A stretch of DNA of 57,290 nucleotides from the NCBI GenBank assembly GCA_000960865.2, contig JZWU02000007.1, positions 1 through 57,290 on the forward strand, written 5' to 3'. Position 1 is the stretch's first letter; every line of letters begins with the position of its first letter. The notes beneath the pieces were generated by a model. The model was not told where the DNA came from and searched no databases. It was given only the letters and a program-made list of their open reading frames with translations. The translations under genes and the position numbers were made by a program. The stretch comes from Vulcanisaeta sp. AZ3. GTDB lineage: Archaea > Thermoproteota > Thermoprotei > Thermoproteales > Thermocladiaceae. Shown in pieces: positions 1-57,290 of the stretch.

Positions 1-225
1 GTTGGTGTTGGTATTAGAGCTGCGGCTGCTATGTATGGACTTGACTTCATACCCCTTGGTTGGGAGTATTATGATTTTGCAATACCAATTGATAGATTAG
101 ATAAGGATAGCGTGAAGGCATTCTTAAACATGCTCAGGGACGCAGAGTTTAAGGAGAGACTTGAGAAGTTACCTGGTTATAAGGTTCCCAACGATATTGG
201 TGAGGTAATATGGAGAAAACAATGA
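1..225 (+). CDS. C-terminal fragment of a molybdopterin biosynthesis MoeA/PBP-domain fusion protein (runs off window)
   Basis: Frame open from base 1 (VGVGIRAAAAMYGLDFIPLGWEYYDFAIP...LPGY), resembling the PBP-domain tail of archaeal MoeA fusions. Confidence 0.75.
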   Translation, partial: VGVGIRAAAAMYGLDFIPLGWEYYDFAIPIDRLDKDSVKAFLNMLRDAEFKERLEKLPGYKVPNDIGEVIWRKQ

Positions 226-253
226 TTTTAAAATTAGAGTTTTACTATTCATG

Positions 254-1741
254 TCACCTCGGTACTTTATCAACGAAGTAAACCTTCCTAAGCTTCTTAT
301 AAAATGCAACCCTTGAATTTACAAAGTCGATTAACTCCTTATCACTAATCTTACCTTTATACTCATCCTTAAGGACCACGTAAGCCACGGGAATTTGACC
401 AATAGATGGATCCTCCGACTGTTCGCCCGTTACGAATACCTCCTTAACGGCTGGGTGCTTCATCAATATTATTTCTAGGTCTCTTGGGAATATTGGATAA
501 CCCTTATACTTAATCATTCTCTTCTTAACACCCCTAAAGTAAAGCAAACCTCTCTCATCCATCGCCATCAAATCTCCAGTCAATAGCCAACCATTGAAGA
601 AAGCCTTCCTAGTATCCTCAGGGTCTGAGTAGCCCTTCATGATCCACGGTGCCTTAACCATTAACTCCCCAACCTCACCTACGCCTAACTCCTTACTTGG
701 GTTATTTGGATCCACTATCTTTAACTCTACGTCAGGTATGGCAGAACCAACAGTGCCTGTCACATCCTTATACTGGAGAGGTTGTACAGTTAATACATAG
801 GCTTCGGTTAACCCATAGAACTGTACGAGAGGGATACCGAACCTTTGATAGAAGCCTAGTTGTGTTGATGGTGATAATGGGGCAGCTGCGGAGAGAGCTA
901 TCTTAAGTGTTGATAGTTTTCCTGGATCTAAGCTCTTATTGTTTAATAATTGATCGAACATTAACGGAACTCCGGCAAAGACGGTCACACCATACTTACT
1001 GATGAGTTCAGGTGCATCATTAATGTTGAAATGCCTCATTATGATTGCCTTAGAACCCCTAATAAAGGATGATAGAAATTCCGTTAATCCTAGGATGTGG
1101 GCTAATTGGGCAGCTATAAGAATAACATCACTAGGGCCTAGATTAATGGACTCACCAAAGGCATAAGGCCCTGAGTATAGGCTGAAGTATGTGTGCCATA
1201 CCTGCATTGTCCTACCTGCAATACCTGCGTAGAAGTAAATCAAGCCAACATCATTCCTACTTACGTTATTTGGTTTAAACTCTGGCGATGAGCCACTTAA
1301 CAAATCATTAAAGTTAATAGCATTACCTGAGTAGTTAACGCCCACAACTTTAAACTTTGACAATAACCATCCCTCCCTTCCGATTACATCACCATCAGCA
1401 ATGACGACTTTAGGTGAAGAATCGGTTAATTGGTAGTCCAGGTCCTCGGACACTGTCAGTGGATCTATAATTACGGCAGACGCGCCCAGCATCCAAGTAG
1501 CGAAGAGTGATATTACTTCTTCGATACTGTTACTCATGACCATACCAACTCTATCACCATAACCAACACCTAAACCACTCAATGCATTAGCAAGTCTAGC
1601 TGACTTATCGTAAAGCTCCCCATACGTCAGTACTCTACCTCTCTCATCAACCACGAATACGGAATCTCTGCGATTCTTGGAGTAATCTATTAATGCTTCA
1701 ATGGGGTTTTCATAATTATACGTTAGTCGTTTAATTGACAT
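254..1741 (-). CDS. AMP-binding (ANL) acyl-CoA ligase-like protein with degenerate motifs
   Basis: YGLTE, TGD and HPAVKE motifs present; P-loop reads YFYAGIAGRTMQV; ends VDKVPR without the GK lysine. Confidence 0.8.
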   Translation of the reverse strand: MSIKRLTYNYENPIEALIDYSKNRRDSVFVVDERGRVLTYGELYDKSARLANALSGLGVGYGDRVGMVMSNSIEEVISLFATWMLGASAVIIDPLTVSEDLDYQLTDSSPKVVIADGDVIGREGWLLSKFKVVGVNYSGNAINFNDLLSGSSPEFKPNNVSRNDVGLIYFYAGIAGRTMQVWHTYFSLYSGPYAFGESINLGPSDVILIAAQLAHILGLTEFLSSFIRGSKAIIMRHFNINDAPELISKYGVTVFAGVPLMFDQLLNNKSLDPGKLSTLKIALSAAAPLSPSTQLGFYQRFGIPLVQFYGLTEAYVLTVQPLQYKDVTGTVGSAIPDVELKIVDPNNPSKELGVGEVGELMVKAPWIMKGYSDPEDTRKAFFNGWLLTGDLMAMDERGLLYFRGVKKRMIKYKGYPIFPRDLEIILMKHPAVKEVFVTGEQSEDPSIGQIPVAYVVLKDEYKGKISDKELIDFVNSRVAFYKKLRKVYFVDKVPR

Positions 1742-1747
1742 GAACGA

Positions 1748-3637
1748 TCACGACATATAGCCCTTCTCCTTCAGCGCGGCCTTAATGTCATCAAGTGTCT
1801 TAATATCATCTAGAGTAGATATATCACCATAGGGCTCATTTCTGACAAGCGCCCTTAGGAGCCTCCTCATTATTTTACCAGACTTTGTCTTGGGCAGCCT
1901 CCTCACTATCACCACATCATCAACCCTAACCCCAGAGGCCCTTGCAAATTCCTTAATATCATTTATTAAGGGCTCCGATGGTGTCTCACCAGATCTAAGT
2001 ACTACGAAGGCCAAAACTCTCTCACCACCACTAGGTACCGGTGCGCCAACCACCGCAGCCTCCGCCACAGACTTATGCCTAGCTAAAATACCCTCTATGT
2101 CCATTGTACCAAACCTCTCCCCTGCAACGGTTAGTATGTCATCAGCCCTACCAAGTACGTATAAGTAGCCATCTGAATCATAGAATCCGTAATCACCCGT
2201 GTAGAAATATCCTGGAAACCTAGACCAATAAGTCTTAGTTAATCGCTCGTAGTTAGGGTCGTTCCACATCTTAGCCATTGCTGGGTTTGGTATTGAGATA
2301 ACTATGTACCCTCTCTGTCCAGGCGATACTGGGTTTCCATCATCATCAACCACAAGCCACTTCGAACCAGGGAACTGAATACCAGCAGAACCAAGCCTGA
2401 AGGGTATCTCACCAAGCCCATAGGGTGTGGCTGCAATGGGTATTAAGTGCTCAGTCATCCAATAGGCATCTGCAATTATTGTATTTGGTAACTGGTTAAT
2501 GTACCACTGGGCAACGCCTGGGTTTAGGGTCTCTCCTGTGTTAAGTATTGACCTGAGCCTTGATAAATCAGCTTTTAATGCCTCCTCGCCAATACTCCTA
2601 ATTGTGTATAGCGTTGTGGTACTACTCCAAATCAATGACACTCCATACTTCTCAATAATTCTCCCGAACAAATCCCTCTTATACCCTACGAATCCTTCGA
2701 ATAAGAGTCCGGTTAACCCCATGATAGGTATTGTGTATAGGTTTGCCATGGGCCATACAGGCCAACCAAGCTCAGATATAGTCCACCAAACATCATCATC
2801 CCTAGGATTAAATAAGGCCCTAAAGGTCCAATTAAGTCCAATGACATAACCGCCATTTGTCTGTGTTAAGCCCTTCGGCCTTCCTGTGGTTCCTGAGGTG
2901 TAGTATATAGTAGCTGGTTCATTGGCCTCAACCGACACGGGTTCAACATAGACCTTATCCTTAGGTGCAATATCCTCATAAACTATGTCTCTACCACCCT
3001 TAACATTAAAGTCACTGAAGCCCCTCGAGACAACTAGGACCTTTTCAACGGGCGTCTGATACTTCTCCAACGTTCTATCCACTAAGTCCTTCATTCTAAC
3101 CTCATCACCAGCTCTAAAGCCCTTTGAGGCGACAACAAAGACTTTAGAACCGCAGTCTTGTAACCTATAGGCTAGAATCTCCTCACTAAGACCTGCATAA
3201 TGAATCACAAGTGTCGCACCTAACCTATGCACTGCTAAACCGAAGAAGACCGCCTCAGGTATGCTTGGGAACATCATCGATACAGTATCTCCCTTCTTAA
3301 CTCCCAATTCCTTAAGCACGTAAGCTGCCCTATTGACCTCACGGTATAGATCCCAATAACTAATAACCCTACTCTCACCTCTCTCATTCTCGTAGTAAAA
3401 GGCAACTCTATTGGCCAACGTGGGGATGTGCCTATCTACAGCATTATAGGCTATGTTAAGAGTACCTCCTCTAAACCAATAGAAACCAGGAACCTTACCC
3501 TCAAACACAGACCTAGGTTTCTCAAACCAAGTCAAGTACTCAGTCTTATCAGCCCAAAACCTGGCCGGGTTCTCGGCAGCCTCGGCAGCCATCTTCCTTA
3601 TTCTCTCGAGAGAGAACAGTCTCTGGTTTGTTTCCAT
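1748..3637 (-). CDS. acsA: AMP-forming acetyl/short-chain acyl-CoA synthetase
   Basis: YYTSGTTGRPKG, YFYTGD, LGRADD and LPKTKSGKIMRR motifs. Confidence 0.85.
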   Translation of the reverse strand: METNQRLFSLERIRKMAAEAAENPARFWADKTEYLTWFEKPRSVFEGKVPGFYWFRGGTLNIAYNAVDRHIPTLANRVAFYYENERGESRVISYWDLYREVNRAAYVLKELGVKKGDTVSMMFPSIPEAVFFGLAVHRLGATLVIHYAGLSEEILAYRLQDCGSKVFVVASKGFRAGDEVRMKDLVDRTLEKYQTPVEKVLVVSRGFSDFNVKGGRDIVYEDIAPKDKVYVEPVSVEANEPATIYYTSGTTGRPKGLTQTNGGYVIGLNWTFRALFNPRDDDVWWTISELGWPVWPMANLYTIPIMGLTGLLFEGFVGYKRDLFGRIIEKYGVSLIWSSTTTLYTIRSIGEEALKADLSRLRSILNTGETLNPGVAQWYINQLPNTIIADAYWMTEHLIPIAATPYGLGEIPFRLGSAGIQFPGSKWLVVDDDGNPVSPGQRGYIVISIPNPAMAKMWNDPNYERLTKTYWSRFPGYFYTGDYGFYDSDGYLYVLGRADDILTVAGERFGTMDIEGILARHKSVAEAAVVGAPVPSGGERVLAFVVLRSGETPSEPLINDIKEFARASGVRVDDVVIVRRLPKTKSGKIMRRLLRALVRNEPYGDISTLDDIKTLDDIKAALKEKGYMS

Positions 3638-4010
3638 AATTATAATTTTTAGATCCCCCTTTTAAGTATTAAGTTATCATTTGATGATGCTAATTATTAA
3701 ATCTTTACAAAGGACGATAAGGGATGAATACCTCTTCTCATTAGTATTCCCTGGTTCTACATTGAATAATGAGCTTTCTCTCTTCTAAAAACTGAATGAT
3801 TGCAAATATTAAGTTAATAATATTAGCTATAAGTATTTAAACACAGTAATGCTTGTTCTTACATAAGAGAGGTGTCATATTTATTATTTATGTGTAAGTT
3901 ATTTAGTGCATAATTTTCTTGAATATGATGACTTTATGACTAATTACTTCATAATGTTATTGTTATCTTTTCCGGTGAGAATATAAGGTGTTTAGCTTTG
4001 AAGAACTCTT

Positions 4011-5393
4011 GTGAACATCGATCTCGTGAAGTTGTTTGTTAGGTTGAGGGCGTATTGGGCATTGGTTAGGGGACTTAGGGAGTTTATTAATGATTATCCA
4101 TTTGATGAGATAGCGCTTAAGGCGTTGAGGGGTAGGGATGCCGTTTATCCATTTGGAGAGGTTGCTAGTTATGGTTCGGCTATACTTGGGTCAAGTATTT
4201 ATGAGAGTAGGGGTCATCCGCGGTTTAGAACTATTGATGATTCATTAATATTACTGCCACCTGCCTTCACGCCAAGGAGACTTGATAAAATGGCGGAGTT
4301 ATTGAGGGAGCCTACATTCATGGATGTAAATCTCGAGAGCCAGTTAGGTGGTTTTAAGGTTTCCATGCCGGTGGTCGTTGGTTCTATGGGTTCTACATCA
4401 ATAGCAAGTAAGTTTAGCCTTGATATTGCTAAGGCTGCGGCCAGGGCTGGTATTGTGCTTGGTATTGGTGAGAATGTAGCTACCGTGAGGGGATACTCGA
4501 GGAGGTATACGAGGGGGCATCCCTCCTTTAAGGAGAGGCTCATGGCTTACTTAACCAATGTGGATAAGTATGGTGGGGTTATTATTCAGCAGAATGTGGA
4601 GGATGCCTATGATGAACTTTGGAATAGGGTTTATAGTGATAAGGATGTGGAGCCTTACATAGAGGAGGGGTTGGTGGGTTTTGAAATTAAGATGGGGCAG
4701 GGTGCCAAGCCAGGTCTTGGTGGTGTTATTAAGATACCCAGGGAGGAGGCTATTAGGCTTAAGGCTAAGTACCACTTTGAGGTTGATCCTGAGGCGATTA
4801 GGGACAAATTCATAACCAGGTACTCCGTACCAGGCACATACACTGAGGATATTCTTAGAGGCATGATTAGACTTATGAAAACGGCATATCCAAGGGCTAG
4901 AATATGGATTAAGCTTGGGCCTTATAGGGATGTGGATAGGGTAATAAGTATAGTTCATGAGGAGGGAGCTCATGCCGTTGTTATTGATGGTAAGGAGGGT
5001 GGAACGGGAATGGCGCCTTCAGTTGCTATGAAGCACCTGGGTTACCCAACAATCGTAGGTTTGAAGAAGATTAGGGATGCTAGGAGGATGGGGATTAGTG
5101 ATACATCCTTACTAATTGCTGGCAGATTATATAATGGCTCGCATGTAGTCAAGGCAATGGCGCTGGGGGCTAGTGGGGTTTACATGGCAAGGCCTTTCTT
5201 AATAGCTGCAATGGTAAAGGGTGAGAGAGGTGTTGAGAATTATATAGAGACTGTTAAGGTGGAGACACAAATGCTTATTTCGGCGTTGGGTAAGTATGAT
5301 ATTAAGGAGGTGAGTGTTGAGGATGTTGCGGCTTTAGATAAGGATATTGCCGAGATGTTTGGAATACCATACGTATATTCAGAGACCTTCTGA
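4011..5393 (+). CDS. FMN-binding glutamate synthase family protein (stand-alone GltB FMN domain)
   Basis: EIKMGQGAKPGLGG, IDGKEGGTG and KAMALGA motifs. Confidence 0.85.
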   Translation: MNIDLVKLFVRLRAYWALVRGLREFINDYPFDEIALKALRGRDAVYPFGEVASYGSAILGSSIYESRGHPRFRTIDDSLILLPPAFTPRRLDKMAELLREPTFMDVNLESQLGGFKVSMPVVVGSMGSTSIASKFSLDIAKAAARAGIVLGIGENVATVRGYSRRYTRGHPSFKERLMAYLTNVDKYGGVIIQQNVEDAYDELWNRVYSDKDVEPYIEEGLVGFEIKMGQGAKPGLGGVIKIPREEAIRLKAKYHFEVDPEAIRDKFITRYSVPGTYTEDILRGMIRLMKTAYPRARIWIKLGPYRDVDRVISIVHEEGAHAVVIDGKEGGTGMAPSVAMKHLGYPTIVGLKKIRDARRMGISDTSLLIAGRLYNGSHVVKAMALGASGVYMARPFLIAAMVKGERGVENYIETVKVETQMLISALGKYDIKEVSVEDVAALDKDIAEMFGIPYVYSETF

Positions 5394-5570
5394 TATCAGC
5401 TAGAATGTGTGTTAAGATAAGTAGGTCTAGACTTCATGCTAAGAACTATAACTATGAAAAATGGTCGTTAAGAAGTTTAGATGGAGTAAGGATTAGAATC
5501 CTTAATGATTATTAGAGCCTTGGGCAGGTTTAAGGTCTAGCTTATTAGGGGTTTTGTTCTCTGTTTAATC

Positions 5571-6443
5571 GTGGGTTTGGCTTATCTTAGGCTTGTGAGG
5601 ATTGAACATGGCGTGTTGACTAGCCTTATAGTTCTGGCCTCATACATAATTGTTGGTGGTAGGAATCCCTTAGCAATGACCCTTCTCTTCCTATCCTCAT
5701 TACTAACTGAGGCCTTTCTTTTCGCAACTAACGATATATACAATGTGGAGGAGGATAGGGTGAATAGGCCTGACGCGCCGTTAGTACGTGGTGATGCGTC
5801 TCTAAGGAGTGCGTGGGTCTTGTCTTTAGTGTCTGTGGTCTTAGCCGTGATCTTTAATGTGATTGGCGTTGTTCTCGGTATTCTCATGCCCTTAAGCCTT
5901 GTGATTTTGATTCTCGCAATAATGCTAGGCTTTGCCTATAATTATGGCTTAAAGAGGACCCTATTGGTTAATAATACGTTGGTGTCTATAACCTCCTCGT
6001 TAACATTTCTCTACGGATTGTACGCCGTTAAAGTAACACTACCTACGCTGGATCTACCATACCTCTTATTCATAACTTCATTCTTGGCGACCATGGGTAG
6101 GGAGTTTATTAAAGGCGTTCTAGATGTACCTGGTGATATTAAGGTTGGTGTGAGGACTGTGGCTAATACCCATGGGGTTAAGGTTGCTGTGGTAATGGCC
6201 GTGGTGTTTGTATTGTTGGCTGTGGCTGTATCGCCATTAATAATACTTCAGGCGCTTAGTGAGGCGTTTGGTATTGTTCTGTCTGTTGGTGTTGTTATAA
6301 CTGATGCTTTATTGATGTACATTAGTATCATGGTGCTAGTTAGGAGTAATTATGCAGGTAGGTTTAGAGTAATAGCTCTTGGTGCTATGGCAGTGACAAT
6401 AATTGCTTACCTACTCTCTGCCTTAGTCGCTGTGTTGACTTAA
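5571..6443 (+). CDS. UbiA-family prenyltransferase, probable digeranylgeranylglyceryl phosphate synthase
   Basis: NDIYNVEEDRVNRPDAPL and REFIKGVLDVPGD motifs; many TM helices. Confidence 0.85.
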   Translation: MGLAYLRLVRIEHGVLTSLIVLASYIIVGGRNPLAMTLLFLSSLLTEAFLFATNDIYNVEEDRVNRPDAPLVRGDASLRSAWVLSLVSVVLAVIFNVIGVVLGILMPLSLVILILAIMLGFAYNYGLKRTLLVNNTLVSITSSLTFLYGLYAVKVTLPTLDLPYLLFITSFLATMGREFIKGVLDVPGDIKVGVRTVANTHGVKVAVVMAVVFVLLAVAVSPLIILQALSEAFGIVLSVGVVITDALLMYISIMVLVRSNYAGRFRVIALGAMAVTIIAYLLSALVAVLT

Positions 6444-6740
6444 ATACCTAAAAACGCTCCTGAGTATGGCTAGGTAATTTACCTCCCTGAACTTTACGCT
6501 TTTGAGAGAGGGTATTTCAATTAGCATGGGCTTTCTCATCTTCATTCTCATCTTCTCAAAGTCTTCCCTAACCTTATCCGCTAAATCACTCGTCACTAGA
6601 ACAGCAGCAACACCCTCTTCGAAACTCAATTCCTTAATTATAGAGAGTATATTCTCACCCTCCCCAACGACCCTACCCTCAAAGCCGAGAAGCCTATAGG
6701 TATACACGGTATGTTCATCACCAAGTACTACTGCACGCAC
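6423..6740 (-). CDS. atpF: A/V-type ATP synthase subunit F (true stop probably 6440-6442)
   Basis: MRAVVLGDEHTVYTYRLLG and PMLIEIP motifs; removing one base of the A5 run at 6450-6454 gives ...SVLGI* with a TTAA overlap with the convergent gene. Confidence 0.85.
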   Translation of the reverse strand: MRAVVLGDEHTVYTYRLLGFEGRVVGEGENILSIIKELSFEEGVAAVLVTSDLADKVREDFEKMRMKMRKPMLIEIPSLKSVKFREVNYLAILRSVFRYLSQHSD

Positions 6741-6820
6741 GATTAATGCAGTACTTGTTAAATTTTATAAGCTTAATTCCACAGGCATTATTTGATTGTA
6801 TTTGATGCAAATCATTAGGT

Positions 6821-7366
6821 TTACCAAGGCTCTTTCTTCAACTTTAGTAGGTATGCTATGGTGTTTGTGAGTAGGTGTATTGGTGGTGTTATTATTATAG
6901 CAATGACTACGTAAACCCACCGTAGGATCTGAGGCTGAAGAAGCCACAAAGCCAATAACGACATTAGTAAGAAATCCAATTGATCAAGCAGTGGCGCAGG
7001 TGCGCCACGAGGCATTCCCAATCTTCTCTTTATGAATGCACCAACTAAATCACCAACCAACGCTGCCAAGCACATTAGCAATACAGTTGTAGGACTTGGT
7101 AACTCTTGATATAGATTTACCACACTTGTTACTATGAGATATGTAAACTCACCTATCACGAAGCCCACGAGAAGACCTGTAATAAAGCCCTCATAGGTCT
7201 TCCCATCACCAAAGATCCTTCTGCCATCAATAAAATTCTTGCCAAGGTCTATGGGGATCCTCTTCCTGAAAATCTTACCGGCTACTACCGGTGTTGCGTT
7301 GGCCACGTATGGTGGCCATATTATTAATAATGTAATTATAATTATAAACTCCCAGTTTAAGTTCAC
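6821..7366 (-). CDS. carS: CDP-archaeol synthase
   Basis: ANATPV, PIDLG...DGRRIFGDGKT, GDLVGAFIKRR, PLLDQLDF and KKEPW motifs. Confidence 0.92.
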   Translation of the reverse strand: MNLNWEFIIIITLLIIWPPYVANATPVVAGKIFRKRIPIDLGKNFIDGRRIFGDGKTYEGFITGLLVGFVIGEFTYLIVTSVVNLYQELPSPTTVLLMCLAALVGDLVGAFIKRRLGMPRGAPAPLLDQLDFLLMSLLALWLLQPQILRWVYVVIAIIITPPIHLLTNTIAYLLKLKKEPW

Positions 7367-7372
7367 GTTAGT

Positions 7373-7774
7373 TCACTCAAGGCTATGCCTCTTTAACAAA
7401 TGGGTAATTGCTGAATTCTTTGTTATGAATTCCTGCCCACAAACGAGGCAGTAATATACGTCCATACCGCTCTTCCTAACAGCGATTATTAAGTGCTCCT
7501 TAATATGGCGTAGAAAGGAACCCTCACCATTTAACTTAGCACCACAAATATCGCAGGTTATTGTCTTACCACCGAACTTGCCATGCTTACTGAGGTGGTT
7601 TACGAAAGATATAGCCTCAACCTCGGCACCACACTTTGGGCATTTAAGTCTTGGTTGTGGTGTTGCGTTTACTAATGCGTCAAGTACCTTAGATGCATCA
7701 TTACCCATGTAATTGCATAGTGGGCACACAATCACTTTAGTTAATGCTCTTGCAGCGATGCTCATACCCGACAA
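7373..7774 (-). CDS. Multi-C2H2 zinc-finger protein
   Basis: Three CxxC-x11/12-HxxxH/HxxxxH units plus an N-terminal CxxC. Confidence 0.8.
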   Translation of the reverse strand: MSGMSIAARALTKVIVCPLCNYMGNDASKVLDALVNATPQPRLKCPKCGAEVEAISFVNHLSKHGKFGGKTITCDICGAKLNGEGSFLRHIKEHLIIAVRKSGMDVYYCLVCGQEFITKNSAITHLLKRHSLE

Positions 7775-7812
7775 ACGTAAGCCCTCTGCCTTTTAAGTTC
7801 TAACTAATTGTT

Positions 7813-8364
7813 GTGATGATGGTTAAATTGATTGGCGTGGCTATGATTAGGTGGGATTTAGGCATTGTGGGTTATGTGGCCTCCTCACCTCAGGACATTG
7901 AGGCTACATATTCAAATGTATTCCTACGTTGTTATCCAACAACCCTAGATATGACTAAGGAATCTAGCGGTAAGGTGTCCTGCATAGTCAATACAATGCT
8001 GGGTAGTCTGCCCATTAGGGCTCTTGCCATAATTTTAGACCCGTATGGAATAGCTAATGATGTTGGGACGAGACGTAGGGTTAGGAGGAGTGTTGTGCTT
8101 GATGGAGTGTACTCATGGTTCGCGAATTACTTGAGGAGTAGGAGTTTAGTGAATGAGGAAGATGATTTGGAGGTTAATGGGGAATTACTAAGCTTGACTA
8201 GGTTCATAAGAGCTAGGGTTGATGGATATGCCAGTGCCCTCGCTGGTGTAGTTTCCACGATAATTAGAGCTAAGGGTGTTGATGTTAGTAAGTTACCCAT
8301 AGATATTGTTGATGTTAGGGAGGAAGCTAGGAAGTATGTTGAGGAGTCAGTAGTTAGGGTGTGA
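7813..8364 (+). CDS. Hypothetical protein (start uncertain)
   Basis: 183-codon ORF with typical codon usage, divergent from the Zn-finger gene. Confidence 0.65.
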   Translation: MMMVKLIGVAMIRWDLGIVGYVASSPQDIEATYSNVFLRCYPTTLDMTKESSGKVSCIVNTMLGSLPIRALAIILDPYGIANDVGTRRRVRRSVVLDGVYSWFANYLRSRSLVNEEDDLEVNGELLSLTRFIRARVDGYASALAGVVSTIIRAKGVDVSKLPIDIVDVREEARKYVEESVVRV

Positions 8365-8417
8365 TCAGCATTTCCGGCGGTCAATCATAGGTCAGACAAA
8401 TGCCTCCTCATCATAAG
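8362..8417 (-). ncRNA. C/D-box sRNA
   Basis: Minus strand: ATGATGA (C, 8414-8408) GGAGGCATTTGT CTGA (D') CCT ATGATTGA (C') CCGCCGGAAATG CTGA (D, 8368-8365); two 12-nt guides; TTAAAA about 30 nt upstream. Confidence 0.85.
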
Positions 8418-8494
8418 TGCATTTTAACCACTTAGGTACCTCACTTTTAATTCCTTAGGGTGATACTTAAATACAGGTAATTAGGTATTAACAT

Positions 8495-9007
8495 ATGGTT
8501 GGGGGCACCCCAATTAAGGAGAGCGAGGTTAAGAATTATCCCCATGAGGAGTGGACCATACCCTTCCAATATAACGTGACTGCAGGCACTGCTTATTCAA
8601 AGTTCCTTGAGGGATTGAAGAATGGTAAGATATATGGAACTTACTGTAATAAATGTGGACATGTCTTTGTACCTCCAAAGATGCATTGCCCATACTGCTT
8701 CAGGGCAGTTGATGGTTGGATTGAGGTTAAGGATGAAGGTACCGTAATCACTGCAGTACTCAGTTACATAAGTGGGACTAGAGAACCTCTTAAGGAACCT
8801 AGGGCTGTTGGTGTGATTAAGCTTGATGTACCAGGTAGGGAGTTCAGCGAGCATAGGTTTCCTGGCATAATGCATTATTTATGTGTTGATCCCGAGACCG
8901 TGAAATCCATGAGGGTCTTTGGTATGAGGGTTAAGGCCCGGTGGAAGCCTACTAATCAGAGGGTTGGTTCAATGCTTGATATTGAGTGCTTCGAGCCACT
9001 GGGGTGA
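8495..9007 (+). CDS. Zn-ribbon/OB-fold (DUF35) protein
   Basis: CNKCGHVFVPPKMHCPYC followed by an OB fold; GMRVKARW. Confidence 0.88.
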   Translation: MVGGTPIKESEVKNYPHEEWTIPFQYNVTAGTAYSKFLEGLKNGKIYGTYCNKCGHVFVPPKMHCPYCFRAVDGWIEVKDEGTVITAVLSYISGTREPLKEPRAVGVIKLDVPGREFSEHRFPGIMHYLCVDPETVKSMRVFGMRVKARWKPTNQRVGSMLDIECFEPLG

Positions 9008-9480
9008 TGGGTATGTCTTTCGAGAAGCTAAATATGAATAAGGATGTTAGGCATTGGTTACATACAATAGAGCAGGGGTATAGGTATACTGCTGGGCCGA
9101 TTGGTACGAAGTTCTTGGAAGGCCTAAAGGCTGGGAGGTTGCTTGCTGGTAAGTGTCCCGTATGTGGTAAGTTATTCATACCACCAAAGTCCTTCTGTCA
9201 ATATGACTTTACTGAGATAAAGGAGCTCACTGAGGTTGCTTCGTTAGGTATTGTTAGATCCTACACCATCACCTATGAGGATTCATACGGTAATAAGTTA
9301 CCTAAGCCTGTCGTAATAGGTTTCATAGAGTTTCCAGGGGTTGTTGGTGGTATTATCCATTACATAATCAATGTTGAACCAAACAATGTTAGGATTGGTC
9401 TTAAGGTGAGACCCGCCTTCAAGCCTGATAATGAGAGAAGGGGCTCATTGACGGATATAATCGGCTTCCAACCAGCCTAG
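9007..9480 (+). CDS. Zn-ribbon/OB-fold (DUF35) protein, tandem paralogue
   Basis: CPVCGKLFIPPKSFCQYD and IGLKVRPAF; TGATG overlap with the previous stop. Confidence 0.88.
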   Translation: MGMSFEKLNMNKDVRHWLHTIEQGYRYTAGPIGTKFLEGLKAGRLLAGKCPVCGKLFIPPKSFCQYDFTEIKELTEVASLGIVRSYTITYEDSYGNKLPKPVVIGFIEFPGVVGGIIHYIINVEPNNVRIGLKVRPAFKPDNERRGSLTDIIGFQPA

Positions 9481-9497
9481 GTTTGTGGTACCAAAAA

Positions 9498-9505
9498 TTT
9501 AAAAG
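9498..9505 (+). promoter_or_regulatory. TATA box of rps3 operon
   Basis: TTTAAAAG preceded by an A-rich BRE-like stretch; the rps3 ATG starts 27 nt after it. Confidence 0.6.
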
Positions 9506-9531
9506 GGTATTGGGTTGATGATTCTTCTCAA

Positions 9532-10212
9532 ATGAGCCAACAACAGCGCATTCCGGTGTACAAGAAGATACTCCAGGATAAGATGAAGGAGTGGATGGTT
9601 AAGGAATTCTTAAACTATAAATTATCAATGCAGGGTTATGTGGATTCAGACGTACTGAAGACACCCCTCGGGACTAGGATAATAATATATGCAGAGAGGC
9701 CGAATAGAATAATTGGCAGGAAGGGTGTAATTGTTAAGGAACTTACAGAATTGCTAAGTAAAAAGCTCGGTGTAGAGAACCCTGTGATTGATGTAACACC
9801 AATACAGAATCCAGAACTTAATCCTAAGATCATAGCCAATAGAATAGCCTGGGCAATGACAAAGGGTGTTAAGTTCAGGAGAGCTGGCATGATAGCCATT
9901 AGACAAATAATGGATGGCGGCGCCAGAGGCACTGAGATCACAATAAGTGGAAAACTAACTAGCGAGAGATCCAGGTTTGAAAAATACGTATATGGCACAG
10001 TCTATAAGAATGGCTATGATGCCATGACCAAGGTCCAGAGGTTTGCAGGCATGGTCCTACTCAAGCCTGGGATTTATGGTATCGAGGTTAGGATAACACC
10101 ACCAATAAGATTCAGTGATGAGTTTCAAATAAAACCACCAACTAGAGAAGCCGCTGTAGAAACACAACAAATAACGGAGGGTGGTGAGAGTGGCGAGCAG
10201 ACAGAGACTTAA
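9532..10212 (+). CDS. rps3: 30S ribosomal protein S3
   Basis: KTPLGTRIIIYAERP, IIGRKG and ITISGKLTSER motifs. Confidence 0.97.
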   Translation: MSQQQRIPVYKKILQDKMKEWMVKEFLNYKLSMQGYVDSDVLKTPLGTRIIIYAERPNRIIGRKGVIVKELTELLSKKLGVENPVIDVTPIQNPELNPKIIANRIAWAMTKGVKFRRAGMIAIRQIMDGGARGTEITISGKLTSERSRFEKYVYGTVYKNGYDAMTKVQRFAGMVLLKPGIYGIEVRITPPIRFSDEFQIKPPTREAAVETQQITEGGESGEQTET

Positions 10213-10411
10213 TGCAAAGACAATCAGGAACATGAAGCCTGAAGATAGGGCTAGACTACTCAACGATTTAAGGAGAGAATTACTAAAGCTTCAATCGCAG
10301 AGGGAGAGAGGTACCCTTGAAAATCCTGGTAGGATAAGAACAGTGAGGAGAGCTATAGCCAGGATATTAACAATAATGAATGAGGATATGGGTTCCAGAA
10401 CCACTAAGTGA
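10190..10411 (+). CDS. rpl29: 50S ribosomal protein L29
   Basis: ENPGRIRTVRRAIARILT; follows rps3. Confidence 0.95.
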   Translation: MASRQRLNAKTIRNMKPEDRARLLNDLRRELLKLQSQRERGTLENPGRIRTVRRAIARILTIMNEDMGSRTTK

Positions 10412-10420
10412 TTAATTTCC

Positions 10421-10672
10421 ATGAATACCCTATTCCTCAAGTTCATAACCACTACTAAATGCCGTAATCCAACTCTCAATAGTATTTCAGGTATAGTAAT
10501 TGATGAGACCGCGAAGACCGTGAAGGTGCTCACCCTGGATAATTCGATTAAGGCGATAATTAAGGAGGATTGTTGGTTCTATGTCAATATTGGTAATTGC
10601 ACGTACCTAATTAATGGAAAGAAATTAATCGTTAAGAGTAGGGGAAGGAAAATTTTTAAGTTCATAAAATAG
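10421..10672 (+). CDS. rnp1: Ribonuclease P protein component 1 (p29/POP4)
   Basis: NPTLNSISGIVIDETAKT motif; conserved position after rpl29. Confidence 0.8.
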   Translation: MNTLFLKFITTTKCRNPTLNSISGIVIDETAKTVKVLTLDNSIKAIIKEDCWFYVNIGNCTYLINGKKLIVKSRGRKIFKFIK

Positions 10673-10681
10673 CCAGAACTC

Positions 10682-11278
10682 GTGTCTGAACAAGAACTTG
10701 TAGAGCGACTAATAAATGGTGTCGTTACACGACTCACTAATGAGATTAATGAGTGGAGCAATAACCTTAGATTAAGAGCTGAGGCTGAATTGCTTGATAG
10801 TGCTAAGAATGTTATAGATAAGTATGCTGTAACCCTTGAGAATATTGATAATGAATTAAACATGGAAAAAGAATACAAGCTCTATAATGAAATGATGAAA
10901 ACAAAAAGAGAAAAGCTTAATGCAGTTGAGGAGGCCTATGCAGAGGTTGTTAGAAGAATTAAAGAGAGAATAAGCTCGATGAAAGGTACTGATGACTATA
11001 AGAAATTCCTCAAAAAATCAATACTATGGGCTACATCAATAGTTGGATCAAGAGAACTAATAGTGACAGTCAACGAGAAAGATAAGAATATTGTAGAAGA
11101 AATAATATCTGAGCTAGGGCTTAATGCAGTAATAAACACAACAGATAAGGAGATGCTCGGAGTCCTCGTAAGCTCTGCTGACGGTTCAATAAGGGTTGAT
11201 GCAACTCTCGAGTCAAGGCTTAACCTCATGGAGCATCAAATAAAGTCATTATTAACGCACATAGCGCTTACGAGTTAG
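10682..11278 (+). CDS. atpE: A/V-type ATP synthase subunit E
   Basis: Coiled-coil N-terminus; LGVLVSSADGSIRVDATLESRL; precedes atpA. Confidence 0.9.
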   Translation: MSEQELVERLINGVVTRLTNEINEWSNNLRLRAEAELLDSAKNVIDKYAVTLENIDNELNMEKEYKLYNEMMKTKREKLNAVEEAYAEVVRRIKERISSMKGTDDYKKFLKKSILWATSIVGSRELIVTVNEKDKNIVEEIISELGLNAVINTTDKEMLGVLVSSADGSIRVDATLESRLNLMEHQIKSLLTHIALTS

Positions 11279-11323
11279 ATGATGTAGAATTAATTTTAAA
11301 TATGCAAATGACTACTCTATTCC

Positions 11324-13132
11324 GTGTCGTTAAGCAAGGGTAAGATAATCTACATAAGCGGACCTGTGGTTAAGGCCGAGCTCCCTGGAGCACTACTCTA
11401 TGAATTAGTATTTGTAGGCGAATTAGGATTATTTGGTGAGGTCGTTAGGATTCAGGGCGATACAGCCTTTATTCAGGTCTATGAGGATACAACAGGCATA
11501 AAACCCGGCGAACCCGTTACCAGGACAGGCGAACCATTGAGCGCCTACCTGGGGCCTGGCATTATTAATATGGTCTATGATGGTGTCCAAAGACCCCTTA
11601 AGAATATCTTTGAATTAACTGGTAGATCCTTCGTTGCTAGAGGTATTAATTATGATAAAGCACCGCCTTTAGACTTTAAGAAGCCTTGGAAGTTCACACC
11701 AAGGGTTAAAGTTGGTGATACAGTCGAGCCTGGCGATATATTAGGTGTTGTTCCAGAGACACCATTAATCGAGCATAGAATACTCTACCCACCACTGTAT
11801 AAAAAGGGTACTATTAAGTACATAGCCCCTGAAGGTGAGTACACACTTAATGATGTTATCGCTGAGGTTGAGACCCCTGATGGTGTAGTACAAGTGAAGA
11901 TGTGGCACAAGTGGCCCGTCAGAAGACCAAGACCATTTAAAGAGAAATTACCGCCAATAGAACCTCTTATCACGGGCGTTAGGGCAATCGATACACTATT
12001 CCCAGTAGCCATTGGTGGCGCGGCCTCGATTCCAGGCCCATTCGGCAGTGGCAAGACCGTAACCATAAGGACCCTTGCAATGTATAGTCAGGCTAGGTAT
12101 GTAATACCTGTATTATGCGGCGAACGTGGCAATGAGGCCGCCGATGCATTACAGGGATTACTCAAGTTAATAGACCCAACTACGGGTAGGCCTTTGATGG
12201 AGAGAACCACAATAATCGTTAACACATCAAACATGCCTGTGGCGGCTAGGGAGGCCTCGATATACATGGGTGTAACCATAGCTGAGTACTTCAGAGATCA
12301 AGACTACGATGTATTCCTAATGGCGGACTCGAGTAGCAGGTGGGCCGAGGCTATGAGAGAAGTAGCACTTAGGATAGGTGAGATGCCAAGTGAGGAGGGA
12401 TTCCCAGCTTACCTACCAACAAGGCTCGCAGAGTTCTATGAGAGGTCTGGAAGAGTGATAAACATAGGTAGGGAGGGTAGGCTTGGCTCGGTCACAATAG
12501 CTGCAAGTGTTAGTCCACCTGGTGGTGATTTCACAGAACCCGTTACAAGCCATACGCTGAGGTTTGTAGGTGCTTTCTGGCCCCTTGACGCTAAGCTTGC
12601 CTATTCAAGGCATTATCCAGCTATTAATTGGTTGCAAGGTTTCAGTAGGTACGTAGATACTGTAGCTGAGTGGTACCAGAAGAATGTAGCCCCTGACTGG
12701 AAGGAGATTAGGGATGAGGCTATGAGGATATTAACTAGGGAAGCTGAGTTACAAGAGGTAGTTAGGATATTGGGTACTGAGGCACTAAGCGAGGCGGAGA
12801 AGCACCTACTTAACACGGCATTCATAATTAGAGAGGGATTTCTGAAGCAAGATGCCTACCATCCAATAGATGTTAAGTCGTTACCGCCAAAGCAATACTG
12901 GTTATTAAGACTTATGATAACATTCTATAGGAAAGGCCTTGAGGCAATCAACCGTGGAGTTCCAGCCTCAGCCCTTAGGGAATTAGACATTGTTAAGGTA
13001 ATGCCGAGACTCAGAATGGAGGTTAAGAATGAGGATTATCAGAAATTAATTGACATAGAGAAGAAACTTATAAGCGCAATTGAGGACTTAGAGAAACGTT
13101 ACGAATCTCAAATGCCTATGGCCAAGGCATGA
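11324..13132 (+). CDS. atpA: A/V-type ATP synthase subunit A
   Basis: PGPFGSGKT, CGERGNE and NTSNMPVAAREAS; no intein. Confidence 0.98.
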   Translation: MSLSKGKIIYISGPVVKAELPGALLYELVFVGELGLFGEVVRIQGDTAFIQVYEDTTGIKPGEPVTRTGEPLSAYLGPGIINMVYDGVQRPLKNIFELTGRSFVARGINYDKAPPLDFKKPWKFTPRVKVGDTVEPGDILGVVPETPLIEHRILYPPLYKKGTIKYIAPEGEYTLNDVIAEVETPDGVVQVKMWHKWPVRRPRPFKEKLPPIEPLITGVRAIDTLFPVAIGGAASIPGPFGSGKTVTIRTLAMYSQARYVIPVLCGERGNEAADALQGLLKLIDPTTGRPLMERTTIIVNTSNMPVAAREASIYMGVTIAEYFRDQDYDVFLMADSSSRWAEAMREVALRIGEMPSEEGFPAYLPTRLAEFYERSGRVINIGREGRLGSVTIAASVSPPGGDFTEPVTSHTLRFVGAFWPLDAKLAYSRHYPAINWLQGFSRYVDTVAEWYQKNVAPDWKEIRDEAMRILTREAELQEVVRILGTEALSEAEKHLLNTAFIIREGFLKQDAYHPIDVKSLPPKQYWLLRLMITFYRKGLEAINRGVPASALRELDIVKVMPRLRMEVKNEDYQKLIDIEKKLISAIEDLEKRYESQMPMAKA

Positions 13133-13159
13133 TTAATAAATAAACATTACGATTAATAA

Positions 13160-13723
13160 CTAAGCCTTAATCACACTTATTATTGATTTAATTACATGAT
13201 AATCATTCTGACCGCATGCTATTACCATGGTTGTACCACACGTTATATTGGGTAAATTATGAAGCCTTTCACCAAAGTCCTTATATAAATCCTCGAAATA
13301 GTTATTAAGCCTTAATATTAAGAATTTACCATGCACGCAATCATATCTAAGGAATATTACTGCATCGGCGCCATTCTTTATAGCAATATCCCTAAGCCTA
13401 ATTACATCATTCTCCTCAACATCCCTCTTAATTATGGATATGTAACATCTATGGCATTCGCAATTAAACACCTTCATAAATGAATTATCCTCCTCTAAGA
13501 AGACTACACCAACATCATTCAATAACCTACTCAATAGTTCCTCACCAACCTCCGTCAATTCTGCACCACCCCTCCGGACCCTAATGGCTCCTTGATCCCT
13601 TAATTCATTGAGTACTCTCCTAACGACGCCTTCACCAATACCTGTGGTAGAGCTTAGTGAGTATCTACCCATTCTACCGTGCTTCTTAAGCATTAATAGT
13701 ACTGTTATGTTCTCGATGGACAT
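13160..13723 (-). CDS. Winged-HTH domain protein (DUF4443-like)
   Basis: MGRYSLS...GEGVVRRVL HTH; RDIAIKNGA. Confidence 0.7.
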   Translation of the reverse strand: MSIENITVLLMLKKHGRMGRYSLSSTTGIGEGVVRRVLNELRDQGAIRVRRGGAELTEVGEELLSRLLNDVGVVFLEEDNSFMKVFNCECHRCYISIIKRDVEENDVIRLRDIAIKNGADAVIFLRYDCVHGKFLILRLNNYFEDLYKDFGERLHNLPNITCGTTMVIACGQNDYHVIKSIISVIKA

Positions 13724-13829
13724 TTATAATTAATAAGGCTGTTGTATTAATAAATTAAGTTTTTCTAGGTGGGAGAGAAAGCTAACGCTTATTAATTCTT
13801 CTAGCAACTACGCTACAGGTGATCATTAT

Positions 13830-15317
13830 TTGCCCAGTAAGGGTAAATACGTGGGCGCAAGAGAACTACCTATAAGGATTTATAATACCGCCACAAAGAA
13901 GATAGAACAATTAACGCTCCTTAAACCTGGCATTGTTAGGATATACACCTGCGGCCTCACGCCGTATGACTCTATGCATGTAGGTCACGCCAGAACCTTT
14001 GTATTTTACGATATATTTAGGAGGTACCTGGAGTACCTCGGCCTTGAGGTTAGATTTGTGACAAATTTCACAGATATTGATGATAAGATAATCAATAAAG
14101 CTAAGCAGGAGTTTGGTAATGACCTCATCAATAGATGGTATGAGGTGCCTAGTAAGTATATTAGGGAATTCTTCGATGCCATGGACAGACTATACATAAA
14201 GAGAGCATATGCATACCCAAGAGTCACGGAAAACATGAACGACATGCTTAAGTGGATTCAAGAACTCGTAAATAGGAACCTAGCCTACGTCACACCAGAT
14301 GGCTCGGTATACTTCGATATAACTAAGGTACCTAGGTACGGTGAATTCTCGGGACAGAAGATTGAGGAATTAATTGCAGGAGCTAGAGTAGAACCCGAAC
14401 CAGGTAAGAAGAATCCCTTAGACTTTGCTCTATGGAAATCTTGGAATGAGGGTGAGCCTTGGTGGAATAGCTCATGGAGCCCAGGCAGGCCGGGCTGGCA
14501 CTTGGAGTGCGTGGTTATGTCAAGCAAGTACCTTGGTGTTCCCTTTGATATACATGGTGGTGGCCAGGACTTGATATTTCCGCATCACGAGAATGAGATT
14601 GCCATAGCCAGGGTATACTTCAGTATAGATTATTTCGCTAGGTATTGGGTGCATGTCGGTCTCGTGACCATTAAAGGGCAGAAGATGAGTAAGTCCCTTG
14701 GTAATATAATACCAATAATGGATGCGCTTAATAAGTACGATGGTGAAGTACTAAGGCTTTACTACGCAATGACCCAGTACAGGAAGCCCATGGACTTCGA
14801 CCCAGATACACTAAGCCAAATTAGGAACGTGCTTATGAGCCTATACGCCGCCTATGATGAACTCATTGAGGCTATAAACGAGGCACCTGAAACTGGCACT
14901 AAAGATGAGGAGTTAATCAATAAAGTGAATAGTTATGTAGATGCCTTTGAATCCTCAATGAATAATGACCTAAACACAAGTGAAGCCGTGGCCTCACTAA
15001 TAGACTTCGCTAAGTACGTAGCATCCACAGTAATATACAATGCACAGAATTACTCAAAGAACGCCTTAACCCAAACCCTGACATTATTCACAGAATTGGC
15101 GGGGGTAATAGGTGTATTGAATAGGACAGGACTACCTCCATCATTAATTTCTCTAGTGAATACACTCATTAGAGTAAGGGCACAATTAAGGGCTAAAAGA
15201 ATGTTTGACCTAGCCGATGAAATTAGAAATGAGCTAGAGAAGCTTGGCATAGTCATTAGTGATGCTGGTAATAAGACCTATTGGTATATAGATAGGGATC
15301 GAGTGCGCTTCTCATAA
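13830..15317 (+). CDS. cysS: Cysteine--tRNA ligase
   Basis: CGLTPYD, HVGH, GRPGWHLEC and KMSKS motifs. Confidence 0.98.
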   Translation: MPSKGKYVGARELPIRIYNTATKKIEQLTLLKPGIVRIYTCGLTPYDSMHVGHARTFVFYDIFRRYLEYLGLEVRFVTNFTDIDDKIINKAKQEFGNDLINRWYEVPSKYIREFFDAMDRLYIKRAYAYPRVTENMNDMLKWIQELVNRNLAYVTPDGSVYFDITKVPRYGEFSGQKIEELIAGARVEPEPGKKNPLDFALWKSWNEGEPWWNSSWSPGRPGWHLECVVMSSKYLGVPFDIHGGGQDLIFPHHENEIAIARVYFSIDYFARYWVHVGLVTIKGQKMSKSLGNIIPIMDALNKYDGEVLRLYYAMTQYRKPMDFDPDTLSQIRNVLMSLYAAYDELIEAINEAPETGTKDEELINKVNSYVDAFESSMNNDLNTSEAVASLIDFAKYVASTVIYNAQNYSKNALTQTLTLFTELAGVIGVLNRTGLPPSLISLVNTLIRVRAQLRAKRMFDLADEIRNELEKLGIVISDAGNKTYWYIDRDRVRFS

Positions 15318-15349
15318 AACTTAAATTATCAATGTATATTATTAAATTC

Positions 15350-17188
15350 GTGAGGACCGTATTCCTAAGTAATGGTGTCTTTGCTGTCCTATATGATGAG
15401 AATTATTATATTAGAGACCTTTACTATCCACTCCTCGGTCAACATCACCATCACGCGTTTGGTGGTAGGTTTAAGATGGGTATTTGGCATGATGGTAAAT
15501 TCTCTTGGATTGAGAACGTGAAAAGTAAGGAGATAACTATGGATACATCTAAAGCCACACTTCACGCCGTGTGGGACAACCTTGACATAATAATGGAGGA
15601 CACAGTATTAATACCACAACCAGTACTTGTAAGGCACGTCTCAATAAGAGGACCAGGCTTTGTCAGGGTTATTTTTTACCATGACTTCAGATTAAATGAT
15701 TATGAGGCTGGCGATACGGCATTTTACGATCCATCATTGGACGCAGTATTTCATTATAAATCAAACACGTGGTTCGGCATTGCATCAACAAATCCCATCT
15801 ACGAATACACGACAGGCAGAAGAGACTTAAACACAGTACTTCCTGACTGCGAAGACGGAGTACTAGGCAAAAATCCCATCGCCCAGGGCTCTGTGGCTTC
15901 CGCAATCTCAATAGCAAGTCCCGACTTTTACTACTTCATCATTGCAGGAGAGAGTTATGGGAAGGTCATGAGGTTAATCCTCGACCTAAGGGATAAGAGG
16001 AAACTTGAGACTTACTTCACGAGGTCTGTTAATTATTGGAGCAACGTAGCTTCTGAATTCACTGATGACAAGCTGGCAGCCCAGAGTATTGTAGTGCTTC
16101 TCGGCCACGTTGGTAGCAACGGCTCAATACCTGCCTCGCTCGATACATCAATAATTAAGTTCAACCTAGATACCTACGGCTATGTTTGGCCGAGAGATGC
16201 AGCTTTCGTAGCCATGGCCTTGGATATGGCTGGATACTACACATTTACTAAGAGGTTCTATGAGTACGTATTCAAACTCTTTGGTGATGAGAATTTCCTC
16301 TTTCAGAAGTATAATCCGAATGGTACGTGGGGATCCACATGGCATCCCTGGACTGCGCGTGGTAAGAAGTCTCTTAATATTCAGGAAGATGAGACGGCAA
16401 CCGTGATTTACGCCTTCTGGCATTATTTTAAGAGAACTAGGGATTATGATCTCCTTAGGCAAGTCTACGATGTAATAACTAAGGCTGCTAACTTCATGGT
16501 CAACTTCAGAGACCCAAAGCTAAAGCTACCGCTGGAGAGTTATGACCTATGGGAGGAACGATTAGGCGTGCATACGTACACCGTTGCCTCAGTATACGCA
16601 GGATTGCTAGCTGCTAGTAACTTAGCCAAGGTGCTAGGTGAGTATGAGGATGCAGGTAAGTGGGAGGAGGCTGCTATGGAAATCCGCGAGGCGCTCAGGA
16701 ATTATTTATTCGATAAGGAGAGAGGCGTATTTCATAGGATGGTCAGGGTTGATGATGGTAAGATAATTGAGGTTGATAAAACAGTCGATGCAAGCATAAT
16801 GGGGGTGTTCCTATTTAATGTATTTGATATTTGGGAGCCTATAGTAGAGAGTAGTGCTAAAGTTATCATGGATAGACTCTGGGTTAAGCCAATAGGTGGT
16901 ATCGCTCGTTATGAGAATGATTATTATCAGAGAGTACCTGGCGACTACGGTGACATACCAGGTAACCCCTGGATAATAACCACGTTATGGATAGCTCAAT
17001 ACTACATAGCCAGGGGAGACGTGACAAGGGCCAAGGATTTAATTGCTTGGGTTAATAAGGTCAAAACCCTCACAAACCTACTCCCTGAACAAGTCGACCC
17101 ATTCAATGGAAAACCAGCCTCAGTAACGCCCCTATTATGGAGCCACGCTGAATACCTAAAAACATACCTAATGTTAAAAAGTAGTTAG
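15350..17188 (+). CDS. GH15 glucoamylase/trehalase family protein
   Basis: YVWPRD, DLWEER, LLPEQ and PLLWSHAE; GTG start chosen from TATA spacing. Confidence 0.9.
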   Translation: MRTVFLSNGVFAVLYDENYYIRDLYYPLLGQHHHHAFGGRFKMGIWHDGKFSWIENVKSKEITMDTSKATLHAVWDNLDIIMEDTVLIPQPVLVRHVSIRGPGFVRVIFYHDFRLNDYEAGDTAFYDPSLDAVFHYKSNTWFGIASTNPIYEYTTGRRDLNTVLPDCEDGVLGKNPIAQGSVASAISIASPDFYYFIIAGESYGKVMRLILDLRDKRKLETYFTRSVNYWSNVASEFTDDKLAAQSIVVLLGHVGSNGSIPASLDTSIIKFNLDTYGYVWPRDAAFVAMALDMAGYYTFTKRFYEYVFKLFGDENFLFQKYNPNGTWGSTWHPWTARGKKSLNIQEDETATVIYAFWHYFKRTRDYDLLRQVYDVITKAANFMVNFRDPKLKLPLESYDLWEERLGVHTYTVASVYAGLLAASNLAKVLGEYEDAGKWEEAAMEIREALRNYLFDKERGVFHRMVRVDDGKIIEVDKTVDASIMGVFLFNVFDIWEPIVESSAKVIMDRLWVKPIGGIARYENDYYQRVPGDYGDIPGNPWIITTLWIAQYYIARGDVTRAKDLIAWVNKVKTLTNLLPEQVDPFNGKPASVTPLLWSHAEYLKTYLMLKSS

Positions 17189-17288
17189 GAACCACTCATT
17201 CTCTCAAGAATAATATTAAGGAAGCCTTAATCACTTATTTAATTTAAAGCTGCAGATTAAAATAATTCTTGTACTAATGAAGAGTAGT

Positions 17289-18290
17289 TTACCCCCAGTA
17301 AGTGTTGTAAAGATCCATCCAGTATCCACTGACGAGCTTATTCTTACCAAGGACCTCTGTTATGGGTATCCTAACAATATCACCACTCCTGTAGGCCATC
17401 ATTTTGCCATAATCACCCTCCTCAATCGCCTTGTAAGCCTCTGTAGCAAACCTAACAGCAAGTACTCTGTCGAAGACTGTTGGTGCGGTACCTCTAATTA
17501 TGTGGCCAGGCACCACAGCCCTTGTCTCAATGCCCGTAACCTTCTCTATGTAATTAGCTAGCTCATTCCCAACACCACCAAGCCTTGAATGTCCAAACTC
17601 ATCCTTAGGACCACCGTACTCTTTAATTCCTTCAGAAACAACAATTAAGGCCCACTTTTTAGGCCCATAGCTCTTCTTGGCTCTATCGGCAACTATGTTC
17701 CACTCAATGGGCTTTTCTGGTATTAATACGAAGTCTGCCATGGTGGCTAGGCCTGTGAATAGAGCTATCCAACCGGCCTCTCTACCCATGACCTCGACGA
17801 CGCCAATCCTTTCATGAGATATTAATGTTGTCTTAAAGGATTCTGTGACCCTAACTGCTTCATTAACTGCTGTGTCAAAGCCTATTGTATAGTCGGTGCC
17901 CCATACATCATTATCAATAGTCTTTGGAACACCAACAGCATTAACTAACCCCCTGGCTTGTGCCTCCGCGGCTGCGCTTAGAGTGTCATCACCTCCGATT
18001 GCTACTATTACATCGAAGTTTAACTCCTTAATGCTATTTGCGAATTGTTCAGCTCTAGCTTCATCCTTGAATGGGTTTGTCCTTGAGGTCCTTATGTAAG
18101 TACCGCTCGTGAATGCGAAGTCAAGCAAGTCTTTGGAGGCCACTCTTTTAACCTCTCTATCTAGTACTCCTTTCCAACCATGCATTATTGCATATACCTC
18201 ATGCTTCCCTTCTAGTAGCTTAGTGAGTATGTACACTGCTATGTTGAGGCCTGGAGCGTCACCGCCCCCTGTTAGGATACCGATCTTCAT
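17289..18290 (-). CDS. pfp: 6-phosphofructokinase, probably PPi-dependent
   Basis: GGGDAPG, GGDDT and PKTIDND; operon with fba as in Thermoproteus tenax. Confidence 0.9.
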   Translation of the reverse strand: MKIGILTGGGDAPGLNIAVYILTKLLEGKHEVYAIMHGWKGVLDREVKRVASKDLLDFAFTSGTYIRTSRTNPFKDEARAEQFANSIKELNFDVIVAIGGDDTLSAAAEAQARGLVNAVGVPKTIDNDVWGTDYTIGFDTAVNEAVRVTESFKTTLISHERIGVVEVMGREAGWIALFTGLATMADFVLIPEKPIEWNIVADRAKKSYGPKKWALIVVSEGIKEYGGPKDEFGHSRLGGVGNELANYIEKVTGIETRAVVPGHIIRGTAPTVFDRVLAVRFATEAYKAIEEGDYGKMMAYRSGDIVRIPITEVLGKNKLVSGYWMDLYNTYWG

Positions 18291-19084
18291 TGTTGAACAC
18301 CCAGAACTTCTGTTACTTTCTTACCACCATACACAATGTCAGCAATTACCTTAGCGAATTTCAGAGCGTCTCTTCTCTGCCACACATTCCTACCAACAGC
18401 AATACCCAACGCACCAGCCTCAATAACTCCCTCAACCTGCCTCAGGAATTCCTCCTCTGTCTTAGTCTTTGGACCTCCAGACATTAAGACGGGTACCTTA
18501 CCAGCAACTTTAACAGCCCATGCGAATGTCTTAGGATCGCCGGTGTATTTAATCTTCATGGCATCAGCCCCAACCTCAAGGGCAATCCTAGCAGCATAGG
18601 CCACAATCTCAGGTGCAGTTTCATTAGTTACCTTACCACCCCTTGGATAGGACCAAATAATTAATGGTACATCAAACTTAACGGCATCCCTCTTAATCCT
18701 AGCCAACTCTTCAAGCATTTTCCACTCATAACCACTACCTGGATATATCGTGTAACCAACGGCTGATGCCCCAAGACTTACAGCCTCCTCAACAGTACAG
18801 TTGGCCACAGAAACAGGTTCACCATTGTATAGGCTTGTCTTGCTATTAAGCTTTAGAATTAATGGCACACTACCATCATAATACTTCTCAGCAATGCCTC
18901 TTTGAAAAACAATACCATCAAAACCAGCCTCCCTAGCAAGCTTAAGTATATACTCAGGATCAGCGGCATCAGGATTCTCTAAGAAGTCCGTTGGTCCATG
19001 CTCTATGCCGTGATCGTAGGCCAACACTATGGTCTTACCTCTCCTGGCAAATATTCTTAGGAACTTATCGACTAAACCTGTCAT
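18287..19084 (-). CDS. fba: Archaeal class I fructose-bisphosphate aldolase
   Basis: LAYDHGIEHGP, KIKYTG and AVGRNVWQ motifs. Confidence 0.95.
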   Translation of the reverse strand: MTGLVDKFLRIFARRGKTIVLAYDHGIEHGPTDFLENPDAADPEYILKLAREAGFDGIVFQRGIAEKYYDGSVPLILKLNSKTSLYNGEPVSVANCTVEEAVSLGASAVGYTIYPGSGYEWKMLEELARIKRDAVKFDVPLIIWSYPRGGKVTNETAPEIVAYAARIALEVGADAMKIKYTGDPKTFAWAVKVAGKVPVLMSGGPKTKTEEEFLRQVEGVIEAGALGIAVGRNVWQRRDALKFAKVIADIVYGGKKVTEVLGVQQ

Positions 19085-19151
19085 CAGTAAGATTATGTTG
19101 TTACTAGTATTTATTGAGTCATTGTTTAAAGTGTATTACTGGGTAGAACAA

Positions 19152-19868
19152 TTAATAACCGAAGACCCCTGGGTAATGCTCCCTTAATTGATTAATTAAA
19201 TCCTCAACAATGAACTTCAAAATCTCAGTGCCAACGCTTGGATTGATCAAGTCCTTCCTCAGAATGCCCACAACACCGCTCTGACTAACATCGATTGTTC
19301 TAACCACATTTATATTACCTTTAACTTCAACATCCACAATCCTATCCCACTTAACTAAATCCTTATTGATGGCTGAGATTAATGAAGCCTCTACTGCATC
19401 AGCATGCCCAAAGACTGGGAAGTGCCTCCTCACTGCACTCATTACCCTATTATTATAAATGTAGTAATGTAGAGCTCCACCACCATGGCTGTAATTCCAA
19501 GTCTTAATCGCCATATTCAGAACATCCACATTACCACCATGCCCATTAACAAAAACAACACCAGCAACACCCCATTGAAATACACTCTCAATAATGTCCA
19601 AAAGATAATGCAGAAGACTCTCAAAACGAACCCAAGTCGTACCTTTAAAACCAACATGCTCCATAGAAGAACCAACTGCAATCACAGGATACAACAGCAC
19701 AAGGTTTGGAAATCTTCCCTCAACCTCACTAGCCACATAATTAGCAATTATAGAGTCAGTACCCAGGGGCAAATGAGGACCATGCTGTTCAATAGAACCC
19801 ACAGGGATAATAACAACGAAGTTACCCCTAGACAACTCCTCACGAGTAACCTCTAAAACCTTCATCAT
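19152..19868 (-). CDS. Creatininase-family amidohydrolase
   Basis: GSIEQHGPHLPLGTD, NGHGGN and HADAVE motifs. Confidence 0.9.
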   Translation of the reverse strand: MMKVLEVTREELSRGNFVVIIPVGSIEQHGPHLPLGTDSIIANYVASEVEGRFPNLVLLYPVIAVGSSMEHVGFKGTTWVRFESLLHYLLDIIESVFQWGVAGVVFVNGHGGNVDVLNMAIKTWNYSHGGGALHYYIYNNRVMSAVRRHFPVFGHADAVEASLISAINKDLVKWDRIVDVEVKGNINVVRTIDVSQSGVVGILRKDLINPSVGTEILKFIVEDLINQLREHYPGVFGY

Positions 19869-19960
19869 GCACTACTAGATGGATCCAATATAAAAATGCT
19901 GAAGCAGCATAGAGATAAAAATAAGCGCAAAACTTCCCTTAAAGAAAAGCGTGATGATCC

Positions 19961-20695
19961 ATGTATTGCATCGAGGTTAAAAATGTCACTAAACACTTTG
20001 GAAACAACACGGCCCTAAACGGAATTAGCTTCGAGATTAACTGCGGAGATTCCGTTTCTCTCATAGGACCAAATGGAGCAGGCAAAACAACAACACTAAG
20101 GATTCTCAGCGGAATCTTAAGACCTGACTCTGGAACCGTTAAGATTTGCGGCGTTGATATCTTTAAGAAGCCTAGAGAGGCTAAGACATGCCTAGGTTAT
20201 TTACCCGAGGATGCGGTACCTTTTCTAAACCTCACGGTTAGAGAGAACTTGGAGTACGTAGGTATACTAAGGGGCATAGATGGACTCGATGATAGAATTG
20301 ATGAATTAGTTAAGGTGCTAGAGCTGGAGGATTTAATGAATAAGCCAGTGGCAGCTCTCTCTAGGGGTAACAGGCAGAAGGTTGCCCTGGCAATGGCAAT
20401 AATACATAGGCCGAAAGTCCTACTCTTAGATGAACCACTCAATTACTTAGACATACCAACGCAGGAGAGAATAATAAAATTGCTAAGGAATATGAATAAT
20501 GATGGAACAACCATACTTTTATCAACCCACATAATGAGCATAGCAGAGAAACTAACAAATGACGCCATAATAATAAACAAAGGAAAAATAATATGGAGAG
20601 GTACAATGGAACAACTAAAAACTGAAACGAACGCTAACCAAACAATTGAAGAAACGATAATCAACATATTGAACAAACAAACCCCCACGCAATGA
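19961..20695 (+). CDS. ABC transporter ATP-binding protein (no adjacent permease)
   Basis: GPNGAGKT, LSRGN, LLLDEP and STH motifs. Confidence 0.92.
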   Translation: MYCIEVKNVTKHFGNNTALNGISFEINCGDSVSLIGPNGAGKTTTLRILSGILRPDSGTVKICGVDIFKKPREAKTCLGYLPEDAVPFLNLTVRENLEYVGILRGIDGLDDRIDELVKVLELEDLMNKPVAALSRGNRQKVALAMAIIHRPKVLLLDEPLNYLDIPTQERIIKLLRNMNNDGTTILLSTHIMSIAEKLTNDAIIINKGKIIWRGTMEQLKTETNANQTIEETIINILNKQTPTQ

Positions 20696-20738
20696 AAACC
20701 GATATTTCTTAACTTCCCTTTGCCATGCTCTTGTTTAG

Positions 20739-20814
20739 TGCGGCCGCCGGGATTTGAACCCGGGTTCTGCGGCTCGGGGGGCCGCCATCCTGGACCAGTC
20801 TAGACCACGGCCGC
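20739..20814 (-). tRNA. tRNA-Gly(CCC), no intron, CCA not encoded
   Basis: GCGGCCG acceptor stem; anticodon arm GCGGC-CCCCCGA-GCCGC; T arm CCGGG-TTCAAAT-CCCGG; 76 nt. Confidence 0.93.
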
Positions 20815-20905
20815 TGTTTTGTAGCGCTTTTGTTGGGTTTTAATTTTTATTTTCTCGTTGGGTTTGCTATATAATTTTTATATTTGTGTTGGTTTGTGGT
20901 TCTTG

Positions 20906-22003
20906 ATGAGTAGTATTGGTGTTTTGTTTAGAGTTACGACATTTGGGGAAAGTCATGGATCTGCTGTGGGAGTTGTTATTGATGGTGTTCCTGCTGGTGT
21001 GGCTATTAGTGAGGAGGATATTAAGAGAGAATTAGATAGGAGGAGGTTTTGCAATATACCGGTGCTTAATCCTAGGTGTGAGGATGAGGAGTTTCAGATA
21101 TTGAGCGGTGTTAAGGATGGGTTTACTGAGGGGACTCCTATAGCTATAGTTATTTGGAATAGGAGAGTTAGGTCTGATTATTATGAGGAGTTGTGGATGA
21201 GGCCTAGACCTGGTCATGCTGACTTGGCTTATTACTTAAAGTTTGGACGTTTTTATGATCATAGGGGTGGGGGTAGGGCTAGTGGTAGGGAGACTGCGGC
21301 GAGGATTGCGGCTGGCGCTATTGCTAAGGCTGTTTTGAGGCAAACTATTGGTGTTGAGGTAATTAGTCATCTTGTTGAGCTCGGCGGCGTTTCGATAGGT
21401 AGGGAGGACTATACCTTTGAGGATGCAGTTAAGGCTTGGGAGAAGCCTTTGCCGATGGTTGATGATGATGCGGTTAAGAGGGCTGTTGATTTATTGATTA
21501 GGGTAGCTACGGAGGGTGATAGTGTTGGTGGTGTTGGTGAAGTCTTGACTACTGATGTGCCACCTGGCCTTGGGGAACCTGTCTTTGATAAGTTGAAGGC
21601 TGACTTAGCTAAGGCCGTGATGTCCATCCCTAGTGCTGTGGGTGTTGAGTTTGGTCTTGGGTTTAGGTTGGCTAGGTTGAGGGGTAGTGAGGCTAATGAT
21701 CAGATTGTGCTTAGGGGCAACAGAGTTACTCTAGAGACGAACAGGGTTGGGGGTACTCTTGGTGGGATTAGTGTTGGCGTGCCGATTAGGTTTAGGGTTG
21801 CCTTTAAGCCCACACCTAGTGTTCGAAAGCCTCAGAGGACTGTGGATTTAAGTAAGATGGAGGAGACTACTATAGTGTTTAGGGGACGTTATGATGTATC
21901 TACGTCACCGAAGGCTATATTAGCTGCAGAGGCTATGACTGCCATAATTCTGGCTGATCATGCAATGAGAGCAGGCTTGATACCGAGAGTATTAAAGAGA
22001 TAA
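20906..22003 (+). CDS. aroC: Chorismate synthase
   Basis: [26 protein letters not shown] and FKPTPS; ATG 23 nt after TTTTATAT. Confidence 0.97.
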
Positions 22004-22022
22004 TTTTCTATAATGGTAACGC

Positions 22023-22030
22023 TTAAAATA
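22023..22030 (+). promoter_or_regulatory. TATA box of the CM/PDH-aroF-aroB-aroE operon
   Basis: TTAAAATA in the intergenic region; uORF ATG starts 28 nt after it. Confidence 0.55.
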
Positions 22031-22057
22031 TAGCCTCTCTAGTCTTTTGGGATCTCT

Positions 22058-22078
22058 ATGGAATATCAATATTGTTAG
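22058..22078 (+). promoter_or_regulatory. Candidate Tyr-rich leader uORF MEYQYC*
   Basis: ATG GAA TAT CAA TAT TGT TAG at the leaderless-start position, upstream of the Tyr branch gene. Confidence 0.55.
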
Positions 22079-22144
22079 GAGTCTTGGTAAAAACATGTAG
22101 TACGCTTCATCACTTAGTATTAGGTTTGTCGAAGGTGATGGCTT

Positions 22145-23125
22145 ATGCTTAATGCACTTAGGAGTGAGATTGATTCTATTGATGAGGAATTAATTGATTT
22201 GCTGATTAAACGCCTTGAGCTTGCGAGAAGGCTAGGTGTTATTAAGAGAGAGGCTCATTTGCCGATTATTGATGTAGAGCGTGAGGAGGAAGTGATCAGC
22301 AGGTGGGTTAGTAGGTTAGTAGGGGCTGGTGTTAATGAGGAGTTGGCTCATGAGTTGGTTAATGCAATCATTAGGGCTTCAACTTATGTTCAGGTTGGTG
22401 ATAGGTTAAATGTTAGTGTGACTATTGTGGGTTCTGGTCGTGTTGGTAGGACCATGGCTAGGGTACTGAGTAGGGTCGCTACTGTCTCTTTAATACACTT
22501 AGGTGATGAGTTGGGTAGGTCTGATGTTATTATGCTCGCTACAAGGCCCACTAATGATGCTGTAGATTTTGTAGTTAAGAATGTTGAGGCTCTACGTAAT
22601 TCCATACTTGTTGATTTATTCTCAGTGAAGTCTGTATTCTTTAGGGTTTTTGAGGATTTATCATTAAGTCATGGTTTTCATTATGTGAGCGCTCATCCAC
22701 TCTTTGGCGAGGTTGGTGAACCTGTTGGGGAGGGGGTTGTTTTGATTCCTTCTAGGAGCGGTGGAGAGGGGATTAATTTGATTAGGGATTTGTTTGGTAA
22801 TGCTGGTTTGAGCGTCATTATTTTAGATAGTCCTGAGGAGCATGATAGGTTAATGGCCTATCTGCAGGTTGCTCACCATTTAGCCTTACTTGCCCTCTAT
22901 GTGTTATTTAAGAGAGTTGGAGTTGAATTGAGAGGCCCCTTATTAACGCATAGTCTTAGGTATACTGTTAGAGCTATGGATAGAGTGTTGAGCCAGTTAG
23001 ATGTTGTTGAAGAGATACAGAGACTTAATCCCTACTCTCGTGCCGTTAAGGAGGAGTTTTTAAATGCCCTGAGGCTCATAATCAATGCTGTGAATAAGGA
23101 TGAATTGACTAAGGTGATTAAATGA
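22145..23125 (+). CDS. tyrA: Chorismate mutase / prephenate dehydrogenase fusion
   Basis: AroQ-type LRSEIDSIDEELIDLL..R; GSGRVG, DLFSVK, SAHPLFG and EEHDRLMA motifs. Confidence 0.88.
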   Translation: MLNALRSEIDSIDEELIDLLIKRLELARRLGVIKREAHLPIIDVEREEEVISRWVSRLVGAGVNEELAHELVNAIIRASTYVQVGDRLNVSVTIVGSGRVGRTMARVLSRVATVSLIHLGDELGRSDVIMLATRPTNDAVDFVVKNVEALRNSILVDLFSVKSVFFRVFEDLSLSHGFHYVSAHPLFGEVGEPVGEGVVLIPSRSGGEGINLIRDLFGNAGLSVIILDSPEEHDRLMAYLQVAHHLALLALYVLFKRVGVELRGPLLTHSLRYTVRAMDRVLSQLDVVEEIQRLNPYSRAVKEEFLNALRLIINAVNKDELTKVIK

Positions 23126-24117
23126 TAATAAGACCATCACCTGGTAGGATTGAGGATGTAGCTCATGCTCTTGATAAAGCTCATGTTTGGTTTAAGATCT
23201 TAAATATATTCAATGAGGAGTTAATAGTTACTTCACCTGAGGTTAAGGTGGATGAGACGTTAATTAGGGCTGTTGATAGTAATGCGGTCATTATAAACGT
23301 GAAGACTAGGTATCAATTAGCTGGTTCTGAGTGGAGGAGTAGGACTATTGTTGATGTTTCTGGCATTAGAATTGGTAGTGATGAGGTTGTGGTCGCGGCA
23401 GGTCCATGTGCCGTGGAGAGTTACGGACAGGTTAAGGAAGCTGCCATGGCAGTTAAGGAAGCTGGTGCTAAGCTGCTTAGGGGTGGTGCGTTTAAGCCTA
23501 GGACAAGCCCGTACAGCTTTCAGGGGCTTGGTGTTGAGGGTCTTAAGATACTTAGGAGAGTTGGGGATGAGGTTGGTTTGCCTGTCGTCTCGGAGGTCAT
23601 GGATACTAGGATGGTGAGTGTAGTTAGTGAGTATGTGGATATGCTCCAGGTTGGGGCTAGGAATGCTCAGAATTTTGATTTGCTTAGGGAGGTTGGTAGG
23701 TCGGGTAAGCCCGTGCTCCTTAAGAGGGGGTTGGGTAATACTGTAGAGGAATGGTTGGAGGCTGCTGAATACATTCTTCTTGAGGGTAATGGTAATGTAG
23801 TGCTTTGTGAGAGGGGTATTAGGACGTTTGAGCGTTCAACAAGGTTTACTCTAGACCTGGGTGCAGTGGTTGTTGCTAAGAAGTTGACCCACTTGCCTAT
23901 ATGCGTGGATCCGAGTCATCCTGCGGGTAGGAGGGATCTCGTAATACCAATGGCCTTAGCTGCCATAGCTGCTGGTGCTGATATGCTTTTAGTAGAGGTT
24001 CATCCAAGACCTTGGGAGGCTTTGTCTGATGCTGAACAACAGTTGACGCTTGATATGTTTAGGGAGTTGATGGTTAGGGGTAGAGAGGTGGCTAGGGCTA
24101 TTGGTAGGTCCTTATGA
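23122..24117 (+). CDS. aroF: DAHP synthase, type I-beta with N-terminal extension
   Basis: AGPCAVE, RGGAFKPRTSPYSFQG and DPSH motifs. Confidence 0.95.
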   Translation: MIIRPSPGRIEDVAHALDKAHVWFKILNIFNEELIVTSPEVKVDETLIRAVDSNAVIINVKTRYQLAGSEWRSRTIVDVSGIRIGSDEVVVAAGPCAVESYGQVKEAAMAVKEAGAKLLRGGAFKPRTSPYSFQGLGVEGLKILRRVGDEVGLPVVSEVMDTRMVSVVSEYVDMLQVGARNAQNFDLLREVGRSGKPVLLKRGLGNTVEEWLEAAEYILLEGNGNVVLCERGIRTFERSTRFTLDLGAVVVAKKLTHLPICVDPSHPAGRRDLVIPMALAAIAAGADMLLVEVHPRPWEALSDAEQQLTLDMFRELMVRGREVARAIGRSL

Positions 24118-25166
24118 GGGAGTTTACTTATAGGTCGCGTGATGGGGATGTTGAGGTGCTTGTTGGTGTTGATCATGCTGAGGCTGTTGGTAAGTTAGTG
24201 AATAGGTATACTGGATGCGCTGCATTTATTTCTAGAAGTGTGAATAATCTCGTTAGGGTTAGTTGTGATAGTTTAGTTATTGATGATGGTGAATCAGGTA
24301 AGGATGTGAGTACCGTGCTTAGCATAATTAAGTGGGCCCATGATGCTGGTATTGATAGAGACGGCATCTTTTTGGGCATTGGTGGTGGTAGTGTGCTTGA
24401 TGTTGTTGGATTCTCAGCATCAATATATCTGAGGGGTGTGGATTATGTAAATGTCCCAACGACAATGTTATCAATGGTTGATGCATCTCTTGGTGGTAAG
24501 ACTGGTGTTAATGCCATGGGCATTAAGAATGTGATTGGAGTAATTAAGCAGCCGAGGGCTGTGATTGTGGATTTATCATTTCTAAACACATTACCAATGC
24601 CTAACTATGTTGATGGGTTTTCCGAGGTTATGAAGTATGGAGTGACTATGGATAAAGAGTTATTTCACTACGTAATTGATAACAAAGATCCATTACTTAG
24701 TAAGGAGAGGAATGCCTTGGAGTGGGTTATCTATAGGTCCTTAATTAATAAGGCGCTTATTGTAGAGAAGGATGAACTAGATAGAACTGGAGATAGAGCT
24801 GTACTTAATTATGGCCATACGGTAGGTCATGCCATTGAATCTGCCTCGAATTTCTTAATTAGTCATGGTAGGGCTGTGGCCCTTGGCATGATTTGCGAGG
24901 CGAGAATTGGGGTTAAGTTGGGCTACACCTCCGCTGATGTACCTAAGCTCTTAATGAATGCGCTTAGTGGTTACGGATTGATTACTAAGTTTGATCTCTT
25001 TGACCATGTTGACAAGATTGCTAGAGCTATTTCTAGGGATAAGAAGAGGAGTGGTGGGTTCCTCAGATTACCTGTGGTTTTTGATGTGGGTAGGTGGGGT
25101 CTCGTTAAGGTTGGTGTTAATGATTTCGTAAGGTTGGTGATTGAGGAATGCAGGTCTATTCCGTGA
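24114..25166 (+). CDS. aroB: 3-dehydroquinate synthase
   Basis: GGGSVLD, PTTMLSMVDASLGGKTGVN and LNYGHTVGHAIE motifs. Confidence 0.96.
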   Translation: MREFTYRSRDGDVEVLVGVDHAEAVGKLVNRYTGCAAFISRSVNNLVRVSCDSLVIDDGESGKDVSTVLSIIKWAHDAGIDRDGIFLGIGGGSVLDVVGFSASIYLRGVDYVNVPTTMLSMVDASLGGKTGVNAMGIKNVIGVIKQPRAVIVDLSFLNTLPMPNYVDGFSEVMKYGVTMDKELFHYVIDNKDPLLSKERNALEWVIYRSLINKALIVEKDELDRTGDRAVLNYGHTVGHAIESASNFLISHGRAVALGMICEARIGVKLGYTSADVPKLLMNALSGYGLITKFDLFDHVDKIARAISRDKKRSGGFLRLPVVFDVGRWGLVKVGVNDFVRLVIEECRSIP

Positions 25167-25951
25167 TTGGTTACCCACTTAACTACACATTATCACCAGC
25201 GATTCATAATTATGTATTTAAGGCCTTAGGTAAGGATGCAATTTACATACCACTGAAAGTTACTCCGGAGAGACTTCGAAGCTTTGTGGAATTCTCCAGG
25301 GATGCTCTCAGTGGCTTTAACGTGACAATGCCTCATAAGATTCCAATAGTTGGCCTATTAGATGGCGTCATTGGCGCTGCAAGCACCTTAGGTAGTGTGA
25401 ATACTGTTATCAATGTGGGCGGTAAATTGTTGGGTTGGAATACTGATTATGACGCTATTAAGCAGTCATTAAGTGAGAGGGGTTACTCGGGTGAGGATGC
25501 CATCATGGTTGGCGCTGGTGGGGTTGCTAGGGCTGTGATTTTAGCTCTGAGAGATCTGGGTTGTAGAAGAGTTTATGTGATTAATAGGACTGTGAGTAAA
25601 GCTAATGAGCTGTGCGGATTAGCCGAGACTCTCGGATTGGATTGTAAAGCCCTTGGACTATTCAATATTGACGTCAGGGCCTGGCTATTCATCAACGCCA
25701 CACCTCTGGGCACTAATGAGGATTACCCCATAGATCCTAGGCAAGTTAATGCTGGTTTCATACTCGACCTAGCCTATACCCCAAGCGGTGACACAGCCTT
25801 AGTGAGGCTAGCTAGGGGATATTCAATACCGTATGTGGATGGCCTTGAAATACTCATTAGGCAAGCATTGATGGCCGATAGGATTTGGTTTGGAGATTTT
25901 AATAAACCCTCATGGCGTGATGTCCTTGAATCCTTGCACAACCAGGGTTAA
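25148..25951 (+). CDS. aroE: Shikimate dehydrogenase
   Basis: SPAIHN, NVTMPHK, NTD and GAGGVA motifs. Confidence 0.95.
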   Translation: MQVYSVIGYPLNYTLSPAIHNYVFKALGKDAIYIPLKVTPERLRSFVEFSRDALSGFNVTMPHKIPIVGLLDGVIGAASTLGSVNTVINVGGKLLGWNTDYDAIKQSLSERGYSGEDAIMVGAGGVARAVILALRDLGCRRVYVINRTVSKANELCGLAETLGLDCKALGLFNIDVRAWLFINATPLGTNEDYPIDPRQVNAGFILDLAYTPSGDTALVRLARGYSIPYVDGLEILIRQALMADRIWFGDFNKPSWRDVLESLHNQG

Positions 25952-26000
25952 TCTACGTGAAGTTCCGTGAAGTAAGCGAATTAAGGATACACTAGAATGA

Positions 26001-26693
26001 TTATTCAGTGCCAAGTGTCAATAATGATCTTCTTAATAGCTTAATTTTACTACACGTCCCAATGTTTAATTGTCCAGGTCCTGTCTTTCCCTTTACTGAG
26101 CAATACATGATTGGCGTTCCCATCATTATAGAGATTACTCTGTGGATGGGATTCCTTGGTATGACAGCCATGTTAATATCCACCTTTCTCATTAGGTCTA
26201 GTAAATTTAGAATCTCGTTCTCGTTTACGGTAAATATCTTATACATGAAAGCCCTATATCTCTTTGCTAATTCTATGTCCTTAGTTACCAATTCATAGAA
26301 ATTAATGTCACTTTTGAATACGTGCCTTGAGACTATGGAGTTCTCGGCCAATTCCTCAAACATTGATGGATTATTCATTAGTAGGCTTGCCTCAATATCA
26401 ACTAATGCCCCAACCTCCCTACTAACGCTAAGTACCTTATGCTTAATATTTGGATTAATAATGCGATTACCACCCTCGCTGTACTCTCTCACAGTGACTA
26501 TTGTAGGATAGTGAGATACATAATCCTCAATAAACCTCTTAAGCTCCTGGCTAGGCTCAAGGTCATCCATATAATCTAGCCTAAGTTCCACAGCCTCACA
26601 AGATGCCGGCAGGTATTGATAGGTTAGTCTCCTAACGGGCATGGCGCAAACTAGTATGGGCTTATTCAATAGCAGTTTGCCCCATGTACTCAT
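26001..26693 (-). CDS. aroD: Type I 3-dehydroquinate dehydratase
   Basis: ELRLD, TVR...EGG, VDIE, SRH and GPGQ motifs; gene context. Confidence 0.85.
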   Translation of the reverse strand: MSTWGKLLLNKPILVCAMPVRRLTYQYLPASCEAVELRLDYMDDLEPSQELKRFIEDYVSHYPTIVTVREYSEGGNRIINPNIKHKVLSVSREVGALVDIEASLLMNNPSMFEELAENSIVSRHVFKSDINFYELVTKDIELAKRYRAFMYKIFTVNENEILNLLDLMRKVDINMAVIPRNPIHRVISIMMGTPIMYCSVKGKTGPGQLNIGTCSKIKLLRRSLLTLGTE

Positions 26694-26756
26694 TACTAAT
26701 TAGCCATGTTAGAAATTTAAAAATATTGACTCTAAATATCCAATAATAAATAGGTT

Positions 26757-27578
26757 ATGGGCAGAGGCATTGTTGAGTACATAACGTATGGAGGTATAAG
26801 TATAATTAATGCGATACCGGCATGGCTAGGTGGAACCGCTGCTATAAATTTACTGAGTAGAGTGAGAGTTACAGAGGGGACTTGTAGTGTTGACGGGTTT
26901 ATGAGCTTCATACTCAATTATCTAAGAGATAAGTGGGGGTTAGATGCAAATGTATGTGTTAGTGTTGATAGCTCCATACCTGAGTCCAGTGGTTTAAAGA
27001 GTAATAGTGCTGTTGCAGTTGGTATAGTTCACGCAGTTATGGATTTCCTAGGAAGGCCCATAAGCCCTCTTGAGAGTGCCAGGCTTGCCTCCATAATAAC
27101 TAAAGCCCATGGATCATCAATAACGGGGGCCTTCGATGATGCATCAGCTTCAATATTGGGAGGCGTTGTTTTTACGGATAATAAGTCAATGACTATTATT
27201 AAGCATAGGGCTGTTGATGAGCTAAGGGTGATAATTACAGGTTATAAGGAAAGTAAGAGATTAAGTAGAATTAATAGGTTGAGGGCCTTATCTGGTGTTT
27301 ACTCAGCCTTATTTGAGATGGCTGTTAATGGTGATTTATGGAGGGCTGCAACTATAAATGGCATGTTAGTTGCTGAAGCCCTAGGTTACCATAGGGCTCT
27401 CGAGACGATAAGTAACGCTCTAAGGCTTGGCGCCTTGGCCTCTGCCGTGAGTGGTAATGGGCCCTCAATTTACGCAGTCTTCAAGGCTGGGGAGGAGGGA
27501 CCGTTTGTAGATTATGTAGTGAGTTCATGGGGTTATTACCTAACTACGTCATTAGTTGGTCCTCGTTACTCTGTATGA
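26757..27578 (+). CDS. aroK: Archaeal GHMP-type shikimate kinase
   Basis: GGISIINAI, GLKSNSA, SITGAFDD and SGNGPS motifs. Confidence 0.93.
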   Translation: MGRGIVEYITYGGISIINAIPAWLGGTAAINLLSRVRVTEGTCSVDGFMSFILNYLRDKWGLDANVCVSVDSSIPESSGLKSNSAVAVGIVHAVMDFLGRPISPLESARLASIITKAHGSSITGAFDDASASILGGVVFTDNKSMTIIKHRAVDELRVIITGYKESKRLSRINRLRALSGVYSALFEMAVNGDLWRAATINGMLVAEALGYHRALETISNALRLGALASAVSGNGPSIYAVFKAGEEGPFVDYVVSSWGYYLTTSLVGPRYSV

Positions 27579-27637
27579 GACTAGTGAACCTATGGTTAAG
27601 TTTTATGGAAATATAGAGAATATAGGTTAGGATAATC

Positions 27638-27645
27638 TTTAAATA
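27638..27645 (+). promoter_or_regulatory. TATA box of tkt(-aroA)
   Basis: TTTAAATA; uORF ATG starts 26 nt after it, tkt ATG 46 nt after it. Confidence 0.65.
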
Positions 27646-27670
27646 CTTAATATTGAGCTTGCTTGTTCGT

Positions 27671-27697
27671 ATGGAATATCGAAACTTCCAATGGTAA
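27671..27697 (+). promoter_or_regulatory. Candidate aromatic leader uORF MEYRNFQW* overlapping the tkt start
   Basis: ATG GAA TAT CGA AAC TTC CAA TGG TAA; contains Tyr, Phe and Trp codons; tkt ATG at 27691 is in the -1 frame. Confidence 0.65.
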
Positions 27698-29403
27698 TTG
27701 GAAAGCTAAGTGAACCCTTGGATGTTAGTAAACTCATGGAGGTTAGGGATAAGGCAAGGAAAATCCTCGCTGAGTTAGATAAGGAGTTTCCATATATACA
27801 CTTGGGCTCCTCATTGGCAGCCTTGGACGTAATAAATTTGATAATTAGGATTATGAGAAGGGATGGTGATTGTGGTGATAAATTTATACTGAGTATTGGC
27901 CATGTGGCTCCAGCACTCTACTCCTTATTGGCTGTTGAGGGTGTAATACCGATTAGGGAACTCTTTGAGATTAATCACACATACTCGGTAATATCAACTC
28001 ATGCCGATAACATGGATGTACCATACATAGATGCAACCACTGGATCCTTAGGTCAGGGATTAAGCATGGGTGTTGGTTTAGCCCTGGCTAATAGAATTAG
28101 GGGTTGTGAGAAAGGCATTGTGTTTATTTTGATGGGAGATGGTGAGTTAAATGAGGGGCAGTCTTGGGAGGCCGCCATGACTGCCGTTAAGTATAACTTG
28201 AATAACCTAGTAGTCCTTGTTAGTCTCAATGGTTATCAACTAGATGGACAAACATCGTCAATAAAACCAATAAATCCCGTGAAGGTTTTCGAAGCCCTTG
28301 GCTGGAATGTACTTCAGGGTAATGGCCATGATTATGGAGAAATTATGAGACTAATAATGAAAGCCTTAGAGTCCAGGGATAGGCCAACAATCATATTCTT
28401 AAGCACTACGAGGGGCAAGGGAATTAAGGGAATTGAAAACACACATAGGCAAACCCTGAATCCGCCACCAAGACCTCAATTCTCCATGAGGGAAGCCTTA
28501 GGTGTCACTCTTGCTAGGCTTGGTGAGGATAATGATAAGTTAGTCGTAATAACAGCAGACGTTGGTGAATCAACCAGAGCAAGATACTTCGGAGAAAGAT
28601 TTCCTAGTAGATATTTCAATGTGGGTATTTCTGAGCAGGACCTAATTGGCATAGCTGCTGGTCTAGCCCTTGGTGATTATGTGCCTGTGGCGATGGCATA
28701 CGCAATGTTCATGATGAGGGGTTGGGAGCAAATTAGGAATTCCGTGGGTAGGATGAAACTTAATGTGAAGTTCATAGCGACTCACGCAGGGCTTAGTGAT
28801 TTCGCTGATGGGCCAAGTCACCAAGCCCTAGAGGATGTGGCCTTGATGAGGAGTCTTAGTGGGATGGTTGTTGTGGCGCCTGCAGATGCTTGGGATGTGG
28901 AGAGAATACTTCCTAAGGTAATTGAGTATAGAGGGCCTGTATACGTTAGGATTGGCCGTGATTACTCACCGCCAATAACTATGGATTTAGACTACGAGTT
29001 TAGGCTTGGGGAGGTTTATAGTATCGTTGATGGCGATGATGTGGCCATAATGGGCTATGGTCCAGTCCTCTTCAATGCGATACAAGCAGCCATGGAGTTG
29101 AGGAGGAGGGGTATTAGTGTTGGTGTTTATAATATGCCCACGATAAAACCGCTCAATGAGGATTCTGTGAGGAAAATTGCCCGTAGAATTGGTAGAGTAG
29201 TAGTGGTTGAGGAGCATTCGCCCCGTGGTGGGTTAGGATCTGCTATCGCCGAATTGGTTAGTGGTTATGCCAGAGTTGTGACTTTGGGTGTTAATGATTA
29301 TGGGCATTGGGGTAGGTCTGAGGAAGAATTGTTGAGGTTTTACGGACTTGATGAGGAATCAATAATGGATACCATAATGAAAATCGTAAATGAACATATA
29401 TAA
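27691..29403 (+). CDS. tkt: Transketolase, N- and C-terminal halves fused
   Basis: TGSLGQG, GDGELNEG, NVGISEQ and DGPSHQ motifs. Confidence 0.92.
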   Translation: MVIGKLSEPLDVSKLMEVRDKARKILAELDKEFPYIHLGSSLAALDVINLIIRIMRRDGDCGDKFILSIGHVAPALYSLLAVEGVIPIRELFEINHTYSVISTHADNMDVPYIDATTGSLGQGLSMGVGLALANRIRGCEKGIVFILMGDGELNEGQSWEAAMTAVKYNLNNLVVLVSLNGYQLDGQTSSIKPINPVKVFEALGWNVLQGNGHDYGEIMRLIMKALESRDRPTIIFLSTTRGKGIKGIENTHRQTLNPPPRPQFSMREALGVTLARLGEDNDKLVVITADVGESTRARYFGERFPSRYFNVGISEQDLIGIAAGLALGDYVPVAMAYAMFMMRGWEQIRNSVGRMKLNVKFIATHAGLSDFADGPSHQALEDVALMRSLSGMVVVAPADAWDVERILPKVIEYRGPVYVRIGRDYSPPITMDLDYEFRLGEVYSIVDGDDVAIMGYGPVLFNAIQAAMELRRRGISVGVYNMPTIKPLNEDSVRKIARRIGRVVVVEEHSPRGGLGSAIAELVSGYARVVTLGVNDYGHWGRSEEELLRFYGLDEESIMDTIMKIVNEHI

Positions 29404-29445
29404 CCATAAAAAATTTTACTTCAGAAGAATTATGTTAAGTTAGTA

Positions 29446-30736
29446 ATGGGTAAATTGGTGATTAGAGGTTTTAAGGTTAGGAACGAGATTGTTGATGCAC
29501 CACCTAGTAAGGCATTCACTTTGAGATATCTACTTGCCTCCGCCCTATCTAGGACTTGGGTCAATCTTAGGAGATTGAATTGGGGCGATGATACTTGGTC
29601 TATGATCAGGGGTGTGAAGCCAGTAACGGAGATAGAGATTAAGGGAGATCTCGTTAGAGTTAGACGTGGATTAAGCCCCGAACGGTTTAGAATAATTGAT
29701 GTTGGTGAGAGCGGGTTCACTCTTAGAACATTGACCGGAGTCTATGCTGGTATTGACGGTGTTACAATACTCATGCCCAGAGGATCCTTGGTCAATAGGC
29801 CAATGGATGAATTAATAAGTGCTCTAAAGGCTATTAATGCCAAGATTGACAAGTCTGGTAGTGTCATACGGATTGTTGGTGGTAAGTTAGTTGGAGGTTA
29901 CGTATCGATTAATGGCTCGGTGAGTTCACAATTTATATCATCACTTCTCTACCTAGCACCACTCACAGAGAGTGGTATTGAAGTCAGTATCAGGCCTCCA
30001 ATAAAGTCTAGGCCTTATATTGATGCTACCATAAGTGTACTTAGAGATTTTGGAATAAGTGTTGAGGTTGAGGATAACTCAATATACATAGGGGGGGCTG
30101 CAGGAGTATAGGGCTGTTAATGATGAGTTTATAGTGCCTGGGGACTACGCATTATCTGCTTTCTACATGGTTCTATCAGCACTGGCAGGCTTTGACCTTA
30201 GAATCACAAACTTAATGAGAGGTAAAGCTGTGGAGGGTGAATATGCGTTCATAACTCACGCCAAAGAGATGGGAGTAGAGATTGAGGATGGTGATGATTA
30301 CGTGCTCATTAAAGGCTCACAAACTAAGGAATTAGACCCCGTTGATGTCGATCTGAGTGATTCACCTGACATAACAATGCCTCTTGCTCTACTCATGGCA
30401 AGAGCCAAGGGTAAGTCTAAGGTTATGGGCGTTAGTCATATAATTCATAAGGAGAGCAATAGGTTAAGGGGCATAGCGGAGGTGCTTAAGTGTTTAGGTG
30501 CTGGTGTTAGTGTTGATGAGGTTAATGGTATTATTGAGATTGAAGGTGTTAATGAATTTAGAGGTGGATGCGAGGTGGATACTCAGGGTGATCATAGGAT
30601 AATCATGATGGGGGTTGTGGGAGGTCTCCTGGCTAAGGAGGGGGTTATGATTAATGATTGGGAGGGTGTTGGTAAGTCCTGGCCAACCTTTATCTGGGAC
30701 TTGGAAAACCTTGGGGCTGTGTTTAGGTATGAGTAA
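29446..30736 (+). CDS. aroA: EPSP synthase, split by a +1 frameshift in G7 (30091-30097), probably a sequencing error
   Basis: PPSKA, GESGFT, SSQFISS, KESNR and DHRI motifs; G6 restores IGGLQEYRAVNDEFIVPGDY. Confidence 0.92.
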
Positions 30737-31057
30737 TATTATTACCCATAGTACTTAACGATACTATACCAATTCATTCCTCCGTAGATTTAAAGCCAAG
30801 TTACCTTTATCATAACTATGATGCCCTCCCAATTAATAGACATTGAAAGCCCTGTGGTTAGTATTACTCCCCTCTAGATGATGTGCCAAACCTTCATGTC
30901 TGACTAAGCTGCGTTTAAACCATTTAATAACTAATTTGATTTCATGTGAGGTAACTCATTCTTAAAACATGAGCTTAGCCAAACTGTAATCACCTAAGTA
31001 ATTTATCCAAGTTCTCGGTGTAATACATCCATAATCATATAGGTTAAAGGTGATGTT

Positions 31058-31393
31058 TTTCTTAACGAATGATGGTTTGAATAAATAAGGCCATCAACGT
31101 CTTTAGGGCTCGGTATTGCTAAAGCACTACCTGATCTCGAAAATGCTAAATCTATTAAGGATGCATTGTGCGAATCAATTAAGTACGCCATGAACCATTC
31201 TGATGAAGCATTGAGGTATGCTATGAATTTTGCCAGAGGTTTGGATATAAGTGATACAAGAAGGTTCGTGAACATGTACGTGAATGAATACACAATGGAC
31301 ATGAGTATTGAGGGCGAAAAAGCAATTAAGACTTTATTAGAATGGGGCGCTGATGAGAAAATAGTACCTAAGACTCAAGTAGTATTTGTGTAA
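31058..31393 (+). pseudogene. mqnD: 3' remnant of an MqnD-like 1,4-dihydroxy-6-naphthoate synthase
   Basis: FLNE*WFE*IRPSTSLGLGIA...ESIKYA...FVNMYVNEYT; in-frame stops at 31070 and 31082. Confidence 0.7.
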
Positions 31394-31512
31394 TAATGTA
31401 GCCCTCATAATAAATGCTAAAAATGCATTCTACTTTTGACGGAGTTTCTCATGATAATTATTTAAGAATATATACAAATCTTTTTATGCAATACTGAATC
31501 ACGTATTATTGC

Positions 31513-31941
31513 ATGTCCAGAGTACGTGAGATAATATTCTACGGTAGGAGCGGAGATAATCTTCAAAGTGTTACAGATAAGTTAGTTCAGAGCTTAATAA
31601 AGCGTGGCCTCTACGTAACTGCATATTCTGACTATGATCCAGAGAGAAGAGAAAGTGTTGCTAAGGTGCATGTGAGGATTGCTGATGGCCCCATTGATGT
31701 TAGGGGTCCTGTGATTGCTCCGGAGATTGCTGTTTTTATGGATTTTAGGTTGCTTAGTCGGGCTGTTGAGGCATCTAGTGTTAGGAAGTTAATTGTTAAT
31801 GCTCCTAATAGGGAGTTGGTGGCTAAGTATATTAGTAATAACGCTGAGGTACATACAATAAACCTATACAGCCTAATTAAGACTGGCAATGATTATACAA
31901 GCCCATTAATCGACACCATAATAAAAACCCTCAATACCTAG
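31513..31941 (+). CDS. Stand-alone 2-oxoacid:ferredoxin oxidoreductase gamma-subunit-like protein
   Basis: [10 protein letters not shown] and YDPERR...HVRI resemble PorC EIRFHGRGG and FGAERRG. Confidence 0.7.
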
Positions 31942-31961
31942 CCCCATTCTATGCTGGTGTT

Positions 31962-32843
31962 ATGCTTTTCCTAACTATTTGGTATACACGGACAGAAAGG
32001 GCAACTGCTAATGGTCTATTTACTACTGCAGCACCTCTTTCTGGGGTTATTGGGGGTTTGATAGCTGGTGCTATTTTTGCGTTTTATGGTAATTATCTAG
32101 GTTGGCGCTATCTCTTTTGGTATGAAGGGGCCTTGGCATTGATAGGGGCATTAATGGCATACTTCCTACTAACAGACCTCCCACACCAAGCCAAGTGGTT
32201 AAGTGAGGAGGAGAAGGAAGAACTTGCGAGGGCTAAGGCTGAGGAGGAAACTCAACAGTTAAAGGTCAAGTGGACCAAGGCACTAGCCAATAGGAATGTT
32301 ATACTGTTGGCAATTGTTTATTTCCTTGGCGAAACTGGCTTCTATGGCTATGCAATTTGGTTGCCAAGTATTATAAAGGTTATAGCTTCGGTCAGTGCTA
32401 GTCTTGCAAGCTATCTCTCAGCATTAACCGCTGCAGTTGCTGTAATTTCATTACCTTTCATAGCTAGATATGCTGATAGGAAACAAAATCATAAGTTCCT
32501 TACGGTGTTAATACTCATAATCACTGCGATAAGCCTGGTATTAAGTGCATTAACCAAAGAAATCTTCGTGTTATCCTTTATTTTCCTCACAATAGCAGCC
32601 TTAGGAGTATATAATTACCTTCCTCTATTTTGGGCAGTACCTCAAAAGTCTCTTCATGGTGATGCTGCTGCAGCCTCTATAGGCCTTATAAACGCTATAG
32701 GAAATTTGGGAGGAGGAATTGTAGGCCCAATAGTAGTGGGGGCTTTAGAATCCTTAACTGGATCCTTCATGCCTGGAATATACGCCTTGGCATTATTAGT
32801 ATTCTTGGCAGGAATTGTAATGCTCCTCGTCAAATTTAAATAA
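31962..32843 (+). pseudogene. N-terminally truncated MFS transporter (anion:cation symporter-like)
   Basis: Starts at [13 protein letters not shown] (mid-protein); GWRYLF and [11 protein letters not shown]; only 293 aa and abuts the previous gene. Confidence 0.7.
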
Positions 32844-32919
32844 AGAATAAAAAATTAATACAACGATTAGATTAAAATCATAGTTTTCTTTTCTTAGCAA
32901 GAATAGTTGGATTAAGAAA

Positions 32920-33660
32920 TTATAGTTTAATGTTTGAGAGTTCTTCGGAAAGATTGGGGTTCCTCATGAGAGCCGTACCGACGAGGATTGCGTTAGAGCC
33001 CTCTCTAGCAAGCCTTATAGCATCTTCGGCATTTCTAATGCCACTCTCGGCAATTATAAGGTCTGCTTTACCTCTAACTAACCTAAGTATTGATATTGTT
33101 CTATCCAGTGATATCGAGAGGTTACCTAGATCTCTTGAATTTATGCCTAGCATTACATTGGGATTTGTGGATATTACGTCAATTGCATCAGCCTCATTAT
33201 CAACCTCAATTAGCGGTTCAAGGCCTTCATTAGCAGCGTAATCCGCAAGATCCCAAAGTTTTTCGTTGAGCAGCCTCTTGATTAGTAGTATTGAGCTGGC
33301 TCCGAGCTCCCGAGCCTCCTTTATCTGCTCCTTACTAATCACAAAGTCCTTATAGAGTATTGGCTTCCCATAGTTGAGAGCTATCTTTATGAATATGGGC
33401 GAGCCGAGAAAGTAAAGAGGCTCCACAAGTATGCTTAGGCCAGTGGCGTACCTACTCACTATGTCGAAGTATGTCCAGGGGTCAAGATCGAGTCTAATAA
33501 TGCCGCTTGGACTAGCCCTCTTATACTCTGCGATTAGGGCTAGGTAGCCCTCGGAATTCCTAACCTTAATGGCTTTAGTCATGCTTGGGGCTTTGGCAGT
33601 TAATTGCATAGTATTGATACGTTTCATGGTGAATTCACTGATGGTGTTTAAGAAATCCAT
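32920..33660 (-). CDS. trpC: Indole-3-glycerol phosphate synthase
   Basis: IAEYKRASPSG, KDF, GINSRDL and AESGI motifs. Confidence 0.95.
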   Translation of the reverse strand: MDFLNTISEFTMKRINTMQLTAKAPSMTKAIKVRNSEGYLALIAEYKRASPSGIIRLDLDPWTYFDIVSRYATGLSILVEPLYFLGSPIFIKIALNYGKPILYKDFVISKEQIKEARELGASSILLIKRLLNEKLWDLADYAANEGLEPLIEVDNEADAIDVISTNPNVMLGINSRDLGNLSISLDRTISILRLVRGKADLIIAESGIRNAEDAIRLAREGSNAILVGTALMRNPNLSEELSNIKL

Positions 33661-33774
33661 CAATTATACCTCAATAGGCTCATTAATAAAGCATTACCTA
33701 ACTACATAGGTTATTAATTGATTATATATCATTATTGGGCTAGTAATTATTAATGAGCATCATATACATAATGT

Positions 33775-33782
33775 TTTTAAAT
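33775..33782 (+). promoter_or_regulatory. TATA box of trpABDFEG
   Basis: TTTTAAAT; uORF ATG starts 28 nt after it, trpA ATG 39 nt after it. Confidence 0.65.
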
Positions 33783-33809
33783 GCCCCAATCCTAAGCTAG
33801 TCGGTGGTT

Positions 33810-33830
33810 ATGGAGCTCCAATGGACATAA
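33810..33830 (+). promoter_or_regulatory. Candidate Trp leader uORF MELQWT* overlapping the trpA start
   Basis: ATG GAG CTC CAA TGG ACA TAA; trpA ATG at 33821 is in the -1 frame. Confidence 0.65.
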
Positions 33831-34540
33831 AGAGACCGGGACTGGGTGCATACATAACAGCCACATACCCGAATAAAACTACGTTTCTAAACGTAATAAG
33901 ATGCCTCTCCAGTGTTTCAGATTTCCTCGAGGTTGGTATACCAACACGTAATCCTAAGTATGACGGACCACTTATTAGAAAGGCTCACTTCGCAGCTGAG
34001 TTGAGTGGTTTAGAGGCAGTTAGTGTAACTAGGTATGGGGGTGTTCCAACGATATTGATGGGTTATGTGGAGGATTATGTGAATAAGCTTGATCAGGTTG
34101 CTGAGGTTGCGGTTAAGGTTGGTGCTGTCTCAATACTCTTTCCAGACTTACTTTTTGAGTATTTGGATAAGGTTGAGGATTATGCAACTGTCATGAAGGA
34201 TTATGGACTCAGACCTAGTTTCTTCGTTTCTAGTAATACGCCTCATAGGATTGTGAGTTCTCTCATTAAGTATGAACCTCTCTTCATATACTTAGGCCTC
34301 TATGCGTCTACAGGCATAAGGTTACCGCTATACATTGAGAGGAATATTAGGGAGGTTAGAAGGTTGGTGGATGGAGTAACTCTAGTGGCGGGCTTCGCCA
34401 TAAATACGCCTGAGATGGTTAGGCTTGTAATAAATGCAGGTGCCGATGCCGTGGTTGTCGGTACCGCACTTATGGATAAGTTAAGTGATGAGAGGAAGTG
34501 TATGGAGTTCATGGAGTACCTAAGGGGTGGTTTACTATGA
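33821..34540 (+). CDS. trpA: Tryptophan synthase alpha chain
   Basis: LEVGIP..NPKYDGP, AGFAI and [10 protein letters not shown] motifs. Confidence 0.92.
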
Positions 34541-35790
34541 TGGTTCCTCACTATTGGTACAATATAAATGTAGACCTACCGAGACCCCTACCGCCACCGA
34601 TTGATCCTTACGAGGGCGACTCAAGAATTGCACTGCTCATGAGAATATTACCCAGTGAGTTGTTAGATCAGGAGTTCACAGCGCTTAGGTATGTGCCGAT
34701 ACCTGATGAGGTTAGGGAGCTTTATGCTAGGGTTGGTAGGCCAACGCCTCTCTTCAGGGCTTATGGGCTTGAGAAAGCTTTAGGCACGGGTGTTAGGATT
34801 TACTATAAGTTTGAGGGTGCATTACCAGCGGGTTCACATAAGCTTAACACGGCTCTGGCTCAGGTATATTATGCCCTTAAGGATGGAGCGAGAGAAGTTA
34901 TTACAGAGACGGGTGCTGGCCAGTGGGGGTTGGCTGTTTCTTTAGCATCCTCGCTCCTTGGTGTTAGGGCTACGGTATTCATGACCAAGAACTCCTACTA
35001 CAATAAGAGGGGTAGGGTTCTCTTCATGAAGACGTACGGCGCTAAGGTTTACCCAAGCCCCAGTCAGTTGACGAAGTATGGTAAGGAGGCCCTAAGGGTT
35101 AAGCCGGATCATCCTGGAAGTCTTGGTTTAGCTATTACTGAAGCAATTGAGTACACACTCATGGATGAGGGTAGAAAATACATACCGGGTAGTGTGCTTG
35201 GGTTCGTAGTTCTTCATCAAACAGTCATTGGTCAGGAGGCAATTAGGCAGTTGCCTGAGGAACCAGACCTAGTGATTGGATGCGTTGGCGGTGGCTCTAA
35301 TTTCAGTGGTTTCTCCTTCCCAATGATTGGTGTTAAACTCAGGGGTGAGGGATTTAGTAAGACGAGGTTTCTGGCTGTTGAATCCGAGGCTGCACCTAAA
35401 CTAACAAAGGGTGAGTATGGATATGACTTCCCAGATAGTGGTGGTTTATTACCTATGGTGAAGATGTTAACGCTGGGGCACGACTTCATACCGCCACCAA
35501 CTCATGCCGCTGGACTTAGGTATCACGGAGCTGCGCCAGCCCTGTCCTTATTGGTTAGGGAGGGTATTGTGGAGGCAAGATCTTACGGTCAAGAGGAGGT
35601 TATTGAAGCTGCAAGACTCTTTGCAAGGACCGAGGGGATATTGCCAGCTCCAGAGTCTGCTCATGCTATTAGGGCTGTGATTGATGAGGCAAGAAGGCTA
35701 CCGAGGGGCTCTGTGATAGCTTTCAACTTGTCGGGTCATGGCTTGTTGGATCAGGACTTCTATGAGAAGGTAGTAGGTGATGAGGAGTGA
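34537..35790 (+). CDS. trpB: Tryptophan synthase beta chain, TrpB2 type
   Basis: [21 protein letters not shown] and GLRYHG; ATGA overlap with the trpA stop. Confidence 0.95.
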
Positions 35791-36794
35791 GGGATTTACT
35801 GGATAAGGTTGCGAGGAGAGTGCATTTGACGTTTGAGGAGGCCTATGGCGTAGCTAGGGATATGTTGGGTGGTGTTGATGAGGCTTTGGGGGCTGCGGTA
35901 CTGATGGGTCTTAGGGTTAAGGGTGAGGCTGCAGAGGAGATAGCCGGCTTTGCTAAAGCCCTCAGAGATAGTTGTATTAAGATACCACTGGGTGAGGAAC
36001 TCGATAGGTTCATTGATACTGCTGGGACTGGTGGCGATGGTTTTGGAACTCTAAATGCCTCAACAATTGCTGCATTAGTATCAGCGTACTTGGGAGCTCA
36101 CGTGATTAAGCATGGCAATAGGAGTGTGTCCTCAACCTCTGGAAGTGCTGATTTCCTAGAGGCACTGGGCTTCAACATAGAGATTCCGCCGAAGAAGGTC
36201 GCAGAGATGGCCTTGAAGTATAGGTTCTCCTTTGCCTTCGCTCCAGCTTACCATCCAGCAATGCGTAATGTCATGCCAGTAAGGAGGAAGCTTGGTATTA
36301 GGACTATATTTAATCTTATAGGTCCCTTAGCAAACCCGGCATTAGTCACTAGACAGTTAATTGGAGTTGCAGATAGCTCCTTGATTGATGTAATGGCTCA
36401 GGCAGCTATGATGTTGGGTTTCGAGAAAGCTGTGCTTGTGCATGGGGAGCCTGGCATTGATGAGGTTTCGGTCTTCGGCAAGACCATCGTGGTTGAGGTT
36501 AATGGGAGAAGGATTGATAAGTATTTAGTGGAGCCTAGGGATCTTGGGCTTAGGGAGTATAGGATTGAGGATGTCCACGTCAGTAGTCCAAGAGAGAGTG
36601 TGGAGAGGTTTAAGAGAGCTGTTGCTAGTGCTGATTTAGCGTCTAGAGACTTCATTACGGCGAACACAGCCTTTGCCCTCTATGTGGCTGGCATAGTTAG
36701 AGATCTTAAGGATGGTGTTGAGTTAGTTAAGGCTGAGTTTGATGAGGGTGTTTTGGATTACGTGGATGAGTTAGTTAGGGTGAGTAGATCATGA
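35787..36794 (+). CDS. trpD: Anthranilate phosphoribosyltransferase
   Basis: DTAGTGGDG and KHGNRSVSS motifs. Confidence 0.97.
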
Positions 36795-37423
36795 CTTTCA
36801 TTAAGATCTGTGGTGTAACAAATGTAAGAGATGCTATAATGGTTAGTAAGTATGCGGATTACGTAGGTGTCGTGGTTATGGCTAGGGTTAGGACCCCTAG
36901 ACTTGTGAATAGTAATACTGCCAGGGATATACTGAGTGTGTTGAGCGGGCTTAAACCAGTGGCTGTGGTTGAAGGTTTTGACTTTAAGGAGGCTTTGGAT
37001 TATGTGGTTAAGCTTGGTTTTCCCATAATTCAATACCACGGTTTAATCGATGCAGAAAAATTAAGGGCTGCTCACGATGTGGGGGTTAAGGTAGCTCCTG
37101 TGATTAATTATGATGGGGATGAGGTGTTGCGCGTTAGAGAATTGATTGAGCATGAAGATGTGGAGTACGTGCTCATAGATGCGCCTAAGACCGGCTATAG
37201 GCTCTTTGAGCATGGACTTAAGATACCGATTGATATTGTGAGGAGGTTTAGTGAGATAAGGAAGGTTGGTTTTGCTGGTGGCATAAACCCAGAGAATGTG
37301 CGCTTGGTCCTTAGGTACAAGCCTTACTTAATCGATGTTAGTTCAAGTGTTGAGGAATCCCCTGGTGTTAAGAACGAGATCTTAGTAAGGAGATTGTATG
37401 AGATGGTGAGGAATGGTGGTTAA
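36791..37423 (+). CDS. trpF: Phosphoribosylanthranilate isomerase
   Basis: KICGVT, AGGINPEN and DVSSSVE motifs. Confidence 0.93.
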   Translation: MTFIKICGVTNVRDAIMVSKYADYVGVVVMARVRTPRLVNSNTARDILSVLSGLKPVAVVEGFDFKEALDYVVKLGFPIIQYHGLIDAEKLRAAHDVGVKVAPVINYDGDEVLRVRELIEHEDVEYVLIDAPKTGYRLFEHGLKIPIDIVRRFSEIRKVGFAGGINPENVRLVLRYKPYLIDVSSSVEESPGVKNEILVRRLYEMVRNGG

Positions 37424-38672
37424 GAAGGTACCCTTACAATTCATGCCAAAGCCCAGAGACTTAGTTAGGACCTTAATTAGTAATGGTGAGGATTACGTGA
37501 CATTACTAGAGAGTGGACCAGGCTTTCCGGAGAGAGCTAGGTACACAATCGTTGCTTGGGGTGTTAATGAGGAGCTGAGGGTTGATTGGGATGGAGACCT
37601 CTATAATGAATTACAAGGATTAGTAAGGGGCCTTGGATCCCTTGAATATGGTGATGTGGCCCTTGGATACCTATCCTACGAAGCTACAGCACAGATAGAA
37701 CCTCATTTAACTAAATTATTACCAAGACCTAGTTGGCCTCTGGCGCACTTCTTTAAGCCCTCCAATGTTGTTATTTATGATAACTTTCTTGGTAGGGCTT
37801 ACGTTAAGGGTGAATTACCCAGAGTTGTTAATATTGAGGCTAATGAATTTGAGGCTACCAGTAAAGTCGGAGCCACACCCAAAGAGACATTTATTTCCTG
37901 GGTTGAGAGAGCTCTTGAGGATATTAGGAATGGTGAAGTTTTTCAAATAGTCCTCTCCAGATATGAGGATTACCAGGTCAGAGGTGACTTAGTAACATTG
38001 TATGAGAGGTTGGCTGACTTGAATCCATCGCCATACATGTACTTTATGAAAATGGGTAAGGAGTACATAATTGGCACAAGCCCTGAACTACTCATTAAGG
38101 TGGAGGGTAACCTTGTGGAAACACATCCAATAGCAGGCACGAGACCAAGAGGATTAGATGCTTGGGATGATCTTAGGCTTGAGGATGAATTACTCAATAG
38201 TATTAAGGATAGGGCTGAACATATTATGCTTGTTGATCTAGCTCGTAACGATTTAGGCAAGGTCTGTAGGTTTGGTACAGTGAAGGTTAGGGAATTATAT
38301 GCAGTGGAGAAATATCAAAGTGTTCAACACCTGGTTTCCAGAGTTGAGGGTATTCTCGAGAAGGGTTATAACATAATCGATGCATTATTCGCGACATTCC
38401 CTGCCGGTACCGTAAGCGGCGCCCCTAAGCCTAGAGCCATGGAATTAATTGCGAGATATGAAGAAACTCCAAGGGGGCCCTATGCTGGTGCTCTTGGCAT
38501 TCTCCATAACGATGGAGGTGAATTCGCAATAATAATTAGGTCATTGGTTATCAGGAACGGTATTGCTAGGATCCAAGCTGGAGCTGGAATTGTGTATGAC
38601 TCCATACCTGAACTTGAATTTCAAGAGACCGAGCATAAGCTTGGCTCATTAAAGAGGGTGATGGGGACATGA
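37413..38672 (+). CDS. trpE: Anthranilate synthase component I
   Basis: LLES, NPSPY, PIAGT, EHIMLVDLARND and GAPK motifs. Confidence 0.96.
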   Translation: MVVKKVPLQFMPKPRDLVRTLISNGEDYVTLLESGPGFPERARYTIVAWGVNEELRVDWDGDLYNELQGLVRGLGSLEYGDVALGYLSYEATAQIEPHLTKLLPRPSWPLAHFFKPSNVVIYDNFLGRAYVKGELPRVVNIEANEFEATSKVGATPKETFISWVERALEDIRNGEVFQIVLSRYEDYQVRGDLVTLYERLADLNPSPYMYFMKMGKEYIIGTSPELLIKVEGNLVETHPIAGTRPRGLDAWDDLRLEDELLNSIKDRAEHIMLVDLARNDLGKVCRFGTVKVRELYAVEKYQSVQHLVSRVEGILEKGYNIIDALFATFPAGTVSGAPKPRAMELIARYEETPRGPYAGALGILHNDGGEFAIIIRSLVIRNGIARIQAGAGIVYDSIPELEFQETEHKLGSLKRVMGT

Positions 38673-39253
38673 GTACGGTAGTCATAATAGACAATTATGA
38701 TTCCTTTGTATATAATATAGCCCAGTATGTAGGCGAACTTGGAACCAGGCCCTTGGTTTTTAGGAATGATGAAGTCACAATAAAGGTTATAGAGAGACTT
38801 AGGCCTGATGGCATAATAATATCGCCAGGCCCTGGCAACCCAACAAACCCCAGGGATGTAGGCATCTCGCCAGACGCAGTTAAGTATTTCGCGGGTAGGG
38901 TACCAATACTGGGTATTTGCCTTGGACATCAGATAATTGGTGTTGTGTATGGTGCTAGAATTAGGAGAGCTAGGATGGTAAAGCACGGTAAGACTAGTAC
39001 TATTAGTGTAATCAGAGATTCAAGGGTCTTGAGAGGTTTACCAAGGAGCTTCGAGGGCATGAGGTACCATAGCCTAGTCATTGATAATATTAGTAATCCA
39101 TTAATCGTCACTGCAATATCGACGGATGACAATGAAGTTATGGCAGTAGAACATGCAAGGTATCCTGTGTTCGGTCTTCAATTTCATCCAGAAAGTATTG
39201 GAACGAGGTATGGTAGGGAAATCATAAAGAATTTTATATCTATCCTGACATAG
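38669..39253 (+). CDS. trpG: Anthranilate synthase component II
   Basis: IDNYDSF, SPGPG, GICLGHQ and QFHPES motifs. Confidence 0.97.
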   Translation: MSTVVIIDNYDSFVYNIAQYVGELGTRPLVFRNDEVTIKVIERLRPDGIIISPGPGNPTNPRDVGISPDAVKYFAGRVPILGICLGHQIIGVVYGARIRRARMVKHGKTSTISVIRDSRVLRGLPRSFEGMRYHSLVIDNISNPLIVTAISTDDNEVMAVEHARYPVFGLQFHPESIGTRYGREIIKNFISILT

Positions 39254-39317
39254 GTCCGTATATTTTTAATTATTAATAATTAACAATATTTAAAAATGTT
39301 TAACTACTCGAGCGATA

Positions 39318-39530
39318 ATGCATCGTAATAAGCATTTCCTTAATGATAATGTTGCTTGGATGCTGAGTAAGGCCATGAGGATAATTATTAAGGCTAAGCT
39401 TGGTAAGATCGATATTAATAATGCCCTTGATAGCATTTGGGAGTTGATAATTAATATTGACTATGAACTAAAAGCTCATAAACGTGGTAAAATTACATGT
39501 GACAGTAGGCTCATATTATTATTAAATTGA
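39318..39530 (+). CDS. Small hypothetical protein or gene remnant
   Basis: 70-codon ORF in an AT-rich region; no motif recognised. Confidence 0.3.
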   Translation: MHRNKHFLNDNVAWMLSKAMRIIIKAKLGKIDINNALDSIWELIINIDYELKAHKRGKITCDSRLILLLN

Positions 39531-39656
39531 ATTTAAATATTGCCTTGGTATTTATTAGCCGTCGAATAATTATTCGTTTATGCATAATTCTTAATAATAT
39601 CTTAATCATATATTGATTATATATTAGTTATTTATTAAAATTATTAATTTACATTA

Positions 39657-42028
39657 ATGTATTTAACCAGTACCACCTTCTCATTTGCGTGGCTACTCAA
39701 AAACTTATTGTTTGGCTTAACGAGGAGGCAGAGAACGTTTCTCGAGGTCAATGGACTTAAGGATAAGATAATCAATACGATTAGGGAAATCATTAGAGAG
39801 AAGAAACCGGAGGAGTATGAGGAAGCTCGTAAGGTCATTAAGGAATTAATAATTAATGCTGAGATGCCTAAGGAGATTATTGAGGAGATTAATAGAGCAT
39901 ATATGGAGTTAAGTAAGAGATTTAGTGCTAATGCCATACCTGTGGCTGTTAGGTCTAGCGCAACTGCCGAGGATTTAAGGACCGCTAGTTTTGCTGGTCA
40001 GCAGGATACGTATTTAAACGTGGTTGGAATTGAGAATGTTATTAAGTACATCAAGTACGTGTGGGCTAGTATATAATGCGAGAGCCCTAGCCTATAGGGA
40101 TGAGAAGAAGATACCTCACGAGAGAGCCTCCATGGCTGTGGTGGTTCAGAGGCTTCGTTAATAGTAGGGCGTCGGGCGTTATGTTCACGATAAATCCCGT
40201 CACGGGCAATAGGGATGAAAATGTCATAGAGGGTTCTTGGGGCCTTGGAGAGGCTATAGTTGGTGGTAAGGTTACACCAGATAGGTGGATTGTGGATAAA
40301 AATAGCCTCGCAATTAAGGATAGATATGTATCTAATAAGTCAATGATGATAATTAAGGATGAGAAGGGCCTCACGAAAGAAGTTGAGGCACCTCAGGATA
40401 TAGCCACAAAACCTTCGTTAAGTGATGAAATGGTGATAGCCCTTGCTAAGATTGGGTTAGCACTAGAGAGATATTTCGGTTATCCAGTGGATGTTGAGCG
40501 GGCTCTTGATTCAGATAGCGGTGAGCTTTATGTTGTTCAGACCAGGGCTGAAACCGTGTTCAGTGTGGGTGAGGCTAAACAAGTTGGGGACAGTAAGGTG
40601 CAGGTTGAGAGTAGTAAGAAGGTCGTGGTTAAGGGTATACCTGCAAGCCCTGGTACGGCTATTGGTAGAGTTAGAATTTGCTTATCCGTAGATGATGCGA
40701 AGAGTAGGATGAGTAAGGGGGCCATATTAGTGACTAGGATGACAAAACCTGACTGGGTGCCGTACATGAAGATTGCTGTCGCAATAATAACTGATGAAGG
40801 TGGGATGACAAGTCATGCAGCAATAGTATTGAGGGAATTAGGAATACCGGCCATAGTGGGTACTGGTAATGCGACTGCTGTACTTAGGGATGGGGATGTA
40901 TACACGGTAGATGCAGTGCATGGTGTGGTTTATGAAGGGGAAGTTGAGGAGTTCAAACAAAAAGAGACAAAGGTTACCGAGGGAGTTACGACCTCGGTGT
41001 CTGGTAGTGAAATAATACTTCACATCTATAGGTCAATAAGGACTGCTACTGGGGTTTACATGAATTTAGGGGTCCCGGAGAAGATTGATGAGTACAAGGA
41101 TCTACCCTTTGATGGTATAGGCCTCATGAGGATTGAATTCGTACTATCGAGTTACATTGGTGATCATCCACTGTACCTAATTGATATTGGTAATGAGGAA
41201 AAGTTCGTGAATAAGTTAGCCGAGGGAGCTGCCTATGTGGCTAAGGCCATATACCCGAGACCAGTCATAGTTAGATTTAGTGACTTTAAGAGCAATGAGT
41301 ATAGGCAATTAAGGGGTGGTGAGAAGTACGAACCTGAGGAGAGGAACCCAATGCTGGGTTGGAGAGGCGTGTCTAGGTACATAAGTAAGGCTTATGAACG
41401 GGGCTTTAGGCTTGAGGTAAGGGCTATCAAGAGGGTTAGAGAGAAGTTTAACCTAAGTAATGTTCATGTAATGGCACCCTTCGTGAGGTCACCGTGGGAG
41501 TTGGAGAAATTCATGGAGATAATGAAGAGCGAAGATTTGGATAGAGGTAGGGACTTCAAGGTATACGCCATGGCTGAGATACCAAGCATAGCTCTCCTTG
41601 TTGAGGATTTTGCAAAGTACGTAGATGGATTCTCCATAGGGAGCAATGACTTAACACAACTCGTACTAGGTACGGATAGAGATAACGAAATATTAGTCAG
41701 ACAAGATACGAGGTATTTTGATGAGAGAGATCCAGCAGTTCTCAGGGCTATGTATGAGATTATAAGGAGAGCTCACGTGACGAATAAGAGCGTGGGTATA
41801 TGCGGACAAGCACCTTCAGTATACCCGGAGATTACGGAGTTCTTGGTAAGGGCAGGGATAGTCTATGTAAGTGTAAATCCAGATGCAATAATAACCACGA
41901 GACTCCTCATCGATTCAATAGAGAGAAAAATACTCCTCGAAGAACTTAAAGAATTAAGAATAAAGCTCATGAACATAGATCCAGACATAGAATTCAAAAG
42001 CATATTAAGTAAAACATTCAGAGGTTAA
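39657..42028 (+). pseudogene. ppsA: Phosphoenolpyruvate synthase, 5'-truncated with two frameshifts
   Basis: AVRSSATAED and SFAGQQDT, then YNARALAYR...MAVVVQRL in a second frame (~40072-40155), then VNSRASGV, GGMTSHAAI and SIGSNDLTQ in a third; N-terminal GGK motif absent. Confidence 0.85.
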
Positions 42029-42642
42029 TGAGCAATGGTACTTATTATCATTGCTATTCCGAAGTATGTTATGATTACGGCTAGGGCTATGAGGATTATT
42101 CTATAAATTCTCACTTTTACCCTACTTAAGGAGCCTAGGGTGGCTATGAGCGTTAACCATACATAATCTAACCACACATGAGATACGTACATTATACCTA
42201 TGCCTACAAGATACATGGTTTTGAACGCCTCCATAATTAATGGTGTACCCACACCTATCCACCAAGCTATGAAATATGGGTTAAATAGAGATAGAAATGC
42301 TCCTGTTGCTACTGCAGAACTATACCTCGGTGAATCGCTTGTTGTTAAGCTTACCTTAATCGCGTCTCTAAACGTTAGGTATGCAAAGAATATTAGGAAA
42401 GTTCCTCCAATAAGCCCGAAGGCTTTAGATACTGCAGGTATTTGAAAGATGTAGTGCAAACCATAGGCTATTGCTAATACCAGGGGTAACTCAACTGCCA
42501 TGTGCCCCACAGCCTCATTAAAGCCAGCCCTCCAACCACTCTTGGCACCTAAGGATGCTGCTGATGCCGTCAGCGGCCCAGGTGCAAGGGCTCCAGAAGC
42601 GCTGATTAATATTACCTTGAGGATGAAATCCAGATCCAGCAT
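42025..42642 (-). CDS. LysE-family translocator
   Basis: SGALAPGP, GHMAVE and NPYFIAWW motifs. Confidence 0.88.
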   Translation of the reverse strand: MLDLDFILKVILISASGALAPGPLTASAASLGAKSGWRAGFNEAVGHMAVELPLVLAIAYGLHYIFQIPAVSKAFGLIGGTFLIFFAYLTFRDAIKVSLTTSDSPRYSSAVATGAFLSLFNPYFIAWWIGVGTPLIMEAFKTMYLVGIGIMYVSHVWLDYVWLTLIATLGSLSRVKVRIYRIILIALAVIITYFGIAMIISTIAH

Positions 42643-42897
42643 TAGAAATCTAAATAAATATGTAGTATTATTTAAGTATTGAGTATACACCCAATCACTC
42701 AAAGCACTCGATTCTCTAATAGCTCTTCAATAATATCATCATCCTTATTAACTCCAACATTACTCACTAATAAATAACTATAATCCTCCGCAAAATCATA
42801 ATACCATATTTATAGAACTAGAATCGTAGGGTATTGAATATATTTTGATTGACTTAATTAGTGATTAGGGGTTTTAAAAGCAACGTTAATAAGTGTC

Positions 42898-44202
42898 TTA
42901 GCCCAATGCTTCGGTGAAGATAGTCCTTAGGTCTTCCTTGGTTATTGGCTGCTTTGGTGCCAACACGAGTAATCTTTGCTGTGCTAAGGTTCCCTCAACT
43001 AACTTACCCAGATGGGACTGTGTGAAACCTATCTCCTTAAGTGTCGTTGGTATACCGAGATCACTCAGAAGCTCTAGGTAGTACTCGGCAATTGCCTCCC
43101 CAATGGCCTTAGGCCTCGTATCCGTAATATCGATACCTAACACTCTGGCAACATCCAGGAACCTATCTGGGGCGTACTTTGTTAGATACTTGAATGCATA
43201 GGCTGCTGGCAATGCAGTAGAGATTCCATGAGGTACGATTGAGTAACCGAACTCATAATCTGGTGGATACCACCTCTCCACTAGGCCTGCTATTGGATAG
43301 GCCATAGCGTGAGGCACATGGACACCTGCATGACCAAAGCCAATGCCGGCTAGGCTTGCTGCCATTGCCATGTAGTACCTAGCCTCTATGTCGTAGGGTG
43401 TGGCTACAGCTCTCCTCAAGTACTTGTTAACCCATTCAATGGATTTTAGTGCGAATAGGTCGCCAATTGGGGTGCTTCCTGCATATACTGGTCTTTCGGC
43501 TGGATTTGTGATTCTTTCTCTGGCAGTGTATGGTCTTGCTGTGTAGGATTCGATTGCATGGTTTAGTACGTCTAATCCTGTGGATGCAGTTACCATCCTA
43601 GGCATTGTGATTGTGTTGAGGGGATCTATTATAGCCACTGTGGGTCTAATGTAGGGATTGCTGATTCCTGTCTTGACTCTCAATTTCTTAATATCGAGGA
43701 CGGCCACGGCTGTGTTCTCGGCACCTGTGCCGGCCGTTGTTGGTATTGCTATGAGGGGCTTCAGTGGGCCTGGTGGTGTTAGGCCTTTACCTATTGGTTT
43801 GTTTACGTAGTCCATTAAATCACCGCCATATGTATATAGTAAGTTCAATACCTTAGCCGTATCTATAGTCGAACCGCCACCTAATGCTATAAAACCATCT
43901 ATCTTTAAGTCCTTGATCTTCTTGAACGCTTCTATTAAGGCCTCATCTTCAGGCTCTATGTGTACGTCGGTCGTGACGTGAACCTCCTCCGCATTATCCT
44001 TAAGGATGTTGTATACTTTCTCGTAGGGTTTTAAGTTAACCATTTTTTGCCCAACAACTAGCAGTACTCTCCTTAAGCCAAGCCTCTTAACCTCATAGCC
44101 TAGCTCCTCTGTGGCTCCAATGCCGAACTTAACCTTCGGCAGTTCTATTTGGAATACCGCATCATTAACCTCAGAGGACGCTATATAGGAGGCATAACTC
44201 AT
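42898..44202 (-). CDS. Fe-containing alcohol dehydrogenase, hydroxyacid-oxoacid transhydrogenase (HOT) type
   Basis: GGGSTIDTAK, PTTAGTG, RPVYAGS, GVHVPHAMAYP and VPHG motifs. Confidence 0.88.
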   Translation of the reverse strand: MSYASYIASSEVNDAVFQIELPKVKFGIGATEELGYEVKRLGLRRVLLVVGQKMVNLKPYEKVYNILKDNAEEVHVTTDVHIEPEDEALIEAFKKIKDLKIDGFIALGGGSTIDTAKVLNLLYTYGGDLMDYVNKPIGKGLTPPGPLKPLIAIPTTAGTGAENTAVAVLDIKKLRVKTGISNPYIRPTVAIIDPLNTITMPRMVTASTGLDVLNHAIESYTARPYTARERITNPAERPVYAGSTPIGDLFALKSIEWVNKYLRRAVATPYDIEARYYMAMAASLAGIGFGHAGVHVPHAMAYPIAGLVERWYPPDYEFGYSIVPHGISTALPAAYAFKYLTKYAPDRFLDVARVLGIDITDTRPKAIGEAIAEYYLELLSDLGIPTTLKEIGFTQSHLGKLVEGTLAQQRLLVLAPKQPITKEDLRTIFTEALG

Positions 44203-44207
44203 CCTAG

Positions 44208-45020
44208 TCACCATTGTATTGGCTTGGGTGCCTTGGGGTATTTATTCCATAGTTCTGGGTCGTGGGTTATGATTAATTTATACCTCTTAGTGACTAGCCT
44301 TGTCTTAATTCTCTTCACATAGTTCTCGAACTCAAGAGCATCACCTAATAACCAACCCTTAGACTCTAAATCTAATTCCTGTGGTAAGTGAAGGAAGTCA
44401 CCCGTAAAGATGAACTTCTTACCATTGCCAACATCCACAACCATAGCTTGGTGGCCCGGAGTGTGTCCACCTGTAAACTCAAGCATTATACCATCAAGTA
44501 ATTCAAAACTTGGCTCCTCAATTGGCACCCAGTTAGCACCTCTGAGTGGATCTAGGTCCGCTGGGTCGTAGGCTCCGTACTTACCCATCCAAAGTGACGT
44601 GAGTGCATACTCAAGCTCCTTCCTCTGAACTATTAGTGGGGTTTTTGAATCCTTGAATAATGATGCTTGACCAACATGGTCAATGTGTAGGTGGGATAGT
44701 ACGACAAATGATATATCCTCAGGCTTTAGGTTAAGTAATGCTAATTGTCTCTCAAGTCTATTCTCATCACTAAACTTCTCAATTGGGAATGCCTCTATAA
44801 CACCCTTCTGATGAGTCTTCATATAATCAGGCGATATACCCGTATCAAAGAGTATATAACCATCAGTATGCTCAACCACAGCAGCCATAATCGGGATCAA
44901 GACCCACTCCCTCTTAGGGCTCTTATCACTATACGTCATAGCACCAGCGCCAGGTAAGAACCAACCAATATCACCGCCTAACCAACCCATATCAAGTAAG
45001 TAGACATTTTTAACCGGCAT
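44208..45020 (-). CDS. Metallo-beta-lactamase-fold lactonase (AiiA/AttM family)
   Basis: DTG, SHLHIDHVG, GHTPGH, TGD and THD motifs. Confidence 0.88.
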   Translation of the reverse strand: MPVKNVYLLDMGWLGGDIGWFLPGAGAMTYSDKSPKREWVLIPIMAAVVEHTDGYILFDTGISPDYMKTHQKGVIEAFPIEKFSDENRLERQLALLNLKPEDISFVVLSHLHIDHVGQASLFKDSKTPLIVQRKELEYALTSLWMGKYGAYDPADLDPLRGANWVPIEEPSFELLDGIMLEFTGGHTPGHQAMVVDVGNGKKFIFTGDFLHLPQELDLESKGWLLGDALEFENYVKRIKTRLVTKRYKLIITHDPELWNKYPKAPKPIQW

Positions 45021-45183
45021 AAGTTATGGAATATCTTTAATACTTTAAAAATTCTCTGTAATTAAAAATATATTCCTTATATAGATATTTATCCTATAGT
45101 TATATTCTAAATATAGTAACAATTATTTATCACGTATCTGGCCTTTAATTAACACGCCTTCATGAGAGATTGCGTATGATTAG

Positions 45184-45281
45184 TGGGGCCGCCGGGATTT
45201 GAACCCGGGTTCACCGGCATCGAGCCAGCTTCGGGGCTGGTGCCCCAGGCCGGCATCCTAGCCAGGCTAGACTACGGCCCC
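45184..45281 (-). tRNA. tRNA-Pro(GGG) with 23-nt anticodon-loop intron
   Basis: GGGGCCG acceptor stem; CCGGC-CTGGGG(C)...GCCGG interrupted by a CCAGC/GCTGG hairpin; T arm CCGGG-TTCAAAT-CCCGG. Confidence 0.92.
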
Positions 45282-45514
45282 TTGTTCTTGTTGTTGCTAC
45301 TGCTTTGGATTTTAAGTTTTTGCGTTAGATGGTGTAATACTCTTTATACAGTTACTTAATTAATTAAGTAGTAGAGCTATTATAATAGCGAGAAAGATTT
45401 GTTACGCTTGTTAAATATAATATCTGATATCTTCATTGAGTATTGATTTTGCGCGTCGATGGAATAGGCAAATTAAGGTAAATTAATTTAATTTTCTCTG
45501 GGATTTATTTTGGC

Positions 45515-46864
45515 ATGCAAAGTTTTGAGGAATTTCTGTTAAGTAAGATGAGTGAGTCTAGGTTGCCGAGTATCGCCGTGTCTCTTGTTAGAGGCAGTGA
45601 TGTTGTTTATGCAAAGGCCTTTGGCTTTAGGGATCTTGAGAACGGCTTGCCTGCCACGCCTAGAACTATCTATGGTATTGGTTCCATCACGAAGATGTTT
45701 ACGGCAATAGCTATAATGCAGCTTCAGGAAAGAGGGTTGTTGAGTATTGATGACTTGGTTAGTAAGTATGGTTTTGACCTCAAGGTTATGGGTGAACCTG
45801 TGAGGGTGTGGCATTTGCTCTCACATACAAGTGGTATACCAGCCCTTGGTTATGCTGAGGCCTTTATAGATGGTATCACTGGAGCTAGGAGGATTTGGCT
45901 TCCGCTGGCTACCCCGGAGGATGTGCTGACCTTCATGAGGGGTTCAGAGACTTGGGCTGTAGATAAGCCGGGGCGTAGGATGTTTTATTTAAATGAGGGT
46001 TATGTAATACTGGGTAAAATAATAGAGGAGGTTAGTGGGGTTAGTTATTGGGATTACATTAGGCAGAATATACTGAAGCCACTTAGTATGGGGAGGACAT
46101 ACCTTAGGCGTGAGGAGGTGGAGGGTGATAGTGATGTAGCTACACCATACATAATAACCAATAAGGGGCCTATTAGATCCAGGTTTCCTTATGGCATAGC
46201 TTCAGACGGGGGCTTACTTAGTAATGCCCTGGACTTATCTAAATTCCTTTTAATGCTTATTAATAGGGGATCCTTGAGCCAAGCATTAATAATAACCAAG
46301 GACTCCTTGAAGGCCATGGAGAATCCCATAACCACCTGGGGTCAGTACTACGTTACTGGTGATGAGTATGCTGGGTACGGCCTTGGTGTCATTACCTATA
46401 GATTCTTTGATACTAGAGTTCTGGGTCACTCAGGCTCTGTGGGTGTTTATACAGCATTCTTAGGTTATATACCCGAGGAGAGAGTTGGTGTTGTGTTGCT
46501 TGCTAATGGTTCAGGTTATCCCATGATTTACCTAGGCCTCTATCTACTTGCTGTGACCACGAATAGGAGTCCTGATAAATTACCCTTTATTAAGTATGAG
46601 AGATTGTTGAGGAATATTGAGGGTGCTTATGAGAGTTGGAGAGGTGCCTATAGGGTTTACGTAAAAGTTAAGAATTGGGTGCCGTACATAGTAGAGAGGA
46701 GTAAGTATGGCAAGATGGAAACTCCATTATTTCCATTAAGCATTAGTGATGATGAAGCTACATTCGTGGCATTAACGTACGGTCGAAAGTCAACGGTTAC
46801 AATAACCCTAAACCCACCTACACTCATTTATGAGAGATTTAAATTCATAAAAATAGGCTATTAA
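45515..46864 (+). CDS. Serine hydrolase, beta-lactamase class C / Pab87-like peptidase
   Basis: SITK, LLSHTSG, YLN and HSG motifs. Confidence 0.88.
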   Translation: MQSFEEFLLSKMSESRLPSIAVSLVRGSDVVYAKAFGFRDLENGLPATPRTIYGIGSITKMFTAIAIMQLQERGLLSIDDLVSKYGFDLKVMGEPVRVWHLLSHTSGIPALGYAEAFIDGITGARRIWLPLATPEDVLTFMRGSETWAVDKPGRRMFYLNEGYVILGKIIEEVSGVSYWDYIRQNILKPLSMGRTYLRREEVEGDSDVATPYIITNKGPIRSRFPYGIASDGGLLSNALDLSKFLLMLINRGSLSQALIITKDSLKAMENPITTWGQYYVTGDEYAGYGLGVITYRFFDTRVLGHSGSVGVYTAFLGYIPEERVGVVLLANGSGYPMIYLGLYLLAVTTNRSPDKLPFIKYERLLRNIEGAYESWRGAYRVYVKVKNWVPYIVERSKYGKMETPLFPLSISDDEATFVALTYGRKSTVTITLNPPTLIYERFKFIKIGY

Positions 46865-47799
46865 AGAAGCCCTTTATCCTCCTTAACCCACTCATTAAGT
46901 AATTCATGAGCTGCTCTAGTACCCAATTCCTCAGGGTTATCACTCGAGCCCCTCACCCTAATTATCCTTTTCCTACTCCCATCAATACTTGCCACGCCTG
47001 CTATGAACTCCATCTCATGATCCTCATAAATTGCGATACCACCAATAGGTACGTGGCAACCCCCGCCCATAGTTTTTAAGAACGCTCTCTCAGCCAGTGC
47101 CTCAGCTCTAGCCTTAGGATCGCTGGCTCTTCTAAGTAAGTCAATAATTTCAGTATCCTTCTCACGGACGACTACAGCTATGATCCCCTGCCCAGGCGCT
47201 GGTGGTATTACGTCTAGAGGTATACGTGTATAATTAATTCCGAGACTCTTTAAATCCCCGTAAAGTCTCACGAGACCTGCCTCTGCAATTATTATGGCGT
47301 CATATTGACCATTAATTAGTTTATTTATGCGCGTGTCAACATTCCCCCTAATCACGTCTATTGATAAGTCACGCCTTAGATTCAGTAAGAACGCCCTGCG
47401 CCTAACGCTTGATGTACCTATCTTGGCACCGCTTGGTAATGACGCTAAATTTACAGGCTCCCTATTTTTAGTAACTAATACATCATATGGCGGATCCCTC
47501 TGTGAGAAACCTGCTATGACGAGCCCAGGGCTTAATTCACTTGGTAAATCTTTAAGGCTGTGTATAGCTATGTCAGCCTCATTCCTTAATAAAGCTTGAT
47601 TTACCTCCTTCTCAAATATACCCTTAACACCAATTGCATATAATGGCTTGTCCTGTATCGCATCACCGGTTGTTTTTATAATCATAACCTCAAACTTTAC
47701 ATCAGGTTCTACCTTCTTTATCATGTCCATAACGATGTTAGTCTGCACCAACGACAATTTACTTCCCCTCGTGGCTATCCTAATCCTCATTCTTACCAT
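46861..47799 (-). CDS. hemC: Hydroxymethylbilane synthase
   Basis: ATRGSKL, HSLKD, GTSSVRR and GGGCHVP motifs. Confidence 0.97.
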   Translation of the reverse strand: MVRMRIRIATRGSKLSLVQTNIVMDMIKKVEPDVKFEVMIIKTTGDAIQDKPLYAIGVKGIFEKEVNQALLRNEADIAIHSLKDLPSELSPGLVIAGFSQRDPPYDVLVTKNREPVNLASLPSGAKIGTSSVRRRAFLLNLRRDLSIDVIRGNVDTRINKLINGQYDAIIIAEAGLVRLYGDLKSLGINYTRIPLDVIPPAPGQGIIAVVVREKDTEIIDLLRRASDPKARAEALAERAFLKTMGGGCHVPIGGIAIYEDHEMEFIAGVASIDGSRKRIIRVRGSSDNPEELGTRAAHELLNEWVKEDKGLL

Positions 47800-47959
47800 A
47801 ATTGAGCTTATACTCTTTTAATACTTGCTGGACAGGCATGATTATAGGTATAACGATATAGCTACTTAATGAATTTCGAATCTAGTGATTTAGGTATCTT
47901 AAGGCTTGCTGGCGCATGCATCCCCTGTTTGTCATTATTAATTGTGTGCAGAGATACTT

Positions 47960-48502
47960 TTATGCCGTGTTATATATTGACTTAATGACATCTACCCATG
48001 GATTATTACGTATGAAGTCAGGTAAAGCATGATCACTTGGTGAATTATCATTACTACTTATACTGCTTATTTCATCACCCTTGCAGGTTAATACATTACT
48101 TCTCCTTTCAAGCTCCTCCACCTTCTCAACGAGTTTACCTACTAATTCTCTAAGCATCTTCAATTCCTTAATTAACTCCTCCTGATACGCCATATCTAAG
48201 TAATCATTGGTGCTTGATGTTTGCTGCGTCCCTGTTATTATTGATAGCCTAACGTTAAATACGTAATTATCCATGGTAAGGTTATTAAAATTACCGTTAG
48301 ATTGTGTATCATTGTCTTTCTGCTCATCGTGTGTTCTAGATATTGATTTATCGGTATTCTTTGTAAAGGTTCTGTACTTAGATATTGCCTTGTAGACTGT
48401 GTTTACGGATATACCTAGCTTCTGGGCTATCTCCTTTGGTTTCAATCCGTCATTGAAGTAAAGCTGGCCTACTAATTCCTCTGTCTTTGTTAATTTTAAC
48501 AT
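47960..48502 (-). CDS. HTH-domain protein with coiled coil
   Basis: KPKEIAQKLGISVNTVYKAI HTH. Confidence 0.75.
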   Translation of the reverse strand: MLKLTKTEELVGQLYFNDGLKPKEIAQKLGISVNTVYKAISKYRTFTKNTDKSISRTHDEQKDNDTQSNGNFNNLTMDNYVFNVRLSIITGTQQTSSTNDYLDMAYQEELIKELKMLRELVGKLVEKVEELERRSNVLTCKGDEISSISSNDNSPSDHALPDFIRNNPWVDVIKSIYNTA

Positions 48503-48654
48503 TCAATGATTAATTCTCTAATCGTTAAAATCAATTTATGTTTTTAGAACAATGGAATACCTAAATATTGATAGTAATGATATTACCAGATATACGATTT
48601 CATGATAATGATACTGATAATGCATAATAATACCCCTACCCGAAATTAACGTCT

Positions 48655-49596
48655 ATGAAGGCAGTAATTGCGGTTCATGGCGGTGCAGGTAGCATGAATT
48701 ATTTTACAAGCGAGGAACATAGGCAGAGGTACCTGAGGGGCCTTGAGAATGCAGTTAGGGCTGGCCTCGATGCTGTTAAAAAGGGTAATGCGTTGGATAT
48801 GGTTGTTGAGGCTGTGTCGTCTATGGAGAATGATGGTTCTTATGATGCAGGCAGGGGTTCTGTCCTTAACTTATTTGGTGAGGTTGAACAGGATGCCGGT
48901 GTTATGTTTGGTAAGGACTTGAGGATTGGTGCTGTGGCTTTCGTGAAGCATGTAATTAATACTGTGAGACTTGCCCGCATTATTATGGAGAAGACAGACC
49001 ACGTGCTTATCGTTGGTGAAGGTGCTGAGGATTTAGCCAAGACCTTTGGCTTATGGGTCTCTGAGGTTGAGTTAATAAATGAGACTAAAATTAATCGTTA
49101 CAAGGCACTAATTAGAAACCTCGGTGAAAGATATCCGAGAAATAATGACTTGGCCAGGAGCATTGGTATTCTGGGTACTGTTGGTGCAATTGCTGTCGAT
49201 AGAGACGGAAATTTAGCCGCAGCAACCTCCACTGGTGGGACGATATTGAAGTGGCCTGGAAGAGTTGGTGATACACCAATACCAGGTGCGGGTTATTGGG
49301 CTGAGAATGGCGTTGTTGCTGTCTCAGCTACGGGAATTGGTGAATTCATAATTAGATCCATGGCATCACTCAGGGTTGCTCAGCTCATTAGATCTGGGTT
49401 TGATGTTTACGAGGCGGTGAAACAATCTGTGGATTTCGTAACGAGAAACTTTGGGTCAGGGACCATAGGCCTATTGGCAATTGACCATAGGGGTAGAGTC
49501 GCGGCTGCATTCAATACAGAGGTTATGGGAAGAGCGTGGGCTGATGAGGAAGGTAAGGTTAGGGTCGCTCACAAGCCTGAGGATCCATTCCCTTAG
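48655..49596 (+). CDS. Isoaspartyl peptidase / plant-type L-asparaginase
   Basis: HGGAG, GTVGA, ATSTGG and GRVGD motifs. Confidence 0.93.
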   Translation: MKAVIAVHGGAGSMNYFTSEEHRQRYLRGLENAVRAGLDAVKKGNALDMVVEAVSSMENDGSYDAGRGSVLNLFGEVEQDAGVMFGKDLRIGAVAFVKHVINTVRLARIIMEKTDHVLIVGEGAEDLAKTFGLWVSEVELINETKINRYKALIRNLGERYPRNNDLARSIGILGTVGAIAVDRDGNLAAATSTGGTILKWPGRVGDTPIPGAGYWAENGVVAVSATGIGEFIIRSMASLRVAQLIRSGFDVYEAVKQSVDFVTRNFGSGTIGLLAIDHRGRVAAAFNTEVMGRAWADEEGKVRVAHKPEDPFP

Positions 49597-50888
49597 ATAA
49601 ATCTCCTTATGAAGTCATTAAGCCTCTCTGATATCGACAGTGCTCTATCTACAAATTTCTCATAATCTCTATCCCTATCGTAAATGACCCTCCCATTCGC
49701 AATCACCATCTTAACGTTATTCCCAACTGCTGAGTAAACTAGCGCTGAGACTAGATTATCATCCCTCAACGGTTGCAAGTTTGGTGCTTTGGCGTCGATT
49801 AGTACGAGATCTGCAATACAACCTGGAGATGCACATCCACCCTTGATGTTAAGTAGCTTATAGCCATTTATAGTGGCAGCCTTTAAGGCGTGAATTGCCT
49901 TTATGCTAACATCCCAATAACTATGTCTCTGTAACAATACTGCATTTTTCATTTCTCTAAACATATCTAATGAATTATTACTGCCAGGCCCGTCAGTGCC
50001 CAGAGTCACAATAATTCCCATATCCATTATTTCCCTCATTGGGAAGTGACCGGCGGTGGCCATCTTCATGTTTGATGTAGGTGCGTGAGTCACGATAGAA
50101 CCAGCCCTGGCTATCTTACCCAATTCCCAATTAGTAACCCAGCCGAGATGAACTAATTGAGTTCTTGGTGTTAGTAAGCCAAGACCATCTAAGTAGTCGA
50201 TGGGGAACATGTTCCACTTAGACCAAGTACTATAAACTTCATCTCTTGTTTCGGATATATGGATTTGTATGTTAGTATTTAATTCACGGCTTAAATTCCT
50301 AGCCCTTTCCAGGGTATCCTTACTGCATGTGTATACGCTATGTATATTAATGATTGTTTTAATTAATGGATTATTGCTATACATGGCTGTGAAATTCCGG
50401 AGATCGTTCTCTACTCTGGTCGGATTGAACATTGTGTCCATAAAAACGGGTCCTAATGCCATCCTAATGCCATACTTAATTGCCACCTCAGCCGTAGCCT
50501 CAGGATACATATACATGTCTACCAATGCCGTGCTTCCGCTCATAATAGACTCTATTATTGATAATTCACTACCAAGGGATATTATTTCTGGCGTTAGTTC
50601 TCTCTCAACACTCCACATCTTATTTAACCAATCCATCAATTCTGCATCATCGTAAAAACCCCTCATTAGAGACATTGGAGTGTGAGTGTGAGCATTAACA
50701 AGGCCTGGCATTAATATTGAACTACTACAATCAATCTCCTCATAATCTCCCCAGGGTTTCACCCCAATATTCTCAATGACTCCATCCTTAATTAAAACAT
50801 CAATATTCCTCAGAACCCTTAATTCATCCCCAGTCCAATCTATTGCAAACTTACAATTCCGTAGAAGTAACGTTGCCATTATAATCAC
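49593..50888 (-). CDS. Amidohydrolase, MTA/SAH deaminase-like
   Basis: PGLVNAHTH, HISET and LGTDG motifs. Confidence 0.88.
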   Translation of the reverse strand: MIIMATLLLRNCKFAIDWTGDELRVLRNIDVLIKDGVIENIGVKPWGDYEEIDCSSSILMPGLVNAHTHTPMSLMRGFYDDAELMDWLNKMWSVERELTPEIISLGSELSIIESIMSGSTALVDMYMYPEATAEVAIKYGIRMALGPVFMDTMFNPTRVENDLRNFTAMYSNNPLIKTIINIHSVYTCSKDTLERARNLSRELNTNIQIHISETRDEVYSTWSKWNMFPIDYLDGLGLLTPRTQLVHLGWVTNWELGKIARAGSIVTHAPTSNMKMATAGHFPMREIMDMGIIVTLGTDGPGSNNSLDMFREMKNAVLLQRHSYWDVSIKAIHALKAATINGYKLLNIKGGCASPGCIADLVLIDAKAPNLQPLRDDNLVSALVYSAVGNNVKMVIANGRVIYDRDRDYEKFVDRALSISERLNDFIRRFI

Positions 50889-50904
50889 CAGAACGAGATA
50901 TTAA

Positions 50905-51606
50905 TTAACCTATCGCGTTAGGCTTGGGCACTAATTGGGCGCTTTTTATTACGTAAATCCACTCATGAGGACCTTGCCTAACCACCTCGCCGTCGGTAAC
51001 CTCAACCCTATACTTAAATAGAGGCGCATCTAACACAAATGTCTCACCCTCACCACCCTCAAGGGCTGGGTTAAAGCCATACTTATTGGCAAGCCTTATT
51101 AATTCCTCAATGTCATCCTCATCAAGCACGTGCCCAAGCATGCTTGGCGGTATCCCGTAGACACTTATTGACGTTAACATAAACCTAAATCCATACCTAT
51201 AGACCTCCCTTAAGTACCTAACCTGGTCTTTACGCCATAACGGTGAATAAACCCTTAGGCCCAATTCTCGAGCCACGATGTTAATTCTCATTCTTTGGTA
51301 ATCTGACAGTAAAGCACCAGTGACAATACCAATAATGCCATACTCATTCTTAATATAGTTAAGGGCATTCCTCAAATCCATCAACTCCAAATCCCTCTCA
51401 CCATTGGTCTCCCATAAAACCCTAGGGATGCCCATAGACCTAGCTTGGTACTCTGTAAAACCAATATTAGGATAATGAAACATCCACGAGTCACTCCTCC
51501 TAGGCCTTAATGTAAGTAAGCAGGGAACCTCAAAACCCTTAAGTACAGCCCAGTGTAATGCGTAGGTGCTATCCTTACCGCCAGAGTAAAGGGCACAGAT
51601 CCTCAC
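50905..51606 (-). CDS. dph6: Diphthine--ammonia ligase
   Basis: SGGKDS, SDYQ, PLW and GEGETFV motifs. Confidence 0.9.
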   Translation of the reverse strand: MRICALYSGGKDSTYALHWAVLKGFEVPCLLTLRPRRSDSWMFHYPNIGFTEYQARSMGIPRVLWETNGERDLELMDLRNALNYIKNEYGIIGIVTGALLSDYQRMRINIVARELGLRVYSPLWRKDQVRYLREVYRYGFRFMLTSISVYGIPPSMLGHVLDEDDIEELIRLANKYGFNPALEGGEGETFVLDAPLFKYRVEVTDGEVVRQGPHEWIYVIKSAQLVPKPNAIG

Positions 51607-51708
51607 GGATCTTAATACGTGATAATGTAATAATACTCTTTTGCTTTAATGCTCTCCAATAGAGAACTGAAGCATAGTAAGGTTTATAATTAGAAACCTC
51701 ACTCCGAA

Positions 51709-51960
51709 GTGAGTATGTCGTCAAATGAGGGAGAGGCATGGGAATTTCCTGAAGATTGGGAGTACAGCGGTGGTGTTCCTGAGAAGTTACTGAAGGTTAG
51801 GGCTAAGTGCCCATACTGCGGTCATACCTTCGAGGTTGAGATGGGCGAGTCTTGGTATAACATGGGTATATCAGTAGCATGCCCTAAGTGTGGCAAGCAA
51901 TTTTCAATAAGCATGTATGGAGAGATTGTAGGTGAGGTTAAAAAGACAGCTAAGGAATGA
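51709..51960 (+). CDS. Small Zn-ribbon protein
   Basis: CPYC...CPKC. Confidence 0.75.
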   Translation: MSMSSNEGEAWEFPEDWEYSGGVPEKLLKVRAKCPYCGHTFEVEMGESWYNMGISVACPKCGKQFSISMYGEIVGEVKKTAKE

Positions 51961-51985
51961 GTAGTTAAACACAATCAATATTATT

Positions 51986-52414
51986 ATGAATAGTAATCAC
52001 TGTATTAGGGAACTAATGAACCTAATGATGAGCACATACTCAATAATAGTGGTCGAACATTACATGATCCTAATGATGCTTGAGGAAGCATCTAAGGGCG
52101 CAAACTTACAAGATCAATTGATTAATGTATTAAGAGATCATCTTGATAAGGAGATAAGAGTTATGAAAAATATAGACGAGCTAAGGCAATGCTTAGATAA
52201 TGATACGATAATTTTGATTGAGGACTTTCTAAGTAATGTTACTGAAGGATCCTCACTTACCAATGATCCTGAATTCCTAAGCAATTATATACATGATTTC
52301 ACGGGAACATTAAAGCCCCTAATTAGATATATGCTTACCCATGAGGAGTTATTTTGGAAATTTATTAATAGGCTACGGGAAGTAATTTCTAGCAAAATGA
52401 GATTTTATATTTGA
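51986..52414 (+). CDS. Hypothetical helical protein, possibly hemerythrin-like
   Basis: EH, HLDKE and HEE spacing reminiscent of the HHE domain. Confidence 0.55.
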   Translation: MNSNHCIRELMNLMMSTYSIIVVEHYMILMMLEEASKGANLQDQLINVLRDHLDKEIRVMKNIDELRQCLDNDTIILIEDFLSNVTEGSSLTNDPEFLSNYIHDFTGTLKPLIRYMLTHEELFWKFINRLREVISSKMRFYI

Positions 52415-52422
52415 TTGAATAG

Positions 52423-53352
52423 TCATGATAAGAGTTGCGGAGGAACTTGCGTTAGGTTTCTCTTTATTGCCTCTACGCTATCTAGGAACTTCTTTCTTTG
52501 CTCGTCATTAAGCTTTAACTCAATTATCTTCTCAACACCATTCTTACCTAATACAACAGGTACCTCAGCGAAGACACCCCTAACGCCATACTCACCATCT
52601 AAGTATACGGATGCTTCAAATATTCTCTTTCTATCCTTCTTTATTGAGTCAACCATTACTGCGAGACCTGCAGCGGGGCCCCAATTACTACTGAACCCCC
52701 TTAGATTTGTTATCTCAGCTCCTGCCTGAACTGTCTTCTTAACAATGTCGTTGTATTGCTCCGTCGTTATTAACTCACTGAGTGGTTTACCATAAACGAA
52801 GGAAGCCTCTGGGACTGGGTACATGTTTTCACCATGCTGACCAAGAACGACTGGTATTATTGACTCAGGAGCTATACCTATGAGTTGAGATGCATAGTAC
52901 GCCATTCTGTTAGAATCGAGGACACCACTAAATCCTATGACTCTATTCCTCGGGAACCCAAGCTTCTTATAAAGTACATATACCATAGCATCCAGTGGAT
53001 TTGTCGTTATTATTACTATTGAGTTAGGAGCATACTTCTTTATTTGCTCAGCTACCGAGGCTATAATCTCTGCATTTTTAGCTGCTAGCTCCTCTCTGGT
53101 CATCCCAGGCTTTCTGGCAAGTCCTGCAGTGACTATTATAAGGTCGCTACCCTCCATATCTTTATAATCATTGCTACCCTTAAATCTAACGGGCTTACCC
53201 AATATAGCTGCTGCATGATTTAGATCTAGGGCCTCTCCTTGAGGGAGGTTCTTTATGACATCTATGAGCGTGATTTCATTATCTGCTTCGAAGAATAACA
53301 GGGCATATGCTGTGGTTGCACCCACACGACCGCTGCCTATTATTGTGATCAT
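52423..53352 (-). CDS. mdh: Malate dehydrogenase (LDH-like)
   Basis: GSGRVG, RKPGMTR, TNPLD and GQHG motifs. Confidence 0.93.
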   Translation of the reverse strand: MITIIGSGRVGATTAYALLFFEADNEITLIDVIKNLPQGEALDLNHAAAILGKPVRFKGSNDYKDMEGSDLIIVTAGLARKPGMTREELAAKNAEIIASVAEQIKKYAPNSIVIITTNPLDAMVYVLYKKLGFPRNRVIGFSGVLDSNRMAYYASQLIGIAPESIIPVVLGQHGENMYPVPEASFVYGKPLSELITTEQYNDIVKKTVQAGAEITNLRGFSSNWGPAAGLAVMVDSIKKDRKRIFEASVYLDGEYGVRGVFAEVPVVLGKNGVEKIIELKLNDEQRKKFLDSVEAIKRNLTQVPPQLLS

Positions 53353-53488
53353 ACCCCTCGCCGCAGATCTATTTGATTACATACTTATAACTTTAACCTA
53401 CCCTAATTTTCAATTAGATAATACCATGTTATTAATTGTCATGGGTTACCCTATGAAAATAGGGTACCGAAACAGGTCTTGATTTCCA

Positions 53489-54581
<1,093 letters not shown>

Positions 54582-54619
54582 TCACCCTCAATCCCTTATA
54601 AGTCAATCCTCAATAATAC

Positions 54620-54677
54620 TCATCAGCAACTCATACATTGTCTTCTAATCAAGGGCATGAGGAATAATCATCATAAG
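54620..54677 (-). ncRNA. Candidate C/D-box sRNA
   Basis: ATGATGA (54674-54668) ... TTGA / TAGAAGA (degenerate D'/C') ... CTGA (54626-54623); 52 nt span. Confidence 0.5.
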
Positions 54678-54726
54678 CCTAGATAGACTTATAAATATGC
54701 ATTCGTGACACTGCTGGTGATTAATC

Positions 54727-55179
54727 ATGTCAGTGTCTAATGAGGAGACTGCAAATAATGAAACCGTGGAGGAGAATGAAGAACCAATATTTAAGACAAA
54801 TCTACCACCTGATAAGGTAAAGGAGCTTGTTGAGACGCTGCGGAATGTTTATGACCCTGAAATACCAATAAATGTGTATGATCTTGGATTAATATATGAA
54901 ATAACAATGAATGAGGATAAGACTGTAAACGTTAAGATGACATTAACGGCAGTTGGATGCCCGCTATCGGAGAATCTTGGTTATCAAGTCGGTGCTGCAA
55001 TACAGCAAGTATTGCCTGATGCTAAAGATATAAATATTGATGTTGTCTTTGATCCACCCTGGACACCATTAAAAATGACTAAGTTAGGTCGTGAAATGTT
55101 TAAGGCAATTTATGGTTATGATATAGTGGAACAATGGTCAAAGACACAGGGTGAACAAGTATATAATCAGGATCAGTAA
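54727..55179 (+). CDS. Metal-sulfur cluster assembly factor (DUF59/SufT/PaaD)
   Basis: VYDPEIPINVYDLGLIY, MTLTAVGCP and FDPPWT motifs. Confidence 0.93.
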   Translation: MSVSNEETANNETVEENEEPIFKTNLPPDKVKELVETLRNVYDPEIPINVYDLGLIYEITMNEDKTVNVKMTLTAVGCPLSENLGYQVGAAIQQVLPDAKDINIDVVFDPPWTPLKMTKLGREMFKAIYGYDIVEQWSKTQGEQVYNQDQ

Positions 55180-55287
55180 TAAATAAATCATCGTTTTCAC
55201 TAAATGCATTTTATGGTTTAGTGATCTCTATTGTTGGAAATAAAAAAAGAAGTTAAGAATTAAAAGGGTTTATTTGAAATCAAAAAT

Positions 55288-55698
55288 GTGATCCTAACAT
55301 CTGAAAACATCTCGCAGATAGGAACATTGACTGACAAAGTTAAGTCAGTACTTAACGAGATAATAAAATCCAGTGATTTGATTAAGTTTGTTGCTTTGAC
55401 AACAATGGATGGATTTACAATCTCATCAGTATCTAAAGATGGCATTGATGTAGATCCTAAATGGCTAGGTGCACTTATCGTGGCGTCTATAAGGAATCTC
55501 GAGAATAACCTAAGAAAGGCTCTCAGTGATACAACCCTCACTGAACTTGTGATATCCTTGGATCAAGACATCCTAGTAATAAGAACCATGGGCAAATTAT
55601 CATTAATAATGATTGCAGATAAGACTCTGGATATTGATTTTGTAATGTATGAAATTGAAGAAGGATTACGTGAATTATCTGCACTTTTATTGATGTAA
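55288..55698 (+). CDS. Roadblock/LC7 domain protein
   Basis: VALTTMDGFTI motif and alpha/beta pattern; 136 aa. Confidence 0.7.
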   Translation: MILTSENISQIGTLTDKVKSVLNEIIKSSDLIKFVALTTMDGFTISSVSKDGIDVDPKWLGALIVASIRNLENNLRKALSDTTLTELVISLDQDILVIRTMGKLSLIMIADKTLDIDFVMYEIEEGLRELSALLLM

Positions 55699-55706
55699 TT
55701 CGTTTT

Positions 55707-56165
55707 TTACTCAGCGTTTTCCTCAGTGGCTATGCTATTTAGTGACTCCACTAATGCCGTCGATGTTAGACTCTCGATAAGTTGTCTTGACTTCTCGTAG
55801 TATGCATTTATTAGTTGCAACAACTTTTGTTTTACATAATTGATAGGTTTCGTGTAGTACACGTAGGTGTAGCCTCCATTCTTTGCAAGCACGGGCCTCC
55901 TGGCCACTAGACCTAACTGCACGAGCTTGATTAGAGATCTCTCAATTGTGCTTCTGGACTTGTTCATTTCCTTTGCTATCTCTGCAACGGTTAGTGGATC
56001 TTTAACCTTGCTTTGTAGTAGGTAATAGATCTCAACCTCTGTTGGTGATAATCTAAGTATACACCTGAGAATGTACTTAATATCGACATCCTCAAGAATC
56101 TCTTCGGTGCTTCTTTCCTTAATTGTTACGAGAGACACCACGTGAATCGCCAACATCAGTGTCAC
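55707..56165 (-). CDS. TrmB-like HTH transcriptional regulator (start uncertain)
   Basis: LTVAEIAKEMNKSRSTIERSL and GGYTYVY motifs. Confidence 0.85.
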   Translation of the reverse strand: MTLMLAIHVVSLVTIKERSTEEILEDVDIKYILRCILRLSPTEVEIYYLLQSKVKDPLTVAEIAKEMNKSRSTIERSLIKLVQLGLVARRPVLAKNGGYTYVYYTKPINYVKQKLLQLINAYYEKSRQLIESLTSTALVESLNSIATEENAE

Positions 56166-56256
56166 ATAGCGTATATTTAAACCTTTCCTTCCAAAATTTC
56201 CATAAAGTATCCATTTATATTAAAGATTATTTATAATAACTATAATAACATAAGCT

Positions 56257-57237
56257 CTATAGCTCTACAGTTAGCCCAATACCATTATTTTCAGCAACTC
56301 TATGAATATACAATGCAGCAGCGATATCCTCAGCAGCAATACCTACTGACTTAAATACTGTAATATCATCAGCACTAGTCCTGCCTTGCCTTAATCCAGC
56401 TACTATCTCTCCGATCTCTATCAAATTATTTTCAGAGAGTATACCGTTCCTTATTGGAATTATTATGTCACCTGTTTCGTTAGTTACAGCCTCACGAGAA
56501 TCAACAGCTATTACCCTGGCATTACGTATAACATCATCATCCAACTCCCTAGAACCTCTCTCCGGCGCTCCAACGGATATTACATGAATTCCCTTACCTA
56601 GCCAAGAACCATGAATGACTGGTTCCTTGCTCGTGGTTAATGCAATCATGACATCCACATTTTTAACAGTATCAGCACCAGAATCAACAACCACAGAATC
56701 CACACCCCTATTATTAATTAACTTAGCAAGCTCAAGGGCCCTCTCCTTAGTTCTTGAATAAATAACAAACCTCCTTATGTTGAATATCCTCGTCAGTAAT
56801 AATGCATGATACTTAGCTTGAAAGCCGGCACCAATCAGCGCAATATTATTCACATCCTTAGCCATGTACTTAATTGAGACGGCACTTGCCGCAGCGGTTC
56901 TCCAAGCAGTGAGTGAAGTACCGTTGATCACAGCTAGGGGAGGTCCTGTCAAGTCGTCAAAGAGGACAATAATACCTTGCGTTGTGGGTAAGTCCCGTGA
57001 CTTATTACTTTCAATTACATTAACAATCTTCACAGAAACACCAACGCCACGTGCCCCGCATGGCATTACGCCCCACCAATCATTATTAATGTACATAACA
57101 ACTCTCTGAGGCATCACAAACCTACCCATGCTATAATCCCTAAAGGCCAATGCAACTGCATCAACTAGACCCATTGCATTTTCACGAGAGTCCAATAACC
57201 TATCAATATCATCACCGCTCACAATTCTTAACTTCAT
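56257..57237 (-). CDS. Ornithine cyclodeaminase / alanine dehydrogenase (mu-crystallin) family
   Basis: LTAWRTAAASA, GAGFQA and FKSVGIAAED motifs. Confidence 0.9.
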   Translation of the reverse strand: MKLRIVSGDDIDRLLDSRENAMGLVDAVALAFRDYSMGRFVMPQRVVMYINNDWWGVMPCGARGVGVSVKIVNVIESNKSRDLPTTQGIIVLFDDLTGPPLAVINGTSLTAWRTAAASAVSIKYMAKDVNNIALIGAGFQAKYHALLLTRIFNIRRFVIYSRTKERALELAKLINNRGVDSVVVDSGADTVKNVDVMIALTTSKEPVIHGSWLGKGIHVISVGAPERGSRELDDDVIRNARVIAVDSREAVTNETGDIIIPIRNGILSENNLIEIGEIVAGLRQGRTSADDITVFKSVGIAAEDIAAALYIHRVAENNGIGLTVEL

Positions 57238-57290
57238 GCTGCATCTATATCCTTCTGATGGATTTTATAAGCATTATTATCTATAGACAT

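Follow-up and report, generated by a model that had tools for sequence, protein, structure and literature searches.

Three operons for aromatic amino-acid biosynthesis in the hot-spring archaeon Vulcanisaeta sp. AZ3 are each headed by one micro-ORF of 6–8 codons, which raises the question of whether such ORFs sense the supply of the operons' own products. The operons lie in the window, the whole stretch of 57,290 nucleotides that was analyzed (assembly GCA_000960865.2, contig JZWU02000007.1, positions 1 to 57,290, forward strand). A preliminary description had placed the micro-ORFs at 22058, 27671, and 33810, and they are present in the sequence exactly as claimed; NCBIfam assignments also agree with the downstream genes it had named. 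No comparable micro-ORF was found upstream of aroC, aroK, aroD, and trpC, the cluster's remaining transcription units. Their conservation in relatives points to the ribosome itself as a sensor of amino-acid supply.

All features are on the + strand. In the first unit, a TATA-like box (22023..22032; hexamer start 35 nt 5′ of the ATG) precedes micro-ORF 1, MEYQYC-stop (22058..22078; Tyr codons 22064-22066 and 22070-22072), and an operon of abutting or overlapping ORFs for chorismate mutase/prephenate dehydrogenase (CM/PDH), DAHP synthase, aroB, and aroE (22145..25951). In the second, the box at 27638..27645 (hexamer start 32–33 nt 5′ of the ATG) is followed by micro-ORF 2, MEYRNFQW-stop (27671..27697), whose TGG-TAA overlaps the tkt ATG (27691); the operon (27691..30736) consists of a fused transketolase gene (27691-29403) and aroA (29446-30736), the latter broken by a frameshift in this assembly. 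In the third, a box recognized from sequence (33774..33781) precedes micro-ORF 3 (33804..33830; stop TAA 33828-33830) and the genes trpA, trpB2-type, trpD, trpF, trpE, and trpG (33821..39253). Micro-ORF 3 reads MELQWT from the ATG at 33810, or VMELQWT from an in-frame GTG at 33804. This GTG lies 27–29 nt from the TATA hexamer, is retained in 10/10 same-genus loci with an intact frame, and may be the true start.

Two geometries are seen. The tkt and trpA micro-ORFs end atop the enzyme ATG (the Trp codon of micro-ORF 3, 33822-33824, overlaps the trpA ATG, 33821-33823), and the enzyme occupies the −1 frame relative to the micro-ORF. Wherever the micro-ORF is present, its stop follows the enzyme ATG within 1–7 nt, and no Shine-Dalgarno-like motif was found directly upstream of the tkt and trpA ATGs at the AZ3 loci. 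CM/PDH and a further gene, ilvB, have their own Shine-Dalgarno-led ATG 65–85 nt downstream of the micro-ORF.

Within this genome, the ORFs are unremarkable in aromatic content. The preliminary description held that they begin at the distance from TATA typical of leaderless genes. The interval from hexamer start to micro-ORF start is 32–35 nt in all three units, and genome-wide the ATGs of ORFs ≥100 codons peak 28–33 nt past TATA hexamers (62, 106, 105, 85, 83, and 47, versus about 12–40 at other distances), so the spacing either equals that of leaderless genes or is 2–5 nt longer. For ORFs of ≤15 codons, the genome-wide profile is flat (76–138 per nt), without a rise at the leaderless distance. 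A count of intergenic, TATA-linked micro-ORFs upstream of genes gave 133, of which 62 contain an aromatic residue, and aromatic codons make up 93/721 (12.9%) of their total. The three micro-ORFs rank 12, 15, and 40 among the 133 in aromatic fraction, and are thus not above chance expectation in this genome alone. The excess over chance lies in the conservation seen when genomes are compared.

Alignment of orthologous 5′ regions bore out the expectation that start, aromatic codons, frame, and stop would be conserved (trpA 16/17, tkt 16/16, CM/PDH 11/11). At trpA, 17 loci belonging to three genera of this family were compared, and in 16 a micro-ORF ending in [L/P]-Q-W-x-stop lies over the enzyme ATG; in the sole exception, from an assembly where many genes are broken, a C run is 2 nt longer. 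Variants include MELQWT, MPQW[SRTKV], MPPQWS, MMVTMKLQWR, MRDGKLQWV, MSGEARLQWA, and MRKDQLQWV. The Trp codon is partly forced, since the TG of TGG is also that of the enzyme ATG. Further constraint is visible in trpA itself, where codon 2 varies among D, V, E, and G but keeps G as its first base, codon 3 reads either ATA or GTA, and codon 4 begins with A; as a result, the micro-ORF TGG and TAA are kept. Among 384 leaderless-type genes genome-wide, just 30% have G at +4 and 12% such a stop.

Before tkt, a micro-ORF with Tyr, Phe, and Trp occurs in 16/16 loci of two genera with dissimilar sequences. It takes the form M-E-Y-x-(x)-F-Q-W-stop in 12/12 Vulcanisaeta loci and is also found in 7/7 named Vulcanisaeta records, while the second genus has an unrelated-looking MEFGTHVEYLEW-stop in 4/4 loci, again with Phe, Tyr, and Trp. 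The composition-based chance of all three aromatics is 5.7e-3 for 7 codons, 2.2e-2 for 11, and about 6–8e-2 for 16–18, and their presence holds across three lineages with dissimilar sequences.

The CM/PDH micro-ORF begins M-E-Y in 11/11 Vulcanisaeta genomes and varies thereafter (MEYQYQ, MEYLDS in seven, MEYYLDP, MEYLEA); same-genus loci have a TATA-like box at the equivalent position. In AZ3, the −1 frame is stop-free over the whole leader (22060..22152), ending at a TAA (22150-22152) 5 nt past the A of the enzyme ATG. Across nine such leaders, 0 stops occur in the −1 frame versus 30 each in frames 0 and +1; in 9/9, the −1 frame terminates 4–13 nt past the enzyme ATG, and in one genome (G012) it is the enzyme frame itself. 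A predicted minimum-free-energy hairpin (22107..22141; 22107-22115 paired with 22133-22141) masks the Shine-Dalgarno-like GGTGAT at 22134-22139. Similar local hairpins over the Shine-Dalgarno sequence are predicted in 6/9 leaders; the paired probability exceeds that of shuffles just modestly, and at 75 °C the hairpin is marginal.

Several changes among these loci fit coding constraint, as read from the alignments. Three independent 3-nt indels are in frame (MPPQWS, MEYQFQW, and MEYYLDP), the Tyr codon alternates between TAT and TAC, starts between ATG and GTG, and stops between TAA and TGA, and non-aromatic positions vary. In no relative is the micro-ORF in frame with the enzyme; it is always out of frame or separated by a stop. 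Constraint on peptide and on nucleotides is not fully separable, because conservation extends to 9–10 nt 5′ of the micro-ORF 1 ATG and the ilvB micro-ORF is nearly invariant at the nucleotide level.

The idea of a cognate micro-ORF is supported, by comparative evidence, for one further operon and for a sister family. In AZ3, ilvB is preceded by TATA, MRCFILYV-stop, about 85 nt, and GGTGAT-ATG; this is the only one of five upstream micro-ORFs common to relatives. It occurs in 14/14 loci of two genera, with Ile, Leu, and Val invariant and the Cys, Phe, and Tyr positions varying. In the sister family, ilvB leaders carry Val and Leu codons in 8/8 loci and Ile in 6/8, and leaders of the tkt N-subunit carry Tyr and Trp in 9/9 and Phe in 7/9. 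Their words are quite different (GGGG plus a cognate codon), yet the ORF logic is retained.

What, then, might account for this pattern? Mere chance is hardly credible. AT-rich promoter-proximal DNA often opens short ORFs, and the pathway match could be a post hoc reading, as the 133 comparable ORFs and the flat profile would allow. Comparative data disfavor this account, given the conserved loci in flanks diverged beyond alignment, the composition-based probabilities above, and the recurrence of the same logic at ilvB and in the sister family. It is also quite unlikely that conserved words at the transcription start bind a putative aromatic-regulon repressor, with the small ORFs as by-products. 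Archaeal repressors usually act at sites overlapping the transcription start, and inverted repeats occur among the conserved words, which are TGGAAT...ATTCCA (tkt), TGGA..TCCA (trpA), and the block GGGAyCTCT-ATGGAATATC (CM/PDH). Conservation upstream of the micro-ORF 1 ATG fits such an operator, as does the tkt leader, where variable codons 4–5 double as the repeat spacer. The half-site also resembles the Thermococcus Tar box, TGGACA-N8-TGTCCA. Tar and TrpY homologs, for their part, are reported to be all but missing from Crenarchaeota (PMC6737238). Half-site spacing is, however, unequal: about 1–2 nt at trpA, 6 nt at CM/PDH, and 4, 7, or 9 nt at tkt. In the second genus, the tkt leader contains direct repeats, three of them and all in frame, in place of an inverted repeat, while the sister family uses other words yet retains the ORF logic. 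The shared word ATGGAATA[TC] occurs 47 times genome-wide versus about 40 expected, only the two aromatic sites lie behind promoters of biosynthetic genes, and it is not a genome-wide operator. An operator would also leave unexplained the retention of start, stop, and frame through in-frame indels, the stop-free −1 frame, and Ile, Leu, and Val before ilvB.

Two further explanations grant that the ORFs are translated. They may simply load ribosomes constitutively at a leaderless 5′ end, delivering them by termination-reinitiation to enzyme starts that are not themselves leaderless (nor, for tkt and trpA, Shine-Dalgarno-led), without sensing amino-acid supply. Overlapping stop and start is the classical geometry of translational coupling, and matches the 1–7 nt between ATG and stop and the lack of an adjacent Shine-Dalgarno-like motif at tkt and trpA. 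Such coupling predicts no codon content, yet Tyr, Phe, and Trp (at ilvB, Ile, Leu, and Val) are invariant across lineages with otherwise dissimilar micro-ORFs, and the CM/PDH and ilvB starts are Shine-Dalgarno-led and far from the micro-ORF stop; this account is rather unlikely. Alternatively, in the manner of TnaC or the fungal arginine attenuator peptide, the nascent peptide and free Trp, Tyr, or Phe could stall the ribosome at the micro-ORF stop, occluding the enzyme ATG in times of abundance. This would give tkt and trpA the right regulatory sign without recoding, and their micro-ORFs have Trp as the final or penultimate residue and a stop overlapping the enzyme start. An arrest peptide is nonetheless very improbable: known metabolite-sensing examples are far longer than the 5–12 residues encoded here, non-aromatic residues are poorly conserved, and CM/PDH and ilvB are unsuited, with micro-ORFs ending 65–85 nt before the enzyme start.

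The explanation we favor, and consider probable from the conserved start, codons, frame, and stop, develops the one advanced in the preliminary description: the micro-ORFs would be leaderless sensors, and pausing of ribosomes at their cognate codons would control the synthesis of the enzymes. Transcription would start at, or a few bases before, the micro-ORF start codon, where ribosomes would load leaderless. Within 2–7 codons, the ribosome would reach codons for the operon's own product: Tyr before CM/PDH-DAHPS, Tyr, Phe, and Trp before tkt-aroA, and Trp before trpABDFEG. Scarcity of the cognate aminoacyl-tRNA would cause a pause with an empty A site, which may alter, in a direction and degree that we infer, the number of ribosomes proceeding to the enzyme genes. 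The operons would be united by dependence on tRNA charging, with no common regulator protein.

The analogy to bacterial attenuation did not hold for the step that follows. No conserved alternative hairpins were found in the leaders (the consensus folds contained 0 and 4 pairs), nor was Shine-Dalgarno unmasking by a stalled ribosome, as masking the first 24 nt left that sequence paired. If the ribosome simply stalled at the Trp codon, it would sit over the ATG of tkt or trpA and reduce expression during starvation, a response of the wrong sign. A different effector step is therefore needed. The likeliest candidate, offered tentatively, is that the pause makes the P-site tRNA slip by −1; this is suggested by the −1 enzyme frames of tkt and trpA and the absence of stops from that frame in nine CM/PDH leaders. 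Termination-reinitiation at the overlapping stop and start is an alternative.

If true, this would be ribosome-sensed amino-acid control of a kind so far undescribed in archaea, for which no archaeal precedent was found in the literature searched. Bacterial leaders carry consecutive runs of cognate codons, whereas each of the Vulcanisaeta micro-ORFs carries just one to three and no such run. For Crenarchaeota, mostly without Tar and TrpY homologs, "a third regulator or mechanism" has been postulated (PMC6737238). A parallel comes from mycobacteria, where operons are regulated by leaderless, cognate-codon sORFs (bioRxiv 10.1101/834739). The term "ribulon", used of mycobacteria, could be applied in the same sense to Vulcanisaeta operons that share a dependence on tRNA charging.

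Three short ORFs, MEYQYC-stop (micro-ORF 1, 22058-22078), MEYRNFQW-stop (micro-ORF 2, 27671-27697) and MELQWT-stop (micro-ORF 3, 33810-33830), are encoded just where the preliminary description had placed them, and NCBIfam models give the genes behind them the names that it had proposed. Micro-ORF 1 precedes the gene for chorismate mutase/prephenate dehydrogenase (CM/PDH, 22145-23125), which is followed by those for DAHP synthase, aroB and aroE, up to 25951. Micro-ORF 2 precedes a fused transketolase gene (tkt, 27691-29403) and aroA (29446-30736), the latter in two frames, while micro-ORF 3 heads trpA, a TrpB2-type trpB, trpD, trpF, trpE and trpG (33821-39253). The same models identify aroC (20858-22003), aroD (26001-26693, minus strand), an archaeal shikimate kinase gene (26757-27578) and trpC (32920-33663, minus strand).

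Other features of the region can be described briefly. The genome assembly comprises 1.51 Mb in 55 contigs and is ~90% complete. The two ORFs of aroA, which lie in different frames, are broken near 30090-30096 at a run of seven Gs, and the two halves share one frame in 7/7 loci of the same genus; the split reflects either a fault of the assembly or a frameshift that this genome acquired recently. An MFS transporter ORF (31962-32843), located between the aro and trp genes, has the D-galactonate, 4-hydroxyphenylacetate and aromatic acid:H+ symporter families as its best models. It aligns to these models only from about position 106 and seems to be without its N-terminal third. A tRNA-like sequence (20735-20815) occurs immediately 5′ of the aroC promoter.

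A TATA-like box precedes each micro-ORF. In this genome, ORFs of at least 100 codons have their ATGs sharply concentrated 28-33 nt from the start of the TATA hexamer, and the organism therefore uses leaderless mRNAs. The micro-ORFs start 35 nt (CM/PDH), 32-33 nt (tkt) and 33-35 nt (trpA) from the hexamer, and the range across loci is 27-36 nt, as compared with 28-33 nt for the leaderless peak. Judged by this spacing, they begin at, or a few bases from, the expected 5′ end of the transcript, and the spacing fits the leaderless-like placement originally proposed for them. For micro-ORF 3, an in-frame GTG at 33804 lies 27-29 nt from the hexamer, is kept in 10/10 frame-intact loci of the same genus, and may be the real start. 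No micro-ORF is present in the upstream regions of aroC, aroK, aroD and trpC within the cluster, and these genes start directly at the leaderless distance.

Two of the micro-ORFs overlap the start of the enzyme that they precede. The tkt ATG is overlapped by the last sense codon and stop (TGG TAA) of micro-ORF 2, and the trpA ATG by the Trp codon of micro-ORF 3, which stops two codons later. Both genes are in the -1 frame of their micro-ORF, that is, one base back from the micro-ORF frame (frame 0), and the micro-ORF stops (TAA or TGA) fall 1-7 nt past the enzyme ATG. Micro-ORF 1, in contrast, is separated by 66 nt from the CM/PDH ATG, and a GGTGAT lies 5 nt ahead of this ATG. A four-codon ORF, M-A-Y-A-stop (22139-22152), overlaps this ATG in the -1 frame of micro-ORF 1 and is the tail of a stop-free -1 frame.

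A genome-wide count of such ORFs, a check that the preliminary description had proposed, places the pattern at no more than chance when this genome is taken by itself. At the leaderless distance there is no genome-wide excess of micro-ORFs with at most 15 codons. Intergenic, TATA-linked micro-ORFs within 200 nt upstream of a same-strand ORF number 133; 62 of these hold an aromatic residue, aromatic codons make up 12.9% of all their codons, and the three micro-ORFs rank 12th, 15th and 40th by aromatic fraction. Members of the same null list, among them the Lys-rich MKKKKYLKALKR followed by a stop, head unrelated genes. Since the statistics of the genome itself are unremarkable, the case rests on comparison with relatives.

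Forty relatives from three families of the order were searched with TrpA, Tkt and CM/PDH as queries, and their upstream regions were compared, with gene starts placed by tblastn alignment instead of annotation. The cognate codons expected from the preliminary description are kept in the orthologous 5′ regions: Tyr at CM/PDH in 11/11 loci, Tyr, Phe and Trp at tkt in 16/16, and Trp at trpA in 16/17, although these and similar counts overstate independence because the genomes are kin to each other and represent ~3-5 lineages per element. In the 17 loci of Vulcanisaeta and two other genera (g2 and g5) where trpA heads the operon, 16 have an overlapping micro-ORF ending in [L/P]-Q-W-x-stop. Examples are MPQWS, MPQWR, MPQWT, MPQWK, MPQWV, MPPQWS, MMVTMKLQWR, MRDGKLQWV, MSGEARLQWA and MRKDQLQWV. 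The exception, G009, has a run of Cs that is two bases longer, and its tkt is also broken in the assembly. No Trp-containing micro-ORF occurs at trpA in the other 13 loci (genus g4 and the sister family, f2), where the gene either lies behind another gene or is itself leaderless. The overlap is mirrored in TrpA: residue 2 is D, V, E or G, with a codon that always starts with G, residue 3 is encoded by ATA or GTA, and the codon for residue 4 starts with A. As a result of this base pattern in codons 2-4, the TGG and TAA of the micro-ORF both survive. For comparison, among 384 leaderless-type genes genome-wide, G is found at +4 in 30% and such a stop in 12%.

At tkt, M-E-Y-[R/Q]-[N/D/E]-F-Q-W-stop is found in 12/12 Vulcanisaeta loci, one of which is a codon shorter (MEYQFQW), and again in 7/7 named Vulcanisaeta records. 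The Tyr codon is TAC in two of the 12 and TAT elsewhere, while the stop is TAA or TGA, tracking a synonymous Val codon of Tkt. In genus g2, 4/4 loci carry MEFGTHVEYLEW-stop, which is unalignable with the Vulcanisaeta form yet likewise has all three aromatic residues, with its end on the tkt ATG. By micro-ORF codon composition, Phe, Tyr and Trp would occur together with a probability of 0.006 in 7 codons, 0.02 in 11 and 0.06-0.08 in 16-18. The micro-ORF of genus g5 (L041, L042) reads MQLEYL-stop. These g5 loci have ATA at the position of the Vulcanisaeta tkt ATG, and their first in-frame ATG is ~27 codons downstream, with the frame open throughout. At CM/PDH, all 11 Vulcanisaeta genomes begin with M-E-Y, followed by QYC, QYQ, LDS (7 genomes), YLDP or LEA. 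In g2 and g5, CM/PDH is directly behind tkt, so that one micro-ORF serves both.

A related arrangement exists outside the aromatic pathways. On contig 5 of this genome, ilvB (acetolactate synthase) has the same architecture as the CM/PDH unit: a TATA box, MRCFILYV-stop at the leaderless distance (15374-15400), ~85 nt of spacer, GGTGAT, and the enzyme ATG at 15484. This micro-ORF is present in all 14 loci of Vulcanisaeta and g2 that include the N-terminus (L087-L093 and L104-L109 among them). Its constant residues are Ile, Leu and Val; variation falls on the Cys, Phe and Tyr positions, as in MRYFILYVQ, MRCPILYV, MRCFILQVQ and MRCFILYVR. Four other upstream micro-ORFs at ilvB in this genome are not common to relatives. 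Elsewhere, the upstream regions of thrC and argG in this genome hold no convincing cognate micro-ORF, and hisG was not found in a search of the ~90%-complete genome. The thrC gene is preceded by METRN-stop or MGIEMETRN-stop, with one Thr codon.

The sister family follows the same logic with different sequences. In eight complete or near-complete genomes (L096-L103), ilvB has only one start codon at the leaderless distance, an ATG whose ORF begins M-S-G-V-(x)-S-G-L-x-x-G-I, in which Val, Leu and, in 6/8, Ile codons each stand right behind GGG, itself preceded by G. This context is written G·GGG here, with the base preceding a P-site codon set before the dot. The enzyme lies in the -1 frame of the leaderless ATG. 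Six of the eight loci lack any in-frame ATG, GTG or TTG from the upstream stop to the conserved N-terminal helix, and in the other two the only in-frame start is 20-22 nt after the TATA hexamer, upstream of the expected transcript start. Judging from these reading frames, ilvB of the sister family looks like a case of obligatory -1 recoding. The tkt N-subunit gene of the same family (nine loci; L050, L051, L053-L059) has a micro-ORF of the form M..G-Y..S-G-W, extended by E-G-F in 7/9. Each of its aromatic codons follows G·GGG, and an enzyme-frame GTG overlaps the Trp codon.

How such ORFs might act on the enzyme genes can be approached through RNA structure. Hairpins of the bacterial attenuator type between leader ORF and gene, the analogy drawn in the preliminary description, do not appear: consensus folds of 9 CM/PDH and 11 ilvB leaders contain 0 and 4 pairs, respectively, and at tkt and trpA the micro-ORF overlaps the ATG, leaving no spacer and no room for them. 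A local hairpin over the Shine-Dalgarno sequence is seen in folds of 6/9 CM/PDH leaders (in the window, 22107-22115 with 22133-22141) and becomes marginal on folding at 75 °C. Individual leaders folded at 37 and 75 °C, with or without masking of the first 24 nt, show no release of the Shine-Dalgarno sequence. The paired probabilities of CM/PDH leaders with and without pairing of these 24 nt are unchanged (e.g., 0.85 vs. 0.85 and 0.77 vs. 0.78), and the folds of ilvB leaders are no different from those of shuffled sequences. Translational attenuation of the erm or mycobacterial type is thus unsupported, with neither a consensus structure nor Shine-Dalgarno unmasking.

The main rival to a role in translation is a DNA operator, whereby the conserved words would be read as protein-binding sites. 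TGGAAT/ATTCCA-type repeats that recall the Tar box are indeed present, and conservation extends 9-10 nt upstream of micro-ORF 1. However, the spacing of the half-sites varies with operon and genome (~1-2, 4, 6, 7 or 9 nt), in place of the fixed spacing of Tar- or TrpY-type sites; g2 has direct in-frame repeats, and the sister family uses other words with the same ORF logic. Nor is the word enriched genome-wide. As a regulon-wide motif, ATGGAATA followed by T or C occurs 47 times in the genome vs. ~40 expected from base composition, and its two other promoter-near matches (contig 8 at 2289, and window position 45026) lie ahead of unrelated genes or no genes. An operator would also leave the frame-preserving indels and the stop-free frame unexplained. 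The preliminary description saw no aromatic-specific repressor gene in the cluster, and NCBIfam likewise finds no regulator-like ORF among the 19 cluster proteins scanned. Two further alternatives keep the ORF as the functional unit. A constitutive coupling ORF, translated merely to deliver ribosomes to the enzyme, leaves unexplained why it is the cognate codons that are invariant. An arrest peptide that senses the free amino acid would have the right regulatory sign, but is a poor fit to the peptide lengths, to the CM/PDH unit and to ilvB.

The sign of regulation also bears on simple stalling. A ribosome paused at the Trp codon would cover the tkt or trpA ATG, so that stalling by itself should lower enzyme output on starvation, opposite to the sign required. 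One tentative reading, drawn from the arrangement of frames and codons and held at rather less than even confidence, is that the operons are turned on by starvation-triggered -1 recoding. A ribosome short of the charged cognate tRNA would halt at a Tyr, Phe or Trp codon, its A site empty. The P-site tRNA, paired with GAA or CAA (or with GGG in the sister family), could then move back by one base, re-pair with G·GA or C·CA (G·GG) and carry translation into the -1 frame. At tkt and trpA, the slipped ribosome would make the enzyme with a short N-terminal extension, whereas at CM/PDH it would traverse a stop-free frame of 30 codons, passing through the Shine-Dalgarno hairpin, and be delivered to the enzyme ATG. 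With the amino acid plentiful, the ribosome would stay in frame and terminate after 6-8 codons.

Several observations are consistent with -1 recoding. Across nine CM/PDH leaders, frames 0 and +1 each have 30 stops from the micro-ORF ATG to the enzyme ATG, whereas frame -1 has none. These leaders share only 46-86% identity in their spacers, and shuffling leaves the -1 frame free of stops in 10-20% of trials for each sequence. All nine -1 frames terminate 4-13 nt past the A of the enzyme ATG (5 nt in the window), and no start codon opens this frame in the stretch from the TATA box to the micro-ORF. The count of nine excludes L068 (G012), where the enzyme start is unsettled, L071 (G002), where the assembly has the N-terminal 29 residues out of frame, L063, with its N-terminus off the contig, and L084/L085, which duplicate L075/L076. 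In G012, the CM/PDH frame is itself the -1 frame of MEYLEA-stop, the leader extends only ~8 nt past this ORF, and a TTG at residue 5 is the earliest start in the enzyme frame.

The codons next to the cognate codons show a comparable regularity. In all loci with micro-ORFs of the window's own family, G·GAA or C·CAA precedes the first Tyr codon and the Trp codon. G·GAA precedes the first Tyr codon everywhere and, in g2, all three aromatic codons; C·CAA precedes Trp, and in the sister family G·GGG precedes all cognate codons. Re-pairing one base to the left is perfect for G·GGG, involves a G-U pair for G·GAA, and succeeds at two of three positions for C·CAA. The base before CAA is always C even though the residue it belongs to is Leu, Pro or Phe, a constancy that a slip site would explain. 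Each such slip would lead, without a stop, to the enzyme (tkt, trpA and ilvB of the sister family) or to the enzyme start (CM/PDH). The slip context does not extend to the second Tyr of micro-ORF 1, to Phe in 6/12 Vulcanisaeta tkt leaders, or to the ilvB micro-ORF of the window's own family.

Confidence in -1 recoding is lowered for a number of reasons. Both tkt and trpA keep their own ATG, which favors initiation or reinitiation there, and C·CAA is a poor slip site. Phe lacks the matched 5′ base, identical to base 1 of the P-site codon, in the six tkt leaders just mentioned, where the P-site codon is AAC or GAC in five and A·GAA in one. The ilvB leader of the window's own family is at odds with it: just 5/11 leaders have a -1 frame open as far as the enzyme start, and the P-site contexts are not slippery, so that the frameshift reading does not cover it. 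Termination-reinitiation at the overlapping stop and start is the conservative alternative for the effector step.

Regulation of amino-acid biosynthesis in Crenarchaeota is an acknowledged gap (PMC6737238). The micro-ORFs offer a concrete, testable candidate at no fewer than four operons in two families, with elements of 20-40 nt that are short enough for reporters. Were -1 recoding to prove correct, a hungry-codon slip would be put to regulatory use with one codon and one slip site, requiring neither an RNA switch nor a regulator protein, and spanning aromatic and branched-chain operons of the Thermoproteales. In Pyrobaculum- and Thermoproteus-like genomes, ilvB would be translatable solely by a -1 slip. 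It would also be the second programmed -1 frameshift in Archaea and the first case, in any domain, of hungry-codon slippage as a designed switch of biosynthetic operons. The start-codon annotation of these genes would change accordingly, with several relatives lacking an in-frame start for ilvB or CM/PDH.

In bacteria, it is textbook knowledge that leader ORFs let the ribosome sense charged tRNA; no archaeal counterpart was found in the literature searched. To our knowledge, archaeal termination makes no use of attenuator hairpins of the bacterial kind. Attenuators of this kind control the bacterial trp, phe, his, leu and ilv operons (PMC1183508). They likewise use a cognate-codon leader ORF and the ribosome as a sensor of charged tRNA. 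The cognate-codon leader is all that these classical systems share with the present one. Unlike them, the micro-ORFs are putatively leaderless, only 6-12 codons long and overlap the start of the structural gene, and no alternative hairpins or intrinsic terminator were found.

Classical translational coupling by termination-reinitiation joins two full-length genes. The present layout resembles it in that the micro-ORF stops 1-7 nt after the tkt or trpA ATG and the CM/PDH -1 frame ends 4-13 nt after the ATG, but the upstream partner here is an ORF of 6-12 codons whose conserved content is cognate codons. We know of hungry frameshifting as an error or incidental event, and not as a device for switching on biosynthetic operons. 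In the "hungry" -1 frameshift, the P-site tRNA slips next to a vacant A site, and a single programmed -1 frameshift, in fucA1 of Saccharolobus solfataricus, had been reported for Archaea in a 2021 review (PMC8211752). The proposed mechanism would be alike in that the cognate codon is the vacant A-site codon, the preceding codon can re-pair, and the -1 frame leads to the enzyme or its start.

Among archaeal regulators, Tar (TK0271) of Thermococcus kodakarensis and TrpY of Methanothermobacter are mostly lacking in Crenarchaeota, according to the Tar report. There, the authors propose a third regulator or mechanism and leave control of the crenarchaeal aro, tyr-phe and trp operons open (PMC6737238). 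They describe Tar as a transcription activator that is encoded inside the aro operon and binds a box upstream of BRE/TATA with a fixed N8 spacing (PMC6737238). A TGGA-type inverted repeat at promoters is common to both systems. Unlike Tar boxes, the words described here lie at the predicted transcription start with variable spacing and within ORFs, and the cluster holds no regulator gene.

The leaderless polycysteine short ORFs of mycobacteria, or "ribulon" (Canestrari et al., bioRxiv 10.1101/834739), are the nearest described system. The ribulon is bacterial, while the present system is archaeal (Thermoproteales). Its short ORFs contain at least two consecutive Cys codons, whereas one to three single codons occur here, with three (or six) amino acids matched per operon; only G001 has two adjacent Tyr codons (MEYYLDP). 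In the ribulon, a stalled ribosome opens an RNA duplex that hides the ribosome-binding site, whereas masking of the micro-ORF here frees no Shine-Dalgarno sequence, and two of the three micro-ORFs overlap the enzyme start codon. In the ribulon a leaderless short ORF is the first cistron, as is proposed here, and in both systems the codons of the short ORF are cognate to the product of the pathway. Several unlinked operons carry the same kind of short ORF here as well, namely the three aromatic units in the window and ilvB on another contig. As in the ribulon, unlinked operons would be coordinated through tRNA charging instead of a regulator protein, with control proposed to fall on translation of the downstream gene (10.1101/834739).

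Follow-up and report, generated by a model that had tools for sequence, protein, structure and literature searches.

Putative amino-acid-sensing leader reading frames, with enzyme genes in the -1 frame, in Vulcanisaeta and related archaea

The trpA gene of Vulcanisaeta sp. AZ3 begins inside another, much shorter reading frame: its ATG (33821-33823) lies across the CAA and TGG codons of a leader mini-ORF, in the -1 frame relative to that leader. Why should a tryptophan codon, closely followed by a stop, be laid over the start of a tryptophan biosynthesis gene? A preliminary description of the window (the whole stretch of DNA that was analysed, 57,290 nt) reported this overlap and a second one at the transketolase gene (tkt), and proposed that a shortage of Trp-tRNA sends ribosomes from the leader into the enzyme frame, either by a -1 shift or by re-initiation. 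Little is known, as far as we can judge, of the means by which archaea adjust amino-acid synthesis to supply. We have compared these loci with their counterparts in related genomes; genera are denoted g, and families f, followed by a number.

Leaders overlapping trpA and transketolase

Both overlaps are present in the sequence as reported (Table 1). Residues 3-238 of the trpA product align with positions 1-240 of the 244 in profile NF009621, and the downstream operon includes a TrpB-like ORF that matches TIGR01415 in a profile search; on our reading, the other ORFs that follow are putatively trpD, trpF, trpE and trpG. The sequence GGAG at 33812-33815 lies 5 nt to the 5' side of the trpA AUG, and the leader TAA falls 7 nt past the A of the ATG, a spacing suited to termination-reinitiation. 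At tkt, the enzyme ATG (27691-27693) is likewise in the -1 frame of its leader, whose TAA is 4 nt past the A. Contigs from three DNA runs of two studies were free of indels at the trpA and tkt sites, and the assembly is correct there: both sites read CC, and not the CCC that had been named as an observation fatal to the idea. Among RNA runs, none was found to contain the sequence.

Table 1. Features at the tyrA, tkt and trpA loci (positions in the window)
Feature	Position	Strand	Remarks
tyrA promoter, TATA-like box (CTTAAAAT)	22022..22029	+	36 nt 5' of leader ATG
tyrA leader ATG GAA TAT CAA TAT TGT TAG (MEYQYC*)	22058..22078	+	absent from the preliminary description
-1 frame from G_GAA_TAT	22060..22152	+	30 open codons without a start codon; TAA 5 nt into tyrA
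tyrA, putative chorismate mutase + prephenate dehydrogenase	22145..23125	+	name read from translation
tkt promoter, TATA-like box (CTTTAAATA)	27637..27645	+	33-34 nt 5' of leader ATG
aro/tkt leader mini-ORF ATG GAA TAT CGA AAC TTC CAA TGG TAA (MEYRNFQW*)	27671..27697	+
Slip site G_GAA_TAT, proposed Tyr sensor	27673..27679	+	G_GAA_TAY in 12/12 g1 leaders
A_AAC_TTC, Phe codon	27682..27688	+	weaker slip context here
Slip site C_CAA_TGG, proposed Trp sensor over tkt ATG	27688..27694	+	12/12 g1 leaders
Transketolase, fused N and C halves	27691..29403	+	-1 frame of leader; NCBIfam NF004559, NF004556
trpA promoter, TATA-like box (TTTTTAAA)	33774..33781	+	motif read from sequence; transcript start predicted
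trp leader mini-ORF ATG GAG CTC CAA TGG ACA TAA (MELQWT*)	33810..33830	+
Proposed slip site C_CAA_TGG	33818..33824	+	CCAATGG invariant in 18/18 trpA loci; slippage predicted
trpA, tryptophan synthase alpha	33821..34540	+	-1 frame of leader; NCBIfam NF009621, E 3.9e-82
Remainder of trp operon, overlapping ORFs downstream of trpA	34498..39253	+	ORF list

In this genome, the distance from the promoter motif to the ATG of long, leaderless ORFs peaks at 30-33 nt. The trp leader ATG lies 35-36 nt from the start of TTTTTAAA, and the distance from CTTTAAATA to the tkt leader ATG falls inside the leaderless peak; the enzyme ATGs themselves are 46-47 nt (trpA) and 53-54 nt (tkt) from their motifs. Among genes of this design the motif precedes the leader start by 28-37 nt (40-41 nt for aspartokinase). 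The leader starts thus appear to sit where leaderless genes start, and this spacing predicts an mRNA 5' end at or close to them.

The trpA arrangement is strictly maintained in genera g1, g2 and g5, where in 18/18 loci the TGG of CCAATGG covers the trpA ATG and a TAA stands at +7; an in-frame leader start is present in 17 of these, the exception (L006), in which the leader ATG is out of frame, coming from a metagenome-assembled genome (MAG) with many internal stops. The leaders differ in both length and sequence (MELQWT, MPQWS, MPPQWS, MKLQWR, MRDGKLQWV and others), and in g1 the leader ATG is preceded by GGTGG. The leader stop is kept because codon 3 of trpA is, without exception, NTA (ATA, TTA or GTA) with an A after it. 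Among the trpA loci compared, those of g4 and f2 lack the design or have a different one. The preliminary description had drawn attention to an 8-mer shared by the trp and tkt leaders, TCCAATGG. It does occur at both sites; as an unusual signal it did not hold up, since 2 copies in the window compare with 2.50 expected (sd 1.6) and 70 of 100 shuffles reach 2, and we have discarded the count as evidence. Recurrence of the 8-mer is within chance, whereas conservation of the arrangement exceeds it.

The tkt leader carries one codon each for Tyr, Phe and Trp. The pattern MEY..FQW* was found in 12/12 g1 genomes, the g2 leader is MEFGTHVEYLEW*, and that of f2, a sister family, has the form M..GY..SGW..GF..; altogether the design is present in 25/28 genomes of two families (g1 12/12, g2 2/2, g5 1/1, f2 10/10). 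Each of the F, Y and W codons is preceded by G_GAA in the g2 leaders and by G_GGG in those of f2. In g1, TAA or TGA follows C_CAA_TGG directly, and codon 2 of tkt is GTA or GTG only. In g5 and one f2 locus the tkt frame contains no in-frame start after the leader ATG. The Phe codon of the g1 leaders has a less uniform setting, its context being A_AAC in 3, G_GAC in 2, G_GAA in 5, A_GAA in 1 and C_CAA in 1, so that poor slip contexts (A_AAC, G_GAC) occur in 5/12 genomes, which counts against slippage there. In the 28-genome comparison, g4 tkt was without the usual design, as was g3 tkt, in which the -1 frame closes after 3 codons and the leader stop shares bases with the ATG in TAATG.

Leaders on other amino-acid biosynthesis genes

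A further leader precedes tyrA, which heads a run of overlapping aro ORFs in the ORF list. Wherever the 5' end of tyrA is present in g1 (10 loci), ATG GAA TAT is kept (10/10), followed by variable sequence (MEYLDS*, MEYYLDP*, MEYLEA*, MEYQYQ*). Here the -1 frame does not encode the enzyme directly: it forms a bridge that is open in 9/9 such loci, with its stop at +4 to +13 relative to the tyrA ATG, across spacers that vary in length and sequence and whose frames 0 and +1 close early; the chance of an open -1 frame is 0.10-0.20 per locus. In the tenth locus (G012) the -1 frame is tyrA itself, i.e. the two are fused. A ribosome shifted at G_GAA_TAT would cross the 30-codon bridge and stop on the tyrA start, so that translation of the two would be coupled. 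The leader of this genome may also be able to pair with the Shine-Dalgarno sequence.

For pheA, we observed a leader with one Phe codon after a slip site, and pheA in the -1 frame, in 45/50 loci: 43 by an automated test for G_GAA, C_CAA or G_GGG, and 2 loci of g9 with G_GGA_TTC. In 30/43 no in-frame ATG, GTG or TTG for pheA is found from the preceding stop as far as the slip site. Over the 24 codons past the slip site, nucleotide differences at codon positions 1/2/3 number 691/457/1310 in g6 and 217/167/426 in g8, which is a coding signature that starts at the slip site. Among the 50 loci, those of 2 g4 genomes lack the design or differ. The frames disagreed in 3 pheA and 3 aspartokinase loci, all from MAGs with many internal stops. 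Small-RNA data from Pyrobaculum include, in the portion of the report concerned, 51 sense reads at the prephenate dehydratase 5' end in one species, with a footnote to a snoRNA-like sRNA (PMC3388794); these reads could not be related to the pheA leader.

In f2, trpB is preceded by ATG (TCN) TCG GGG TGG and a stop, with trpB in the -1 frame, in 25/25 loci. A Thr codon follows the slip site of the thrC leader in 29/29 loci, and the f2 thrC leaders contain both G_GGG_ATT and G_GGG_ACG (Ile and Thr); in f4 and f3 the thrC design is missing or different. Aspartokinase leaders of the form ATG GAA ATG GAA ACC (Met and Thr) are found in 9/12 g1 loci, with related leaders in g2, which has an in-frame ATG past the slip sites, and g5; aspartokinase of g3, g4 and f2 lacks the design or differs. 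In this genome the thrC and aspartokinase frames have no start of their own and are coding from the slip site onward. The profile matches begin at residue 15 of the -1 product for ThrC and residue 12 for aspartokinase, and no in-frame start occurs until 30 and 44 codons, respectively, past the slip site. Thus 30/43 pheA frames, and thrC and aspartokinase of this genome, appear to depend on a leader for a start; trpA and tkt in the window have an AUG. Non-AUG initiation at the -1 codon was considered and rejected, the codon being variable (AUU, AUA, GUU, AAC, AAU, GAU).

The sensor codon matches the pathway throughout: Trp for trpA and trpB, Phe for pheA, Tyr for tyrA, all three for tkt, Thr (with Ile) for thrC, and Met and Thr for aspartokinase. 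In every trpA, pheA, trpB, thrC and tkt leader listed, the sensor codon is preceded by X_XYY (G_GAA, C_CAA, G_GGG; also G_GGA). A tally of leader ORFs, from which tyrA was left out, found a cognate codon after the slippery junction in 167/217 cases, against a cognate share of 229/1275 among leader codons; these counts span related genomes and so are not independent samples. Within genes, X_XYY occurs at 5.9% of codon junctions, and GAA makes up 30% of Glu codons. The classic X_XXY_YYZ heptamer was not found at the leader sites, where the slippery sequence is of a P-site-only kind.

Proposed frameshift mechanism and alternative explanations

We think it likely that the mini-ORFs at trp and tkt serve as amino-acid sensors, acting by starvation-driven -1 ribosomal frameshifting. 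Transcription would begin at the mini-ORF start codon or a few bases to its 5' side, so that ribosomes start there. With ample cognate aminoacyl-tRNA, the sensor codon (UGG for trpA; UAU, UUC and UGG for transketolase) would be read and the ribosome would stop after one or two codons, making little enzyme. With the tRNA scarce, the A site would stand empty and the P-site tRNA on X_XYY (C_CAA, G_GAA or G_GGG) could slip back by one base, which is feasible since pairing would be retained at codon positions 1 and 3; the ribosome would then continue in the -1 frame to give an enzyme with 3-12 extra N-terminal residues. At C_CAA_TGG of trpA, the tRNA on CAA would re-pair with CCA, bringing AUG into the A site as the -1 codon. 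This last re-pairing entails a C-U mismatch at the middle position, a point against slippage. ARAGORN found only 19 tRNAs in the genome, among them tRNA-Glu(UUC) and tRNA-Gly (CCC, UCC and GCC); its list has no Gln, Tyr or Trp tRNA, and the inventory is therefore incomplete. The -1 shift at the Trp codon, as first proposed, gains support from the cognate codons on other pathway genes and from the enzyme frames without starts. With rather less assurance, we regard these leaders as probably representing a class-wide archaeal frameshift code for much of amino-acid biosynthesis, in which one sensor codon follows a P-site slip site (X_XYY or G_GGA) within a leaderless mini-ORF and the enzyme lies in the -1 frame. 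Under such a code a swap of the sensor codon would re-address the switch, and Trp, Phe, Tyr, Thr, Ile and Met codons have been observed in that position.

The sequence also agrees with the suggestion that such a switch would need no terminator hairpin. No significant RNA structure was detected (folding z of -0.29, -0.75 and +0.83), and a search of the leaders, which overlap the genes, yielded 0 terminator-like sites and no terminator or antiterminator hairpins. G-quadruplex formation in the GGGG tracts of f2 leaders was set aside, as it leaves the G_GAA and C_CAA versions unaccounted for.

Could the leaders be ordinary upstream ORFs, whose ribosomes either cover the enzyme AUG or terminate and re-initiate, so that the enzyme is made from its own AUG or GUG at a level set by the leader? 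At trpA and tkt of this genome plain initiation is possible: the -1 codon is an AUG where the enzyme would naturally begin (TrpA matches its profile from residue 3), and at trpA GGAG lies 5 nt before it. Leader stops 4-7 nt past the AUG would suit termination-reinitiation, and the TAATG of g3 tkt and the in-frame ATG of g2 aspartokinase point the same way. However, this account provides no explanation for the coding enzyme frames without starts (30/43 pheA, thrC, aspartokinase), for the constant presence of a matching G or C before the P-site codon together with the use of GAA for every Glu, or for the sensor codons that are kept past an overlapped GTG (Phe, f2 tkt). Moreover, a ribosome stalled on the Trp codon would cover the AUG, and the feedback would therefore have the wrong polarity. 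On balance we consider ordinary upstream ORFs an unlikely explanation.

Nascent peptides can stall ribosomes at termination in concert with a small molecule, as in TnaC and the MAGDIS leader. By analogy, peptides ending in ..QW., ..EF. or ..SGW might, at high levels of the free amino acid, act together with it to stall termination and so block the overlapped start; the sensor residue is indeed near the leader C-terminus, often with the stop within 0-2 codons. Yet the leaders are only 3-16 codons long and variable in sequence except for the slip and sensor codons, it is the nucleotide sequence that is conserved (GAA rather than GAG, and the preceding G or C), and a peptide sensor offers no route to enzymes from frames without starts, so that we find it very improbable.

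In archaea, repressors commonly bind over the start site, and a DNA operator for an aromatic-amino-acid repressor, placed on the transcription start with the mini-ORFs incidental to it, would accord with the palindrome TGGAGCTCCA that this genome has at trpA, with the palindrome TGGAAT..ATTCCA at tkt, and with the three copies of TGGAAT in g2. The trpA palindrome, however, is absent from the other 17 loci; the genera share no DNA motif past the 7 bases of slip and sensor sites, yet frame, stop and cognate codon are all preserved; an in-frame insertion in one locus (L005) and a deletion in another (L038), each of 3 bases, leave the frame intact; and the open -1 frames and start-less enzyme frames would have no explanation. 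An operator, too, we hold to be most unlikely. Lastly, chance or annotation artefact, in which two look-alikes were picked from the out-of-frame ATGs that are common near starts in an AT-rich genome, is in keeping with the 8-mer count and with loose scans that yield hundreds of short upstream ORFs, and is scarcely credible for a design that is conserved between genera and between families, is found on seven gene families, and always carries the appropriate amino acid.

Relation to known systems and genome scans

In bacteria, autoregulation of the release factor 2 gene, prfB, is a one-gene system that relies on a Shine-Dalgarno stimulator and a +1 shift at a stop codon. The leaders described here would resemble prfB in that a slow A-site codon lets the P-site tRNA slip at a short, early site, and in that the new frame encodes a product that relieves the shortage; the A-site codon at each proposed shift calls for an amino acid that the pathway of the gene supplies. 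They would differ from it in the -1 direction, in the use of sense codons for at least six amino acids, and in their occurrence as separate mini-ORFs on many genes, in archaea. Bacterial trp, phe, thr and his attenuation employs a leader ORF with several cognate codons and alternative terminator and antiterminator hairpins. A short leader ORF with cognate codons ahead of biosynthetic genes is common to both, and the Thr and Ile codons of the thr attenuation leader are mirrored in the f2 thrC leader; in contrast, here there is one codon per amino acid, no hairpins, and an output that would be a change of frame. The slip heptamer of fucA1 of Saccharolobus solfataricus is A_AAA_AAT, inside the gene. 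This -1 programmed frameshift, which joins two ORFs, is given in a passage of PMC8211752 as the only one reported in archaea. It resembles the proposed shifts in direction, in joining two ORFs and in belonging to a crenarchaeon, and differs from them in its classic heptamer, in having no link to amino-acid supply, and in that its first ORF is not a leader mini-ORF.

A precedent for the slip is leftward frameshifting at hungry codons in E. coli (Gallant and Lindsley, cited in passages of PMC5009743 and PMC8211752). Frameshifting in the starvation regime needs no stimulatory RNA structure, according to a passage of PMC8211752, and the leaders here are alike in this respect. Hungry-codon shifting is known as an error of starved laboratory cells, and for useful trans-frame products arising in this way a review from 2016 that also covers antizyme frameshifting, PMC5009743, states that 'no examples are known'; here, if our reading is right, it would be a conserved and used mechanism. 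For the +1 frameshifting at E. coli pheL, the authors, in the relevant passage, judged the event incidental (PMC3082878). In mycobacteria, leaderless polycysteine short ORFs (a 'ribulon') are described, in the portion of the preprint consulted here, as opening through the stalled ribosome an RNA duplex that hides the next RBS (bioRxiv 10.1101/834739). As is proposed for the present leaders, these are leaderless, sensory first cistrons of amino-acid operons whose loci respond jointly through pausing at cognate codons; they differ in being bacterial and in involving no frameshift, and no RBS-hiding structure was found at trpA or tkt here. A literature search, with subscription journals and supplements beyond its scope, found no published description of such a frameshift switch and no archaeal counterpart of bacterial attenuation, and the passages of PMC3711429 retrieved by term look-up do not describe the mechanism.

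If the proposed frameshifting is correct, the ribosome itself would read starvation and convert it, through a one-base slip, into enzyme synthesis with neither a regulator protein nor an RNA structure. Hungry-codon frameshifting, for thirty years known only as error, would here have its first natural and selected use, and archaea their first leader-peptide-type control by amino acids. Many enzyme N-termini and start codons in such genomes would then be misannotated, and biosynthetic genes that apparently lack starts would be explained. The sensor, of about 15-30 bases, would also be portable and re-addressable for synthetic biology in thermophiles.

When the genome was scanned for short ORFs preceded by TATA-like motifs, 247 and 483 candidates resulted, and a stricter scan gave 38 rows; the scans are too noisy to provide a false-positive rate, in part because genes often contain an ATG in the xAT Gxx register. 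Long -1 frames numbered 98 and long +1 frames 25. The MetRS candidate of the stricter scan has an ordinary in-frame ATG and is spurious, and we judged as chance or undecided those at a thiolase (MEC*), a deacetylase-like protein, an ATP-grasp protein, an HTH protein (55707-56263) and one unknown. A transporter gene with a His codon in front of it may represent a further candidate switch.

Leaders of trpA and tkt

The window corresponds to contig C7 in a genome of 1.51 Mb and 55 contigs, which its gene content and promoters place probably in the Thermoproteales. It is assigned to genus g1 of family f1, presumably the Vulcanisaeta/Caldivirga group; the sister family, f2, is presumably the Pyrobaculum/Thermoproteus group. 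We use leader for a mini-ORF at the front of a gene, typically one lying in its -1 frame, slip site for the P-site codon with its preceding base, and cognate codon for a codon that specifies an amino acid of the enzyme's own pathway. The preliminary description had placed mini-ORFs with a Trp codon over the enzyme ATG, in the -1 frame, at trpA and at the transketolase gene, tkt, and both were confirmed. Contigs from three DNA runs (two studies) had no indel at either site, so that the two frames do not result from an assembly slip. The 8-mer common to the two leaders, which had been offered as evidence, has two occurrences in the window where 2.5 are expected, and the coincidence is thus no evidence on its own.

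Locations of leaders, genes and other features (window coordinates unless a contig of this genome, G000, is named; asterisk, stop)
Feature	Location	Strand	Description
trp leader	33810-33830	+	ATG GAG CTC CAA TGG ACA TAA
trpA	33821-34540	+	-1 frame relative to leader; ATG is A of CAA plus TG of TGG
tkt leader	27671-27697	+	ATG GAA TAT CGA AAC TTC CAA TGG TAA
tkt ATG	27691	+	overlapped by leader CAA-TGG as at trpA, -1 frame
tyrA leader (MEYQYC*)	22058-22078		ATG GAA TAT CAA TAT TGT TAG; 36 nt after TATA-like motif
tyrA leader to bridge end	22058-22152		start-less 30-codon -1 bridge, ending on tyrA start
pheA (L091/L092)	G000:C5:11581-12582	-	leader GTG AAC GAG CTG GAA TTC AAA GAA TAA; pheA in -1
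aspartokinase and thrC (L184, L185)	G000:C5:21050-22176 and 24257-25491		leaders MEMETKY* (Met and Thr codons) and MGIEMETRN*/METRN*
symporter locus (L186)	G000:C6:17678-18945		leader ATG GTG GAT AAA CTG GAA CAC TAA
tRNA-Gly(CCC)	20738-20814	-	just upstream of first aro gene's promoter
EPSP-synthase-like gene (putative aroA)	29446-30736		two ORFs, 29446-30111 and 30134-30736
PEP-synthase-like gene	39657-42028		39657-40076 and 40100-42028

TrpA matched NCBIfam NF009621 (E 3.9e-82; residues 3-238 against profile positions 1-240), and we inspected the best 30 loci from a TrpA search over 61 related genomes. The motif CCAATGG, for which a check in orthologues had been proposed, was observed with its TGG over the trpA ATG and a TAA at +7 in 18/18 loci of g1 (10), g2 (6) and g5 (2), among which TrpA identity is as low as 54%; no comparable leader was found in the other 12 of the best 30 loci (f2 and g4). 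An in-frame leader ATG, GTG or TTG is present at 17 of the 18, the sole exception (L006) having a run of six C in a MAG with many internal stops, and one leader (L005) carries an additional CCC with its frame preserved. Leaders vary in length and sequence (MELQWT*, MPQWS/R/T/K/V*, MPPQWS*, MKLQWR*, MRDGKLQWV*, MSGEVKLQWA*). Throughout the 18 loci trpA codon 3 is ATA, TTA or GTA and codon 4 begins with A, by which the leader TAA is preserved.

The 570-aa ORF downstream of the tkt leader matched transketolase models in profile searches. All 12 g1 genomes have MEY(R/Q)(N/D/E)FQW* (MEYQFQW* in one), with Tyr encoded by TAT as well as TAC, and with the stop limited to TAA or TGA by a tkt codon 2 that is always GTA or GTG. 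Counterparts are ATG GAA TTC GGG ACC CAC GTG GAA TAC CTG GAA TGG TAA in g2, ATG CAA TTG GAA TAT CTA TAA in g5 and, in 10/10 f2 genomes examined, M..GY..SGW..(GF) with G_GGG before each aromatic codon; one f2 leader has TCG GGG TAC, TCG GGG TTC and TCG GGG TGG. This design, with tkt in the -1 frame throughout, fits 25 of 28 genomes and is absent from g3 (1 genome) and g4 (2 genomes). The g3 leader (L057 in G014; MEFLENSN*) contains G_GAA_TTT, its -1 frame is shut after 3 codons and its stop codon shares bases with the tkt ATG, in the overlap TAATG; it is a coupling-type variant, for which the opposite polarity is expected.

Leaders of other genes

A third leader in the window, at tyrA, had been missed previously. 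ATG GAA TAT is preserved in 10/10 g1 loci, and at 9/9 loci the -1 frame that begins at G_GAA_TAT runs for 30-34 codons without a stop and ends 4-13 nt into tyrA, across spacers that differ from each other (78-87 nt, 56-90% identity) and in which frames 0 and +1 are shut early. Per locus, 10-20% of the trials with shuffled spacers gave an open -1 frame. In genome G012, the -1 frame from the slip site is tyrA itself. At about 22109-22138, in the tyrA leader of the window's genome, CAUCACUU could form a duplex with AAGGUGAUG, the Shine-Dalgarno region of tyrA, the overall fold being insignificant.

For pheA, fifty loci were inspected, with an automated test that required a leader of ≤20 codons beginning with ATG or GTG, a TTY codon directly after G_GAA, C_CAA or G_GGG, and a long -1 ORF for pheA. 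The design is present in 45/50, that is, 43 by this test and two g9 loci with G_GGA_TTC. In three others, which come from error-rich MAGs, the leader is present and the ORF is broken, and in two g4 genomes the pheA ATG is overlapped by TGG instead. In these last (L114 in G027, L117 in G024), the prephenate dehydratase ATG lies under a TGG belonging to a short ORF upstream (CCC CAA TGG; GTA TGG), with a Trp codon in place of the Phe codon. No in-frame start exists from the upstream stop to the slip site in 30 of the 43 loci, the stop being one codon ahead of the slip site in g2, and pheA of the window's genome lacks an in-frame start for 31 codons past the slip. Within the 24 codons past the slip site, where the pheA frame is coding, differences at codon positions 1/2/3 numbered 691/457/1310 (16 distinct g6 sequences) and 217/167/426 (9 g8 sequences). 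The f2 trpB leader, ATG (TCN) TCG GGG TGG and then a stop, lies ~25 nt after a TATA box in 25/25 loci; trpB is in -1, and its sole nearby in-frame start is the GTG made by the slip site itself.

A motif scan of the window's genome yielded thrC and aspartokinase as non-aromatic cases. A Thr codon follows the slip site in 29/29 thrC loci, with leaders ATG GAA ACC in g1, ..CTG GAA ACA in g4, GTG GAG GAA ACA in g2 and ATG GAG GGG ATT TCG GGG ACG (Ile and Thr codons) in f2. Three more families of the class have similar leaders (f13, ATG GAA ACA TAG; f6, C_CAA_ACA; f5, G_GGA_ACA), and none was found in f4 or f3, further families compared. The aspartokinase leader, ATG GAA ATG GAA ACC ... (Met and Thr codons), is present in 9/12 g1 loci; the remaining three, where the frames do not agree, come from those error-rich MAGs too. 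Related leaders precede the gene in g2 and g5, and it has a plain ATG in g3, g4 and f2; in f2 aspartokinase is the gene immediately after thrC. In the window's genome the family profile begins at residue 15 of the -1 product for ThrC and residue 12 for aspartokinase. The first in-frame start is 30 and 44 codons past the slip, respectively, and initiation there would cost half of the ThrC zinc ribbon and the aspartokinase KVGGS motif.

At L186, a His codon follows G_GAA, and the -1 frame, without a start for 14 codons, encodes an MFS metabolite/H+ symporter, which may be a His-starvation-induced transporter.

Proposed slippage and alternative explanations

The slip sites fit X_XYY or G_GGA, and a tRNA that moved back by one base would still pair at codon positions 1 and 3. 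In genes, X_XYY makes up 5.9% of junctions and GAA just 30% of Glu codons; tRNA-Glu(UUC) was found in the genome. In a neutral tally, with leaders chosen by a rule blind to codon identity and with rows that are related genomes, not independent, a slippery junction was followed by a cognate codon in 14/19 (trpA), 11/12 (trpB), 59/68 (tkt), 21/26 (pheA), 35/51 (thrC) and 27/41 (aspartokinase); cognate codons make up 229/1275 of all codons in these leader ORFs. We omitted tyrA because it is not in the -1 frame. The promoter motif lies 28-37 nt ahead of leader starts (aspartokinase, 40-41), 46-47 nt ahead of the trpA ATG and 53-54 nt ahead of the tkt ATG; for long-ORF ATGs of this genome the peak is 30-33 nt (103/237). 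RNA folding was not significant at the leaders examined, and a terminator search there gave no terminator-like site. In MAGs G002, G003, G005 and G009, several loci (in tkt, tyrA, pheA, trpB and aspartokinase) contain internal stops or disagree in frame by 1 base, which makes their exceptions to the leader design weak evidence.

By sequence comparison, we have shown conserved mini-ORFs whose position matches that of leaderless starts, a single cognate codon immediately after a predicted slip-prone site, an enzyme frame in -1 that is often start-less yet coding from the slip site, and a zero frame predicted to terminate quickly. We propose that ribosomes initiate on the mini-ORF and that, when the cognate aminoacyl-tRNA is scarce, the A site would be empty, the P-site tRNA would slip -1 and the enzyme would be made; at tyrA, the shifted ribosome would translate up to the tyrA start, coupling its translation to that of tyrA. 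Independent comparative evidence supports the -1 shift suggested in the preliminary description, and the trp/tkt case appears to be one of a much wider predicted system. Autoregulation of prfB is among the nearest analogues.

A plain uORF acting via occlusion or re-initiation is consistent with the local geometry of the leader/ATG overlap. At trpA and tkt the -1 codon is AUG for no other reason than that UGG comes after CAA or GAA, which makes the overlap between Trp codon and start a by-product of the slip site and also leaves plain initiation at this AUG possible at these two genes. However, a plain uORF does not account for start-less enzyme frames or for the nucleotide-level rules, and its feedback polarity is wrong. 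A sensor of the peptide or of the free amino acid does not explain conserved frames, codon logic or start-less enzyme frames, and these three objections also apply to a DNA operator. Chance is contradicted by conservation.

A 2016 recoding review states, of hungry-codon frameshifting that yields useful trans-frame proteins, that "no examples are known" (PMC5009743), and a 2021 archaeal recoding review gives one -1 case, fucA1 (PMC8211752). Searches of openly available full texts and look-ups in the GeneTack paper yielded no account of the mechanism. In the literature so covered, bacterial leader-peptide attenuation (pheL) and the leaderless poly-Cys ORFs of mycobacteria are among the nearest analogues of the archaeal leaders.

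Sequence irregularities in the window

Contigs of all three DNA runs have one base fewer at 30091, so that an indel error in the window, and not a real frameshift, most likely explains the split of the EPSP-synthase-like gene. Relative to the window, these runs also carry a 1-base deletion at 31412 and an additional TAA behind 31835. The PEP-synthase-like gene also appears split, which may represent another indel.
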